Assembly (NCBI GenBank): GCA_040954595.2
Contig: CM082579.2
Location: 15,476,550-15,540,549 of the forward strand
From: Balanoglossus misakiensis
Taxonomy: Eukaryota > Animalia > Hemichordata
Length of the DNA stretch: 64,000 nt
Reading direction: 5' to 3'
Shown: positions 1-64,000 of the stretch, piece by piece
Layout of the letters: every line of letters starts with the position of its first letter
Position numbering within the stretch: the first letter of the stretch is position 1
The notes under the pieces: model-generated
What the model saw: the letters and a program-made list of their open reading frames with translations, nothing else
Told to the model about the DNA's origin: nothing
The model's database searches: none
Translations under genes and position numbers: made by a program

Positions 1-459
1 GACTGTGTGCCAATGACGGGATAGCCTACTCAGCGTTGGGTAGATCCTAAGAAGGCCTCAGCCAGGCATCAAATACAAAAAGCAGAAATCCAAGCTTTAA
101 TGGTGGGTTACATCGTTAACTTCCCTGCAGAGCTGATTTCTCAGACTGTGAGCCAATGACAGGTAAAGCCCCTAGGTAGGGGCCACCTAAGACAGGCTGG
201 TCATGCTTTAATCACAAAGAAGGGCAAGTTCAGTCTTACCACAACTTTGTCTGCTGTATATGCTTCATAAAGATTGCAGAGTATTTTGAGAATACATTGT
301 GTTAAGGCAGTGTGACCAGCTAAAAAGTACTGGCAAACACAGCCAATGTGTAATGAAAAACATCTAATTTGGCTGAATAAAAGACATAAAACACAGCAAA
401 AGCACTGTGACTAGCTGAGACATAATACTCCATTATGCAGTTCCATCACTCCAAGTGTC

Positions 460-820
460 AAGGATGTATCTGTGCCGGATGCCAAGATATAGGAATGTAG
501 GTCAAAGTTTACCCAAGATCACCCAACATTTTGTCATAAGATTTTGACCCCAAAGTTGTCCATGTCCAGGTTTCTACCGCAACTGGATAGCCTAGAATTA
601 GATATGTACATATTTAATGAGGTTACCATGGATCAAGGCAGTCCTAAGTAAACCATCAAATTTTTAGTTTCATGTTAATTCATGTTAATATAAAACGCTG
701 TATCTCTAACCCACTGGTATGCCATTCTGTGTTTCATGCTACCCAATATGGGTAAGTAGGTAAAAAGTCACCCTAGGCCATTTGAAATTTTCCTGAAAAA
801 ATCTCGTCTCTTACATATGT
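460..820 (-). repeat. Degraded fragment of the HINE/Helentron-like family found at 18620-23340
   Basis: gtaggtcaaagtttacccaagatcacccaacattttg...gaccccaaagttgtccatgtcc resembles the reverse complement of the internal unit ggacatggaccactatgggtcaaaa...gggtgacctc..gacctttgacctac. Boundaries are approximate. Confidence 0.45.
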
Positions 821-3159
821 ACATTTGGTAAAAGGGAAATTTTAATCACGGAGTAGAACATATTCATAAAAAATATTTGAGGGAAAGAAGGAAGTTTTTC
901 ATAGCTTTGGTGCTTCAAATAGTAGAGAGGTTCCCTTGTTATCCTTAGACTCAAACTCAGAGTTTCCAATCTTTCAGTATTTTCATGATATTACTTTCCA
1001 TCTTAGATTTGTTCATCTAAACAAACTGACTGATAGGTATACATGAACATTTTATTGACTAATGAATGTGCCTGTATGTTGCCATTTAAAAAAGTCAGAT
1101 ATTAAACGAGCGCCACACCTGTTTTAATCAGCCTCCATATGGAGGGTACACATCGCAGAGAGATGACAAACCCCATGCAAATTCAAGTAATATGGCTCAA
1201 TGTTGCTGATTTTAAAGGATAGGTGGATGATTTGAAAAATGTTATTGTGGAAAAAGATGTGTAAAATTTGGCAGCTTGTGAGGCTTTAATTGTAAAATCT
1301 TTGAAATGTGTTTTACTCTTTAGGTCCAATTTCGTATATGTCAATATACCATTGGGACCAATGTGAAATTGTTCTAAACTCAGAAACTCAAGAAGGTACT
1401 GGTCAGATTGCTTTAGAAATTGGTGTGTATTTATGTTATTGAGACTTTATACAGATTTTGTTTTTCATTTTTGAAGTATATTTTTGGGGTGATTTTGGTC
1501 GTCATATACTCAGAAACCTCTACCCACATTTTTTTTAAAATTTGGTTTGCATGTTCTTAGGTGTGATTTTATGACAATTTAACAAACCCAGTGATGGAAG
1601 TGACAATATTGTTTTTTTTTTTTTGGCAATTTCTGCCATTTTTGTCTGATTGCTTTGCAATTTAGTTTGCAGTTTCTAGGGAATTCTTACTGTGGTGCAC
1701 AAAATTCACAAAGGTGATTTACTATCCTCATGCGCTTTGTTGAACTGGCACCCTGTTGCAAAACAGACATTACAACACTCTTTGAATTGAATTCATAGCT
1801 ACCAATTTTTCGGGGGTGTAGCACCTTTTTTATGCCTAAAACTTTGATCGAGAACTTCAAATTAAATGCAACCCTCCAAATATTTGCAATATTTCAGGTA
1901 AAATGATATAATTTTAAAGCATAAATTTTGATGTATTCATAATCATTAAGAGAAACACATTTTGAAAATAGAATATTAATCACACTAGCAGTTATAATAC
2001 TTTTGAATCATCACTAAAGAACATATAGAAAAATTAAACAGGTTTTAATTTTTTATATTTGAACGCAAAGCGTAAATTCCCTTGTGCCATGGAATTGACA
2101 ATCTGCAACTGGTGGGGTCCTTCTGCCAGTAAAAAGCATCAGATAAATTCTGCATGCTCATCACCGAGGCAATTTAGGTGTACTTTTGTACTTTGAGAAC
2201 TGTCGGTTTTCGCAACTGAAACTCTGTTCACAGGACAGAGGAAAAACTAGAATGACAACAGCTATGTAAGGTAACAAAAGGAACACAGAGCATAGTTCTC
2301 CATACTCACATTTTAATGCAATAATTTTTGCTGAAACTGGGGCGTCCGTGGGCAGGCAAAGGCAGTTCTAACTCGACTTGCAAATAAGGCCCATGTCTCT
2401 TGTTCACTGAGATTGTCTGGTTGTAATAATAGCTGTAAGAACTTGATCATTGACCGAACTGTTGGTTCAATTTTGCAACAATTTATGATTTCAAGCTGTG
2501 CAATATTTGCAACTCAGTTTCAACTTTGGTTGGAGGGATGATGATGAAGCCATTTCACTGACAAAATAGCGCTACTGACTGATGTCAATGTTTGTTTACA
2601 GTCAAATGCATTGCCATCATAAAAATACATGTGAGAAATTTCTTATGTGTATGATACACACTTTTGTGCATGACTGCAAACTCTGTTACAGTTGTGAAAT
2701 TCTATGGGTTGAATTCATTGGGTAGAATTCATGTTTTTTGGATTCTTAAACAACCAGTCACGAAAGCTAAGTGGTTACCTCAGAGAAACTGTGTTAAATT
2801 TGGTCATCAATTGCTTTAAATCACACAAGACATTCCCAGAGCTAAAGTTACTGCAGCAGTCAGTTTCAACTCAGCTTGCAAATTGGGATCATGTCTTGTG
2901 TTCATCGAGACTGTCTGTAGTTGAGTTGACAGTCCTATGGGGTCAATGATGAACCTACAAATGTTCTTTCCAATGAAATTGTTATAAATCTAATATTCAG
3001 GATTTGCATTCATACCTTAAACAATATAACTGTATTGCAAATATGGCAACTCTTCTAAGTTACATTGGAACACCTTCTCGCCACTGTTTGTGCCAAAATG
3101 GTGAATAAGCTTTCATTTTCAAGCCTTAACATAGGCACCCAAAACAAGACAACAGCATT

Positions 3160-3845
3160 GCAAATATGGCATTTTTTGTTCAACTCTTCTCATTTGCATA
3201 GTCCAAAATGGCCGCCAAACTCCTCTAACATGTAAATTTCCTATGGTCGTCTTAAAAAGCGTGTAGTATCGCATTTGAAGGGTTTTCATCAACATAGGTA
3301 CCTAAAACAATTTCAACGTGGTTGACATTGCAATGTTAGACAGCTGTTCTAATTTGCATAATCTAGAATGGCCGACAAACTTCTCTAACATGTAAATTTA
3401 CTATGGTTGTCTTTAATAGAGTGTAATATCGCATTTGCAGGGTTTTCATCAATATGGGTACCTAAAACAATTTCAACGTCGTTGACATGGCAATATTAGA
3501 CAGCTGTTCTAATTTGCATAATCCAAAATGGCCACCAAACTCTTCTTAAATGTAAATTTCCCTGTTTTGTCTTATATGGTGCCTAAAATCGCATTTGCAG
3601 GGTTTTCATCAATATGGGTAACTAAAACAATTTCAGCGTGGTTGACATGGCAATATTAGACAACTGTTCTAATTTGCATAATCCAAAATGGCCGACAAAC
3701 TTCTCTATTATGTAAGTTTCCCTGGTTTGTCTTATATGGTGTGTAATATCGCATTTTCACGGTTTTAATTAATATGGGTACCTAAAACAATTTCAACGTG
3801 GTTGACATGGCAATATTAGACAACTGTTATAATTTGCATAATTCG
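3160..3845. repeat. Tandem repeat, 160-bp unit, about 4.2 copies
   Basis: atttgcata recurs at 3192, 3352, 3512, 3672 and 3832 with conserved flanks (ccaaaatggcc, gggttttcatcaa, cctaaaacaatttcaacgt). Confidence 0.9.
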
Positions 3846-4450
3846 AACACCTGCTGGATAATTTAATTTTTGCCCTTCTTGTCCCATGATTATATGTGTA
3901 ATATCTCATTTTCAATGTGTTTACATGTATATATGCAGAATCCATTTCAAACTAAGTGGGCATATTGTAGCGCCAATCTTATTTCTTAATCCGCACCACA
4001 GAACTGATGCAAGGTTTAGGACTGGAAATGTATGTGGCCACTGGCCGACACCCCGGGCGAGAGGTCTCCAATTATTTTCAGCACGTAGTGTGCTTCCCGG
4101 TTGATAACATCAATATGTGTAAATGCCAAAAACCCGACCTATTGTAATACCAGTCAAATTTTCTTTGTCATTTACCATTTTTCTCTTGCATATGAAGGTT
4201 TTTCTTAAAGAGTACATACCCATATACATTTGTATGGGAGCACACACCCCACCCCCTGCCAACAATAATTGGACAACTTTATTCTTCTTATACTTCTTTT
4301 TAGTCTAAACATTCATATAGAGAAGGCAACATGTTCTTGAAGCTGCTGAATATGGAAATATGATGAAGTACATTTTCCTAGTTGTACATGTACAGTATGA
4401 TAGGCCCAATGTACCAATTGGAGATGTGTGCCTTACAGGCAACATACATG

Positions 4451-7400
4451 TAGCTCTGCATGGCCTGGTTAATCAATGTTGACGCAAAGGTTGACCCCAC
4501 CAAACACTCAAAATTAATGGGCACGACACTGGCCACTAGCTCTGCATGGCCTGGTTAATCAATGTTGACGCAAAGGTTGACCCCACCAAACACTCAAAAT
4601 TAATGGGCACGACACTGGCCACTAGCTCTGCATGGCCTGGTTAATCAATGTTGACGCAAAGGTTGACCCCACCAAACACTCAAAATTAATGGGCACGACA
4701 CTGGCCGCTAGCTCTGCATGGCCTGGTTAATCAATGTTGACGCAAAGGTTGACCCCACCAAACACTCAAAATTGATGGGCACGACACTGGCCGCTAGCTC
4801 TGCATGGCCTGGTTAATCAATGTTGACGCAAAGGTTGACCCCACCAAACACTCAAAATTGATGGGCACGACACTGGCCGCTAGCTCTGCATGGCCTGGAA
4901 ATCAATGTTGACGCAAAGGTTGACCCCACCAAACACTCAAAATTGATGGGCACGACACTGGCCGCTAGCTCTGCATGGCCTGGTTAATCAATGTTGACGC
5001 AAAGGTTGACCCCACCAAACACTCAAAATTAATGGGCACGACACTGGCCGCTAGCTCTGCATGGCCTGGTTAATCAATGTTGACGCAAAGGTTGACCCCA
5101 CCAAACACTCAAAATTAATGGGCACGACACTGGCCACTAGCTCTGCATGGCCTGGTTAATCAATGTTGACGCAAAGGTTGACCCCACCAAACACTCAAAA
5201 TTAATGGGCACGACACTGGCCACTAGCTCTGCATGGCCTGGTTAATCAATGTTGACGCAAAGGTTGACCCCACCAAACACTCAAAATTAATGGGCACGAC
5301 ACTGGCCGCTAGCTCTGCATGGCCTGGTTAATCAATGTTGACGCAAAGGTTGACCCCACCAAACACTCAAAATTGATGGGCACGACACTGGCCGCTAGCT
5401 CTGCATGGCCTGGTTAATCAATGTTGACGCAAAGGTTGACCCCACCAAACACTCAAAATTGATGGGCACGACACTGGCCGCTAGCTCTGCATGGCCTGGA
5501 AATCAATGTTGACGCAAAGGTTGACCCCACCAAACACTCAAAATTGATGGGCACGACACTGGCCACTAGCTCTGCATGGCCTGGAAATCAATGTTGACGC
5601 AAAGGTTGACCCCACCAAACACTCAAAATTGATGGGCACGACACTGGCCACTAGCTCTGCATGGCCTGGCTAATCAATGTTGACGCAAAGGTTGACCCCA
5701 CCAAACACTCAAAATTGATGGGCACGACACTGGCCACTAGCTCTGCATGGCCTGGCTAATCAATGTTGACGCAAAGGTTGACCCCACCAAACACTCAAAA
5801 TTGATGGGCACGACACTGGCCACTAGCTCTGCATGGCCTGGATAATCAATGTTGACGCAAAGGTTGACCCCACCAAACACTCAAAATTGATGGGCACGAC
5901 ACTGGCCACTAGCTCTGCATGGCCTGGTTAATCAATGTTGACGCAAAGGTTGACCCCACCAAACACTCAAAATTGATGGGCACGACACTGGCCACTAGCT
6001 CTGCATGGCCTGGTTAATCAATGTTGACGCAAAGGTTGACCCCACCAAACACTCAAAATTGATGGGCACGACACTGGCCACTAGCTCTGCATGGCCTGGT
6101 TAATCAATGTTGACGCAAAGGTTGACCCCACCAAACACTCAAAATTGATGGGCACGACACTGGCCACTAGCTCTGCATGGCCTGGTTAATCAATGTTGAC
6201 GCAAAGGTTGACCCCACCAAACACTCAAAATTGATGGGCACGACACTGGCCACTAGCTCTGCATGGCCTGGTTAATCAATGTTGACGCAAAGGTTGACCC
6301 CACCAAACACTCAAAATTGATGGGCACGACACTGGCCACTAGCTCTGCATGGCCTGGTTAATCAATGTTGACGCAAAGGTTGACCCCACCAAACACTCAA
6401 AATTGATGGGCACGACACTGGCCACTACCTCTGCATGGCCTGGTTAATCAATGTTGACGCAAAGGTTGACCCCACCAAACACTCAAAATTGATGGGCACG
6501 ACACTGGCCACTACCTCTGCATGGCCTGGTTAATCAATGTTGACGCAAAGGTTGACCCCACCAAACACTCAAAATTGATGGGCACGACACTGGCCACTAG
6601 CTCTGCATGGCCTGGTTAATCAATGTTGACGCAAAGGTTGACCCCACCAAACACTCAAAATTGATGGGCACGACACTGGCCACTAGCTCTGCATGGCCTG
6701 GTTAATCAATGTTGACGCAAAGGTTGACCCCACCAAACACTCAAAATTGATGGGCACGACACTGGCCACTAGCTCTGCATGGCCTGGTTAATCAGGGTTG
6801 ACGCAAAGGTTGACCCCACCAAACACTCAAAATTGATGGGCACGACACTGGCCACTAGCTCTGCATGGCCTGGCTAATCAAGGTTGACGCAAAGGTTGAC
6901 CCCACCAAACACTCAAAATTGATGGGCACGACACTGGCCACTAGCTCTGCATGGCCTGGTTAATCAATGTTGACGCAAAGAATGACCCCACCAAACACTC
7001 AAAATTGATGGGCACGACACTGGCCACTAGCTCTGCATGGCCTGGTTAATCAATGTTGACGCAAAGGTTGACCCCACCAAACACTCAAAATTGATGGGCA
7101 CGACACTGGCCACTAGCTCTGCATGGCCTGGTTAATCAATGTTGACGCAAAGGTTGACCCCACCAAACACTCAAAATTGATGGGCACGACACTGGCCACT
7201 AGCTCTGCATGGCCTGGTTAATCAATGTTGACGCAAAGGTTGACCCCACCAAACACTCAAAATTGATGGGCACGACACTGGCCACTAGCTCTGCATGGCC
7301 TGGTTAATCAATGTTGACGCAAAGGTTGACCCCACCAAACACTCAAAATTAATGGGCACGACACTGGCCACAAGCTCTGGGCTGGCTAATCAATGTTGAC

Positions 7401-10400
7401 GCAAAGGTTGACCCCACCAAACACTCAAAATTAATGGGCACGACACTGGCCACTAGCTCTGGGCTGGCTAATCAATGTTGACGCAAAGGTTGACCCCACC
7501 AAACACTCAAAATTAATGGGCACGACACTGGCCACTAGCTCTGCATGGCCTAGCTAATTAAGGTTGACGCAAAGGTTGACCCCACCAAACACTCAAAATT
7601 GATGGGCACGACACTGGCCACTAGTTCTGCATGGCCTGGCTAATCAAGGTTGACGCAAAGGTTGACCCCACCAAACACTCAAAATTGATGGGCACGACAC
7701 TGGCCACTAGCTCTGCATGGCCTGGCTAATCAAGGTTGACGCAAAGGTTGACCCAACAAAAACACTCAAAATTGATGGGCACGACACTGGCCACTAGCTC
7801 TACATGGCCTGGCTAATCAAGGTTGACGCAAAGGTTGACTCCACCAAACACTCAAAATTGATGGGCACGACACTGGCCACTAGCTCTGCATGGCCTGGCT
7901 AATCAAGGCCTGGCTAATCAAGGTTGACGCAAAGGTTGACCCCACCAAACACTCAAAATTGATGGGCACGACACTGGCCACTAGCTCTGGCCTGGCTAAT
8001 CAAGGTTGACGGAAAGGTTGACCCCACCAAACACTCAAAATTGATGGGCACGACACTGGCCACTAAGCTCTGCATGGCCTGGCTAATCAAGGTTGACGCA
8101 AAGGTTGACCCCACAAAAACACTCAAAATTGATGGGCACGACACTGGCCACTAGCTCTGCATGGCCTGGCTAATCAAGGTTGACGCAAAGATTGACCCCA
8201 CCAAACACTCAAAATTGATGGGCACGACACTGGCCACTAGCTCTGCATGGCCTGGCTAATCAAGGCCTGGCTAATCAAGGTTGATGCAAAGGTTGACCCC
8301 ACCAAACACTCAAAATTGATGGGCACGACACTGGCCACTAGCTCTGGCCTGGCTAATCAAGGTTGACGCAAAGGTTGACCCCACCAAACACTCAAAATTG
8401 ATGGGCACGACACTGGCCACTAGCTCTGCATGGCCTGGCTAATCAAGGTTGACGCAAAGGTTGACTCCACCAAACACTCAAAATTAATGGGCGCGACACT
8501 GGCCACTAAGCTCTGGCATGGCTAATCAATGTTGACGCAAGGGTTGACCCCACCAAACACTCAAAATTGATGGGCGCGACACTGGCCACTAGCTCTGGCC
8601 TGGCTAATCAAGGTTGACGCAAGGGTTGACCCCACCAAACACTCAAAATTAATGGGCGCGACACTGGCCACTAGATCTGGCCTGGCTAATCAAGGTTGAC
8701 GCAAGGGTTGACCCCACCAAACACTCAAATTTAATGGGCGCGACACTGGCCACTAGCTCTGGCCTGGCTAATCAATGTTGACGCAAGGGTTGACCCCACC
8801 AAACACTCAAAATTGATGGGCACGACACTGGCCACTAGCTCTGGCCTGGCTAATCAATGTTGACGCAAGGGTTGACCCCAGCAAACACTCAAAATTGATG
8901 GGCACGACACTGGCCACTAGCTCTGGCCTGGCTAATCAAGGTTGACGCAAGGGTTGACCCCAGCAAACACTCAAAATTAATACGCGCGACACTGGCCACT
9001 AAGCTCTGGCCTGGCTAATCAATGTTGACGCAAGGGTTGACACCACCAAACACTCATAATTGATGGGCACGACACTGGCCACTAGCTCTGGCTGGCTAAT
9101 CAAGGTTGACGCAAGGGTTGACCCCACCAAACACTCAAAATTGATGGGAACGACACTGGCCACTAACCTCTGGCCTGGCTAATCAATGTTGACGCAAAGG
9201 TTGACCCCACCAAACACTCAAAATTGATGGGCACGACACTGGCCACTAGCTCTGGCCTGGCTAATCAATGTTGACGCAAGGGTTGACCCCACCAAACAGT
9301 CAAAATTGATGGGCACGACACTGGCCACTAGCTCTGGCCTGGCTAATCAATGTTGACGCAAATGTTGACCCCACCAAACACTCAAAATTGATGGGCACGA
9401 CACTGGCCACTAGCTCTGGCCTGGCTAATCAATGTTGACGCAAGGGTTGACCCCACCAAACACTCAAAATTGATGGGCATGACACTGGCCACTAGCTCTG
9501 GCCTGGCTAATCAATGTTGACGCAAGGGTTGACCCCACCAAACACTCAAAATTGATGGGCACGACACTGGCCACTAGCTCTGGGCTGGCTAATCAATGTT
9601 GACGCAAAGGTTGACCCCACCAAACACTCAAAATTAATGGGCACGACACTGGCCACTAGCTCTGGGCTGGCTAATCAATGTTGACGCAAAGGTTGATCCC
9701 ACCAAACACTCAAAATTAATGGGCACGACACTGGCCACTAGCTCTGCATGGCCTGGCTAATCAATGTTGACGCAAATGTTGACCCCACCAAACACTCAAA
9801 ATTGATGGGCACGACACTGGCCACTAGCTCTGCATGGCCTGGCTAATCAATGTTGACGCAAATGTTGACCCCACCAAACACTCAAAATTGATGGGCACGA
9901 CACTGGCCACTAGCTCTGCATGGCCTGGCTAATCAATGTTGACGCAAAGGTTGACCCCACCAAACACTCAAAATTGATGGGCACGACACTGGCCACTAGC
10001 TCTGCATGGCCTGGTTAATCAATGTTGACGCAAAGGTTGACCCCACCAAACACTCAAAATTGATGGGCACGACACTGGCCACTAGCTCTGCATGGCCTGG
10101 TTAATCAATGTTGACGCAGAGGTTGACGCCACCAAACACTCAAAATTAATGGGCACGACACTGGCCACTAGCTCTGCATGGCCTGGTTAATCAATGTTGA
10201 CGCAAAGGTCGACGCCACCAAACACTCAAAATTAATAGGCACGACACTGGCCACTAGCTCTGCATGGCCTGGTTAATCAATGTTGACGCAAAGGTCGACC
10301 CCACCAAACACTCAAAATTAATGGGCACGACACTGGCCACTAGCTCTGCATGGCCTGGTTAATCAATGTTGACGCAAAGGTTGACCCCACCAAACACTCA

Positions 10401-11016
10401 AAATTGATGGGCACGACACTGGCCACTAGCTCTGGCCTGGCTAATCAATGTTGACGCAAGGGTTGACCCCACCAAACACTCAAAATTGATGGGCACGACA
10501 CTGGCCACTAGCTCTGGCCTGGCTAATCAATGTTGACGCAAGGGTTGACCCCACCAAACACTCAAAATTGATGGGCACGACACTGGCCACTAGCTCTGGC
10601 CTGGCTAATCAATGTTGACGCAAGGGTTGACCCCACCAAACACTCAAAATTGATGGGCACGACACTGGCCACTAGCTCTGGGCTGGCTAATCAATGTTGA
10701 CGCAAAGGTTGACCCCACCAAACACTCAAAATTAATGGGCACGACACTGGCCACTAGCTCTGGGCTGGCTAATCAATGTTGACGCAAAGGTTGACCCCAC
10801 CAAACACTCAAAATTAATGGGCACGACACTGGCCACTAGCTCTGCCTGGCCTGGCTAATCAATGTTGACGCAAAGGTTGACCCCACCAAACACTCAAAAT
10901 TGATGGGCACGACACTGGCCACTAGCTCTGCATGGCCTGGCTAATCAATGTTGACGCAAATGTTGACCCCACCAAACACTCAAAATTGATTGGCACGACA
11001 CTGACCACTAGCTCTG
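4451..11016. repeat. Satellite array, 86-bp unit (82-87 bp variants), about 77 copies
   Basis: The unit tagctctgcatggcctggttaatcaatgttgacgcaaaggttgaccccaccaaacactcaaaattgatgggcacgacactggccac repeats head-to-tail (starts 4451, 4537, ...). A 4-bp-shorter variant dominates about 8500-9700 and 10430-10800. Confidence 0.98.
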
Positions 11017-11057
11017 CACTACAGCCCAGTGTGCGCCATCTTTGTCCGATATTTCCG
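11017..11057 (+). repeat. Left terminal inverted repeat (imperfect, about 40 bp)
   Basis: Begins CACT and shares the blocks GCCCAG, TGTG, TTTGTCCG and TTCCG with the reverse complement of 16543-16582. Confidence 0.8.
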
Positions 11058-12051
11058 TCCCTACTTTCATGGCCTCATGAATAATGTATGAGGCGATTTG
11101 TTACCGGCAATGGAACGTTCGCCAGTTACAACAACATGAAAATGCCGGTAAGTATTACAAGACATTAAACGCATTTATAATGTTTACATCACGTTATCAT
11201 ATTCTTTAAGGTCTTAAGCTAGTATTGTCATCATTCTCTGATTTCTATTCATTTAATTTCACTGAAAATCTGACCTGGTTTCAAATCGCTATCATTGGTA
11301 ACTATGTAAACAAAGAACATAGCAACCACAACCAAGACAGAAAAACGGCCGAAAAAATCAAATCTTAATGCATTATTCAAAATTTCAAAACCATGAGAGT
11401 GTTCCTAAGACGTTTGTAACTCAGTGTTTTGATTTTCTATCCCCAAAAAGGTCATATGTAGAAATTGATCCAAGCAGAAATTCATCGAGTTTGGCGCGTT
11501 CTGCCTGCGCGTCGCTCTACCATTGATTACAATGGCACAGCTACGCAAATGTCGACCGTCAGGCAAAACATATCGGCAGATTTCTCGAGTTTGAAGCGTG
11601 AACCTAAAAAACCAAAACGAGCAGATTGTTCCTTGATATCTATATAACATGTTGATATATCATTTTCGTTCTAAAATGTAAGAGTAAATATTTTGAACGA
11701 GAGAGTTCTTGCGACAGCGCTTTGAACGCCGCGCGCGTACAGCGTTTAGGCAAAGCAGACGCACACAGAAGGAACTGCGTCCACGCGCAATATACGTAGA
11801 TTGCAGCTGATTATACTCAATCAATGTTCCGGTACTTGCAACAGTATGCCAGTACTTCGCAAAATACACAGTCTTTTATATCATCAGGTCTTCTGTAGCG
11901 TCATTAAATACTGTCTGTTTGGAACTGTTTGACTGAAACAGCTTTCTAGATGACCTTTTATGTTTTCTACAACTTTTCACATTTATTCACATTTAGGAAA
12001 TGCTCCATTGTGTAACTCCATCCCAGCTGTGCTCTGGATATAACTCAAATC

Positions 12052-15000
12052 ATGCCTAACAGGAAAAGGACAAACCATTTTGACATCGGGCAGTATGCAG
12101 TCCAACAAAAAAAAGCCAGAGAAATAGCTAGAGACATACAACTTCAACAGCTGTTAGATGCTGAGTTAGCTGCAAAGACACTGCCAGAAAAGGTTAAGAG
12201 CAAGTCAGAGAATAGATACAAGCTAGGGGCATGGGCAAGAGAGAGAAAGCGTAGACGTGAGGAAGAGGTAGCTCAGTACAGAGAGAAAATGCAGAAATTA
12301 GATGCAAAGAGGAGACTAGTCGACAGGGCCAGTAAGCAACTAAACAGGCTAGCAAAGAAGCAAAGGAGATTAGCTGGAAATAGGGTTAAGCTTAATCAGG
12401 AGGTAAGGTAATTATATAGAAGGAATTTAGCTTCATTTCAGATTTTCACAAGATTTATGATTACAAGCAGAATAGGAAAATATCCACCAAATTAAAGTTT
12501 GTATACTTTAAATTATATTACAACTAAGTGAATCATAAAATATTTTGACCTTGCTTTAATGTATATGATATGATTTTATGTGTGTTTGTTTTCTAAATTC
12601 TGAACTACAGCTTTGAAACACCTCCCTGCTTGACCTTGGCATAACACTGGGGTTTCCATTTATGCATATTGCTTGCTCATGTGACATTGCCTCTCTGTTT
12701 GACCTTGGCATGACACTGGGATTTCCATTCATGTGTATTGCTTGATCATGTGATATTCTCTCTCTGTTTGACCTTGGCATGACACTGGGGTTTCCATTCA
12801 TGTGTATTGCTTGCTCATGTGACATGGCCTCCATGTTGACCTTGGCATGACACGTGGGTTTCCATTTATGTGTATTGCTTGCTCATGTGACATGGCCTCC
12901 ATGTTTGACCTTGGCATGACACTGGGGTTTCCATTTATGTGTATTGCTTGCTCATGTGACATGGCCTCCATGTTTGACCTTGGCATGAAACTGGGATTTC
13001 CATTCATGTGTATTGCTTGATCATGTGATATTCTCTCTCTGTTTGACCTTGGCATGACACTGGGGTTTCCATTCATGTGTATTGCTTGCTCATGTGACAT
13101 GGCCTCCATGTTTGACCTTGGCATGACACTGGGGTTTCCATTCATGTGTATTGCTTGCTCATGTGACATTGCCTACCTGTTTGACCTTGGCATGACAATG
13201 AAAATCTGTTTTGTATTCATTTATTAAAGATTGCAGATTTGACATCCCCAAAGAAACAGAAGTGGGTTCATAAAAGCAGCCAGGTTTGTGCTAATAACAG
13301 TGAATGCCTCACACTGTCCAGAAGTCAGCAACATGAACGCAGAAGTCAGACTCTTCATGCAGCTACAGTCATACACCAGTCATCATCAGGAACAGATATA
13401 TCTGCAGGGAGACATGTCAGTGCAAATCCACCAAAATCAGCTCTTGATGGGCTATGGTATACTTTGATCAACAGTGCCACTCCACGTCAAATGGAAAAGT
13501 ACCTTCAATCATCAATGAAAATAAATGAATTGGTCATACCAACTTTGATAAAGAAATCAATATCTGAATTTGAGAAAAGTGAAGGTAATTTGACTAGGAG
13601 TGTGCAAGTGTTGTATCAGAATGGGGTTTTGTCAAAACGCAAATACAATGCCTTACGTAATAGTGAGTTGAATCTGTCTAAATTAAAACAACCTAGAAAA
13701 GTGTTGCAATTTCACTTTAGGTGTAACATACCAAGGTTACTTTCCTACAACAAGGTCACTGAATATACACGTGGTTTAGATATAGGAAGTCTTGAACCAA
13801 TTGTAACAGATGCAAACAAAGTAGTGGGTATGAAGCGAAATACAGAGCAGATGCTCTTTAAAGTTGCTGACATGTATCTTTGCTTGAGTGAGCACCACCC
13901 TAACATCCTAAATTGGTTTGGCAAACCGAAGGGCACTTTCCAACTTGCTGTTGGTGCTGATGGGGCTCCTTTTGGAAAATATGGTCAGGCAACTTCCTGG
14001 CTTGTCAGTTTCATCAATGTGGGCCACAGATTAGCAAGCCCTGATGATAATTTCTTGTTGCTAGGGGCTAATCTGAAGGAAGATGACCCAGTCCTGATAG
14101 ATTATGCTAAAAACCTAGCCAAAGAGTTTGAGATCATAGAGGCCAAACAATACACTTTACATGGCCTGAGTGTAAAGTTTAATGTATCTTTGCTGCCATT
14201 TGATCAAAAGGGATTAGCCTCAGTTTCTGGTGAGTTATCTAATGCTGCTGAGTATTTCAGTTCCTTTGCTGATGTAACAAAAGGTAGCATAGATGAAATA
14301 GGGGCAGATATAGGGCCAGGGAAATTTTGGTCAGAGTGGAGCTATAAGCAGTGGCCAAATTCAAAGCAAATTTGACAAAGAAAACAGGTAAGCCTGAAAC
14401 ATCGACAGATCGCTCTAAGGTCACACGTTTCATTGCCTCCAGAAAATCCCGACAGGAATATATTCCACCCCTGGGTAAGTATATACAGTGTGCCAAGATA
14501 GAACCCCTACATCTAAAAAACAATGCCTGGCAGTATTTCTTTCAAAGGCTTCTTACTGATGCTGTGGCTAAGACTGACCAAAAAGTCATTGACCATGGTG
14601 TGAAATTAGAAAAGCTACCACCAAATTCATGCCTGTACAAATTCCTGCATACACTAAAATATACAGTGAGAGCAGGGAAACTATACAATCAAATTGTCAA
14701 ATATTTTGCTGAGAATAAGGTTAGTACCCATGCCCAATCAGTGAGAGTTCACCGCTTTACAGGGGAAGAATCAAGGAAGTTGGCATGGTCTTTTATGTCA
14801 CTGATAGAGTGTTTTAGGGAACCCGGTATCAGTGCACAGGTGAGAGCGAAATTGTCCCTGTATGGTTACATTGGTGTCCTACTCAGAGATATAACATCTC
14901 TCTGTTCCAGGTTTACCCTACATGAGAGAGATATTGTAGTACTAAGGCAGAAGTGCAAATGGTACTTCAATTTGCATGCGTTATTTCTGACCGTAAACAA

Positions 15001-15436
15001 TACTATTTGGCATATAGGATATGTTGTTCCGTGTCATGCATCTCAAATCCACCAGCAGTTCCAAATGGGGCTTGGGCTTAATACAATGGAGGGCAGGGAG
15101 GCAAAACATCAGCGCCTTCTGGAATACAGCAATAATTCCACCCCTCAAAATAGATGGCCACTAATTTTCAGACATGAGTATGTATTGTTGTACTGGTTAC
15201 GCATGCGAGACCCCGCTTCAGATAACTACAGGGGGGATGGGAGGTCAAATGCCTCCAAAGTAATAAAGTACATCCCAGACAAATGCTTTGATGACCCATC
15301 ATACTGTTATTGTGGGAATGTAAAGGAAGAGTTGTCAAATTCCTGTGAAATATGCAGCAGTGAATTTATGTCAGAAATAAAACAGTCTGCAATTAGTGGT
15401 AAGATCTCAAAAAAACTAAAAAAAATAATGAAATAA
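12052..15436 (+). pseudogene. Spliced DDE transposase with RAG1/Transib-like core; one frameshift near 14350
   Basis: Exon 12052-12402 (basic, donor GAG|gtaagg) splices in phase 0 to 13230 (ttattaaag|ATT GCA GAT TTG), in frame with ORF 13239. That ORF shifts frame into ORF 14351-15436. Motifs in order: GADGAPFG, LPFDQK, IEPLHLKNN, FTGEESRKL, GLGLNTMEGREAKH, and a C-terminal CxC...CxxC. Confidence 0.8.
12628..13197. repeat. Intronic minisatellite, 69-bp unit, about 8 copies
   Basis: gtttgaccttggcatgacactggggtttccattcatgtgtattgcttgctcatgtgacatggcctccat repeats in tandem inside the transposase intron (12403-13229). Confidence 0.95.
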
Positions 15437-15856
15437 AATGTGAAAGTTTGAATTTCATGATTCAAAACAATTATTACTGTACATGAAATGTACCAGATAG
15501 TTTTAGATTTGTATATAACTGTAAGAGAGTTTGTTGTAAATAATCTTTCATTATGAATGTCACAGATTTTGTGCTGCTTGTATTGTATTGTTCAAAATAT
15601 GTATATAGCTTTTTAATCATCCTTTGAAACTAGCTGCTTATATCAGCTCTGTAGATAACCATGTTTCAAAATAAGTGAATAAAAACTGAATGATAAATGA
15701 TTCACCCACAGCTATTCAGTTCCTATAAAACATGTTTTTCTTTTTTAATTTTGCTTGGACATGCAACGATGCATGAATTCAAATGGACTGACAAAAAGTA
15801 ATATAGTCAGTTCCAAGAACATGAAAAAAAATTTCAACAACAGTCTAAATATGATT

Positions 15857-16477
15857 TCACAAATGCTGAGCAACACCATGTTTGTTCCAGCATCCAAAAT
15901 GGAAATGTATTGTCACTGTCTCGGCTGATTTCCTGTATCTGACAATCATAGGTTTATCTTCGGTGCAGATAACTTCCACCCGCTTACCCTTTACTGTCTT
16001 CACCAGAAGTTGTTGGTTTTCATAGTTGACACCTCTACCCAGCACGTAATTCACTTTGTTGATCCAGGTAAATCGAAAGGTAGCAATACATGGAGTTTCC
16101 CGATCATAAATTCCCATTGAATTACGGGTAGCGCACTTTCGAAATACATCGAAAACTTCCATAGGAACATTCCTACCAAAACTGCACTTCCATGGGTTGC
16201 GCACTGAGGGTGATGGCTTCATTCTCTGCATAATTGTTGAGCGCCAGTGACACATCTCCCGTTCGAATACAGGATACACCGGAATCTGCTGCATCTTCGC
16301 AAGCTCCACCATCGTTGCACTACGTTTGCGAACTGTTACATCAACAGCAGCATCGAGATCATCAAAACAATCATGTAGGTTGATGGAACGGTCGATATTT
16401 GTCCTCAATAACTGAAATTTGGCCTCACGCAGCTTACGTTTCACTGTTTTAGAAACATCGATCATGGACGCCGCCAT
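15857..16477 (-). CDS. Uncharacterised 206-aa protein, transposon accessory gene convergent with the transposase
   Basis: Uninterrupted ORF with a strong start context (aaaATGGCGGCG) 105 bp inside the right TIR. Composition looks globular; no domain recognised. Confidence 0.7.
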   Translation of the reverse strand: MAASMIDVSKTVKRKLREAKFQLLRTNIDRSINLHDCFDDLDAAVDVTVRKRSATMVELAKMQQIPVYPVFEREMCHWRSTIMQRMKPSPSVRNPWKCSFGRNVPMEVFDVFRKCATRNSMGIYDRETPCIATFRFTWINKVNYVLGRGVNYENQQLLVKTVKGKRVEVICTEDKPMIVRYRKSAETVTIHFHFGCWNKHGVAQHL

Positions 16478-16542
16478 TTTGTATATACGATGCTAGGAAC
16501 GTGACCCCAGCATATGACCTCAATTAACATATTTCCGCTTCG

Positions 16543-16582
16543 CGGAATAGCGGACAAATGAACACACTTCTGGGCCGCAGTG
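16543..16582 (-). repeat. Right terminal inverted repeat
   Basis: cggaatagcggacaaatgaacacacttctgggccgcagtg, followed by the CTG target duplication. Confidence 0.8.
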
Positions 16583-16585
16583 CTG

Positions 16586-17195
16586 CATTTTTGGAGTGGT
16601 CGAAAGTTTTAACATACAATCAACATGTCATATATGATCAGGGCACCAAATTCGAAGAACAAAGGTTTTTTTATTTTTTTTCTAAAAATGACATTTTCAA
16701 GGAAAATTTGGTAAAACGCAATTTCGTCTGCAGTGAGCCAAATTAGACTGTATTTTGTGGAATTTGTATCGATATATACATACGAAGAGCATTCTATACT
16801 CCATCAGATTTCCGAAAATGTAGAAAACAGGTATTTTTTGTAATTTTCAAAAATTTACCATTTTGACCAAATTGTGGCTAAAATTGTTATTTTCGTGTTG
16901 AATGCCGCCAGTGTCACTGCTTTTAAAAGTCATCAAAACTTTTAACATACAAGCAATTGTTTATATATGATCAGGTCACCGAATTAAAAAAATAAAGAAT
17001 GTTTTCCCTAAAAATGACCTTTTTGGTGCAAAAACGAATAAAACGCAATTTTGTATTAAATCAGCTCATTCAGAGTGCATTTTTTATAATCAGCACCATT
17101 TTTTACATATAATGGAAATTTCATACATCATCAGATATCCAAATATGAAAAAATGATTTAGATTTTAGATGATTGTCCAAAATTAGCTGATATCT
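16586..17195. repeat. AT-rich dispersed repeat fragment; the first ~390 bp are near-identical to ~23594-23984
   Basis: catttttggagtggtcgaaagttttaacatacaatc...tatatatgatcagg occurs at both places. The motif aatcagcaccatttt...ttcatacatcatc resembles internal repeats of the 51348-54354 element. Confidence 0.8.
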
Positions 17196-17440
17196 AATAA
17201 ATGTAGTATTGAACCGTTCCGTCCCCCCCCTACATTATATGCGGTACGCCGATGTCAGCTTACCCGGCAGTACTGCAGGCCGTGCCCCCAACTAACGTCG
17301 GTGTTTGAAACGCCCTGTTAAATTCGGGCTCTCTCTATAAATTGACAGGCAATAATGCAGTCCTACCCGAACAAATGTCGAGTGTTGACCCGCTGTGACT
17401 TTCCCTCTTCGGTTTGCCCGACTTAGCCAACGTCTTTGTA

Positions 17441-18542
17441 CTAGAGTGTCGGGTCTTTTGCAGAGCCAGGCCGAAGGAAATCCGAGTAGATCAACGTGGT
17501 CTCTGTACGCGTGTTTCTGCTCTAGAGTGTCGGGTCTTTTGCAGAGCCAGGCCTAAGGAATTCCGACTTGATCAACGTTGCTAACGAACGCTAGTGTCTG
17601 TCATGGTGTGCCGGGGTTTTAGTCGAGCCAGGCCGTAGGAGATCTGACTTGATCATCGTGGTCAATGTACGCGTGTTTCCGCTCTAAAGTGCCGGGGCTT
17701 CAGCTAAACCAGGCCGTAGGAAATCCGACGTAATCACCGTTGATAACTTCCGCCAGTCTGTGTCATATAGAGCCGGTGCACCAGCCGAGTCACGCCGTAG
17801 GAAATCTGACTTGATCAACGTGGTCAATGTACGCCTGTTTCTGCTCTAGAGTGCAGGGGCTTCAGCTAAACCAGGCCGTAGGAAATCCGACGTAATCACC
17901 GTTGATAACTTACGCCAGTCTGTGTCATATAGAGCCGGTGCACCAGCCGAGTCACGCCGTAGGAAATCTGACTTGATCAACGTGGTCAATGTACGCCTGT
18001 TTCTGCTCTAGAGTGCCGGGGCTTCAGCTGAGCCAGGCCGTAGGAAACCCGACGTGATTACCGTTGTTAACTTACGCCAGTCTGTGTCCTATATGTAGTG
18101 CCGGGGCATCAGCCGTGCCAGGCCGAAGGAAATGTGAGTAGATCATCGTGGTCTCTGTACGCGTGTTTCTGGTCTATAGTGCCAGGGCTTTAGCTAAGCC
18201 ATGCCGTAGGAAATATGACTTGATCAACGTTGCTTACTAACGCTAGTGTCTGTCATAGTGTGCCGGGGTTTTAGTCGAGCCAAGCCGTAGGAGATCAGAC
18301 TTGATCAACGTGCTCTCTGTACGCGTGTTTCTGCTCTAGAGTGCCGGGGCTTTATCCAAGCCATGCCGTAGAAAATCTGACTTGATCACCGTTGCTAACG
18401 TACGCTAGTGTCTGTCATATTGTGACGGAGATTTAGCCGAGCCAGGCAGTAGAAAAATCGACTTGTTCAACGTTAACAGTGTGCAACTGTTTCTGCTCTA
18501 GAGTGTCAGGGTTTTAGCCGACTTATGCTGTAGGAAATCTTA
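17441..18542. repeat. CpG-rich tandem repeat, ~81-bp unit with alternating A/B (162-bp) higher order, about 13-14 copies
   Basis: ctagagtg(t/c)cgggg...ccaggccgtaggaaatc(c/t)gacttgatca(a/c)cgt recurs at 17441, 17522, 17602 and 17684; the dimer period is 17684 to 17846. Confidence 0.9.
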
Positions 18543-18619
18543 GTTGATGAACGGGAATTCAATGTTAGAAAACCCGTGTGGAAAGTATCTCTACCCGTTT
18601 GAAACTAAGAAAAGAATTT

Positions 18620-21600
18620 ATTACGGGCCCAAGCCAAGCCAGGCTTGGGCCCGTATTGGTTTCGTTGGAATTTTTAGGGCTCAAGCGCATACCAGCGCTT
18701 GGGCCCTATTGGTTTCGTTGGGGTTTTTAGGGCCCAAGCGCATACCAGCGCTTGGGCCCTATTGGTTTCGTTGGGGTTTTTCTTTCTTCTTTCTTTCTTT
18801 CTTTATTCTTGTGTCAATTCTTTGTCGCTCTAGATCTCAGACACCGCTGCAGGTACACTTCTGAAACTTGCTACAGTGGTCAAGGTCAATGAGTAGTCGT
18901 GCATTGAACCTGTGAATTTTTAATTAGTCACGTGACCTGGCGGCCATATTGGATTTTCTGAAAAAATGCAAATCTCAGATCTCAGAAACTACAAGTCAGA
19001 TCGACTTCAAATTTGGTGTGCAGGTAGTCTACCTTCTACCCATCATTTTTGTAATTGGATATTTTGCTGTAAATGTTGCAGTTTTTTTGCTACAATTTTT
19101 TTTCTGAAATCTGGCTTTAATTTCAAAAATCTTCTTCTCCAGAACCGGTGATAACTGAGTCACGCGGTTTGGGGTATGTGGTCACCTAACAGATGTCTAT
19201 CAAGTTTGCGAAGATCATTGTGATTGGTCGAAGATTATGGCGGCCATATTGGATTTTCGAAAAACCATAGTAAAACTTCAAAAATCTTCTTCTCAAGAAC
19301 GGGCGATAACCGAGTCACAAGATTTGGTGTGTGTGGTCATTGAACAGGTGTCTATCAAGTTTGCGAAGGGGAATGTGATTGGTCGAAGATTATGGCGGCC
19401 ATATTGGATTTTGTGAAAAACGATTAAAAAGTAAAAATTCCTTTTCTAGCCTAAAAATTGATAGCACAGAAATTCTTTTTATGGATATGAATCATCATAT
19501 GACAAGAATAAGCTATAAATATTTTGGTAATTTTGGCAATGACCTTTGACCTACTTTTGACGCATCATTTTTCTGCATATCTAATTCCAGGCTTACCAAT
19601 AGGGCTATAAGTTTGGTTTTTGATGTATGTGGATTTGTATGTGATCAAAAAATGTTGCTACTTTTCATGACCCCTTTGACCTCTGGTGACCTCATTAAAT
19701 ATGCGCATACCTAATTAATGATGAACCAATAGACCTAGAGGTTTTGCTTTTGTTATACATGGACCAGTATGGGGTCAAAATATTTTGCCCAAATGTTGGG
19801 TGACCTCGGGTGACCTTTGACCTACTTTTGCATATCTCGACATCCACAGCAGATACAACCTTGGCGTTTGGAGGTATGGGGCCATAATGAAAAGCCAAAG
19901 TTTTGGGTCACCTGTGACACCTGCTTAACTCATTATTTATGTGCATACCTAATTCCGGGCTAACCAAAACGGCTAGAGGTCTGGTTTTTGTTGGACATGG
20001 ACCACTATGGGTCAAAATTTTCTGCCCAAATTTTGGGTGACCTCAGATGACCTTTGACCTACTTAACACTATATCAGCACCAAACATAGATATAACCATG
20101 ATATTTCATGGGATAAAACACAGCATTATATTTCTACTCATTAATTATGTGCATATCTAATAATCTGATCAGATAATAGAGCTTGGGCCCGGACAATGCT
20201 GCTTGCAGCTTTAATTCTGTCTTTCCTTCTTTCTTCTTTCTTCTTTCTTTATTCTTGTGTCAATTCTTTGTCGCTCTAGATCTCAGACACCACTGCAGGT
20301 ACACTTCTCAAACTTGCTACAGTGGTCAAGGTCAATGAGTAGATGTGCATTGAACCCTTGAATTTTTAATTAGTCACGTGACCTGGCGGCCATATTAGAT
20401 TTTCTGAAAAAATGCAAATCTCAGATCTCAGAAACTACAAGTCAGATCGACTTCAAACTTGGTGTGCAGGTAGTCTACCTTCTACCCATCATTTTTGTAA
20501 TTGGATATTTTGCTGTCAATGTTGCAGTTTTTTTGCTACAGTTGTTTTTCTGAAATCTGGTCAAAATTTCAAAAATCTTCTTCTCCAGAACCGGCGATAA
20601 CCGAGTCACGCGGTTTGGGGTATGTGGTCACCAAACTGAGGTCTATCAAGTTTGCGAAGATCATTGTGATTGGTGGAAGATTATGGCGGCCATATTGGAT
20701 TTTCGAAAAACCCTAGTAAAATTTCAAAAATCTTCTTCTCAAGAACCGGCGATAACCGAGTCACAAGATTTGGTGTGTGTGGTCATTAAACAGATGTCTA
20801 TCAAGTTTGCGAAGATCATTGTGATTGGTCGAAGATTTTGGCGGCCATATTGGATTTTGTGAACAACGATTAAAAAGTAAAAATTCTGTTTCTAGCCTAA
20901 AAATTGATAGCAAAGAAATTCTTTTTATGGATATGAATCATCATATGACAAGAATAAGCTATAAATATTTTGGTAATTTTGGCAATGACCTTTGACCTAC
21001 TTTTGACGCATCATTTTTCTGCATATCTAATTCCAGGCTAACCAATAGGGCTATAAGTTTGGTTTTAGATGTATGTGGATTTGTATGTGATCAAAAAATT
21101 TTGCTACTTTTCATGACCCCTTTGACCTCTGCTGACCTCATTAAATATGCATATACCTAATTACAGATGAACCAATAGACCTAGAGGTTTTGTTTTTGTT
21201 ATACATGGACCAGTATGGGGTCAAAATATTTTGCCCAAATGTTGGGTGACCTCGGGTGACCTTTGACCTACTTTTGCATATCTCGACATCCACACCAGAT
21301 ACAGCCTTGGCGTTTGGAGGTATGGGGCCATAATGAAAAGCCAAAGTTTTGGGTCACCTGTGACACCTGCTTTACTCATTAAATATGCACATACCTAATT
21401 ACAGATGAACCTATAGACCTAGAGGTTTTGTTTTTGTTATACATGGACCACTACGGGTCAAAATTTTCTACCCAAATTTTGGGTGACCTCAGATGACCTT
21501 TGACCTACTTTTGCATATCTCAGCATCCAAAGCAGGTACAACCTTGGCGTTTGGAGGTATGGGGCCATAATGAAAAGCCAAAGTTGTGGGGTCACCTGTG

Positions 21601-23340
21601 ACACCTGCTTTACGCATTATTTATGTGCATACCTAATTCCGGGTTAACCAAAAGGGCTAGAGGTCTGGTTTTTGTTGGACATTGACCACTATGGGTCAAA
21701 ATATTCTGCCCAAATTGTGGGTGACCCCTGGGTGACCTTTGACCTACTTAACACTATATCAGCACCAAACATAGATATAACCTTGATATTTCATGGGATA
21801 AAACACTGCATTATGTTTCTACTCATTAATTATGTGCATATCTAATAATCAGATCAGATAATAGAGCTTGGGCCCGGACAATGCTGCTTGCAGCTTTAAT
21901 TCTTTCTTTCTTTCTTTCTTTCTTTATTCTTGTGTCAATTCTTTGACCCACGAGATCTCAGACACCGCTGCAGGTACACTTCTGAAACTTGCTACAGTAG
22001 TCAAGGTCAATGAGTAGTCGTGCATTGAACCCTTGAATTTTTAATTAGTCACGTGACCTGGCGGCCATCTTGGATTTTCTGAAAAAAAGCAAATCTCAGA
22101 TCTCAGAAACTACAAGTCAGATCGACTTCAAATTTGGCGTGCAGGTAGATTTCATTCTGCCCATCATTTTTGTAAATAGAAATTATGCTGTCAATGTTGC
22201 AATTTTTTTGCTACAATTTTTTTTCTGAAATCTGGCTTAAATTTCAAAAATCTTCTTCTCCAGAACCGGTGATAACCGAGACACAGGGTTTGGTGTATGT
22301 GGTCACCTAACTGATGTCTATCAAGTTTGCGAAGATCATTGTGATTGGTCGAAGATTTTGGCGGCCATATTGGATTTTCGAAAAACCCTAGTAAAATTTC
22401 AAAAATCTTCTTCTCAAGAACCGGCGATAACCGAGTCACAAGATTTGGTGTGTGTGGTCATTAAACAGATGTCTATCAAGTTTGCAAAGAGCATTGTGAT
22501 TGGTCGAAGATTATGGCGGCCATATTGGATTTTGTGAAAAACGATTAAAAAGTAAAAATTCCCTTTCTAGCCTAAAAATTGATAGCACAGAAATTCTTTT
22601 TATGGATATGAATCATCATATGACTACAATGTGCTATAAATATTTTGGTAATTTTGGCAATGACCTTTGACCTACTTTTGACGCATCATTTTTTTGCATA
22701 TCTAATTCCAGGCTAACCAATAGGGCTATAAGTTAGGTTTTTCATGTATGTGGATTAGTGTGTGATCAAAATATTTTGCTACTTTTCATGACCCCATTGA
22801 CCCCTGCTGACCTCATTAATTATGTGCATAGCTAATTACAGGCGAACCAATAGACCTAGAGGTTTTGTTTTTGTAGGACAGGACAAGTATGGGGTCAAAA
22901 TTTTTTACCCAAATGTTGGGTGACCTCTGGTGACCTTTGACCTACTTTCGCAAATCTCAGCATCCACAGCAGATACAGCCTTGGCGTTTGGAGGTATGGG
23001 GCCATAATGAAAAGCCAAAGTTTTTGGTCATCTGTGACACCTGCTTAACTCATTATTTATGTGCATACCTAATTCCGGGCTAACCAAAAGGGGTAGAGGT
23101 CTGTTTTTTGTTGGACATGGACCACTATGGGTCAAAATTTTCTGCCCAAATTGTGGGTGACCTCTGGGTGACCTTTGACCTACTTAACACTATATCAGCA
23201 CCAAACATAGATATAACCTTGATATTTCATGGGATAAAACACAGCATTATGTTTCTACTCATTAATTACGTGCATATCTAATAATCAGATCAGTTAATAG
23301 AGCTTGGGCCCGGACAATGCTGCTTGCAGCTTTAATTCTT
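18620..23340 (+). mobile_element. Head-to-tail trimer of a non-autonomous Helentron/HINE (DINE-1-like) element
   Basis: 5' hairpin gggcccaagc..gcttgggccc (18625-18652, repeated three times), then a (TTTC)n tract and internal core repeats. The 3' subterminal IR gcttgggccc plus stem-loop gctgcttgcagc occurs at 20181, 21866 and 23302. Flanks are T-rich. Confidence 0.8.
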
Positions 23341-23341
23341 A

Positions 23342-23984
23342 TTTATTTTGTAAAAAAGACAATTTTTCGAGAGAAAAAAAGTCGAAAATGGTAATTTTTT
23401 CTTGGGTGATTCAAATTATACCGCCTTTTCTGGAATTTGCAGCACTTTTTACAAGAGAACGACACTTCATGCTCCATAACATTTCCGAAAATGAAGAAAA
23501 GAGTTATTTTTTTAGGATTTTTCAAAAATTTACCATTTTTGTCAAAATATGGCCAAAATGGCTATTTTTACTTGAATTCCGTCAATATCTTTGCATTTTT
23601 GGAGTGGTCGAAAGTTTTAACATACAATCAACATGTCATATATGATCAGGGCACCAAATTCGAAGAACAAAGGTTTTTTTTATTTTTTTTTCTAAAAATG
23701 ACATTTTCAAGGAAAATTTGGTAAAACGCAATTTTGTCTGCAGTGAGCCAAAGTAGACGGTCTTTTGTGGAATTTGTATCGATATATACATACGAAGAGC
23801 ATTCTATACTCCATCAGATTTCCGAGAATGTAGAAAACAGGTATTTTTGTAATTTTCAAAAATTTACCATTTTGTCCAAATTGTGGCTAAAATTGTTATT
23901 TTCGTGTTGAATGCCGCCAGTGTCACTGCTTTTAAAAGTCATAAAAACTTTTAACATACAAGCAATTGTTTATATATGATCAGG
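23342..23984. repeat. Second copy of the AT-rich dispersed repeat, interrupted by the Gypsy LTR
   Basis: Identity with 16586-16975 stops at tatatgatcagg|tgtgac. Confidence 0.8.
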
Positions 23985-24718
23985 TGTGACGATATTCTGT
24001 GATTTAGCATAATTGTATGTACTTGTAATTGTCTCTCTAGAGTTTACGCCCTCGGTGGTGAGATTTAGTATATTGAATACGTGTGTTTTAGTAGCTTGGG
24101 GAGTCTTGAGGACCACCTGGTCTGACTACTTCCTAGGGGATTTGATTTGATGGCAGCCATAGCGTTTGACGTGTATGATTTTGGATCCATAGACATCCTC
24201 CAACCATGTGAGTTTTGACTATCACTTTTCATCTCAACCTGTGGTATATTTTAAGAACCCAACACACTACACTGAATTGATGTCGAAATGTTTTGAAATT
24301 GGGCGTTTAGCCGTATGGAACTTTGATCTGTCAATGGACATTGATGGTGTGGAATAAATGTGCGGTGACGTCTCGGTGTACTTTGGCAAGTGCACGAAGA
24401 GTATCTGCGTCGCGGTCAAGTCGGACAGGAGGAAGACCTGGATGAATTACCAGACTCCACATGCATGCCAACGAGGACGATGTTTGTCGGACTTTATTTA
24501 TTAGATTCAAGTTAAGTTAAGATAAGTTAAGATTGTAACGGATTATTTTCATAAGTTTGACCACGTGGCGTTTTGATTGTCATGTCTGTATATGGTATTT
24601 TGATGTACGAGTAATATTTTCATGATTAGTAATTAAATCCCCAGGTGGAATATATTTTCGTAGATTTGATCGTTCGATTCGATTTGTCTAGTTCACGTAT
24701 GGCCGTCGATGCGTGACA
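23985..24718 (+). mobile_element. 5' LTR of a Gypsy (Gmr1-like) retrotransposon
   Basis: TGTGACG...CGTGACA termini. It starts where the host repeat breaks and is followed directly by a PBS. Confidence 0.8.
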
Positions 24719-24736
24719 TGGGGGCTCGTCCGGGAT
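24719..24736 (+). promoter_or_regulatory. Primer binding site, tRNA-Pro
   Basis: TGGGGGCTCGTCCGGGAT is the 18-nt complement of the tRNA-Pro 3' end. Confidence 0.92.
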
Positions 24737-24809
24737 ATTAACCGTAGTATTAGTTACGTAGTATAGATTGTGGTATAGATTTATTTTTGAGTATAAATAT
24801 AGAAGAAAC

Positions 24810-25271
24810 ATGGATATCGCAGAATTTATTGAGTCACCATCCCTTGCCGGATTGGAAGCATGTAAAAAGGTGGATTTAATTGAGATTGCAAACAAACTTG
24901 AGCTCAGCGTGAAAACTTCCATGCGTAAAGATGAAATTAAGCGTATCATTGTTGCATTTCTGGTCGATGAGGATAAATTGCCACTAGATGCTTTAATTCA
25001 GTATCCTGAAATTGAAGAAAAGTCGACAAATGCGGATTTGCGTCTGATGGAATTAAAAATGGAATTTGAATTGAAGGAGAAATTGAAATTAAAAGAAATT
25101 GAAATGCAGGAAAAATTGAAATTAAAAGAATTCGAAATTAGAGTAAAAGAAATTGAAACTGCGGAAAAGATGAAAATAAAAGAAATGGAAATGAGAAATA
25201 ATCTTGAGAGAGAGTCAATGGGTCTTCAACCAGATGTAAGAAATAACACGATTGGAAATATTTTGGGATAA
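24810..25271 (+). pseudogene. gag: Truncated Gypsy gag N-terminus
   Basis: MDIAEFIESPSLAGLEACKKVDLIEIANKL...RKDEIKRII followed by an E/K-rich coiled coil, 74 bp after the PBS. No pol or 3' LTR follows. Confidence 0.75.
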
Positions 25272-25947
25272 TTGGATTTGGAACAGTTTGCCAAAAATGA
25301 TGGAAAAATATGTTACCAGACTGTAATTTTCACTACAGGCTGAGTTAAATTGCTTAATTTAAACCACTCTGCTGTGCAATTAAATTTCTTTCATTTTTTT
25401 TCATATTATCTAGCCAAACGTAACACTTTTAGAAATGTCAAAGAATATATATATAATGAAAAATTGAAAAGCTTCCACTATCATAGAATAATGTCTACAT
25501 GTATGAAATTACATTTTTTTCATCATTTACCTATTTTTAATGTTTGAGTGTTGTCAGACCACAATTTTTTTCAAAGTAATAATCAGTACTTTGAAAGGAT
25601 GATGCCAGTTCATTGTAATCTCTCTAATTTTGTCAACCTGCCATTTTTAACATGGCGTAAATGTTTACAAAATTAAGATATTTTATACTTTTGATATCTT
25701 TACCAAAATGAGACAAAGAAAACTAGCTTAAATTACAGTATTTTATTCAATCTACTCAAACAATGCACTATATTTTGGTAGCTGGTAAAATATTTGACTT
25801 AAAATGACATTGTAGCATTAAATTGAATCTAAATATGTGCAACTGTTGAAAAATCTATCTAATAAATGGTATATGATGGAACAAAATGTAGCTATAAAAT
25901 CAAACAAGGAAAAATGGTCAAAAATATACAATAGGAACTTGTGCTTA

Positions 25948-26628
25948 ATGACCCTCAACTATTGAAGACCATCACAGATATGACCCTCTATTTTTGAAGG
26001 TCACTGTGGACATGACCCTCAATTATTGAAGGCCATCACAGATATGACCCTCTATTTTTGAAGGTCACTGTGGACATGACCCTCAATTATTGAAGGCCAT
26101 CACAGATATGACCCTCTATTTTTGAAGGTCACTGTGGACATGACCCCCTATTTTTAAGGTCACTGTAGACATGACCCTCAATTATTGAAGGCCATCACAG
26201 ATATGACCCTCTATTTTTGAAGGTCACTGTGGACATGACCCTCAATTATTGAAGGCCGTCACAGATATGACCCTCTATTTTTGAAGGTCACTGTGGACAT
26301 GACCCTCTATTTTTGAAGGTCACTGTGGACATGACCCTCAATTATTGAAAGCCATCACAGACATGACCCTCTATATTTGAAGGGCACTGTGGACATGACC
26401 CTCAATTATTGAAGGCCATCACAGATATGACCCTCTATTTTTGAAGGTCACTGTGGACATGACCCTCTATTTTTGAAGGGCACTGTGGACATGACCCTCT
26501 ATTTTTGAAGGGCACTGTGGACATGACCCTCAATTATTGAAGGCCATCACAGATATGACCCTCTATTTTTGAAGGTCGCTATGGCAATGCCCCTCTTTCT
26601 GTGAAGGCCACTTTTGACGTGACCCTGA
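25948..26628. repeat. Minisatellite, 32-bp unit with two interspersed variants, about 21 copies
   Basis: A: atgaccctcaattattgaaggccatcacagat; B: atgaccctctatttttgaaggtcactgtggac. Confidence 0.95.
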
Positions 26629-27053
26629 AGACATCTGACTAGATGATCCCTTTTCTTTCATTTTCCCCCTCTGTTCACGAACTTTCGTATTAGAAATAAC
26701 CATTATTACAAATAGCTGTCAGTGATAGGCAGGAAGTTTTGAGGGACATGTTACATCATATTTCAATAGTTTTGTGTAGTTGTAGCATCACAACAAAATA
26801 CTCAAATGAACAATAATTTCAATTTTTTCTGAAAGCAATTTATTGTTAATAAAGTAAAAATAGGTATATACAACTTTATGAACAAAATCAGTGTATCTCA
26901 TAATCTGTGGTAAGACATATAGCATATGATGACCAGCTCACCTTAAAATGCAATCACTGGGAAAGGGACAGAACTACTGTCATTCGAATGGATGACCAAA
27001 TTTCAAAGCAATCAAATGTGTGGCAAAAATTCTCAAATATCTTGCTACCTTAA

Positions 27054-27227
27054 AGGTATACGGTCACCTATACAAATTTAGCCACAGTTACCATGGTAAA
27101 TCGAGATCTAACCAATCACAGATTTTCAGTGGGTGGCACACGCGAAAATAAAGCGTTCTTTAGAACACTCAAATACGCCATTTCAACTATATATGGCGAT
27201 ATGTAAATTGGAGGTGACTGTATGCCT
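27054..27227. mobile_element. Kolobok-like MITE with TTAA TSD
   Basis: TTAA|aggtatacggtcacct ... aggtgactgtatgcct|TTAA: 16-bp TIR with 2 mismatches and RR...YY termini. Confidence 0.7.
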
Positions 27228-27766
27228 TTAAATGGGTGTACATGTATATTTCCTGGGTATGAGATAAAACTTGGTGTGTGACTGACAGAATTTGAAGAAG
27301 GTGTTTTTCTACCATGTTTTACAAATGCAGATATGACACCCAACTACTATTTGACTCAAAGTGACTCTAGGCTCCAGTAAAAATAGAAGTTTTACAACAT
27401 GCAGCTTATACTGCATGTCACTTAAAATCCAATACAAGTCATTCACCCTACCCAAAAGTTGGGGGATTTTGCTAAAATCTAAATGGGAAAGGGGCTAGAG
27501 ATAAGCACTTTTTAGCACATGACAAATAACCATGGTCGTTTTGGTACAAGTACTGTTGACATCTTAACATTTCAAAAACCAAATATATATTTACAATCTT
27601 TTGTTTGCTTTGAGTGTCTGTATGTCACACATTATGAGAGGTACATTGAAAAATGTCTGCACAGAGTTGAGAAGGGCTAATAGATTCAGTTGTAGTAAAA
27701 TCACATGACTTATGGTTGTGTAGATTACTTGGACCATCCACATACACGGCTTCCATAAAACAGATC

Positions 27767-30700
27767 CTAGGCTTCATCTTCATCTTCTATGTCCATTATA
27801 CAGTTAACTACATCTTGGATGATGGAAAGATGGTCCAAGTCACTGGATGGAAAAATGCAATGTCGTCCTGCCTCTACTGCTGCTAACAAACCAGTTGCTG
27901 AAACAATGAAAAAACAGAACTGTCATATTTTACATTTCCATACTTCAATCTATATAAATACCAGATATTAACTGAATATGCTCACGTGCAGTACTGTGAT
28001 TGGTTGACAGAATAACAAGATTAGAAAAACCAGTGCTAAACCATTTTGGTTTATAGTGTATATGGTGTAAGGGTTGTGTGTTGCACCATTGTGAAATGTA
28101 AACATGTTTGTGGAATTGTTGCCTTGTCAATTTTTGTAAGGGGTTAGGGACGATGTCAAATAACAAAAAATAAGTTTAGCTTGAAACCCCTGCACTCCCC
28201 CTTGTAACGTAATTGTTGAATACTGATCAGTGCCTCTTATTATTTCATTATTGTGACAACTCCATATTTAAACCATAACCAGGATAGAAAAGTACACTAT
28301 CACACGTATTGATATTTCGACAATATTTGAATGAAAACATTTCTTTTCAATTCTGAGTTTACATCAGGTCTTGATTTCTGTTCATGCCTAAGAACCTCTT
28401 TAACAAGTTTCAATAAGGAAGACATTTTGGCAAACAACAGGAAATTCAGACAAATCTGACTGATATCACATATATGAATTCCCATTCAAAGTTTCCAATC
28501 AATTGGACTTGTGGTTTTACTGAAGACTATTTGGCCAAACCCTGCAGAAATTCCCAAAAAATACAATTATGCAAATTTCATTACAATTTGATCATATCTG
28601 ACTGAGATCACCCCTAGGAACCCAAATACAAAGTATCAAAACAATTGCACTTACAGTTTCACAGGATTTGATTTTTTGACAAAAACAGGAAATATTGCCA
28701 AAAATTGCATTTTTGCAAATTTCACCACCGTTTGCACAAATGTGATTCAGGTAAGCCCTATGAACCTCCATACCAAGTTTCCAATCAATTGGACATGTAA
28801 TTTCAGAGAAGATTTTTTTTTTAACAAAACTGCAGAAAATTCCCCAAAAAATTCATAAAAAATAGCAAACGCCAGATACTGACTCCACCTGAACAAAATC
28901 ATACGAGGTCTTCCCAAAGTACTTGCACACCAATGCACGCCAATTTTTAACTGAATCTGATCCGCTGTTATTAAGTTTTTCAATTTTGACTATTTGAACA
29001 TTTTTCCAGTTAATATTGCTATAAGCTGACATTGATATACATGTTAGCCAAAAACCAAAATCAACCTCAAAATAGACATTAAAATATATTGCACCACCAT
29101 GAGAAGACAAATTCATTCTTCGACAAATTTTCTGGGGCGTCATTGATATAGCATGGCATATTGTCAAAGTACGTAGTCTCTGTGATAAGATTCCATACAC
29201 ACAAAATGGTAACCTTGGAAGTCCAGCTGACGTAGTTATGCAATGGCGTCTCGTGTATTCCGTCGCCAAAAAATCATCGTAAAATTGATAGTCGGGGTCA
29301 CAATTCAAGACGACTTTCTCTAAATTCTTTATGAATGGATTAAATCGAAATCGAAATGTTGACGTATGACGTACGGAATGAGATCTGAACAGACATTCAA
29401 TGTTATCATTCTCGCTCGATCACATATTGGGTAGGCCATCTAGCAATCGCTATATAGTATTGGCGATAACAGACTGTCTATAAACACACAAAACGGATTT
29501 TACTGTTTAGTGTGATCAACCGCCATGTTATTTTTCTCTGAACAATAGACAAATAGAAAGCCTGGTGACATTTTGAGATTGACTGTAGATTAACAATTTA
29601 CGCTCTATGAAGCAACTAAACAACGTTAGCTTCCTTGTGGATTCACGTAGGGAAGTTATTCGTAACGACGGGTACAGCGTCTCAGCATGGACAGAACCAC
29701 GGCAATATCGCCAGGAATGTCTCATTTCACAAATTAAAAATTTGATAATTTCATTACTATCCAAGCCACACCTACCAAAACCTTTCCAGTTCTTGCCATT
29801 TAGATCCTGAAACTGTGTAACTGTAACGACGAGTACACTGTCTGAGCACAGAGCTATATACTATTACACAGCTACAGCCCAAGCTACAGCTAAACTGGAC
29901 TTTCTCATTCCACAGCGCCCTCAAACAGTCGATCTCCTCAAACTACCGTTTCCACTGGTCATATATGCGGCATTAACGAAAGCTCTCATAGACAACCATG
30001 TAATAGAAAAATTAAAACTTTAATAACTTCATTAATATCAAAGCCACACCCACCAAAACCTTTTCAGTTCTTGCCATATGATATCTGAACCTGTGTACTA
30101 AATTTGGTTGAAATCGGTTCAGCGGTTCTTGAGATATCGGGTATACAGACAGACACACACACATACATACACACACACAGACATCGCTAAACCATTAGCT
30201 CACGTGATTTTCACGTGAGCTAAAAATGATGACAAAGAAACACATACCCAGATTATTCTGAAAGCAAGTTTGACATTATTGTAATCCTGGATATCACACA
30301 TAATGTCATAATGGACCTGTTGATTATAAAATGGTATTGTACTTTTTACAAATAAGTCTTATTTATGACAGCCCCCCCCCCCCCCACCAGCATACTGTTG
30401 CTTTATTCTGAAGTTCTTGAATTAGTTGTCTCAAAGCTATATTTGATTATATCATGATTGAATACACCCTGTAATTTCATATAAAGAAACATACCTCTCT
30501 CACTATCTGAAACATGCAGGACCCACTCTCCAGGATGGCTTAACCAATTTATTGTTTGGCTGTAGAGGCCTGTTGGTATCTCACCACTCACTTGCTGTGT
30601 TTTTGTTGACCAGACATTCTGTGTTGTCTTGCTGAAATTTTCCAAATAAGATTTGCCGTCACCAAAGTAGCCTATAGCCAAACATTTCACAACATCTACC

Positions 30701-33700
30701 AATCCAGACTTTTGACCTACAGGTGAAATACAAAGGGATATAAACCTTTTGTTAGTGCCATGTACAGAAGAAGTAAAGTATCCTACTTGTACAATTATCT
30801 ATAGTTGACAAGTCATTGTCAATTGCAAAGTCCCTGATGACACATACTTATTACACTCGTCCAAAACATCACTGAAAAATCATTGTTGGCTGAAACATGC
30901 AAATGAATAAAAGCAAAGGAAATTCGTATAAGATGGTCACCTAGCAGCCTTATTTTGATACTGATAATATATGAAACATATTTAGGTACTTGCATGCCCA
31001 TTTTCCTGTCAATCTGTTCATTAGTTATTGAGTTTTTGATTTTGATACTCTAATTAAGATACCACAGTCAAGGTGGGGAGAAGAAGTTTTCAAGTTTTTG
31101 TAGTGGATGAAATTACATATATACAGATAAACAAGTGATCCTGTACTCTCCAAACTTGTATACATAATACATGTATACCAAGTTGCAACAGCATGTGTAA
31201 ATGGCCTTATTCTAACTTATATTGAATAAATACCTCTGGAACAGTTTTCCACATGGCAGTATGCCGGTTGAACGTAGCAGTTTTTTTCCTTCTTGAGAAC
31301 TCCCAGAACATCACTGATCTGCATTACATCACAAATTATTGCAATATTATACATCTTCTTTTGTGAATCACAGTTGACAGCTTTTATCATGACAACCAAT
31401 CGGTTGATATCATCAACAGACCATTCCTACAAGAAAAAATACGTTGAGTGTCATTAATAAAACTGTCATTGTGTAGTTGTACTCACAATGATAACTGTAT
31501 AAACAGTCAGTGTTGACAAGAATGACACTGGCAGTTTCAACAAGATAGAAATAGCTGTTGTTCATACAGCACAGTTAATGCCGGTCCCATATCATTTTTG
31601 TTATTAACCATGAACACAAGTTGTATACTGAGTGATATTCAGATATCAGTGAATACAATCACAGTTATATAGTTTTTAATGAGCTTTTAATCAAATTGAT
31701 GGATTCATACCAATGGAAGTACACGGGTGTAAGGTCATGAAGAGGTCATGGAAACGGCTAATTGGTTGCAAACATGTATGTGACAAGAGTAGAATTTTGA
31801 AATAAAAATAACTTACCTTAGGCATATCAATCAATGTTAAGTCAATGCCAGAAAACCCTGGGCAGTGTTCCTTTAGGAGAACTGTATTTAAATTTTGGAC
31901 AGCCTCTGAGATCGTAAAAGCATATGTCCCATTTTGGGAATATGCTGCAGCCTTTTTCGTGTTATCTTTGTACTTCTCCAACAGAAGCAACCGCTGGCAG
32001 TAGTTGACAAATCCGTCTGGAATTCCTCTGGAGAAGGACAGCTTGGTAAATTCCTCCAGTCTCTCACGTGTTGCTTCTTTCGGAAATCGTTCAGTCGCTT
32101 CTTTCCACCCACCATCCAAACAGTTTGTCTGTTGACAAAAGCTCCTCTGTATAATGTCTAACTTTTTCAGAGTCGATGCCTCCTTACACATTTCAGCATA
32201 TGACATAGTGCTGTCAATTACATTTTCCAACAGCAGGCGCTGATCCTCAGTGTCTATACAGAAAAAGTCTTGGAGTTTGCTGTAGGGTAGAACAGGTCGA
32301 TTCTTATACTCTTCTCCTTTTAACTTCTGGTCTTTGGTTGCCCCATCTTCATACATCTCTATAACAGACATCATCAGTTCAAAGTTTTCAACCATGGATG
32401 AAATCCCATAAATAGTTTGCATCATGGCACTGTTGACTCTCTGTAAAATGAAAAAAAAAATGATTACAAAATTGTTTTCATACAAGTATAGTCATAAAAT
32501 CATACTACTTAGACCGATTTCACACATATTTATAAGTAACTATAAATCAGTGGAATCCAAAAAAAAAAAATCATTGAGGAATATTTGCCAATTTGTGTGA
32601 GGTGTTTATGTATTGGTTGTTTCGTCTGTTATTGTCAAATGCTATACCTTGTCAAATTGATTTTCATAGAAAGCTAAAGCTCTATATACACAATGTCATT
32701 CATAATATTTTCTAAATCATATTGGGACATCAATCAGGAGAGTTTTCGTACATGGTAAAAAAGCATTGAAAGCTGGGAGGAATTAGAGACATAAGGTATC
32801 TATGGAGTAATTTTCCTTCAGGAGAACATCGGGTCTGACTACAATCAATATAAGAAATATTAAAAACCACTGAAAACATGGTAAAGCTGCACAAATATAA
32901 ATACATGTACTTGCCTCTTTCAAAATCAAAGCACACGATTTTTCCCAATTCGCTTTGTCGTCCTCATTTCTTGTTCTTTCATAGAGTTCTCTACACACTT
33001 TGACCTACAAACACAAGAATAGATTACAGCCATTATTAGTCAATACTGTGTGTACTAACATTTCATATTAATTAGTATCCCAACAATTAATTGATCCTGA
33101 ATGCAAAGTGAGATGAAATGCAGAAGAATACCAGTTTTTTGTGTTAAAACAAACAAGCTCCAATGATAATCATTTTTGATATTGTGAACATGTCAGCCGA
33201 TGGAACATCAGTGATCTCACAAAAAATCATATTTGTGCCTAAATAAAAAACTAAGCTATATGAATTTTCTCCATCATTCAACTTCTGTCAGTGTTGTTTC
33301 AACTTTTTTTAAGAGTTTTTTTTTTTTTTTTTTTTTTGGGGGGGGGGTGCAGATATGAAGTAGCTAAAAAGCATACCAGCTAAAAGATGTGTTTCAGAGT
33401 ACAATCTTGTTGTTAAATTCAGGACAATAGTGACTAGGACAGAAGCCAATAACACTGCAATGTAATGTTTCTTACAATTCCTAAAACTTTATTTCCCAAC
33501 ATTGTCTTATCTGTGTTGAATTAGGATTTGATTTGTAATTGTCATGATCATTATAACACTCATTCACATCACACACATTACCTTATCTTTAAAGCTCATC
33601 TTGCTGTGCTGTTGCATTGTGATGTTGTGTTGGTTGGCTAACCACAGTCTCTGCTCCTCATTCAAGTCAGCATACACCACAGCATATCTGGACTGCAGCT

Positions 33701-36700
33701 CTTCCCTATCGGGGTATTTTTCAGCCAGATTCTTTACAGCAAGATACGAGTGTTGGCCTCCAATCACTTCGTAAGTGTAACCATTGACCTAAAATTTGCA
33801 ATTAATATATACATTAAAATTAACATGGGTTATGAATCTAATTTTCAAATCAATCCAACCAGCAGTTTTCAAGATTTATACTGATCACTCTCATGTTTGT
33901 TTCAGCTAATATGATGGTAGTGTCAAACAAAATCTCAATCCAGTGTGCAACTAGAAAAATAATAAAAGATGATCCATCCTTTGTTTCCAAAATATTTGTA
34001 GAGGAAACTATTATGTCATATACATGTACGCAAATGTACATTTTCCAGCCAATAGGAACTTAGCTTGCCATACATATCCCAAATAGGAGCAAAGAATATT
34101 ATGGCATAACATATAAACCTGTCCAAATAAATCAGACTGATCATGCAAATGAACAATAAAACCACTGTCCTTGTTAGCCTTAGAAATAAGAAATAAATTG
34201 TATTACAGTAATATACATTTTTTGCACTTACATTGCTGTCTCTGAAGTTTAGCTTGGTTTCTCCCTTCAAAACGACAGCAAGTGGCTGATATGCTTCGTT
34301 GTAGAACTCCTCCATATACTCCTGAAGGTGCCTTACCCAATCTTCATTTACTTCACGGATTTGTTTTCCAACTTCCATTGATTTGATGCTTATAAGATAT
34401 GTTCCTATGAAATGGTGAAATTTCAAATACCATTGTCAATTATATTCACAAAGATTACTCATAAAAACAGAAAATCTTTTTCTGTATTGATATTGTTACT
34501 GTAAGTTACTGTTACAAGTTTATTGCTAAAATGCACACAATATTGCTTCAGCCGTGCACGTATTACAATATGGGACTTTCTAGCTGAATTTAGTTACCAC
34601 CATATAAAACAAGTCTTTCTAGAAAGATACAAGCTGCCACTTCTAGTGTCTAAGCTTGATTCATGTTTACATACCAATATGACAACTTCTGATACTTTTC
34701 TTCATCGCTTCGGTTTCTTTGTCAATTTCAGCAACCTTTTCGTGTATTTTCTTTCGCTTTTGTAGAGATGGTATGGCCAGTGCTCTGGCTTGATCACACA
34801 GCCTTTTCCTCTTCCTTGATTTTTTTTTCCTTGGAGTTTGAGTTCTGGATAAAAGAAAAATACACAGAATTACTTCTTTTTGTGAAGAAGCAAATTTTTA
34901 GATAAGTAGGAAAGAAACGTAGTTTCACGCATCTCAGACATCATGCATCATTCTTAAACACATTTTGAGTTCATCATTGTCATAAAAGTCTAGTGAGAGA
35001 CTTATCAAGCAATATGTCCCTGATTATGTTGCAATTTCAAAGATGAAATGAACTCATGGTTTTAATCTAGAAAGAAACATGACACATTTTGCATCTTTCA
35101 TGACATGTCCATTGCCAGATATTTATCTGCTGTGTTCTGCTAGAAATTTACCTGTAGAAAATGTTAAAGCCAAAAATCATGTTGGACTCTCACAGGAATT
35201 TCAAGTCGTTCAAAAAATGTTTATAGGGATAAACTGTGTTTACGCCATCTTGGAAATTTGCAGTGCATTATGGGTCAATTGAGTTCTCGTTGGGGGGGAG
35301 TAGCGTCTACAACCGCTGGAAAATTGGATAGGTTGTAGACGCTACTCCCCCCAAACCGGAACTCAATTGACCCATAATGCACTGCAAATTTCCAAGATGG
35401 CGTAAACACAGTTTATCCCTATAGGGTAGGTTTGGTTACTTGAAACTGACAATATATTTGTGAGCCTCAACACTTACCCTGCGGTATTTGGTTCTGAACT
35501 AGGGCTATTTTCCTCTACACTTGGGCAATCTTCCTCTTCATCCATGTCATCTTCATCAGACAATTCCACACTTGACACAGACATAGTACTGCACGGTGAT
35601 GAACTTGTCTCCCCAGTTTTTTCCAATTCCAGCAGCCTATTGAACTCTTCTGCGAAGTCAACTGGAGTCTGATAATCTCGTAATTTCCGAGAAAATTCAC
35701 TCTTGTTCCAGGTGAACGATGAACGAGAGAGCTTGAAGGGATTTTCAACTGGAAGGCTGAATACAATCTAGTATGAGAAATAAACAGTTTGTTAGTGAAC
35801 TATAGTTTCAAAAGTTACTACATCATGCACAGCACCAACATAAATCTACACAGCTTAGCTTGAGTGGTCTGGTAGTCTATGCACCAAAATAAACACGGCA
35901 AATAAGAAATTCACATGAACATACATGTATGGCATAGTCAGCAGCACAGTGGATTCCCAACAATACAAAACTGGTCAGTTTTTTTTTTCAATCTGTGGCA
36001 TGTTATTGAATGTGGTTTATTGAATGTGGTCAGGTGCACAAGAAAAGCTAGAACTGATTTGAAAAACTGATTGGCCCATGTATAACGCCCCTGCTTTAGC
36101 TGGGTATGTAGAGAACTACGCGAGGCCCTAGTGTTTTCTGGTTTCCAATTTTCAAAGACAATGTTACGCCAATGTTGTACCTTTTTCGGGTCCCAAACAC
36201 GTTCGACGACGTCACGTCGTCAGGTTAAAAGTCATTTCAAAGCCCGGGAACTCACATACCTACACAACGCAGGGCTAAGGCTATGACGTCATGATGCAAA
36301 ACCCATACTTTTCATTAGCTTTGTGTACACGATCAACGCCGCTGGTTTGGGAAACGCGATCGTTGATCGAGTATTGCATAGCCACATACGATTCAATGAA
36401 TTTGAGAGTACGAGACCAGAAATATTACATCGCAGTGGCCTGGAGCACAGTCGCCTGGGAGTTGGGTCGTAAACACTGCGCCGTGTATACGATCCAACTC
36501 CCAGTCGACTGTGCCTAGTCTAGGGGTACCACAAGCATTTGTAATGGCGCCCATTTTTGAAGTTGGCTAAATAAACGGATCACGACCGGAACTGAAGCAA
36601 GATAAGACCTTAAATACTTACCTTGACAAAGTCATCGTTTTTTTCGGCATGGGCACCACTATCATAGGCTACAACTTTCCTTACTGCGCTGTATGGAGTG

Positions 36701-36807
36701 CTTTTCTTTTTCGGATGAAGTTTTGAGGGGCCACTGTCCTTGTAGTCGAAATATACAAACACGGCATCGTTTTCCCGTTCGAACCACCAACGGCGCGCTC
36801 TAGGCAT
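27767..36807 (-). CDS. 10-exon gene (~761 aa): ParB/Srx-like domain plus degenerate beta-class N6/N4 DNA methyltransferase-like domain
   Basis: Exons 36807-36622, 35767-35478, 34844-34675, 34404-34232, 33788-33582, 33004-32915 (GC donor), 32440-31817, 31426-31234, 30716-30495 and 27897-27767 join in one stop-free frame (2286 nt). Motifs: IREVNEDWVRHL..QPLAVV..YEVIGGQHSYLAVKNL; GIDLTLIDMPK; LYSQTINWLSHPGEWVLHVSDSERATGLLAAVEAGRHCI. Confidence 0.8.
28330..30225 (-). mobile_element. Intronic HINE/Helentron-like repeat, probably composite; left boundary uncertain
   Basis: Terminal hairpin ttagctcacgtgattttcacgtgagctaa (about 30195-30223) lies next to a (CAGA)/(CA)n microsatellite. Core repeats aaagtttccaatcaattggac occur at ~28488 and ~28775. 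Confidence 0.55.
35222..35423. mobile_element. Fold-back MITE with ~90-bp near-perfect arms and TA ends, intronic
   Basis: tatagggataaactgtgtttacgccatcttggaaatttgcagtgcattatgggtcaattgagttc...gagtagcgtctacaacc is mirrored by ggttgtagacgctactc...acacagtttatccctata. Confidence 0.85.
36445..36514. repeat. Short imperfect hairpin / micro-MITE
   Basis: gcacagtcgcctgggagttgggtcgtaaacac pairs with gtgtatacgatccaactcccagtcgactgtgc. Confidence 0.65.
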
Positions 36808-37458
36808 TTTGGACAGGCAATCACTGAGCTCTTGTCGTGTTCTAAATTCATACTGTACAAGTTCAAGTTTATATACACCAACAAGAAGCCCATGTCGCCG
36901 ACGAGGCTGGCGACGCTTTGCATAATTAAGTCAATCCGCATTGACATTTCACCTCCCAGGGAATATTTGCATTTTAAAGGTCATGGGGTCAGCCGTGGCA
37001 CACACCTGTACACGTACATAGGATCTGGGAGTACATGTATTTGTGACTGCAAAAGTACTAATAATCGATATAGGCCTATACATTAAATAAATGTTTTAGA
37101 TGTGATGGACAATATTTGCTGGTGTAATTAACACTCCTCCACTCTTCAACGGGGAAATCAGTAAATCAAAATGTATTCAACTGTATGATGCACCATATAG
37201 GGTATGACCGTAATTGTGAACCCGAACATAGAAAGACAAGTCTCTTTATACAGTGTGGCAACAGCTACGTGCCCTCACCGTCCCTCCGAACGCCGGCCGA
37301 AGCCTATACTAGTACTTAGTAAACTCTTTTTATTTCAACAGAAGGAGTTTGTTTTCCGTAGGTTCGTGTTGCGAAAAATAGGCCAAAGGCAGCTCTTGCT
37401 GGCGAGAATGAGAAATAAATGTGTTCCCGGTCACCCTAAAACTTTTTTTCTTGGGAGT

Positions 37459-37812
37459 TAGCTCTGCGTACAGGTCTGTGTGTTTCCGGCGTTACACGGT
37501 TACCGGTTGAGATAGACATATTGCATGCAGGCTTAGGCCCAGGCCTACAGCGAGTTTATTTCCATGGATAGGCCTAAACACAAAGGTTTTAGAAAGCGAG
37601 CGATTCGGACGTTATAAGAAGTAAATCACATCATATTTGGACTTGTTTAGGAGTAAGAAGTAGACAGGGAAAGGATTTTCCCCCCGCAAACATCGAATTT
37701 CGGCTGAAAAGCTGCGGTCCGGACGCACCAGTTTTGTCTATGGAGCCGTGCAGGGCCGTGGTGGAGGCCGTGTAACGCCGGGAGCACACACACAGACCTG
37801 TACGCAGGGTAA
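37459..37812. mobile_element. Palindromic MITE with 9-bp TSD (AcademH-like)
   Basis: Arms tagctctgcgtacaggtctgtgtg..ccggcgttacacgg and ccgtgtaacgccggg..cacacagacctgtacgcagggtaa. Flanks cttgggagt / ctcgggagt. Confidence 0.75.
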
Positions 37813-39480
37813 CTCGGGAGTGAGCTTTAATAAATGGGGTGAAAATCGGGTGTGATTTCAGATTGAGATCCAGGTTTAATGACACTTGTTTTTAATCGTT
37901 TATTTCTCCTTATATTTCATGTTTTCCCCCAACACAATATATATTTTCTGTTAGCTTTATAGGCCTACTTAATTTTCGGTTCTCTTTCTGTTTTGCGAAA
38001 ATGCACAATTGTCAGTATGTTTACTCAAAGAATTGTAAATAAAAAGACAGTGCCTCCAGGTGATCGACACCTGGATATATTGGAGAAAATAACTTACCAT
38101 GGAATTTTGATATTCACTTATTCACTTTTGTTTTCGAACAATGAGACTTTTGAATTGCCAACTGTCAATTTTTTGCATAAAAACGATCATAAATAGTACT
38201 TACTCACTGTGTTGTTATGTTTTAATGAAGTAGTATAATACTTGAGACTTGAGAACAAGCCATTTTAATCTAGAACGTTGTGCACGTTCATAAATCGGGG
38301 GAGAATCGGGGAAAAACGACACCATTACTGACAGAGTACAATATTGATTTGTTATACAGCAAACACGGGGCTGTTAATCCCCGACACTGATAACTTCTCG
38401 AAATGACACTAATCCCGTTAAGTACACACTTAGCCCGTTAAGTACTAGTATACACTTCTGAAAACCCATTTTTATCTTATTTTCTCACTCCTACAGTAAC
38501 ATGTTTTAGTAATTGTACATTTGGGGGTGTTTCATTGCTCTGTGCCCGGTAAATTAGTCTATGCCACGGAGCATGATGATCGGGTCCTGATGGAAGCCAT
38601 AGTTGACAATCATGCTGGAAGTCGCTTGACAAAGTATGCCTGTCAAACTTCCTGTTTTTGCTGCTAGCCTAACTTTCGAAAACTCAGATTTGCATATCTT
38701 GACGTTATCCCCTGGGCTCCTGTGAATCGGTTACCAAACTTCAACACTAATCCGGTGACAATTAATCAGAAACGTTGGCTTCTCCAGATTTCTGGTAGGA
38801 AGCTACGGGGATGACAGTAGGAATAGTTTTGGTTTTAGTCCCAGCTTAGCTACTCGCTTCAGAGGGATGAAATGGTTCGATATGAACGGCACTGTCCGCA
38901 GACAAAGCAGCGAAATGGGTTTTTCTCGCTTGACACTTTTATTTATACCACACTGTAATACGGAATGATCTGCAAGAAGTTTAAATGAAATGTTAGAATA
39001 CAGAATACACGATAGGGAAAGTACGGTACAAAAAACAGACTCTTACTTAGGCCTACCCCCACCCCCCTCAGGAGTTTACCACTGCCAGTACCATGCATAA
39101 CCAGCTGGTACGCGCATGGTGTGAATAGGTGTGAATATTGGGACCAGGGTACCCCCCCCCCCCCCGGCCTCATCATGTACTGGAGGTGTGAATCGGGACC
39201 CCTCGAAATAAACAGTTTGTATATAGTCTCGGGCCCAGGTGTTTCTAGACTAAACCTCGCAGGCACCTCCAGGACTAAACCAATGATGGTTATCTCAGGT
39301 GTTTGGAGCGAGTGTGCCCATACGTATAAATGACAAATTTGTACAATTATTTGCCCATTCTTTAACTCGTTTCATGGTTTCATTTAGTTCGTTACTCATA
39401 GGAAAGTGATATTATTCACTAGATCTTTAGAATGAGACGTACATATACATTTGGGTTGCCGATTGGCTACACCTACCCCC

Positions 39481-39511
<31 letters not shown>

Positions 39512-41500
39512 ATCTGGAACGGTCGAATCAGCTTCCGGCGGAAGGAAGCAAAATCTGTCTTTGCTGAAGGCGAAGGTTACTCCCGGCTGTTCACGGTCAT
39601 ACGTCAACATCGCTACGCAAACGCTCACGCTCGCCATCGTTTACGATCGCATTTAACAGATATTCCTTGCATACCTACATTTAGTTCTTGTCTATCGTAT
39701 TAATCGTCGTCGTCCGTCTGTCATCGTTTTTCTAGAAGGTTTTTGAGAGTTTTTTAAAGGCCAAAGACTTCGGAGCACTGCAGTGAAGGAGGTAAGTTGA
39801 GTTTTCAGTGTGTACACAATGTTTGTTACTTTCGCTCGGGCGAACCAGTTCTAACTCTTGTGTATGTCTGAATTTGCCATGTTTCTGTAAGTGGGACCAG
39901 TTCAGAGTACACCCGAACAAGATGGATTCAGTTATTTTGTCGATGATTTTGTTTTCTTTTCTTTTTAGTCACTTGTCTAATAACTCTTTTCACTTTGAGC
40001 GTCCAGTTTTCACACTTGACTGAAAGTAGGGAGTTCAGAATCCAATATGGCGGCTACACGAACTGCCGTACACAGTAAAATATTCCGTAGTTCTAAAATG
40101 ACAATTTCTCGCTCTGACAACTTGGCAAAGTAGCTCATTGAAGTTATTTTCTATAAGCTGAGTAATTTTATTCACGTAATATATAGCATGCTGTGTTTTG
40201 TCTCCCTCGGGGAAACTTCCACTTGCACACAATCGTGGACGAGAGCCAATAGGTACTAAGCTTTGAAAGTAGTTTCAAATGATAGCCAATGAGATTAGCT
40301 GTAATATGGTATTTTGAGCAATATTGACAGTTTTTGACCAAAATTCCATTAAAATTAGCGTATGCAGATGTGGATATCTGGAGAAGTAGTTGGCCGATTT
40401 TGATTTTTTTTACTTCTTTAATGAAGATGCAAAGAAATATTTCATGAAAAAAATGAGCTATCATACAGATAAAATTTTCACTGTACTCCCAACTGAAACA
40501 CACCCCCTTCCAAATCCCCATGCGAACCAACTTGCTAATTGTTGTGACTTTTTTTGTAATTGTGCAAAGTTGCTGATTTGTCAACATTTTCGTTCTTTCC
40601 TTCTCGTGAAAAACTAAGTTAAACAACACCAAGTCCTTCTTTTGAAAGCTTAGATGTGAACTTTAAAAGCACAGGTTCGCACTTTCTTTTTATTTGTGTG
40701 CGACACTTATTAGCATAACAAACAGCAGGATGTGTATCACTTGTACTTGTAGTAGTTGTGTATGAAAGTCATATGCAAATTATGCTGGCACTTTCTCAAA
40801 TTGTCTCCACAATTCAGAAACAAAAATGATTAAGACTTTGGCACGAAGGTGTTATGAAAGGGGGCGTGGCGCATCTGTAACATAGGCTTGTTTCTGTGTT
40901 CTAATAGTCTAGTTTACAATTTCTCAGTCTAAGTTTACTACTCTCAAATTATAGTTTCATAGCCTACTAGTAACTTGTTTACTACTCTCAAATTATTTAA
41001 AGTAGCTGATAAAGTGTCATGTTATATTTTTTCTTTCTTTCAGTGTATTTCCTGACCTGTAGTTTCCAATGGAAAGGGTTTGGTTAAACGTTTGGCCGAC
41101 TTGTCTTTTATATTTATAATCAGTGCAATTTTTATGTTTGTCAGTTTGTAATTCTACAAATTTTTGAGATACATATATTGTTTCCTCAACATCCCACAAT
41201 ACTTTTGTAAAAGTCATTTACTCTGTCAGTGTTTTAGTCTTCTCTATTGTGTTTTCTTAATATTGATGTAATAGTGGTATCACTAACTTTTAATCTGTGA
41301 CTATATATACTGACATCAGTTAAGTCTAACTGTTATTAATTGAATATTAATATTTTATCCTAATTTTGCTTGGACTAATACATTGTTTACACTTTTTATA
41401 ATCCTAACCAGAGATTGCGTTTTTATTTTTTTATAAACCTAATCTTAGATAATTATTTTTTGTGCTTTTCCATAATAAAAGTGTTGCTTTTTTTCCTGAT

Positions 41501-44500
41501 ATGGATAATTCTGATAATCTAACTGTTGATCATTTCATGGAATGCACATTTATAGAGCAGGAGAAATTTCTAGGCCACAGAGGGATACGAGCAGATGATA
41601 AACAGGAGCAGCTGGCTGAAAACGAAGAAAAATGTACAGATGAAGAGTCAGACGTCAGAACAGACTGTTGGAGTTCCACGAGCGATTGCGGAACTGGTAC
41701 CAGCATAGCCAGTTTTTGCCCAGGTCACCAAAACATTGTCAACTCGGACAGCATTCCTGAATGCTCCCGTCCTGCCTCCTTGGTCGCAGCCACTCTTTCT
41801 ACTGCAAGCAGTTACACAACAACAACAATAGCAACACATGCATTCTCAAGTGATGAGCCTGGCGAGCACAGTTCTGCAGATGGTGTCGTTGCCGAGGAGA
41901 TGGATAATGACAGTGACGTGTCGCCTCCAAGAAAAAGATATCGTCGTTGCAGTCGCCGAATTTCCCAGCCATTGCGCAATTATACAACTGTTTACAATAT
42001 TCGTTGTTGTGACTCGAAATGCCTTCACTCATTCTCACCAAGCGAGCTGCGTGAAGAGGAGATGATGTTTAAAGACCTTGACAATGAGTCGAGACAAAAA
42101 CAGTTTATTATTGACACTCTCCGCCAGTTTTCTTCATTCACCTACTCAAAGAACAGAAGAAAGGCCATTGTCACGGACCTCAAAGTGCTTGGTAAGAAAA
42201 CATGTGAACAAGCATGGCGTGAAATCTATAATGTTAGTGAGAAAAGATACGAAGATTGTGTCAGACTTTTCCGTGACGGCAAGGTGAACATTGTACATGG
42301 CAACACACATATGAAAAGGTCAGCAGCCAAAACTGAGAGAGCCTTGTCGTGGATGCGGTTTTTATTTGAGCGAATCGGTGATTGGATGCCTCATAAGACT
42401 CAGGTAGGTTATTTCAAATCCTTATTTTAATTGAAGTTTCAAAGCTTCAACTCATGTCTGACAAACTTTGCACCAGTAACAAGGTGTGCCACATCTTTTT
42501 GAAAGTGTGAATGAACTGTGTAATACAGATGGAATACAGAAATAATCTTTACCAGATATAATCAACCGATTGAATTGACCAATTTTAATAGCTGTGATTT
42601 GAGAATTGTAGGGCCTTTGTGATCAGTTTAGGACCAACATCTGCGGTACTGTTTGTTTGTGTGCGAGTCCCTTCACTATAAAAACATGAGAACCACCTCA
42701 TGTGTCAAGTCATGTTGTATTCATAGGGTGATGCGTCCTGGACTTGCCCTTGATATCATCCTCTGCTCATGAACAAATTTTGTGTTTATAAACAACGAGT
42801 TTGTAACTTATGTTTGTACTGTACATGTTATCATTTATCTAGGTACATTTGCCAACATCATCTTCAAAGAAACTATTCCATAAAAGAATGCTGAAAGAGT
42901 TTGAGGAAGACTTGGGTATCAAGAAGGACGACAACATTAAATATGAGTATTTCACAGAAATATGGCAGAAACACCTGCCAGAATTTGTCATTCCAAAGGT
43001 TAGTAGGAAACATTTGGAGGAAATTTGTCATCAGTTGCATATGTGTCAGGACTAATTTTCAGATGATGCTTTTTAAAAGTTATTTCTGATTGAAGCTAGT
43101 CGATAGTTCAAGAGGGCATCAGCAGATGCTGACCAGAGGGGGGGGGGGGGTGTTTAGGGCAACTTTTGTCATTTTCAACCTAAAACATGCAACCACCAAT
43201 TGGGCATACTTTCTGCTATATAGTACTTAAATTGCTTTGCTGTCCTATTTTAGAGGTAATTAGATCAGCAGTAGACCATGTGTATCAAAGAAGTTAACAT
43301 TCTTGATTGTATCAATGAATAGATCAAGTGTAAATAATGTATCATTGATGTGATTTTTTTTCTGATTTTACAGCGTCAAGAATTTGTGAAATGTAGCATA
43401 TGTGTTCAGCTGAAGGAGGACCTTGCTCGGGCAAGAACAGCAACGGAAAGAGAGAAGATAAAGAATTTGATTGACACACATGTGCAGCAGGTTGAGTAAG
43501 TATACAGTTTGGGGAACTAAAAAAAACTAGATTGTGTATGAAAATGTAATCGGACAAGCTTGACAATGTCTTTAGAAATATTTTTTATTCAGTTTTAATG
43601 GAGAAGTACCGGTATGCTTTCATGACGATTTGATAGAATGGACTATAATTAACCCCTGAACATCTCTTTAATGTTACAGACCAGCTCATGAGTTTTTCTG
43701 AAATAGTTACTTTTACTAAAATGGACTGTTTTCATTACCGTAGGGTGTAAATGCAGGTTCAACTCAATGAAAAATATGTATGTTGTGTACACAATTATAA
43801 TTTCATTGTTTCTTTACAGGATTGAAAGACGGGTGTACCACAATACACAAGAACAAGCTAGAAAAGAGGCAGATGAAGTAATGTGTATAATCCAAGATGG
43901 CATGGACCAAGCAAAAACCTGTATTCCCCATCTTGTTGAGAATGACAAGTTGACTGCATGTCTTGCTCGTATAAGACTTCATCTTACTGGTAAGAAGATA
44001 TTTTAGAAGGGTTGGTTGGCCATGGCATCTGTATGTTTTCTTTGGTTATGTGTACGTCAGTCAAATGCCACATCATGAGGTTTTGTTGTGCAAATGTACC
44101 CCACTGTGTTACACATGAATTATTGTCAGTCAATTATCTTTTGCTCCGTTTGTTTTTTACTGAACACATACACATTCATATTTTTACATTTTAGGAAATA
44201 TCATTCACACAAATGTACCAGGGGGCAAGATAGTGCCAGCGTATTTGGATGTACTGAACTTTCCACATGACAGCAATCTGTCGATGAACCTCCTTTTGCA
44301 GACTTTGGTAGACAACAAAGTCAGACTATCAAGGAGATTGTTTGCCCAGATGGACAATTGTTACCGAGAGAACAAGAATAGATACATGCTGTCTCTTGGA
44401 CATCTTCTGGTTGAGTTGAACATATTTGACCAGGTAATAATTTATTTACTTCATGTACAGTTGCATGCAAACTATACCATTACTATATTGTTGGTCAATT

Positions 44501-47500
44501 ACATTGCATATCGTTTGTCCCCATTGTTTAATTTCTGTCCATTTGGGTATGAGGAATTGCCACAGGTTGTTCACTGAGGTCAGTCATCAGGTGATTCTGC
44601 ATGATTCAGTATAGTTATTTAGACAAACAGGTCACAATGTGTAACATGAATAGAGTAAACTTATTTTCAAAAGTTAGAGCTGCTATCCTTTTAAACTTGA
44701 TGTAAACTGGACTCGGGGTATGTTCATGACAGATCAAATCCTTTCAAATGAACAAAAGGGTACTCTCACACCCCTGTTACAGTCAAAGGATCTGGCAGTT
44801 GTCACTTCTTTGATTTTTAACTTTATGTTAGTGGGTCCATCAGACCAGACAAAAAAAATCTCTGTGGTTTAACCTTGCATAAATATTAGTCCCAGACCTT
44901 AGACCAATGAATTTGCTCACCCCTGTGAACAGCTGATGTGTGTAGGAGCCCTTGTCTTACAATTGCAAAATGTTAATCATTCTTATCAGTGTATAAATTT
45001 TAATGATAGAATTTAGTTTAATATCTCATGCAGTTCGTCAAGTATATGCTGATCATGTTTTTTTGAAATCAGTAGAAATGTACATTTCTTTCAAGTCAGA
45101 TATTGTCACTTCATGATTTTGAACATGGCATTGTTTATGCTACACTATGCATTGAATGTATATATATATTTGACATGTGTCGACCCTGCGCATAACTGTC
45201 AATCTTATGCTCCATCGATGTTGAAGTGTATTGAATACATAGTTTTGATAGATACGTAAACATACCCCTTAAAACTGATTGAATGAGTTCTTTTGTGTTC
45301 TGTTGCAGGTTGACTTCCACTTCCTACCAGTTGGACACACACATGAAGATATTGATCAACTGTTCTCATGCATTAGTAAACTACTCCGGAAGACAAATGT
45401 GTATACTATGGCAGGTGAGACAGTTGTCATCAACTTTCGATTAAGATTGTATGATTATCACTTTTTGACTGATAAAATCAGCTACTTTATAGTTCATATT
45501 CTAAATCTGCAAAAATATGCAATTAAGTAAAAAAAAACGTGTAAAAATGGTCAAAAATAAAATCTCACTACTAGGCAAATTGGTGAACAGGTACCTAAGG
45601 TTGAGACTTCATATACTTTTCTTAATTTTGTATCTTGGCAATTTTCTTCACATATGGTAAAGAATCCACTCTGAATTGGCTTGCCAAATTGCTTTGAAAT
45701 TTGGATGACAGACAGATTTGTCTATAATTGGTTAAAAAACTACAATCACAAAACAGGAAGTGTTGTGTTCTGAATATAACTCTGGTGTTCTCAGCACAGA
45801 ATGACAGACAAGTAATCATTTTAGTGTCATTAGAACTCTCATTCTAAGCGTGTAGAATCTGAGATACAGTAGGGCCAATATCTACACAATCATCATTCAG
45901 GTCAGTGTTCAAAAGTAAAATAAAAGGTTAGATCTAGAGAATAGGAGATATGTAATAATGATATAGAGAATAGGAGATATGTTATAATGATATCACGGGC
46001 TGTTTGGTGATATGAAGGAACTGGCTTATAGTTTGGATGCCTTCAAAGCATGGAAGACCATAGGAGAAAAAAATCCAATTAAAGTCATTCTGATATGCCT
46101 GATGCACTAGTGTAAAGCATGTTATTGGAACTGCACAATTTTACTGTTGTCCTCAAGGTAATATAATGGTACAGCCTGATCTGAAACCAGGAATATTATT
46201 ACCTATTAAACACCCCTGTGATTTTTTTTGTCTGCAGATATGGAGCGGATTATCACTGGCTGTTATAATGTACCTGTCTTCGTGAAACATGTAACTCATG
46301 TGTTTGATATTAAAAAGTGGTTGGTCCCACACATGAGCAAATATTTCAGAGGACAGTCGAAACCATTGTGTTTTCAGTTCAAGAAAGTAGATGGGCAGAC
46401 CAGAATGCGTTATCGGCACTACTCTACATCTGTCTGGAGGCCAACAGTCCAGTATCAGCAGGGAACCACCACACCAATTGATGAAAGTTTGGGGCTAAAG
46501 TGCTTACAGGTATTTATATTATATGATTTATATGCATCAATATAGAAGTTTGCAGTGCCCTGAAGACGTAACATGAAAAGGGGGACCATGCAATATTAGT
46601 ACTGAGCCGATTTGACATTTTTAAACTTATTTTAATGAGATCGACTTCTGTCATATCATGAGAGCAATTGGGCAATTTTGAATCAAAATATTTCCACCAG
46701 TTACAATTTACAAAAATCCTTTTGCCTGAACTGAAAATATTTTAAAATTGTAGTACTGATCAATGTACATGCTGTTTATCTCATAGAGTGTGCCAGATAT
46801 CAATGACGTTCCAGATTTTGTACAGCCATGCATAGAAAAAATGGACCCTGTGAAGCTAAAGAAGGATATCCCAGACAGTTATGAATGGAGAATACCCAGG
46901 GATGCTGACAGAGAGTGCCTGAGGGACTTTGTGGAAAATGTTGAAATATATGAACAGGTGTGTTATACTTCAGACATAAAAGGCATACTGGATATGACAG
47001 TTATTTTCAGAACACATATTGCAGAGAAAGAACATGCAATATAACATTCCTTTTGAAAAGCATAATTCCTTTGAGTGGTGAATTAACTATAAACTTGCAA
47101 TTTTTCTTAGTCTTTGCGGACAGCGTCAGGGGGACTGGGCTCTGTCCAGTCCTGGGGGGGGGGGGAGGGTATGGTCAATCTGCCCATCTATCTGTCAGTA
47201 CATGTGTCCGCCGCAAAGAACATGATAAATTTGAAGACATGGCTTGTTGCAGATAAGCGTTTTCCTAACTGCTCGAGTTTTTCTTTCGTGGATAATTATT
47301 ATTATATATTATGCACTCTGATTCACTTGTAGGTTCCACCAAACAGACCAACAACATGGTTTTTCCATGATCTGATTGAAGCAGCAGACCAAAGAAGGCA
47401 AAAGGAAACAGAACAGACACTACCAAGCCACCTTGAAGTGATCAGGACAAGAATTGAAAGAGAGTGTGATGATGTAAGTAGCATTTTAATTGTAACTATC

Positions 47501-48266
47501 ACTGGTTCAAGACAGAATTACACTAATGATAAATAGTGTTCTGAAAATGTACATGTGGATATATAGTGAATCAACATTCAACCACACACAACTTCCATCC
47601 CACTTGCAGAAACACACAAGTGAAAAATTCAAAAATTCAACTTGCGAAAATAAAATGTTTTACATTAATTAATGGGAAAAAGGCAGGGAGAGAGAGACTT
47701 TGTCCCTTTAATGTGGGCAGCACGTACTTAGTATATTGGCAAAGTAAAATTATTCCTGTCGACGGCAAAGGAGTAGATGTCTGTACATGCCAAAATTAGG
47801 CTCAGCTAGACTGAACTTGCCCTGGGTTTGGAGTTTGCCTGAAAAAAATTCAATTCTCTTTTAGACTATCAGCCATTTCAACTAGAAAAGCTAAATTAAA
47901 GGGTAACTTCACCTTTAAAGGGGACTATTTTTCATGACAGGCTTGATCATGATTTTTTTCTTTATTGTTAATAGCAAAGCCATTTTGGAAAGAAAAATTA
48001 TGAAAAGTGAAAACTCAATGTGATAAATAAAGTGTTAAATCTTATCAATCTTATAAAAAAAGACCTCTAAAAGTATTTTATTCTTTTTTTTTTCTTTTTA
48101 ATAGGTCATTATTGGAAGGACACCACGACCAATTAGTAGGGCAACAAATGACCAAGGAGATTGTAACAATAGGAATGGATTGGATACCAATGCAGTCTTG
48201 AATGTTGACAACTTTGAAACGTTACAGGAAGATATGTTTGTGGCTGTGTACATACACTATACCAAA
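41501..48266 (+). CDS. Multi-exon Sola-like / DUF7869-type DDD transposase; start uncertain, 3' end cut by a tandem repeat
   Basis: Exons ...-42403, 42843-42998, 43374-43495, 43820-43989, 44195-44433, 45309-45414, 46238-46509, 46787-46957, 47333-47473 and 48105-~48266 splice in frame. Motifs: CCDSKCL, IGDWMPH, FVKCSIC, IIQDGMDQAKT, AQMDNCYRENKN, FLPVGHTHEDIDQLFS. Confidence 0.85.
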
Positions 48267-50553
48267 TGGCTAATTTGCCTCCCTTTGCCAGGGTGGGTAA
48301 AGTGCGGTTAAATATATGGGGGTACCTTTGACCAGGTGTATGTATTACTGTATATTTCCTTTGTTTCCCAGCAGTTACAAGATATGCCCAAACTTGTAAC
48401 TTTAACCCTGTTTTACCTCATGATGACAAAGAAATACACTCAACTGTTCATCGCTTTTGACCTGGGGTCACAGGAAAATGAAGTACCTCTTTTGTCTTAA
48501 TTATTCACCCCCCTTGCATTGTGACAAAGGCTCTTGTTTGACACCAGTGTAAAAGCAAGTAGTTTACACATTCTTTGTTAGTACGTCATAGTAGAGTTCA
48601 GATAAAACTTTTCCAACCCAAATAAAGTTGTTATTTTGAAATACTTTGACGGTAAGAAAACGTAGAGAAAATTTAGTCCTGTTTTCCATTGTGAAAATGG
48701 CTCCTTATATTGAAGTTTACCCGGGCGATAAAGGTGTGCGTATTTGATGAAACATCATAGTGACAAACAATAAAGTTTCCATATTGTTTACTGAGGTTAT
48801 CAAAGGATTGATAAATGACATGCAACATCACTCTGTAATAATTGGCTAATTTACCTCTCTTTGCCTGGGTGGGTAAAGTGCGGTTAAATATATGGGGGTA
48901 CCTTTGACCTGGTGTAGGTATTACTGTATATTTCCTTTGTTTCCCCGCAGTTACAAGATATGCCCAAACTTGTAACTTTAACCCTGTTTTACCTCATGAT
49001 GACAAAGAAATACACTCAACTGTTCATCGCTTTTGACCGGGGGTCACAGGAAAATGAAGTACCTCTTTTGTCTTAATTATTCACCCCCTTTGCATTGTGA
49101 CAAAGGCTCTTGTTTGACACCAGTGTAAAAGCAAGTAGTTTACACATTCTTTGTTAGTACGTCATAGTAGAGTTCAGATAAAACTTTTCCAACCCAAATA
49201 AAGTTGTTATTTTGAAATACTTTGACGGTAAGAAAACGTAGAGAAAATTTAGTCCTGTTTTCCATTGTGAAAATGGCTCCTTATATTGAAGTTTACCCGG
49301 GCGATAAAGGTGTGCGTATTTGATGAAACATCATAGTGACAAACAATAAAGTTTCCATATTGTTTACTGAGGTTATCAAAGGATTGATAAATGACATGCA
49401 ACATCACTCTGTAATAATTGGCTAATTTACCTCTCTTTGCCTGGGTGGGTAAAGTGCGGTTAAATATATGGGGGTACCTTTGACCTGGTGTAGGTATTAC
49501 TGTATATTTCCTTTGTTTCCCCGCAGTTACAAGATATGCCCAAACTTGTAACTTTAACCCTGTTTTACCTCATGATGACAAAGAAATACACTCAACTGTT
49601 CATCGCTTTTGACCGGGGGTCACAGGAAAATGAAGTACCTCTTTTGTCTTAATTATTCACCCCCTTTGCATTGTGACAAAGGCTCTTGTTTGACACCAGT
49701 GTAAAAGCAAGTAGTTTACACATTCTTTGTTAGTACGTCATAGTAGAGTTCAGATAAAACTTTTCCAACCCAAATAAAGTTGTTATTTTGAAATACTTAG
49801 TCGGTAAGAAAACGTAGAGTTAAATTCAGTCCTGTTTTCCATTGTGAAAATGGCTCCTTATATTGAAGTTTACCCGGGCGATAAAGGTGTGCGTATTTGA
49901 TGAAACATCATAGTGACGAACAATAAAGTTTCCATATTGTTTACTGAGGTAATCAAAGGATTGATAAACGACATGCAACACCACTCTGTAATAATTGGCT
50001 AATTTACCTCTCTTTGCCTGGGTGGGTAAAGTGCGGTTAAATATATGGGGGTAACTTTGACCTGGTGTAGGTATTACTGTATATTTCCTTTGTTTCCCCG
50101 CAGTTACAAGATATGCCCAAACTTGTAACTTTAACCCTGTTTTACCTCATGATGACAAAGAAATACACTCAACTGTTCATCGCTTTTGACCTGGGGTCAC
50201 AGGAAAATGAAGTACCTCTTTTGTCTTAATTATTCACCCCCCTTGCATTGTGACAAAGGCTCTTGTTTGACACCAGTGTAAAAGCAAGTAGTTTACACAT
50301 TCTTTGTTAGTACGTCATAGTAGAGTTCAGATAAAACTTTTCCAACCCAAATAAAGTTGTTATTTTGAAATACTTTGACGGTAAGAAAACGTAGAGAAAA
50401 TTTAGTCCTGTTTTCCATTGTGAAAATGGCTCCTTATATTGAAGTTTACCCGGGCGATAAAGGTGTGCGTATTTGATGAAACATCATAGTGACAAACAAT
50501 AAAGTTTCCATATTGTTTACTGAGGTTATCAAAGGATTGATAAATGACATGCA
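48267..50553. repeat. Tandem repeat, 576-bp unit, about 4 near-identical copies
   Basis: tggctaattt(a/g)cctc..tttgcc.gggtgggtaaagtgcgg starts at 48267, 48843, 49419 and 49996. Confidence 0.97.
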
Positions 50554-51281
50554 GTAAAATAGTGACATGACAAAAGATTTGGTGTCAAACGTTCCACCAT
50601 CCAGCAAGCTTTTGTCACCTGCAAGAAGCCATTGACTGAGATAGGAGACAGTCATTGCGTCTTGAACTGTTTATGTGCATTTCTGCTTTTCTTCCTATCT
50701 TCAATCTTGCTGGTATTTTTGCGTCAAACTTTGTCATGTAGTACAACGAAAAGCTGGTGAGCAGTTACTAGTCGTGAATTTTGTATTCGGGCAGATTTTA
50801 TTTTCACCAACGAGCAGTCGCACACTTGTACTCGTTTTGCGATTAATCGCACGATGATCCGTTTTTGACTTTCCTCGACTCATACAACAGGTCACATTGA
50901 CCCTTTTCGGTGGTGCCTGTCTTTGCGTCCACCACAGCATGTGGACTTATTCATGTAAATAAATAATAATTGGAGTGATAAAACAAATTTTCTGGTCTAC
51001 AAACGTACTCCTCCCTTTCTCTTAGGGTCACGACGTTACTTCCGGTTTGAACCTAGCAGTGTCACGCGTGTCGCTTTCTGTGCGCAATCGACTTATGTTT
51101 CGTAGGTTATGTAAAGGAAACTCTGTTTGAACGAAAAACCAATCCAATTTTTATAAGTTAACTGTCTTAGCATCTTTCTATGAGGAAAGTACTATCGATT
51201 TTGTTCCGAGTCGTGATTTTTTTGGGGTGTTTTTTCACTCCGTATGTCAGCTGGCATCATGGCGTACGGTTGCCAACGATC

Positions 51282-54200
51282 CAGCTCTGCGTATAGGTCT
51301 GTGTGTTCCCGGTGCAGGCCATGCAACGCCGGGAACACACAGACCTGTAGTCAAGTAGAACTGACCCCAAAATTGGCATAACCGTGAAGTACGGTACAAA
51401 TGCGATTTTTTTGCAGAAAATGATAGTTGAGGGGGTACTGACTCGGAATCAGGTTGATGCCACCTTGGCACCCTTGAGCATTTTTTTTAATTAACGTTTT
51501 AATCCACGCCCACATTTTAAATCTTATAATTACAAAGCCAAAAATGCAATTCATATAAATAATGTCTTGTTTGGTATCAAACTAAAGCTAATGACATGTG
51601 AAAAGTAAATATGAACATTATAAGGTTATACGGTCAATGTCAAGGTCATATAAGGGCATATTAACATTAAACTGGCCACGCCCCTAAACTGAAACATAAT
51701 TAAAGAAGAAAAACATATCATGTTTGTTATCAAAATGAAGCACACACGATGGAGAAAACAAAAATGAGTATTAAAAAGAGCACATGAAATGTTTTAACAC
51801 CAAAATTTAATTGCCATGGTAATAAGGGCCATATCTTGCCGGGTTGGGGGGGGGGCAGCTTTCATTTTATAGCGATGTTATTTCCTTGGCCATAGTTCAC
51901 AAAAGGTCAAAGAGGTTATTACTGCTTCTTTGGCTTTGCACTCACTTTAGAATCGCTAATTTGTATCCAAAACTGGGCACCGGGGCGTTTTCGAGTTATT
52001 GGCTTCCAAATTATATTGGGTAACTTATGTAGAAAACCCTAAAATGCATATGAATTGACGTAAGGGGGATGTATTAGTCTTGTAAAAGACTGTCTCTCTG
52101 AACGTATACCTAAAACAACTGGGATGTATTTGATATCAAAAGAAAGCTTAATAAACAAGCTTTCCATTAATTACAAAATAAAAGTGATATGACAAATCAT
52201 GACATCATAGTGACGTCATAAGTCAAAATACCCTTATGAAAATGGTGTTCTGTTTACCTATAAATGTGAGGTTTTGAAAAACACGTCTCTGTGCAATTGT
52301 ACTGAAGAAAACTGTGATGTGTTTGGTATCAACAGAAAGTTATTACAAAATTGAAAAATGATATGGTAATCAATTACATCATCATTACATCATACTTCCA
52401 AGTGCCCTTACCAACTAGTAACTATGATGACAAGTTACCTAGGAGATAGGTGCCTTTAATATGAATTGTTGGTAAGGAAGGTTTGAGAAGTCCATTCTAT
52501 GTAACAAATGGTGCTGATTCCAAAAAGGTCAGTCTTATTGACCCCACTCAAGATAACATTGCCATTTTTGCTGCTTTTTGCCGAAAAAGGTCATTTTTAG
52601 AAAACAATTAAAAACAAACTTTTTTTCTCTATAATTGGATTTGATGATGTATGAAGTAGTGACTTTTCCAAAAAAAGCACTCTTACTGTTCACTTTATTC
52701 TTATTTTGTTCACTTTGCTTAAAAGGTAATTACTGTTACAAAAAAATAAAAAAAAAAACTTATTTTTTCATATTCAGAGATCTTATGAAGTATGGAAAGT
52801 CCATTTTTGTTGAAAGGGAGTCGATTCCAAAACCATTCTTTTCTTCTTACAAAATTGTCATTTTGTCTTTTTTTGTCAAAAAGTGCTATTTCAAGAACAA
52901 ATGAAAACAAACTGTTTTCTTCGTATTTAAATAGTTAATGATGAATGGAAAGTCCATTTTTTGCAAAAAATATGCTGATACCAACACAAGTCTTATTGAG
53001 ACACGCCACTAAATACAAAATTGCCGTCTTTTGGTCAACAATTGTCTTTTTCAGAAAACAAAATAAAATATATGTTTTGCCTTTTGAGTTCTGATGTTGT
53101 ATTTGCTTATTTAAAACGTCATAACCATATGATATCAGTTGAATTGATGATATTGAAAGACAGAGTTGCCACAATTTGGCACATTTAACCTAAAATGGAA
53201 CTCAACAATAAACGCGACCATCCATGCATACACACTATCTACTAAAAGTCGATTATACATGGTATGAAATGTTTATGTAGAGATATACCAGCTCCGGAGA
53301 AATTGTTGACATTTATCCTTTTCAATCTAAATACAAAAACAGAAATTATATTATATCATGATACCTCCGTCATTCTGATTGGACAGTAGTGCAATCCAAC
53401 GATGCTAAATACTCAATAGAGCACGGCTAAAACTGCCCCTGAACTAGATTTGTTACTTCTTTTCCTCTTGACGCTGGTTCATCATCAATATGAGTTCAAT
53501 TTGGGCTAACACCAAATGCAAACATTCTTTTCTCTAGAAAATGTTTAAAATGATAAATTTGTCTTCAGTCGGTCTATTTAGGCAATAAATGGCCAAAAAG
53601 GCAATTTTGACTAGAGTGGGATCAACCGTTTTTGGAATAGTCACCAAAATTTTATATAAAATGAACTTTTCTTACATAATCAGATCTCTAAATATGAAGA
53701 AAACAATTTGTCTTTAGTTTAAAAGAAAATGGCATGTTTTAGTATTTTCTAAAAATGACCCTTTTTGGACAAAAAGTATTTCCATCTTTATTGAGATTAA
53801 TAAGACTGCTTTTTTCTGGAATCAACACCAATTTTTCCATAAATGGACTTTTCATACATCATAAAATCTCCAAATATTTTTAACGTTTGACCTTGAAATT
53901 GACTATCTGGGATTTTGAAAAAATGTTATGCTCGTTATCATGCTTATATTTGCTTCATACGTGACATTAGCTTCAGTTTGATACCAAACATGGTATAATT
54001 ATCTTCTCTCATAATATCAAGGTCAAATGGGCGTGGTCAATTTTAACGTTTGACCTTGAAATTGTCCATCTAGGGTTTTAAAATACCATTTAATATGTTT
54101 AATTTTGCTTTTTACATGACATAAGCTTCAGTTTGACACCTAATATGGCATGTACGTTACTGCAATGCATGTGTCTTTGGTAATTATATGCATTAAAAGT

Positions 54201-54369
54201 GGGCGTGGCTTAAAACGTTAATTAAAAAAAATGCTCAAGGGTGCCAAAGTGGCATCAACCTGATTCCTTATCAGTATCCCTCCAACTATCATTTTCAGCA
54301 AAAAAATTGCATTTGTACCGTACTTCACGGTTATGTTGAGGTTCTACTTGACTACTGTACGCAGGGTTA
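51282..54369. mobile_element. Palindromic MITE with a perfect 9-bp TSD, split by a 3-kb nested insertion
   Basis: ccaacgatc|cagctctgcgtataggtctgtgtgttcccgg...ccgggaacacacagacctg[insert]ctgtacgcagggtta|ccaacgatc. Confidence 0.85.
51348..54354. mobile_element. Non-autonomous Academ-like DNA transposon, 3.0 kb, long imperfect TIRs, 3-bp TSD
   Basis: CTG|TAGTCAAGTAGAAC ... GTTCTACTTGACTA|CTG. Inverted homology continues for over 200 bp (accgtgaagtacggtacaaatgc, aatcaggttgatgccac, ttgagcatttttttt). No convincing ORF inside. Confidence 0.8.
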
Positions 54370-55605
54370 CCAACGATCGTACTCGGGCGACGTAGTTTTA
54401 AGTTTAATAGCAGGCAGACTAAAACAGTGAGCGCACATCTTTGCTATGTGTATATTTTGAAAGACTAATATGTAATGTACCTGAAATTGCATGGGAGCCC
54501 CAAAGCGCAACTTTTATTTTATCGATTTCACTGTATTTAGAAACTGTACTATCTCATAGGCACCTAACACATCCCTATCGTATCCGTATGTGAAGGCCGT
54601 GGTGAGTGCAACTTACTACATTGTACATGTATTTACAAAGTAGGCCTACATACATGTATTTCTTGTACTCCTTGTGCGTTAAATAAAAAAAGTCTTTTGG
54701 TTTTCGTTTATTTGGGGTTAGGTATGGGATTTTTTAAATACTGTACATATTTGAGAAGAAAACTGCGCTGTAATAGAACGAATCGAAAAGCTGCAACGGT
54801 ATGTTGGCCTACGGTAAAGCTTTTCACGCTCGGCGGCCATCATGCAGCAACGCCCCGTCGACGTATGCGCATAGCCCCGCGGCCAGTACATCGATCATTG
54901 CGAAATTTACGATTGCTACCAAATAGACGATTAAAACGTCAAGCGCCCCAAAATTATCACAGAGAACGAACTTGTTACCAATTTGTGCACAACTAAATGC
55001 CCGGTATCCCAAAAATCGAAAATTTCCTACAGAAAAGGTTCAAGGAAAGTGATCGGCCACACACATCAAAAGTGTGTACTCGAGGCTAGCCAGAAGTCAA
55101 ATGAAAGGTTACTTATGTTGGAACTCCCATGGTGCTTTGCGCGTTACCCTCCCCATCTTGATCACTCCATGGCCCCCATATTGCATGGCACAAACACCTG
55201 TCGCAAAGTTCCCATTTTTAAGAATGCGCCTGGTGCAGAAGCTGATGCAGAGTACCATGTTTGACCCTTTTTCATACCTCAATGGACTTGCAACCCCACC
55301 CCATTCAAAGTCATCTCCATTCATTGGGTTGGTTTATCCAGTTGTTTAATTTATTTTTTCCAGACATCAGCTGAATTTGCAACTAACCTTTATGTACGAA
55401 CACACAAACACAAGAAAACCATAACAAAGTAAATGTCAGTATAACATTAGATAACCATTTATTTCAAACGGAAAAGACAAGAATTTACATGGCAAATTGC
55501 TTTTACTTTCTTTACAATTAATTTACACATTTGAGTAAAATCACCTCTATACATGTTTAATTTGACTGCAGAAAAACACTGCAAAGGTTACTCATTTCAT
55601 TGTTT

Positions 55606-58578
55606 CTACATGTAGAGCTTTACTGGATGTGGAATGACACACATCACTTTCTCCCTGTTTATTGTATCAAAACCTGCTATGAATTTACTATGAATCTTAT
55701 GGACTGGAATAAAAGATGCAGGGCCAGACATTTCATAGGCACTCCTGCACCAAACCTCCACTGGTTCACCATAGTAATCTCTTTTGTGGTGTTGCTGAAA
55801 CCATCGTACCTTTGCTGAAATAAACACTTCTGATTTACCATCGACAGTTATACACTGTGAAAAGTAGTACTCAACAATGCCTGGTCTAAGTGGGCCATTG
55901 TTAAAATCAATTCTGCCACCCACTGCACACCACCGTGCTAAAACAAGTGAATATCTCCTGTAACGTGTGTCTTCAGAACCTAATACATCATTGGCTACTT
56001 TAACTGCTACAAATCGCTTTATATAACCACTCACAGTTTCCAGGACAGTTTCTCCAAGCACTACCCTATACATCTCTCTAAGATTGTTGACCCATGATTG
56101 TTCCAGGAAGTCCATACAAATAGGTCCAACCATGTTGAATAAATGCATTGTTTTCAGTGCATTTGACACATTAAAATCAGTGTGTCCCATTGACATCTTA
56201 CCTAGTAACATCACTGTATCTTCATTGTCAATATCTCTTTGAGTATGAAATTGACTTTCCTGACAAGATTGTGGAAAATACGAGTTGAAATCCTGGTAAT
56301 CTGCTGGTTTCAGCATATTATGTAAACACTGTTCATTCAGAAATTTCCGCATAATTTGTATCTCAATAGATCTATGATTAGCACAATAATCGGAAAGTAT
56401 TCCATTATAACGTTCATATGGAAAGGTCCAGAAAGAATAAACTGGTCCATAATCTAAAATGCAATCAACTAAATGGGTGTGGTAGTGCATATTTGGTGTC
56501 ACTTTTTCTGAGCCATATATCTTTTCAAATTGGCGACAGAACTGCATTAAGTAAGAATGGCCTTTCGCAACATTGCTTAAAGTTATCACAGGAGCACACA
56601 GAAGTCGACAAGCCATGACAAAAAAGCGCCACATCTCCATCTCTTTTGTAGATATAATGCCTTTCAGAGAAAATACTGAAAAAAGAGTGATCCAGTGTTT
56701 CCATTGATCAGCAGTAAACCCACCAAAATTTGACGCAATTTTTAAAGGCATTCTTCCCATATCTGAAGGAACTTTGGTGCTGTCAATCTTTTGTTGGATG
56801 ATTTCAAGTTGAGACTTTGTTATCTTCGGTTTGTCCTTGTTTAGCCATACATTTTTCATTATGTACTTGCCAGTTCCCAGAAACAAATTGTGAAGGGGGT
56901 CAATCACATGAAATTTTACACAGTCAAAGTAGCTTAGTTTCATTAATGATGTATACCGTACACCATACCTTGACACAAGTGAATCCCTATCTTTTTTCGA
57001 CATTTGTTGTTCAGTCTCTTCTGCTTGTTTACGATGACGTGCATTGTGTCTGTTATTTGCTGGTTTAAAACCACCACAGTTAATTTTATCCCCAAAGCTT
57101 CCAGTGATAAACTCCTTCTCACATTTAGAGCACCCCTTTTTGGCCATATGCCCAACAAAACCACACAATTTTCTTGTTGCGGGAACATCTGATACAACAT
57201 TAATCAAGGCAGCATGAACTTTGCATACCATCTGTTTTCCAGACTCTATTATAGAACATGATAATCCTTCATGCCACAGCAATTTTAGTTCTTCAATCAA
57301 AGGTTCAAGGAATGAGTTAATATTCAATGTAGGTTCCCGTGGACCAGGTAATAACCCAACAAGAATCACATTTTCTTTCTTGTACCTTTCTGCTCGTGGC
57401 AGATTAAGAATAATCAAATACAATGCTCCAACACTGTATGGGAGATGTTTGAATGGACAAAACCAATCTAAATTCAATTGCAGTGCATAATTTTTGGGAG
57501 CACTTAAGAATGGTCGGCCCTCTACACTTTGAAACTCCTTCCAAATTCTCCCATCATAAACATCAGCCAAAACACCAGGGGATGGTTTGCGATTTCGCCA
57601 CAATTCACATTTTTCAACAAAACCATTCCGTTTGACAAGGTCTGACAATGATTGCAGGACAGATTTGAAACAGTAAACTTTAAATGGGTACAAACGTTTC
57701 TTATTTCCTTGGATTTCTACCTCTTTCAGTAGAGGTGCTCCACATGGCTGCCTAAACTTTTTCTGTTTATGCGCAGGAAATTCTTGAAATTTGCACTTAA
57801 CAGGTATGTTTTGACTTCCAACTTTTTTATAACAATCATCAAACTTGTAAACCGAACTGCATTTTTGACAAACAACAAATTTTATGAATTTGTCTTCATT
57901 TAACCCCATTCTTTTTTTCAGTTTGTATAGACTCACTGGCAAAAGAACAGAAAAGGCAGCCATGCAAGGGAATATTTGCCCAAGAAAACAGAACATCATT
58001 CTGAAAAAACCAAGTATCAATAACATGCATGTCTCTGTCAAATTGTGGAAATACCATAGATAAGATAAAAACAGACAGAACCAATTGGCAAGTGTCAAAA
58101 GCCGTGGGTCATGTGACTCATCTTCTAAAACATCAGTAAAGAGATTTGATGAGTTCAATTGTTCTACAAAATCTTCATTCAGTTCATTGTCCTGAACAGT
58201 GTCCCAAATCTCAAAACTACTTTGATTGCTCAAGGAATCCCTCTCCTCTTCCTCACTAGGCTCACAGAAATATGCTTGATCTTCATCTTCTAAGGTTTCC
58301 AAGAAAGCATTGATGTTCTCTTCTTGAGTTGGCCTTTCTGGGTTCTCTTCCATCCCAGGGTCCACGCTATGACAGTCAAAGATGTTGTGGTCACCATTGT
58401 TGGTGATATCACATAAAATATCACCAACATCAAGTGAATCATCTTCTTCTTGTTTAATATCACCAACCGTTGTCCAACTGTTGGAAATTTCATTGAAGAA
58501 CTGCCTACGGTGCCGCTTGTAGACTTTTGACACCAACTCCTCATCACAGTGCGGACAGTGTTTCCTTTTAGCATCCAT
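55606..58578 (-). CDS. EnSpm/Mirage (CMC) transposase, tnp2/Transposase_21-like, ~990 aa, intact
   Basis: Motifs DVYDGRIWK, LNLDWFCPF, SVGALYLIILNLP..ERYKKEN, SDVPATRKLCGF..GCSKC, IDPLHNLFLG, FTADQWK, TPNMHYHTHL, YGPVYSFWTFPYERYNG. The ATG at 58578 follows a splice acceptor (ttctcttgtatag). Confidence 0.93.
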   Translation of the reverse strand: MDAKRKHCPHCDEELVSKVYKRHRRQFFNEISNSWTTVGDIKQEEDDSLDVGDILCDITNNGDHNIFDCHSVDPGMEENPERPTQEENINAFLETLEDEDQAYFCEPSEEEERDSLSNQSSFEIWDTVQDNELNEDFVEQLNSSNLFTDVLEDESHDPRLLTLANWFCLFLSYLWYFHNLTETCMLLILGFFRMMFCFLGQIFPCMAAFSVLLPVSLYKLKKRMGLNEDKFIKFVVCQKCSSVYKFDDCYKKVGSQNIPVKCKFQEFPAHKQKKFRQPCGAPLLKEVEIQGNKKRLYPFKVYCFKSVLQSLSDLVKRNGFVEKCELWRNRKPSPGVLADVYDGRIWKEFQSVEGRPFLSAPKNYALQLNLDWFCPFKHLPYSVGALYLIILNLPRAERYKKENVILVGLLPGPREPTLNINSFLEPLIEELKLLWHEGLSCSIIESGKQMVCKVHAALINVVSDVPATRKLCGFVGHMAKKGCSKCEKEFITGSFGDKINCGGFKPANNRHNARHRKQAEETEQQMSKKDRDSLVSRYGVRYTSLMKLSYFDCVKFHVIDPLHNLFLGTGKYIMKNVWLNKDKPKITKSQLEIIQQKIDSTKVPSDMGRMPLKIASNFGGFTADQWKHWITLFSVFSLKGIISTKEMEMWRFFVMACRLLCAPVITLSNVAKGHSYLMQFCRQFEKIYGSEKVTPNMHYHTHLVDCILDYGPVYSFWTFPYERYNGILSDYCANHRSIEIQIMRKFLNEQCLHNMLKPADYQDFNSYFPQSCQESQFHTQRDIDNEDTVMLLGKMSMGHTDFNVSNALKTMHLFNMVGPICMDFLEQSWVNNLREMYRVVLGETVLETVSGYIKRFVAVKVANDVLGSEDTRYRRYSLVLARWCAVGGRIDFNNGPLRPGIVEYYFSQCITVDGKSEVFISAKVRWFQQHHKRDYYGEPVEVWCRSAYEMSGPASFIPVHKIHSKFIAGFDTINREKVMCVIPHPVKLYM

Positions 58579-61500
58579 TTGATCACTATACAAGAGAAAA
58601 ATATTAAAGTGAGTTTAACACACTGATACTAAGTATAACTTTCACCATATTTTGGACACACTTTCTCGCAAATAAATATACGTATGCCAGATTTCATTAT
58701 AAGCTGACAATTCATATAAATCCTTCGTAGCAGGGAAAAGAGTCTGCAAGATTTCAATGAAAATCAAACAGTAACAGTGCCTTGTGTGAGCAAAGCAGAG
58801 ACTACACTAAATAAGGGCTTCCTGCCATGCTTGATGTCAACTTATAAGTTAAGAGTGAAATGTGCACTATGCCAAAATTAATCACAGTTTTCCTGTAACA
58901 ATAAATATGGATATCAAAACCACAAACAACACAGATCCATTATATTCAATGATAAAATACGAATTGTGTCTAAATATGACTTTTAACATACATTTGTGAT
59001 GAAAAATGGCATGGTTTAGGTTCTGTGGGTGCTGACAGAGAGACCGTTAACATTTAATTAAAGAGGACTATCTCAATCCTGTGCTCTGAAATACCCTACA
59101 AAAGAGTCCCACACGCAAATACTGTCGCCTCCATACAGCTATTTGATAAACACCCTACCCTAAATGGTGAATGCACATATTTGAATCCTTACAAATATAT
59201 CATAATGCAACCCACTAAACAGACAGGAAAGGGATTCACTTCACTTTGATATGACCGTCCCTGGTCTTTACATAACATGGCAAGATTTGGCTTGAAAATA
59301 ATCATGCTACAAGATTCATGAACAACGTTGCAGGATGCCTAATTATTTGTGGCTGCTCAAGCCCAACACATAACATATCTGAATTTCTAGACCATTTCAA
59401 AGCAACCATCAGGAAACAAGAGACCACAAAATGCAATCCTGGTTACATTAGATGCTGTACCAATGTATACCACCAACACAATGCACAGCGAAGCCATACA
59501 AAAGCATGCAACAAAGCATGATTACATAATAACAAAGCCTCCAACAGAATACATGCTTGCACTTCACTGAAAGGCAAACAAAAGACCCACAATAGCAACA
59601 ACATATATGTCTTTGTACAAACAATATATAGCCAATACATCAAGATGACATACCAAACAAGCACGTCACTCTTAAAACATTGGAGGGAACTGAGAAAGAT
59701 GAAACACCTTAACTCATCCTCTTGGCAATCTATCATGTATAACTCATCAACAAAAATACTAGAGATACTCTAGTTAAAGCAAGACTTAACAAACAAATAA
59801 GCAACAGCGAGGAAAAAGCTTCCTAAATGCAAATGCTAACAGATAAAAACATAAATATTCTAACATCACTGAACAAAACCAAATTATAACATGAAAATCG
59901 TCTTTCATGTTTTCACATGCGACTGATGAAGGAATGACTCAGGAATCCAAAACAATAGCGTCAAAGGGTGACTGTGTCTATGACATAACCGACCCAGATT
60001 CGTATCGCCATGGTAATTTTCTTACACCAAAAGCCAACACACCAATGACACAACAGAACCAAAAAATACATGAGTTGACAATACTACAGAGCATCGAAAC
60101 ACACAACATACAAATTGAATGGTCAATGTGTGCAGCCACTTTCCCTTTATTTCCCTAATTCCTCAGTTTTCCTTGCTCATAATGTGTTTTTTGTCATTTG
60201 ACACCTTTCAGGTGTTAGCACAGATCACAGGAAGCCATCCATACTTTCCTACTGTGCAATAAGTACAAATGAAGGGAAAGTGGCTGCACACATCGACCAT
60301 TCATTTTGTTTGTCCTGCGTTTTGATGATCTGGCAAGAGGGGTAAACAACGACAATCTATCATGTACAAACATTCATTTCATTTTTACAAAACCATAAGT
60401 AGTTCTGAACGTGTTTACTTGGCTTGGCTAAAAAAATAAGGCCACACATAACATCAAACAAATCAAACTATCTTGCCAAGTTGTTTCAGGAATCCTGAAG
60501 CGTTAGATCTGTGGATACTTTACAAGAACGCAGCTCACTAAAAAGTTAACACTATTTAATGAGTGTTCAGAGGTGGCCACTTTGGATTGTTACAGGCTGA
60601 TCTGAACAAAGTCATCTACACAGTGGGCCACAGCTTAACTTGTTCATCAATATCCATTGTTTCAGTTCACCATTTGACACCTTTAAGGTGTTGACAAACA
60701 GGACAGGAAGCTGTCCATAAGAGATGACAAACACAAATGAAGTGATTCCTGATTGCAAAGCACTGTCTGTATACTGGTAACTCAAAGACACTCAAAAAGG
60801 ACAATCTATCATGTGCAAAATTAATTTTCCCAAACCAGCAGTGGTTTCTAAATGAACATGTATATACTTACAAATTAGACAACGGTCACACTTGAAGGCA
60901 AATTTTAGTGGATCACCTCACTGGAAATGCTGGTTGATCACGTGGATACTGATAGTACTGAGAAAAGAAAAAAAAAATCATGAAATAGCCATGTAATAAC
61001 TCATATACTCACATTTATATGAATTAAACACTACATTAAACACCTCATTGCAATCTATACATTACAATTTACAGATAAACGAATATCAGGCAGCCGTTTG
61101 AGGTTTCCCCATATTAATGGATCTGCAGAAATAATTTCTAGACCACACACCACAATGCATTATCTTTCAGGAATCCCAAAGTATTAGATGTATGAATGAT
61201 TTTTCACTGTTGAAAAGTACCTAGTTTTCCAAATGTTATCACTTAATTTTGACCATGTACCTCCATGTTTTGACAGACACATTTGAGACACTTCTGAAAT
61301 GTTCATAGTCAGATACTGGCATAAACAATAAAATCTAAATAATGGTCCACAGTGGTCCTGCCACAGCTTAGATTTGCAGACTTCTAGTTGTTCCCACCAA
61401 TTGACACCTTTTAGGTGTTGACAAACATGATAGGAAGATATCCACCTGAGATAACACCTGTCAACAGTGATTCCTGATTGCAAAGCAATGATAGGGCTTC

Positions 61501-61675
61501 GAACAAGATCGACGAAGAAAAACAAGCGTCAAGTTTCACTGATAGCTTTATTACTAGTAAAAAGTTGATTGATCTGCACATCGAGGATCATTGAAACCCT
61601 GCATACTCTGTAGTTGGACTGATCTTGTTTTTTATTCAACAAACTTGAACAAGATCGTCATTCCAGCACCATCTG

Positions 61676-61875
61676 TAGCTGCAATGATTGTAGCGAGGCG
61701 ACCGTAGCGAGCAGTAGATTTGCGTACATGTCTGTGTGTTCCCGGGGTTACACGGCCTCCACCCGTGTAACGCCGGGAACACACAGACATGTACGCAGAG
61801 CTAAGCGAGTGGGTGCTGCAACTTGACTATTGTTCGCCATTAGCAGCTAGCAGCCCGCTACAACCATTGCAGCTA
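61676..61875. mobile_element. Short TAG...CTA inverted-repeat element hosting a nested MITE
   Basis: tagctgcaatgattgtagcg ... cgctacaaccattgcagcta. Confidence 0.55.
61715..61803. mobile_element. Palindromic MITE (same family as 37459 and 51282), degenerate 9-bp TSD
   Basis: tgcgtacatgtctgtgtgttcccggggttacacgg pairs with ccgtgtaacgccgggaacacacagacatgtacgca. Flanks agcgagcag / agcgagtgg. Confidence 0.8.
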
Positions 61876-62379
61876 TCAGTTAACTAGGCAACTAACAAGA
61901 TACAGCTCACGAATTCTCTATAGCTTACCTTAATCATTGACGAAAAGAGAGCCGGTTTAGTAATCGAGCCTGAACACGTTGAAGTTGACTTGGCAGATCA
62001 GCTGGCAGAGCGCGCGAGAGATGTTGATGTCATCAGCGGACACCGGAAGTGCACTTCAATACATCCTCAATCACTGCCGCAAATACTCAAATAAAATAAA
62101 ATACAAAATATACTGCAGTAGAGTACCTCAGATTTGATATAAATGAGACATAGCAAACATTTTTGAGTAATTACTTTTGTTAGCAAAAAAAAGGAAAGAT
62201 AAAGGCACATTGTGATGATTTTTGACAGTTTGCTCGGAAATAAATTTTTCGTACGAGGATACCCACAAGTCATTGCGTGATTTGTTCTATATAAGGGTGC
62301 CGACCTTGCGGGAAATATAAACAATCTGTTTTGCAAACATAGCGTACAAGTACTATCCTATCCAGTCTCCGCAAACATC

Positions 62380-64000
62380 ATGCCGTCACCACGAGTCATC
62401 AACGAGTTGACGTCGTCTTCACCAAGTGGTAGCTGCGATCGTGTTGAAGACGAAATGATGACCATCAGTAGAAGCGAATTTCAACGTCTTTTGAAAAACC
62501 AGGAAGAAATGTTAAAGAAGCAGCGCCTACTAGAAGAAAAACTTAGTACCGAAACAAACGCTAGAAGGAAGATCAGGCCATCCGTGAGAGTGAAGGTAAG
62601 AATATATGTTTTATACGGGACATTGTTTTGGGCAACGGGTCATTCTGGTCAACCAGTTGTTTTTTCCTTTTCGGCCCAGGTCGTTTCATCCGATTGTTAC
62701 AACCAGGACACTGTTTAATTTCTACACTAACCAGCGTAGCCCTGCGCACAGGTCTGTGTTTGCGGCGTTTACTCAACCGTGTAACGCCGGAAACACAACC
62801 TGCACATGTACGCTGGGCTATTTGTGACGCTAGCTTAGCAGATCGGGCTAGCCACGGTTACTAGAGTTTCCCAACCGTCTCTTTCTAGTAACCGTGGGCT
62901 AGCTTACCTATTTGTGACGCTAGCTTAGATCGGGCCATATGATCGGGCTAGGAAAATTGGAAACATATCGTCCGCTCGCACAGGTCGTATTACGAGTATT
63001 CCCAAGTCTGGGCCGAAACAACCGGGTCGTGAGAATTGGAGGCCAAAATCGACGAAAATGTTAGTGGCCACCGTTTATTTTTGCCACGGTTGCAGTAGGG
63101 TACGCCAGCCGCAAAAAATAGATCACCGAATAAAGTCATGACCCTTGACATTTGCTGTGGCGCGAGTGAACACATTGCCTGGGTCCTGGGAATGTTTATC
63201 ATGTGTGAAGAATAAACTGCTCAGTTCAATACATACCCTATCCTGTTGATTGATCCCAGGTGTTTCTTTTCACCTTTGACATTTGCTCATGGTGGCTAAC
63301 ACACTACCTGGGAATGTTTACTGTGATGATAATCATGTGTGAAGAATAAACTACCATTTAAGATATTGTACTTGTTGAGCTCAAGTCTGATATCTGTTGT
63401 CTTTTATTGCAGAAAGCAGTTCATGATGTTTACAATGGGCTTGTAGAAAATGACAAGAATTGGGACACAACAAAGCCGTAAGTATTTCAATCACAAAGCA
63501 CACATAGGCGTGCAATTTTGCCAACATATCCATGTATCATTGATTGTGAATATAACCTTTATTTTAAATGAGTTCATCTTGCCGTTGGAATGCCAACCAT
63601 ATAAAGCCAGAGTGTAGCAGTAAATATTTGAATGCAGCTTCATATGTTTTGTTTTATTTTGGTATTGGTACTGTTTGGTGTGGAGGGGTCTGACTGTTGC
63701 TAACATCATTTCTTTCAGATTTGGTCATCAAGTTAATAGAGAAGTTAATGAAGAAATCAAGAAAGCTGTTAAAAATCAACTGAATGAGGAGGAAGCAGTT
63801 ATTCAGGGTGAGTTTATTTTTATGGTACTTGCTAGTATTCTGGTTATATAATGCCTCCTGCTGTGTCTTAAAGAGGAAATCAAATGTAGATGGGGTGTTA
63901 AGAAACATAATTTTCAGAATATATTTCACTTGTATTAATCCAGTTGCCTCAACTTCTTTTTTTTAGTTGCAATGAGGACATACTTCTTTACCAAAAGAAA
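62380..64000 (+). CDS. Spliced accessory gene of the EnSpm/Mirage element (partial, continues beyond the window)
   Basis: Exons 62380-62595, 63413-63477, 63719-63807 and 63967-end join in frame: ...RKIRPSVRVK-KAVHDVYNGLVENDKNWDTTKP-FGHQVNREVNEEIKKAV...IQ-VAMRTYFFTKR. Divergent from the transposase. Confidence 0.75.
62737..62820. mobile_element. Diverged copy of the palindromic MITE, followed by a second small hairpin (to ~62902)
   Basis: tagccctgcgcacaggtctgtgtttgcggcgttt...gtgtaacgccggaaacaca..tgtacgctgggcta. Confidence 0.65.

Follow-up and report, generated by a model that had tools for sequence, protein, structure and literature searches.

A two-gene transposon family of marine invertebrates with a predicted RAG1-fold transposase and a co-inherited partner gene

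On balance, we read the element described here as a frameshifted member of a transposon family that has two genes and occurs in marine invertebrates. The family pairs a transposase of predicted RAG1-type fold with a co-inherited basic partner that is probably an accessory transposition factor. The copy lies in a 64,000-nucleotide stretch of the Balanoglossus misakiensis genome (the window). In the standard account, RAG has a single origin, in which a Transib-type element acquired RAG2. The existence of a large family that shares this fold and layout, and whose unrelated partner has persisted through deep divergence, would mean that RAG1-fold transposases gained a second subunit repeatedly. The family also offers a natural point of comparison for the original contribution of RAG2 to its transposon. 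The surprise is limited, since this is still a cut-and-paste transposon of the DDE type and several transposon superfamilies include two-gene elements.

Boundaries and genes of the window copy

Features of the window copy are collected in Table 1. CACT-starting inverted ends, as described in the original prediction, were found. The left and right terminal inverted repeats (TIRs) agree at 11 of 13 positions and a loose likeness of the left end to the right end runs on to ~11046. The outer edge of the right TIR is 105 nt past the partner ATG. These TIRs are short and imperfect, and a general repeat search of the window did not list them in its output. Among 8120 CAC..GTG pairs around both genes, two reach an 11/13 match. 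Of these two, only the window pair has a 3-bp duplication as well.

Table 1. Coordinates of the transposon copy and its parts in the window
Feature	Position	Strand	Details
Transposon copy	11017-16582		Ends CACT..AGTG, CTG either side
Left target-site duplication copy, CTG	11014..11016	+	At end of 86-bp satellite array (4451-11018)
Left TIR, begins CAC	11017..11029	+	CACTACAGCCCAG
Probable transposase exon 1	12052..12402	+	ORF; 117 aa, basic, helical; predicted splicing
Probable intron	12403..13229	+	GT donor at 12403, AG acceptor at 13229, in phase
Transposase main exon, part 1	13230..14351	+	Catalytic D at 13959, D at 14202; lacks C(2)C past second D
Transposase part 2, after frameshift near 14350	14348..15436	+	Catalytic E at 15098
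Partner gene	15857..16477 (ATG at 16477)	-	Intact ORF, 206 aa, pI 9.8
Right TIR, begins CAC	16570..16582	-	Reverse complement reads CACTGCGGCCCAG
Right target-site duplication copy, CTG	16583..16585	+	Opens truncated high-copy interspersed repeat

The predicted CTG duplication is present on both sides of the element. The flanks are two different repeats, the 86-bp satellite on the left and the interspersed repeat on the right, and both contain the letters CTGCAT. Hence, the duplication is weak evidence by itself and we took the length of the target-site duplication (TSD) from relatives. A 3-bp duplication was found in 7 of 14 bounded elements. The remaining seven had no 3-bp match, and duplications of 4-8 bp occurred in none of the 14. 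Flanks matched over 3 bp in 6/13 elements and in L081, compared with 4/159 cross-pairs. The relatives therefore support the TSD of 3 bp originally proposed.

Both expected genes, a plus strand transposase and an intact tail-to-tail neighbour, were located in convergent orientation. The transposase is frameshifted. Its main part is split over two frames (13185-14375 and 14348-15436) that are 65% and 60% identical, respectively, to a single 679-aa Ptychodera flava protein. Near 14350, ~22 nt are absent. The C-terminal CxC..CxxC motif is at 15305-15355. Upstream, the exon-1 ORF weakly matches the N-termini of P0027, P0014 and P0016 (E 0.0005-0.005, set of 135), and the probable intron contains 8.4 tandem copies of a 69-bp unit (12621-13197). 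A Pfam search with four window ORFs returned nothing but weak, unrelated rows. An explanation as an assembly artefact was rejected: both element ends and the frameshift are crossed by contigs of runs X1 and X2, and an X2 contig passes the frameshift site free of gaps. By itself, the window copy is likely inactive.

The partner gene across the family

As a fixed component of the transposon family, the partner is inherited with the transposase. According to the original prediction, related elements lacking the second ORF would count against it; this check did not refute the prediction. Among loci with 1500 or more bases of room, 30 of 33 carry the partner downstream on the minus strand; with 1200 or more, the count is 33 of 39. 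A full partner gene was never seen in another arrangement. The six loci that have 1200 or more bases of room but no partner also yielded no right end of the family pattern, so these loci may be truncated.

Across 19 families, median identity is 39% for the transposase and 22% for the partner. Trees of the two proteins agree in 9/16 splits, while 10,000 shuffles gave a mean of 0.25 agreeing splits and a maximum of 4. There was one supported conflict: the partner tree joins L026 and L028 (at 100) but the transposase tree joins L002, L005 and L026 (at 84). Given the convergent pairing and the common splits, we rejected the partner as a chance neighbour. The partner is also under purifying selection, with a dN/dS of ~0.2-0.35 (five pairs, dS 0.17-0.34).

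Any gene riding in an element would show co-descent. Similarly, purifying selection indicates a benefit to the element and says nothing about a role in the cutting complex. Equal co-descent and purifying selection would be expected if the partner targeted the host rather than the transposition complex, for example by anti-silencing or by regulating element expression. The basic character of the partner (median pI 9.7, 29 locus copies) and its faster divergence than the transposase fit such a role, and other DNA transposons carry TET/JBP and VANC accessory genes (PMC12730594, PMC13547354; both in excerpt). We consider a host target unlikely, since neither Pfam nor fold searches detected a chromatin-reader, protease or dioxygenase domain in the partner. 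Furthermore, one partner family occurs across 19/19 transposase families sampled, whereas TET/JBP was captured separately by many lineages.

A word-based search with the partner yielded zero among 47 candidates but an exhaustive HMMER search gave 118 matches. We aligned 99 rows and left out 20 matches. The latter include P0052, P0105 and P0142, which look spurious as homologues, being long repetitive proteins. None of the 99 members matched any Pfam family, kelch and PHD included. The predicted structure (pLDDT 94.8) comprises an N-terminal helical hairpin then an alpha/beta domain, with six helices, seven strands and no propeller. The C-terminus is a conserved (Y/F)GxWNxxGx(P/A)QH motif. In fold searches the top match (Z 7.3) covered the 58-residue helical hairpin alone; the alpha/beta domain, as part of the whole-protein model, reached Z 5.0 at most. 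There was no usable match in the ESM Atlas. PDB sequence searches with the C-terminal half of the transposase, and with profiles of the transposase and of the partner, returned nothing below E 0.5. We rejected RAG2L as the identity of the partner because no member matched kelch or PHD and the model has no propeller. The claim that the partner is unrelated to RAG2 was thus borne out by Pfam, the model and the fold searches.

Fold, motifs and classification of the transposase

The transposase is predicted to have a RAG1-type fold with a D-D-E triad, as first proposed. The model is of P0001, the closest full-length relative, which stands in for the broken gene of the window (pLDDT 87.7, pTM 0.86). 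Its best match was RAG1 (Z 22.9, rmsd 3.7, 465 residues aligned), with a structure-based identity of 8-13%. BbRAG1L (Z 20.1), HzTransib (Z 19.9, 6pqx) and the P element (Z 12.5) followed; the next match had a Z of only 7.6. The ranking was unchanged when Foldseek was left out. PDB searches returned no CACTA, Chapaev or Mirage transposase and so RAG1 may top these matches by default. Against viral structures, the P0001 model gave nothing at E 0.001. The three acidic residues named in the original prediction are kept in 135/135, 135/135 and 134/135 homologues, respectively.

A special affinity with RAG1 and Transib, also claimed at the outset, was not established. In the ESM Atlas, four groups are about equally near: RAG1 at TM 0.63, EnSpm at 0.62, Plavaka at 0.59 and, at 0.58, a cluster that is partly DUF1280/Chapaev. 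Hence, special kinship with RAG is not demonstrated. By feature score, the family's own clusters reach 2868-5377 and every named family 722 or less. The nearest cluster outside the family contains DUF1280, which corresponds to Chapaev (PMC3985635), in 16% of members. No transposase family in Pfam was matched by 32 transposase members at E 0.1. None of the searches brought up a Transib, RAG1L or CMC sequence.

The zinc motif common to RAG1, Transib and CMC families is absent, a feature that the original prediction overlooked. Within 38 residues past the second D, C(2)C was found in 0/135 homologues. No cysteine column from the second D up to the E exceeds 90/135. Of the H(3-4)H motif that precedes the catalytic E, the second H is present in 133/135 homologues and H(4)H is whole in 70/135; the window copy retains the second H only. 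A CxC..CxxC four-cysteine tail ends the protein in 127/135. According to Kojima 2025 (PMC12730594, in excerpt), every CMCT lineage, Lanisha included, has C(2)C. The family breaks this defining rule, and so would be missed by C(2)C-based classification and homology searches.

The literature that we searched, a scope outside which Repbase, Repbase Reports and Dfam fell, held no account of this two-gene family. Repbase covers Nematostella and corals well. The family could already be in Repbase or Dfam under EnSpm, Chapaev or Transib, with only the second gene unannotated or overlooked. Elements are filed under EnSpm by the criteria of CAC..GTG ends and a TSD of 3 bp (PMC12730594, in excerpt), and Repbase merges Chapaev and Mirage into EnSpm (PMC4455052). 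Moreover, there are Transib relatives with TSDs of 3 bp (10.64898/2026.08.26.747230) and the DUF1280 content of the nearest outside cluster points to Chapaev. We judge prior deposition somewhat doubtful given the 32 members with no Pfam transposase match, the high scores of the family's own Atlas clusters relative to named families, and the absence in 135/135 homologues of a motif ascribed to all CMCT lineages.

Comparison with known systems and possible mechanism

RAGL/ProtoRAG elements (TIR-RAG1L-RAG2L-TIR; PMC7204232, PMC10629977, PMC9435367) resemble the family in their convergent gene pair and CAC-starting TIRs. Also alike are the transposase fold (BbRAG1L, RAG1), D-D-E order, a cysteine-rich C-terminal tail and hosts among hemichordates, nemerteans and cnidarians. 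Conversely, RAG2L, the product of their second gene, is a six-bladed kelch propeller, often with PHD, rather than a 206-aa alpha/beta protein, and their TSD is 5 bp, not 3 bp. RAGL has ZnC2 and ZnH2 ligands, whereas the family lacks the ZnC2 cysteines, and the ProtoRAG CTT* is Cx2Cx3GHx4C rather than CxC..CxxC (both PMC7204232, in excerpt). Identity to RAGL is ~10%. The original label 'ProtoRAG-like' therefore fits the gene layout; descent from ProtoRAG is not demonstrated.

If the family did descend from RAGL or Transib, a new partner would have replaced RAG2L and the convergent layout would be inherited from ProtoRAG-like ancestors. The shared gene order, CAC ends and C-terminal cysteine motif suit this history, as do RAG1 being the best solved fold and RAG1_RNase_H clusters appearing at rank 7 and below by features. 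It is nonetheless very unlikely. RAG1L and Transib proteins share a mean identity of 26% (PMC9435367), well above the family's identity to RAG1. There is no Pfam RAG1 match and no C(2)C, the TSD is not 5 bp, ring and Chapa zinc fingers were not seen, and the C-terminal motif differs from that of ProtoRAG. Rather than shared descent, the convergent layout likely reflects a RAG-style gene arrangement that originated separately.

Transib (HzTransib; PMC1131882, in excerpt) has the same fold, CAC ends and a compact transposase. However, it carries one gene, not two, its TSD is usually 5 bp rather than 3 bp, and the two conserved cysteines of its motif 7 (same excerpt) are lacking in the family. 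The CMCT clade (EnSpm/CACTA, Chapaev, Mirage, Plavaka, ESTA, Lanisha, Transib; PMC12730594, in excerpt) has CA..TG termini. These termini with a TSD of 2-5 bp are the CMCT criterion, and the family has both. For EnSpm/CACTA, Chapaev, Mirage, Plavaka, ESTA and Lanisha the likeness extends to predicted fold (TM 0.58-0.62) and to a TSD within 2-5 bp. Unlike the clade, the family lacks C(2)C and has no Pfam match to clade families. En/Spm also has an accessory protein, TnpA, for which a model of the complex with the En/Spm transposase has been made. TnpA either comes from the same gene by splicing or is placed head-to-tail (PMC13547354, in excerpt, for both points), whereas the family's partner is convergent and matches no TnpA family in Pfam.

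By analogy with RAG1, ProtoRAG and Transib, the transposase would act as a dimer that binds the short CAC ends, cleaves via a nick then a hairpin, and integrates with a stagger of 3 bp. The four-cysteine motif at the C-terminus would contact end DNA, like the CTT* domain of ProtoRAG. The partner may bind the transposase or subterminal DNA by way of its basic surface and the conserved motif at its C-terminus, in a role comparable to RAG2L in RAGL elements or TnpA in En/Spm. More boldly, a superfamily-level RAG1-fold lineage may have lost the zinc site of its relatives and become a two-subunit enzyme with a new-fold partner. This would be a second independent RAG1/RAG2-style heteromer, a reading that we put forward tentatively.

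Some family members keep both genes open and have matching ends; for example L068, which is 6.7 kb with a TAG duplication and has its transposase at 3409-5508 and its partner at 6853-6239. Such intact elements make the role of the partner directly testable. The viral contigs searched contained no relative. Among the prokaryote genomes searched the sole locus was L081, a complete element in a metagenome-assembled genome, which we take to be host DNA within the bin.

The element in the window

The original prediction described CACT-type inverted ends with CTG on both sides, a plus-strand transposase and a tail-to-tail 206-aa gene, here called the partner. All of these are seen in the window, as listed in the table. 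Among 8120 CAC..GTG pairs around both genes, an 11/13 match occurs in two, and only the 11017/16582 pair has a 3-bp duplication.

Features of the element and its surroundings
Feature	Position	Strand	Basis or remark
Transposon	11017-16582		Ends CACTACAGCCCAG (left) and CACTGCGGCCCAG (right, reverse complement); CTG flanking both sides
Transposase frame (long ORF)	13185-14375	+	ORF scan
Transposase frame (long ORF)	14348-15436	+	ORF scan
Partner ORF, 206 aa, intact	16477-15857	-	ORF scan
Candidate transposase exon 1, 117-aa frame	12052-12402	+	Weak match to N-termini of three homologues; splice signals in phase
69-bp tandem array	12621-13197		Within predicted intron
81-bp tandem array	17441-18553		Downstream of element
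86-bp satellite, 77 copies (82-bp variants)	4451-11018		Stops exactly at the element's left end
Very high-copy interspersed repeat	16583-16976		Right flank; truncated at the element's end
Copy of this repeat, 97% identical	23592-23985

Consecutive parts of P0001, a Ptychodera flava protein and the closest full-length relative, are 65% and 60% identical to the two plus-strand transposase frames. This top match makes an acorn worm the likely host. Compared with P0001, about 22 nt are absent near 14350. One contig from sequencing run X2 spans this place gap-free. In contigs from run X1, each element end continues unbranched into its own flank. Hence, the break is present in the sample and the window copy looks like a single locus. 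Both runs derive from one sample, possibly the source of the window itself. Because of its N-terminal matches and in-phase splice signals, the 117-aa frame is probably the first exon. Diverged contigs align to 13911-14314 and 15065-15225, in the transposase, and to 15856-15896, near the partner end. This suggests that the sample also contains further families of this element.

Catalytic core and fold of the transposase

The C-terminal half of the transposase identified 32 long homologues, none of which matched a Pfam transposase family at E 0.1. Their profile matched 317 proteins. Among the 120 matches listed, most are nameless and the named hosts are Ptychodera, Nematostella, Actinostola, Exaiptasia, Actinia, Dendronephthya and Lineus. 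The three acidic residues originally chosen as catalytic are kept in 135, 135 and 134 of 135 aligned proteins. In the same alignment, CxxC after the second D occurs in 0/135, H(4)H is complete in 70/135 and a C-terminal CxC..CxxC is found in 127/135. From these residues we infer that the core zinc site was lost or rebuilt, with a different zinc module at the tail. PMC12730594 states that a C(2)C motif is common to all lineages of the CMCT clade, Lanisha included. The altered zinc pattern, a point absent from the original prediction, gives the clearest indication that the lineage is separate.

An AlphaFold2 model of P0001 (pLDDT 87.7) matched RAG1 by Foldseek (E 1.6e-12) and by VIA-align (Z 22.9, rmsd 3.7, 465 aligned). 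Further VIA-align matches were BbRAG1L (Z 20.1), HzTransib (19.9) and the P element (12.5), and the next row scored 7.6. An unfiltered search left the order unchanged; structure-based identity to RAG1 is 8-13%. CACTA, Chapaev and Mirage transposases did not come up among the PDB matches, so these lists cannot rank them against RAG1. The ESM Atlas is a partial means of doing so. Its top matches were three clusters without names, mostly cnidarian, that belong to the transposase family itself (scores 2868-5377). Next came RAG1 (TM 0.63, score 722) and an EnSpm Transposase_21 cluster (0.62, 704). They were followed by a cluster in which 16% of members carry DUF1280 (0.58, 686) and by Plavaka (0.59, 604). 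DUF1280 corresponds to Chapaev, according to PMC3985635. Since TM values are level, the modelled family is about equally distant from all these branches. The predicted RAG1/Transib affinity is borne out as a RAG1-type fold; special closeness is not supported by the Atlas, in which EnSpm, Plavaka and DUF1280 are level with RAG1.

The model points to a RAG1-type DDE transposase that acts by cut-and-paste. RAG, BbRAGL and HzTransib are described as cleaving by nick and hairpin (PMC10629977), and by analogy the enzyme would do likewise. The C-terminal tail motif would bind end DNA, like the CTT* that PMC7204232 describes as doing so in ProtoRAG.

Linkage, descent and probable role of the partner

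A scan of metagenome contigs with the transposase confirmed 232 relatives. Among the best 80 of these, 34 have a partner homologue downstream on the opposite strand. Where at least 1200 bases of room exist the partner is present in 33/39, and with at least 1500 in 30/33, bearing out its expected near-constant presence. At the six partner-less loci, a richer profile found no partner remnant, and a search for right ends that fit the family pattern was also negative. These may be truncated copies, though some could be single-gene members.

With the window and L081 (a locus from a metagenome-assembled genome), 36 transposase-partner pairs form 19 families at 90% transposase identity. The two trees have 9/16 splits in common, against a mean of 0.25 and a maximum of 4 in 10,000 shuffles; one conflict is supported on both sides. 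Five pairs with dS 0.17-0.34 give a partner dN/dS of about 0.2-0.35; closer pairs have too few changes, and distant ones are saturated. We conclude that the partner belongs to the element.

Exhaustive searching with the partner gave 118 matches, mostly 200-240 aa or fragments. After exclusion of 20 short, long or repetitive matches, 98 were aligned with the query (99 rows). No Pfam family recurs among these rows, and none of ten clusters examined has an informative name. The protein is basic (pI 9.8) and its most conserved feature is a C-terminal motif, (Y/F)GxWNxxGx(P/A)QH. Its confident model (pLDDT 94.8) has an N-terminal helical hairpin and then an alpha/beta domain. As anticipated from the lack of a kelch signature, it is unlike any kelch propeller.

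The partner serves the element, because its position is fixed and it is under purifying selection across such divergent families. The simplest role would be that of an accessory factor to the transposase or ends, resembling TnpA, described as an accessory factor of En/Spm (PMC13547354). We favour this role with some confidence. A host-directed function, such as anti-silencing, seems rather unlikely.

RAG-like transposons have layout and fold in common with the window element but differ in partner, TSD and zinc ligands. Transib differs in gene number and cysteines. The CMCT clade (EnSpm, Chapaev, Mirage, Plavaka, ESTA, Lanisha and Transib) shares the type of ends and the fold but differs by its C(2)C. 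We found no published description of such a two-gene family; Repbase Reports and the Transib-like-rich supplement of PMC9435367, outside our coverage, could hold members. Overall, the RAG1-fold transposons analysed here make up a real and widespread two-gene lineage that seems to be undescribed.

Two further observations concern partner-like sequences. Residues 466-608 of P0112, a gene model from Tubulanus polymorphus, form a partner-like domain. It comes after tubulin-binding repeats of the tau/MAP type, possibly by fusion or as a gene-model artefact. A short plus-strand match to the partner C-terminal region (profile 161-192, E 2e-6) lies near the left end of L066, L067 and L068, some 2.5 kb upstream of the transposase.

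Termini and target sites

Bounded elements, 4.2-8.5 kb long, begin with CAC, in most cases as CACGC(C/T)GGG. Their right end is reached about 75-125 bases past the point where the partner match starts. The 3-bp TSD proposed from the window recurs in other copies. Exact 3-bp flank matches occur in 7/14 elements with both flanks (window, L003, L041, L064, L068, L070 and L081), compared with 4/159 cross-pairs, and none of the 14 has a 4-8 bp duplication. Insertion would involve a 3-bp stagger. Of the seven elements without a match, L040 and L045 have the left flank of L041, and L066 that of L068, suggesting that multi-copy assemblies were collapsed there. L055 is probably bounded too far in. The other three are L002, L006 and L008. 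The window's own duplication weighs little, because a rearrangement beside the element is likely: satellite on the left and truncated repeat on the right both carry CTGCAT at the junction.

One X2 contig joins the left flank (11014-11018) to the right flank (16585) with no element between. The junction reads CTG, then its reverse complement CAG, then a one-letter variant of CTG. It is shaped like a hairpin-opening excision footprint and could be one, or could be another satellite/repeat junction; it is a single contig with 27 letters on the short side, and X1 has none.

GCCATnTT, a YY1-like word, occurs close to several left ends and also at the partner start codon, which it overlaps (window 11035-11042 and 16473-16480, and many loci). 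It may be just a common start context. ProtoRAG is described as regulated by YY1 via its TIR (PMC7481187). The complete 8.5-kb element at L081:4241-12782 has an ATA duplication. Its contig was binned into a metagenome-assembled bacterial genome; it is likely host DNA, open to misreading as a bacterial member. Read by eye, CAGCGG occurs in 7/10 families (L002, L003, L006, L040, L055, L060 and L064), some 30-70 bases in from the right end and upstream of the partner ATG, with a one-letter variant in L066/L068. It is possibly a promoter element or internal binding site.

What the first reader, a model, noticed from the sequence alone, without database searches (positions are those of the whole stretch)
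27767..48266. Candidate large transposon: ParB-methyltransferase-fold gene head-to-head with a Sola-like/DUF7869 transposase
Seen in sequence: two intron-rich genes point away from each other across about 4.7 kb, and each splices into a stop-free frame. The + gene carries DGMDQ / DNCxRENKN / GHTHEDIDQ motifs. The - gene carries a ParB-like block and two MTase-like blocks. Established: ParB plus beta-class N6/N4 MTase fusions are typical of phages and prokaryotic mobile elements, and Sola transposases use a DDD triad. Inference: the pair is one >20-kb animal DNA transposon with an intron-bearing cargo gene of ultimately prokaryotic origin. The cargo protein may act as an end-binding clamp, a targeting factor or an anti-silencing factor. 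I could not find the termini, so linkage rests on adjacency and orientation only.
Basis: partly seen in the sequence, partly recalled or inferred. Interest (0 to 1): 0.85.

Follow-up and report, generated by a model that had tools for sequence, protein, structure and literature searches.

The report
Animal transposon with ParB pseudo-methylase gene
Two intron-rich genes with open reading frames sit head to head in a repeated stretch that is likely a cut-and-paste jumping gene of at least 23 kb in an acorn-worm-like genome; the second gene is predicted to join a bacterial ParB-like part to a DNA-methylase fold that lacks the catalytic motif, and it likely binds repeats near the element's own end, an animal variant of a design described in a brown alga.

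Summary
Both genes splice with open frames: a 761-aa minus gene and a DUF7869 plus gene with all three motifs. Linkage now has evidence. Read depth is flat and about 3-4x raised over both genes and the spacer. In Ptychodera flava, 2 of 2 closest cargo homologues lie 4-5 accession numbers from a closest-clade transposase, on two chromosomes. A likely left end sits at 25245 behind AAAT (Sola1-type AWWT), and 20 imperfect inverted repeats lie 0.7-1.4 kb inside it. The right end is missing: a 576-bp array cuts off the transposase C-terminus. The cargo family is multi-copy in sponge, nemertean, sea-cucumber and acorn-worm genomes. It has a beta-class amino-methyltransferase fold (Z 23.9 to CcrM), but 0 of 118 rows keep the catalytic tetrapeptide, so it is probably a pseudo-enzyme. 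The design is published for Ectocarpus Sola1-1_Ec32. My literature searches found no animal report, but this scan noted animal cases on other DNA (e1-6729163, e1-6729164). Verdict: new variant of a known kind.

The parts
23985..25244 (+). Not part of the element: 5' piece of an LTR retrotransposon (LTR ~23985-24718, tRNA-Pro-type primer site 24719-24736, start of a gag-like ORF) into which the element likely inserted
   Evidence: Sequence; primer site and gag likeness recognised from memory, Pfam gave no hit. A 5,336-letter contig of depth 545 (X1) and an 803-letter contig (X2) follow the window only up to 25244.
25241..25244 (+). AAAT, candidate left copy of a 4-bp target duplication (AWWT)
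   Evidence: AWWT occurs at 4.2% of window positions. AWWT is called a Sola1 hallmark in PMC3845634. Right copy not seen.
25245..25554 (.). Probable left end of the element (begins AAC), shared by the copy types seen in the contigs
   Evidence: Depth 149 (X1) and 432 (X2) at 25411 and 25432; joints leave from 25272 and 25554. No matching TIR in 43000-64000.
25948..26626 (.). Subterminal array of about 20 units of 32 bp (64-bp dimer), each with the imperfect inverted repeat TGACCYTC-N7-GARGGYCA; candidate binding sites
   Evidence: TRF. 20 sites, all here, none elsewhere in the window. Arms 16 of 17 identical between the two unit types against 7 of 15 in spacers, Fisher p 0.005. Symmetry of a single unit alone is not significant, p about 0.07.
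27767..36807 (-). Accessory gene, 10 exons, 761 aa: conserved N-terminal domain (~1-110), acidic/basic linker, ParB-like block (IGGQH, exon 33788-33582), helical middle, beta-class amino-MTase fold with DMPK in place of the catalytic tetrapeptide and an eroded SAM motif
25555..31178 (.). Segment missing from most other copies (holds the array and accessory exons 9-10); 2-bp microhomology at the joint
   Evidence: Joint 25554 to 31179 at depth 124 (X1) and 659 (X2); depth steps from 48 to 158 at 31179 in X1; microhomology
36808..41500 (.). Divergent intergenic spacer, CpG-rich near both genes, with a nested high-copy hairpin element at 37455-37815
   Evidence: CpG o/e 0.95 and 1.0 against 0.28-0.41 in downstream exons; depth; self-BLAST
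41501..48252 (+). DUF7869 (Sola-like) transposase gene, 10 exons; candidate acidic triad in DGMDQ, DNC and EDID; C-terminal ~65 aa lost
   Evidence: 80-87% identical to P. flava P0165, P0166, P0173, P0174
48250..50553 (.). Four tandem 576-bp units (98% alike) that interrupt the last transposase exon; the element's right end is not recognisable after them

Best explanation
The two open, head-to-head genes lie in a multi-copy stretch that is likely one Sola1-type cut-and-paste DNA transposon of at least 23 kb, and its second gene is predicted to encode a ParB-like, catalytically dead DNA-methylase-fold protein that likely recognises the inverted-repeat array near the element's own end and so would help the element stay active or assemble its ends. 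Shown: both gene models, the family's fold (on a homologue), the missing catalytic tetrapeptide, raised flat depth over both genes, and the array. Inferred: that the DUF7869 protein is the transposase and uses a DDD triad (about 0.9); that 25245 is the left end (about 0.75); that the pair moves as one unit (about 0.9); that the accessory protein does not methylate DNA (about 0.85 for the family, 0.95 for this copy); that it binds the array (about 0.5). The array and protein would work like a parS/ParB pair, with the methylase fold kept as a DNA-binding or dimer module. This copy is non-autonomous or impaired: it lacks the transposase C-terminus and a visible right end.
For: Depth of the long X1 contigs over accessory exons, spacer and transposase is 158, 163, 175 and 178, against 48 for parts private to the long copy; they differ from the window by under 1%. 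P. flava XP_070561784 (cargo, 78%) and XP_070561780 (transposase, 87%) share the 47.3-Mb contig; XP_070555382 (78%) and XP_070555387 (85%) share the 48.2-Mb contig; chance about 5e-7 for the closest clade, or 2e-4 for 2 of all 9 cargo accessions against all 11 transposase accessions. These two cargo copies are the window gene's sister group (SH-aLRT 98, quick tree). Near-identical cargo copies lie at different loci, mostly on different contigs, in P. flava, Apostichopus, Holothuria, Lineus and Halichondria. AAAT flank. Fold: CcrM Z 23.9, rmsd 2.5, 212 residues. 0 of 118 rows carry (D/N/S)PP(Y/F/W), and the first position is D in only 48 of 118; replacing SPPY by APPA abolishes activity in rotifer N4CMT (PMC8885841). 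The ParB-like GG[QC]H is kept in 27 of 28 rows. Precedent: Sola1-1_Ec32, and inverted-repeat arrays beside ParB-like genes in Plavaka elements.
Against: No TIR pair or TSD pair was found, and no single contig spans both genes. Accession distance is a proxy, not a coordinate. 1 of 3 closest-clade P. flava transposase loci (XP_070569805/6) and all 7 loci of a second transposase clade have no retrieved cargo accession nearby; 7 of 9 P. flava cargo accessions have no retrieved transposase nearby, though that search was word-limited. Most copies in the source sample lack the array and exons 9-10 yet outnumber the full form, so the array cannot be strictly required in cis if they spread by transposition. 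Single-unit symmetry is weak (p about 0.07). The ParB match is weak (PHROG E 3e-4 on a homologue, 0.048 on the window exon). The SAM motif is intact in 12 of 21 rows, which leaves cofactor binding possible.
Confidence: 0.5

Rival explanations
1. Same transposon, but the accessory protein acts through protein contacts (transposase, chromatin or silencing machinery) or on target DNA, and the 32-bp array is an unrelated minisatellite or a transposase-binding site.
For: Deletion copies without the array are the majority. A conserved N-terminal domain of unknown fold is present. The ParB block has no arginine after GG[QC]H, unlike the CTP-binding GxxR motif of ParB (recalled).
Against: Arm positions are conserved between unit types while spacers drift. 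The array is subterminal and confined to the element. Such arrays lie beside ParB-like genes in red-algal Plavaka elements.
Confidence: 0.22
2. The family is an active N4-cytosine or N6-adenine DNA methyltransferase with a non-canonical D-x-P-x-x-W motif that marks the element's own DNA; only some copies, including this one, have decayed.
For: Complete beta-class fold with pLDDT mostly above 90. D-x-x-[SC]-G-T-G is intact in 12 of 21 rows, in sea cucumbers and Saccoglossus. Pfam N6_N4_Mtase is above cut-off for P0153 and P0159. The Ectocarpus authors propose self-modification.
Against: 0 of 118 rows have the canonical tetrapeptide; its first position is D in 48, S in 26, and H, Y, R or N in others. 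Sponge, nemertean and several acorn-worm copies also erode the SAM motif.
Confidence: 0.12
3. The gene is passive cargo, or serves the host, and merely rides on or near the element.
For: Most copies here have lost its 3' exons. Many P. flava transposase loci have no retrieved partner.
Against: Open frame across 10 exons; conserved motifs from sponge to acorn worm at about 27-30% identity; recent near-identical copies in five genomes.
Confidence: 0.09
4. The two genes are unrelated neighbours in a transposon-dense region, multiplied together by segmental duplication.
For: The window is crowded with other mobile elements. No TIR or TSD pair was seen, and the flanks of the other copies were not seen.
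Against: The same pair recurs at two loci on two chromosomes of another species. The left boundary is sharp, inside a retrotransposon gene, with an AWWT flank. A published element has the same layout.
Confidence: 0.07

Closest known systems
Sola1-1_Ec32 of Ectocarpus (PMC12477816; passages and supplement table rows read, figures and the .fa supplements not seen)
   Same: About 21.5 kb; transposase plus a gene on the opposite strand with a ParB-like domain and an N4/N6 methyltransferase domain; 4-bp TSD; termini begin AAC (AACCG there, AACAC at the candidate end here).
   Different: Brown alga against animal; 1104 aa against 761 aa. The authors predict methylase activity, while the animal family lacks the catalytic tetrapeptide. 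A 282-bp TIR is known there; none is found here. Direct homology could not be tested.
Plavaka accessory genes PAG2 and PAG3 of Bostrychia (10.1101/2025.02.11.637652; passages read, supplements closed)
   Same: Giant DNA transposon with a PF01555 methylase gene and a ParB-like gene beside tandem inverted-repeat arrays.
   Different: Different transposase superfamily. ParB is fused to a 2OG oxygenase and the methylase to a SET domain, in separate genes.
Phage ParB_N + N6_N4_Mtase fusion proteins (ParB-Tls loci in PMC4738411, passages read; phrog_498, phrog_67)
   Same: Same domain order. phrog_498 matches both the ParB block (P0004) and the SAM block (P0153). They are the nearest named Atlas and BFVD matches.
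   Different: The animal genes have many introns, an extra N-terminal domain and a long helical middle, and no canonical catalytic motif; tblastn identity to phage records is only about 25-39% over short parts (30 of 147 records listed).
Beta-class amino-methyltransferases CcrM, M.RsrI, M.PvuII and bdelloid N4CMT (PMC8885841; passages read)
   Same: Fold and permuted motif order (Z 19-24).
   Different: They carry DPPY/SPPY and are active. N4CMT is a host gene with a chromodomain that marks transposons; this gene is carried by a transposon.
Inactive N6A-MTase domain of DIRS1 retrotransposons (PMC4738411; passage read)
   Same: A transposon-borne amino-MTase domain judged inactive from its motifs.
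   Different: Another MTase group (PCIF1-derived), inside a retroelement polyprotein, with no ParB part.

Membership tests
Sola1 DNA transposons | DDD catalytic triad in an RNase H-like transposase | tested here: inconclusive
   Three acidic motifs are present and kept in P. flava relatives; DUF7869 matches. My model failed (pLDDT 36.6) and no solved relative was found. Linking DUF7869 motifs to Sola is recalled.
Sola1 DNA transposons | 4-bp target duplication with AWWT preference | tested here: inconclusive
   AAAT directly left of the candidate end (hallmark). The right copy is not in view.
Sola1 DNA transposons | Terminal inverted repeats | tested here: inconclusive
   No partner for 25236-25261 in 43000-64000 beyond chance matches; the right part of this copy is disrupted.
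Sola1 DNA transposons | Sequence grouping with Repbase Sola1 transposases | not testable with these tools
   No Repbase sequences are on hand; Bao et al. 2009 is not held.
Sola1 DNA transposons | Interspersed near-identical copies | tested here: met
   Raised depth with under 1% divergence; two P. flava loci on two chromosomes.
Beta-class N4/N6 DNA methyltransferases (PF01555) | Permuted amino-MTase fold, catalytic motif before SAM motif | tested here: met
   Model of homologue P0153: Z 23.9 to CcrM, 20.2 to PvuII, 19.6 to N4CMT; order in the alignment.
Beta-class N4/N6 DNA methyltransferases (PF01555) | Catalytic (D/N/S)PP(Y/F/W) | tested here: not met
   Window has DMPK; 0 of 118 rows canonical.
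Beta-class N4/N6 DNA methyltransferases (PF01555) | SAM-binding motif (D-x-F-x-G-x-G type) | tested here: not met
   The window copy reads HVSDSERATG. 12 of 21 family rows keep D-x-x-[SC]-G-T-G.
ParB/Srx-fold proteins | Profile or fold match to the ParB N-terminal domain | tested here: inconclusive
   P0004 hits four ParB PHROGs (best E 3.3e-4); the window exon hits phrog_6392 at E 0.048. No Pfam ParB_N hit. The domain was not folded alone.
ParB/Srx-fold proteins | Arginine-bearing nucleotide-binding motif GxxR (recalled) | tested here: not met
   GG[QC]H followed by S, T, N or C in 27 of 28 rows.
ParB/Srx-fold proteins | Binds cognate inverted repeats (parS-like) | not testable with these tools
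   A candidate array exists; binding needs an experiment.
Sola1-1_Ec32-type two-gene elements | Transposase plus opposite-strand ParB/amino-MTase gene in a ~20-kb element | tested here: met
   compared.

The most novel reading that the evidence does not exclude
An old, phylum-spanning animal lineage of giant Sola-type transposons (sponge to acorn worm) carries its own parS/ParB-like self-recognition system taken from phage ParB-methylase fusions, and members with an intact SAM site still write 4mC or 6mA on their own copies through a rewired active site. That would be a transposon-encoded bacterial-type DNA mark in animals.
Probability: 0.12. Interest if true: 0.85.

Novelty: new variant of a known kind. 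Interest (0 to 1): 0.52.

Why it matters
It extends to animals a transposon accessory class so far described in algae, and shows the family in four phyla with recent copies. It suggests that the methylase fold is often kept without chemistry, which changes the published idea of self-methylation into one of self-recognition. It also gives a direct test: one protein, one 23-bp candidate site, and family members with and without the SAM motif. Any active member would bear on the disputed origin of 6mA and 4mC in animal DNA; PMC8885841 stated that the bdelloid N6_N4_MTase had no eukaryotic homologues.

Tried and rejected
No whole genome is held, so copy ends could not be aligned. A word-indexed search with accessory exon 7 for longer proteins found nothing among 745 candidates; the index-free search found 183 proteins. 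No RNA holder was listed, which says nothing on expression. Reads were laid on 23500-43400 only; the right half has no read data, so the right end and the copy number of the 576-bp array are open. The transposase model was unusable, and a profile of 10 P. flava transposases matched no solved structure. Metagenome and viral contig scans with single proteins found no relative; a tighter alignment gave two animal-like contigs of 2.4 and 3.5 kb, too short to test linkage, with no transposase match. The hairpin repeats at 37455-37815, 51283-51349, 61715-61804 and 62743-62820 were rejected as element ends: depth 12,199 marks them as a high-copy family. An 8-nt match to the left end at 62438 was rejected as chance, since it has no AAAT flank. 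The I-CreI hits of the family profile were rejected: the same residues fold as the MTase core. The careful tree did not finish; the quick tree was used, with 32 chosen rows of 184 family sequences then held, and 13 rows under half filled. No complex was predicted, since no usable transposase alignment was at hand.
Full report
Observation. I rebuilt both genes from the sequence. The minus gene has 10 exons from 36807 to 27767, eight GT-AG introns and one GC-AG, and gives 761 aa without a stop. The plus gene has 10 exons from 41501, all GT-AG, 828 codons without a stop, with DGMDQ at 420, DNCYRENKN at 504 and GHTHEDIDQ at 539; 3 of 15 exon frames scanned hit Pfam DUF7869, all from this gene. Homologues confirm both models: the minus protein aligns over aa 3-759 with Saccoglossus P0153 and at 78% with P. 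flava P0151, and the plus protein is 80-87% identical to four P. flava proteins. The closest relatives suggest an acorn-worm-like host. One correction: the plus gene's homology stops at about 48252, where four 576-bp tandem units begin, and the last ~65 aa of P0166 are nowhere in the window.

The accessory family. A search of 1.84 billion representatives with exon 7 gave 183 hits at E<=0.001. I looked up 30 clusters (25 of this family, 4 of the transposase, 1 repeat member set). Named members come from Ptychodera flava (9 accessions), Saccoglossus, Holothuria (6 locus tags), Apostichopus, the nemertean Lineus (4 loci on 4 contigs) and the sponge Halichondria. A quick tree of 32 rows shows near-identical copies inside each genome and several deep subfamilies in P. 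flava, the pattern expected of a mobile gene. In 67 of 117 rows a valine follows the position where the window's exon 7 ends, which points to read-through of a shared intron and so to a long eukaryotic history (inference).

Fold and motifs. An AlphaFold2 model of P0153 (mean pLDDT 74.7) matches beta-class amino-methyltransferases over residues 520-759: CcrM Z 23.9, rmsd 2.5 over 212 residues; PvuII 20.2; rotifer N4CMT 19.6 (Foldseek agrees). The nearest named Atlas and viral matches are phage ParB_N + N6_N4_Mtase fusions, with scores of 0.84-0.86 that are leads only; the top Atlas row (0.92) is an unnamed streptophyte cluster. The ParB block is supported only weakly: PHROG E 3.3e-4 on P0004 and 0.048 on the window exon, with GG[QC]H in 27 of 28 rows. 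The catalytic tetrapeptide is absent in 118 of 118 rows, and its first residue is D in 48. The SAM motif is intact in 12 of 21 rows but eroded in the window copy; these row counts include isoforms and near-duplicates. Since SPPY-to-APPA abolishes N4CMT activity (PMC8885841, passages), I read the family as a probable pseudo-enzyme.

Linkage. Contigs from two DNA runs of one sample were laid on 23500-43400. In X1 the long contigs over accessory exons 7-8, exon 1 and the spacer, the mid-spacer and the transposase have depths 158, 163, 175 and 178 and differ from the window by under 1%; parts private to this copy have 48. X2 shows the same shape at other values (about 600-900 against 26-105). In P. 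flava, the two cargo copies that form the window gene's sister group (SH-aLRT 98) each lie 4 or 5 accession numbers from a closest-clade transposase on the same chromosome-length contig, on two different contigs. The chance of this is about 5e-7 for the closest clade, or 2e-4 over all accessions retrieved. Against: 7 of 9 cargo accessions, 1 of 3 closest-clade transposase loci and 7 of 7 loci of a second clade have no retrieved partner, from a word-limited search with 4 hits among 26 candidates, and accession order is only a proxy for position.

Ends. An LTR retrotransposon fragment runs from about 23985 to 25244; its consensus contigs in both runs leave the window at 25244, and the sequence beyond has depth 149 in X1. 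The four bases before 25245 are AAAT. AWWT is called a Sola1 hallmark in PMC3845634 (passages) and occurs at 4.2% of window positions. The candidate end starts AAC, as do the Sola1-1_Ec32 termini (supplement row); that is weak. No TIR partner lies in 43000-64000. A joint from 25554 to 31179 (depth 124 and 659, sides of 30 and 43 letters, matched by depth steps) shows that most copies lack 5.6 kb, including the array and accessory exons 9-10.

The array. About 20 units of 32 bp at 25948-26626 each hold TGACCYTC-N7-GARGGYCA; all 20 sites in the window are here (the pattern was derived from the array, so the shuffle count is not a test). I looked at its symmetry only after reading earlier finding e1-6729163. 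One unit's symmetry is not significant (p about 0.07), but arms are 16 of 17 identical between the two unit types against 7 of 15 elsewhere (p 0.005; arms chosen after inspection).

Mechanism. Most likely a Sola1-type cut-and-paste element whose divergent spacer drives a transposase and an accessory DNA-binding pseudo-methylase that recognises the element's own subterminal repeats, to shield it from silencing or to hold its ends (confidence 0.5 for the whole chain; about 0.9 for one element). Rivals: action through protein contacts (0.22), active non-canonical methylase (0.12), passive cargo (0.09), chance neighbours (0.07). The commonness of array-less deletion copies is the main result against a strict cis role.

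Known systems and novelty. PMC12477816 (passages and supplement rows) describes Sola1-1_Ec32, 21.5 kb, with an opposite-strand ParB-like plus N4/N6 methyltransferase gene, and cites similar algal cases. The Bostrychia preprint (passages) reports inverted-repeat arrays beside ParB-like Plavaka genes. PMC4738411 (passages) lists eukaryotic amino-MTase clades without an animal ParB fusion; PMC6431247 (passages) does not mention Sola or ParB. Ten full-text searches showed no animal report, and none for DUF7869. Bao 2009, Iyer 2011, Repbase, the Ectocarpus .fa supplements and bioRxiv supplements were not seen and may hold animal examples. This scan noted the same layout on other animal and plant DNA; those notes are unchecked. 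I class it as a new variant of a known kind, interest 0.52.

Noticed in passing
window 55609-58614 (-) and 62281-63800 (+): An open 1002-aa CACTA/EnSpm-type transposase frame (Pfam Transposase_21, E 5.6e-24) with a spliced, divergently oriented partner gene starting near 62380; a second head-to-head two-gene element that runs off the window.
   Followed up: partly
window 13185-15433 (+) and 15860-16492 (-): Two long frames (396 and 362 aa) that look like a RAG1/Chapaev-type transposase split by a frameshift (likeness recalled; no Pfam hit), with a convergent 211-aa frame.
   Followed up: no
window 4451-11018: Satellite of 77 copies of an 86-bp unit, 95% matches.
   Followed up: no
window 48250-50553: Four 576-bp tandem units, 98% alike, that begin inside the last transposase exon; origin unknown.
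   Followed up: partly
window 51347-54355: A 3-kb non-coding element with long terminal inverted repeats and TA flanks, inserted into one copy of the high-copy hairpin repeat.
   Followed up: no
window 37455-37815, 51283-51349, 61715-61804, 62743-62820: A high-copy hairpin repeat family that sits in CpG-rich, promoter-like parts of two different two-gene elements.
   Followed up: partly
window 35222-35423 and 36445-36514: A 202-bp fold-back element (depth peak) in accessory intron 2 and a 70-bp near-perfect hairpin in intron 1; other copies also carry about 830 extra bases at 35894.
   Followed up: no
window 18625-23340: Nested, repeated non-coding units with 155- and 238-bp periods, resembling the Helentron-like nests noted elsewhere in this genome.
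   Followed up: no
accessory protein aa 1-110 (exons 36807-36622 and 35767-35478): A conserved N-terminal domain (RxWW ... FxWNxSxFSR) shared from sponge to acorn worm, predicted as strands then helices, with no family match.
   Followed up: partly

What the first reader, a model, noticed from the sequence alone, without database searches (positions are those of the whole stretch)
27767..34404. ParB-like domain fused to an apparently catalytically altered beta-class DNA methyltransferase in an animal gene
This gene is fragmented in the ORF track and only emerges after splicing. Seen: GIDLTLIDMPK (about 31817-31850) sits where motif IV (IDLIxxDPPY) is expected. LYSQTINWLSHPGEWVLHVSDSERATGLLAAVEAGRHCI (exons 30495-30716 and 27767-27897) follows the motif X-I scaffold LxxxxIxxxSxPGDxVLDPFxGSGTTxxAAxxxGRxxI. 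Motif IV precedes motif I, which is the beta-class order. DPPY has become DMPK and the FxGxG SAM loop is lost, yet the frame stays open over 10 exons. The ParB-like box reads IGGQH rather than the GxxR of CTPase ParBs. An acidic tract and an NLS-like RKKKSRKRKR precede it. Inference: a nuclear pseudo-methyltransferase or DNA reader retained for a non-catalytic role.
Basis: partly seen in the sequence, partly recalled or inferred. Interest (0 to 1): 0.78.

Follow-up and report, generated by a model that had tools for sequence, protein, structure and literature searches.

The report
Transposon ParB protein with dead methylase
This spliced animal gene encodes a bacterial-style ParB protein fused to a DNA-methylase fold that lacks its catalytic residues, and it travels with a neighbouring transposase-like gene as the likely second gene of a large jumping element, where it would bind the element's own DNA rather than methylate it, a design already reported (with a predicted active methylase) in algae.

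Summary
In detail: a 761-aa, 10-exon gene (36807-27767, minus strand) with every quoted motif. Folds of two homologues show a PH-like domain, ParB-N plus helical region, and a beta-class amino-methyltransferase (Z 22.6 to CcrM). The catalytic aromatic residue is missing in 71 of 71 scorable relatives; SAM-binding motifs survive in 5 of 10 but not here; the ParB GxxR arginine is missing in 14 of 14. A divergent, nearly intact DUF7869 transposase-like gene lies 4.7 kb upstream. In Ptychodera flava, 6 of 10 such transposase loci have this gene at a neighbouring accession, and the two genes diverge together. A 32-bp-period array of imperfect palindromes lies 1.2 kb downstream. So it is most likely a transposon accessory protein, not a host gene. 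Closest known: Sola1-1_Ec32 of Ectocarpus. New here: animal lineage, dead methylase, arginine-less ParB, PH-like head. This copy looks right-end truncated. No RNA, binding or activity data. The scan found the same system before on other DNA (e1-6729163, e1-6729164, e1-10597277).

The parts
36622..36807 (-). Exon 1, start codon; first half of predicted PH-like domain (aa 1-62)
   Evidence: aligns to N-termini of P0153, P0004, P0159, P0163; fold from P0159
35478..35767 (-). Exon 2: rest of PH-like domain, then Ser/acidic linker
   Evidence: linker disordered in both homologue models
34675..34844 (-). Exon 3: basic cluster RKKKSRKRKR (34831-34802), likely nuclear localisation signal
   Evidence: basic clusters at this place in homologues; role inferred
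34232..34404 (-). Exon 4: ParB-N first half (box I arginine, YQP)
33582..33788 (-). Exon 5: ParB-N second half, GGQH box without the GxxR arginine (33764-33750), conserved HN
32915..33004 (-). Exon 6 (GC donor): start of helical region
31817..32440 (-). Exon 7: helical region (likely DNA-binding) and start of methylase fold up to degenerate motif IV DMPK (31828-31817)
31234..31426 (-). Exon 8: methylase fold, conserved Trp after motif IV
30495..30716 (-). Exon 9: eroded motif X and motif I
27767..27897 (-). Exon 10: end of methylase fold, acidic tail, stop
   Evidence: weak profile hit E 0.077
25949..26578 (.). Tandem array, 32-bp period, 19 matched copies of an imperfect 23-bp palindrome; candidate binding sites near the element's left end
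   Evidence: palindromy of the unit only modest (200 of 5000 shuffles as good); role inferred
41501..48296 (+). Divergent 10-exon DUF7869 transposase-like gene, open frame of 824 codons, CxxC motif and three candidate acidic catalytic positions; last exon cut short
   Evidence: Pfam PF25273; model; homologues; Sola-type DDD reading of the motifs is recalled
48262..50553 (.). About 4 copies of a 577-bp unit that interrupt the transposase's last exon; likely marks loss of the element's right end
   Evidence: homologue P0179 continues about 70 aa further

Best explanation
This gene is likely the accessory (second) gene of a large Sola-like cut-and-paste transposon, and its protein is predicted to be a non-catalytic DNA-binding scaffold that would grip palindromic arrays near the element's ends. 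Shown: intact spliced frame; head-to-head position with a DUF7869 gene; loss of catalytic residues; recurrent pairing of the two genes at neighbouring accessions. Predicted from homologue folds: PH-like domain, ParB-N, helical region that aligns over the DNA-binding part of ParB/KorB/Noc, and a beta-class methylase fold where ParB has its dimerisation domain. Inferred: the basic cluster takes it to the nucleus; the ParB-helical unit binds the 23-bp palindromes as a dimer without CTP switching; the dead methylase is kept as a dimerisation or DNA-contact module; the PH-like head binds the transposase or a host factor, helping to bring distant ends together or shield them. The architecture descends from phage ParB-N6/N4-methylase fusions and decayed in two steps: first the catalytic aromatic residue, later the SAM site in part of the family. 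This copy has likely lost its right end and could not move on its own.
For: Folds: model of P0153 residues 531-756 on CcrM Z 22.6, rmsd 3.0, 214 aligned; model of P0159 on M. xanthus ParB Z 10.0, rmsd 2.4, 93 aligned, and over 180-195 residues on KorB and Pnob8 ParB Z 9.1-9.4; residues 1-115 on PH/PTB domains Z 5-6.8. Family profile hits M.RsrI, MboIIA, DpnA, CcrM at E 1.6e-7 to 6e-6. Atlas neighbours include phage ParB_N plus N6_N4_Mtase clusters (scores 0.81-0.83, leads only). Catalytic loss: 0 of 71 with an aromatic at motif IV position 4, against 8 of 8 phage enzymes with Tyr. Linkage: 6 of 10 P. flava DUF7869 contigs have a family member within 5 accessions on a contig of the same length; chance 1e-12 to 2e-9. 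Co-divergence: partners 78% identical to this protein sit by transposases 85-87% identical; partners at 41-50% sit by transposases at 60-72%. Near-identical copies on different contigs in Ptychodera, Halichondria and Lineus. ParB-N is the best-kept domain (highest or tied) in 9 of 9 comparisons. Precedents: Sola1-1_Ec32 and Bostrychia PAG3 with adjacent inverted-repeat arrays.
Against: No terminal inverted repeats, target duplication or second array found in the window. The array's palindromy is modest (p about 0.04 uncorrected), and 2 of 6 other tandem arrays in the window score about as well or better (3 and 52 of 1000 shuffles). Linkage rests on accession order, in one species; 4 of 10 transposase loci and 12 of 18 family accessions had no partner among those held. 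All folds are of homologues about 29-30% identical to this protein, not of the window protein. The PH-like match is under Z 8. The Sola label is recalled and taken from earlier notes; only the Pfam DUF7869 hit was tested.
Confidence: 0.62

Rival explanations
1. It is the transposon's accessory protein, but it works as an anti-silencing factor or decoy in chromatin through the PH-like head and the dead methylase; the palindromic array is an unrelated minisatellite.
For: The linkage evidence fits equally. The array is weakly palindromic and single in this window. Inactive methylases inside DIRS1 retrotransposons are proposed to act as mimics (PMC4738411 section 9).
Against: ParB-N is the best-kept domain and the helical region aligns over ParB DNA-binding domains. 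Inverted-repeat arrays sit beside ParB-type accessory genes in red algal elements.
Confidence: 0.2
2. The family still does chemistry by altered rules: members with the SAM site methylate a substrate using the conserved Trp in place of Tyr, or the His-rich ParB pocket binds a nucleotide or metal; this copy is a partly decayed or regulatory member.
For: 5 of 10 relatives keep motifs X, I and II; 54 of 71 keep D/S/N/H at motif IV position 1; the Trp five residues on is kept in most members that span the junction; box I Arg and box III His-Asn are kept in 13 of 13.
Against: The Trp matches the separate KWD Trp of DLPY-type phage enzymes and starts the next helix in the model, so the Tyr loop looks deleted (inference). 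Arg-to-Ala in GxxR abolished nucleotide binding in the tested ParB folds (PMC12704722). This copy lacks the SAM motifs under either candidate donor of exon 9.
Confidence: 0.11
3. It is a domesticated host gene, a nuclear pseudo-methyltransferase or DNA reader kept for a cellular role.
For: Intact frame over 10 exons, conserved intron positions, presence in five animal phyla, no element ends found here.
Against: Many dispersed near-identical copies per genome, pairing and co-divergence with a transposase-like gene, a repeat-rich neighbourhood.
Confidence: 0.07

Closest known systems
Sola1-1_Ec32 of Ectocarpus (PMC12477816; seen: search listing, passages, supplement table rows; FASTA supplements unreadable)
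   Same: Giant Sola-type element with a gene on the strand opposite to the transposase that fuses a ParB-like domain to an N4C/N6A methylase domain; proposed to bind its own element.
   Different: Brown alga, 1104 aa, predicted there to methylate. Here: animal, 761 aa, catalytic aromatic and SAM motifs lost, GxxR arginine lost, PH-like head. I could not see the algal protein, so neither homology nor its motif state was tested.
Bostrychia Plavaka accessory genes PAG2/PAG3 (bioRxiv 10.1101/2025.02.11.637652; passages)
   Same: ParB-like accessory gene with adjacent tandem arrays of inverted repeats in a giant DNA transposon.
   Different: EnSpm/Plavaka transposase; ParB is fused to a 2OG oxygenase and the methylase is on another gene.
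Phage and prophage ParB_N + N6_N4_Mtase fusions (PMC12704722, section 7 and passages; PMC4738411 passages and section 9)
   Same: Same domain order, ParB-N then beta-class methylase; among the nearest Atlas clusters and top viral fold hits.
   Different: Phage methylases fetched keep Tyr at motif IV (8 of 8); the animal family adds introns, a basic cluster, a PH-like head and a longer helical region.
Bdelloid N4CMT (PMC8885841, passages) and METTL14-type inactive subunits (PMC4738411, passages)
   Same: Beta-class fold of bacterial origin in an animal (N4CMT Z 18.9); inactive methylase folds kept as partners.
   Different: N4CMT keeps SPPY and is an active host enzyme with a chromodomain; METTL14 belongs to the MT-A70 clade and has an active partner, none seen here.

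Membership tests
Beta-class N6A/N4C DNA methyltransferases (PF01555) | Permuted Rossmann fold, motif IV before motif I | tested here: met
   Homologue model Z 22.6 to CcrM over 214 residues; profile hits; 3 homologues pass the Pfam cut-off. Transitive for the window protein.
Beta-class N6A/N4C DNA methyltransferases (PF01555) | Catalytic [DNSH]PP[YFW] motif | tested here: not met
   DMPK here; aromatic in 0 of 71 scorable relatives, PP in 6 of 71 (46 of 117 non-redundant rows dropped as gapped)
Beta-class N6A/N4C DNA methyltransferases (PF01555) | SAM-binding motifs X, I, II | tested here: not met
   Absent in the window protein; present in 5 of 10 scorable family members
Beta-class N6A/N4C DNA methyltransferases (PF01555) | Methyl transfer to DNA | not testable with these tools
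   needs an assay
ParB CTPases | ParB/Srx N-terminal fold | tested here: met
   Z 9.2-10.0 to ParB, Noc, PadC over 91-96 residues; Foldseek E 5e-5
ParB CTPases | GxxR arginine (box II) | tested here: not met
   GG[QC]H followed by S, C, T or N in 14 of 14; a viral ParB-like ORF reads GGQHR. Box register set by sequence pattern, as the tools print no residue-level structural alignment.
ParB CTPases | Helix-turn-helix DNA-binding domain after ParB-N | tested here: inconclusive
   Helical region aligns through to the DNA-binding part of KorB, Noc, Caulobacter ParB and Pnob8 ParB at rmsd 3.5-4.8; not folded alone
ParB CTPases | Binding to a palindromic parS-type site | not testable with these tools
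   candidate array found; binding needs an assay
Sola-type DDD transposons with ParB-methylase accessory gene | Transposase gene on the opposite strand, co-occurring across copies | tested here: met
   DUF7869 gene at 41501-48296; 6 of 10 accession pairs
Sola-type DDD transposons with ParB-methylase accessory gene | Transposase belongs to Sola | tested here: inconclusive
   Only Pfam DUF7869 and recalled motifs; no Repbase comparison; no solved transposase hit
Sola-type DDD transposons with ParB-methylase accessory gene | Terminal inverted repeats and 4-bp target duplication | tested here: inconclusive
   None found; the right end looks lost, and no second copy was available to fix the ends

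The most novel reading that the evidence does not exclude
Animals carry a working parB/parS-like system on giant transposons: an arginine-less, nucleotide-independent (or His-pocket) ParB clamp, dimerised by a dead beta-class methylase and tethered through a eukaryotic PH-like domain, loads on helically phased palindrome arrays and pairs the distant ends of 14-25 kb elements for transposition.
Probability: 0.3. Interest if true: 0.8.

Novelty: new variant of a known kind. Interest (0 to 1): 0.5.

Why it matters
It extends a transposon design reported from algae to five animal phyla. It changes the proposed mechanism: the animal proteins cannot write a mark by the known chemistry, so whatever selects for them is likely binding or scaffolding. 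That gives a testable answer to how very large cut-and-paste elements find their ends. It also warns that database labels such as 'DNA methylase N-4/N-6 domain protein' in marine invertebrates are not evidence of 4mC or 6mA writers. It is not a new host epigenetic factor.

Tried and rejected
No whole genome is held, so copy number, element ends and dN/dS could not be computed. No RNA holder was listed. The word-index search with exon 7 found nothing among longer proteins; the exhaustive search did. The Atlas gave no usable hit for exon 7. Phage tblastn with the ParB-only fragment P0160 found no match, and with the transposase P0185 only E 0.9. The ParB-region profile hit sulfiredoxin only at E 2.2. 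Loci L002-L004 are 2-4 kb, too short for context, and showed no transposase hit. A palindromic 42-bp motif at 37459-37812, 51282-54376, 61715-61803 and 62737-62820 was considered as a parS-like site and rejected: 3 of 4 copies have matching or nearly matching 9-bp flanks, as a MITE would. An alternative donor in exon 9 scores 3.5 against 9.4 and does not restore motif I. Repeated independent loss of the SAM site was tested and not shown: one change suffices, with weak support 71/80 and 63/79. A homodimer prediction of the methylase domain never ran because the queue was full, so dimerisation is untested. The original Sola paper is not held; Majorek 2014 text and 2 of 3 supplement files gave nothing usable in the passages shown. 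No paper holds the term DUF7869.
Full report
Observation. The minus strand carries ten exons from 36807 to 27767 that join into 761 codons without a stop. The given span omits exons 1-3. Splice sites score high against a matrix from the neighbouring gene. A profile of 21 homologues, built without the window, picks out 9 of 10 exons in order among 2199 ORFs. Intron positions are shared with two metagenome loci. No RNA run was listed, so the model rests on sequence and homology.

Relatives. Exon 7 found 183 proteins at E 0.001 or better, 150 listed. I looked up 30 proteins by cluster (26 of this family, 4 transposases). The named ones come from Ptychodera flava, Saccoglossus kowalevskii, Holothuria leucospilota, Halichondria panicea, Lineus longissimus and Priapulus caudatus; several are unnamed. 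The closest are P. flava proteins at 78% identity. Clusters at 90% identity hold members on different contigs in Ptychodera, Halichondria and Lineus.

Domains. The spliced protein could not be folded, so two Saccoglossus homologues about 29-30% identical were used. Residues 531-756 of P0153 match beta-class amino-methyltransferases: CcrM Z 22.6, M.BceJIV 20.5, M1.HpyAVI 20.1, MboIIA 19.3, N4CMT 18.9. Residues 193-315 of P0159 match ParB-N at Z 9-10, ahead of sulfiredoxin and SerK at about 7, and the helical region that follows aligns loosely over the DNA-binding part of KorB, Noc and ParB. Residues 1-115 match PH/PTB domains at Z 5-6.8 in most of the top 50 rows, a middling score. The window protein itself gives no signal against a profile of 8 phage methylases, while Saccoglossus and Holothuria homologues score 22-54 bits. 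The assignment is therefore transitive, through an end-to-end alignment.

Catalytic state. By PMC4738411 (passages) the aromatic residue of [DNSH]PP[YFW] stacks on the target base. It is absent in 71 of 71 non-redundant relatives with all four positions; 46 of 117 rows were dropped as gapped. All 8 phage enzymes fetched keep Tyr, though 6 read DLPY or DVPY, so the Met at position 2 is not the key change. The family keeps a Trp that likely equals the later Trp of those enzymes, with the loop between deleted (inference). SAM motifs are kept in 5 of 10 members that cover them, but not here; the tree needs only one loss, weakly supported. In ParB-N, 14 of 14 lack the GxxR arginine, while the box I Arg and box III His-Asn are kept in 13 of 13. 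Arg-to-Ala at that site abolished nucleotide binding in the ParB folds tested in PMC12704722 (passages and section 7). ParB-N is nonetheless the best-conserved domain.

Context. A gene on the plus strand starts 4.7 kb upstream, hits Pfam DUF7869 and has an open frame of 824 codons over 10 exons. Its motifs resemble Sola-type DDD transposases (recalled, not tested). Its P. flava homologues lie on 10 contigs; on 6 of them a member of the ParB family has an accession within 5 on a contig of the same length. The four misses were 52, 185, 4622 and 6154 away; chance expectation is 1e-12 to 2e-9. This assumes accession order follows gene order. The two genes diverge together in two subfamilies. About 1.2 kb beyond the stop lies a 32-bp-period array with 19 matched copies of an imperfect 23-bp palindrome, found nowhere else in the window. 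Its palindromy is modest and not unique among the window's tandem arrays. I tested this array only after earlier notes mentioned end arrays. The transposase's last exon is cut by a 577-bp repeat, and no inverted termini or second array were found, so this copy is likely truncated.

Mechanism. Most likely (0.62) the protein is the element's accessory factor: it enters the nucleus, binds the palindromes as a dimer through ParB-N and the helical region without a CTP switch, uses the dead methylase as a structural module, and links to the transposase or a host factor through the PH-like head. Anatomy, catalytic loss and linkage are shown or predicted; binding, dimerisation and the partner are inferred. 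The dimer prediction did not run because the queue was full. Rivals: anti-silencing accessory (0.2), altered chemistry in part of the family (0.11), domesticated host gene (0.07). Taken together, transposon cargo is about 0.9 likely and this copy being methylase-dead about 0.9.

Known systems. [quoted passage not shown] Its FASTA supplements could not be read, so the algal motif state is unknown to me; its reference 50 was not read. The Bostrychia preprint (passages; supplements not seen) reports inverted-repeat arrays beside a ParB-type accessory gene. Phage ParB-methylase fusions are well known. PMC8885841, PMC6431247, PMC5751038 and PMC3985635 were seen as passages. Eight paper searches (top 20 or fewer listed each) showed no description of the animal, catalytically dead form; Repbase entries were not searchable and may hold it. 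Earlier notes of this scan report the same system in this and other genomes; they are leads, not support.

Verdict. Real, and correctly spotted. It is a new variant of a known kind: an animal branch of ParB-methylase transposon accessory genes in which the methylase is dead. Interest 0.5.

Noticed in passing
window 55606-58614 (-): Intact 1002-codon intronless ORF with Pfam Transposase_21 (tnp2) and DUF4218, an EnSpm/CACTA-type transposase; seems a separate element.
   Followed up: partly
window 13185-15436 (+) and 15857-16492 (-): Two overlapping ORFs (396 and 362 aa) in different frames facing a 211-aa ORF; no Pfam hit; recalled resemblance to a RAG1/Transib-like transposase with a convergent partner.
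   Followed up: no
window 37459-37812, 51282-54376, 61715-61803, 62737-62820: Family of small palindromic elements with about 42-bp arms and roughly 9-bp duplicated flanks; the copy at 51282 is split by a 3-kb element with long inverted repeats (51347-54356).
   Followed up: partly
window 24762-25271 (+): 169-codon ORF that looks like the start of a gypsy gag (recalled), ending near the candidate left boundary of the element; its continuation was not found.
   Followed up: partly
window 4451-11018: 77 copies of an 86-bp satellite at 95% identity; other arrays at 12621-13197, 17441-18553, 18625-18781 (strongly palindromic 53-mer).
   Followed up: no
P0179/P0186 C-terminus (missing after window 48262): The transposase tail matches residues 1535-1617 of PDB chain 6wge_E at E 0.003; looks like a small beta-barrel, perhaps Tudor-like (recalled).
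   Followed up: no
window 62381-64000 (+): Start of another spliced gene with a coiled-coil first exon and no Pfam hit.
   Followed up: no
L001 9638-10891: Viral-contig ParB-like ORF reading GGQHR, the only viral match to the family's box II; keeps the arginine.
   Followed up: no
Atlas result for P0153: The two best feature neighbours are unnamed streptophyte clusters of 813 and 1673 aa (0.89, 0.86), possibly plant relatives.
   Followed up: no
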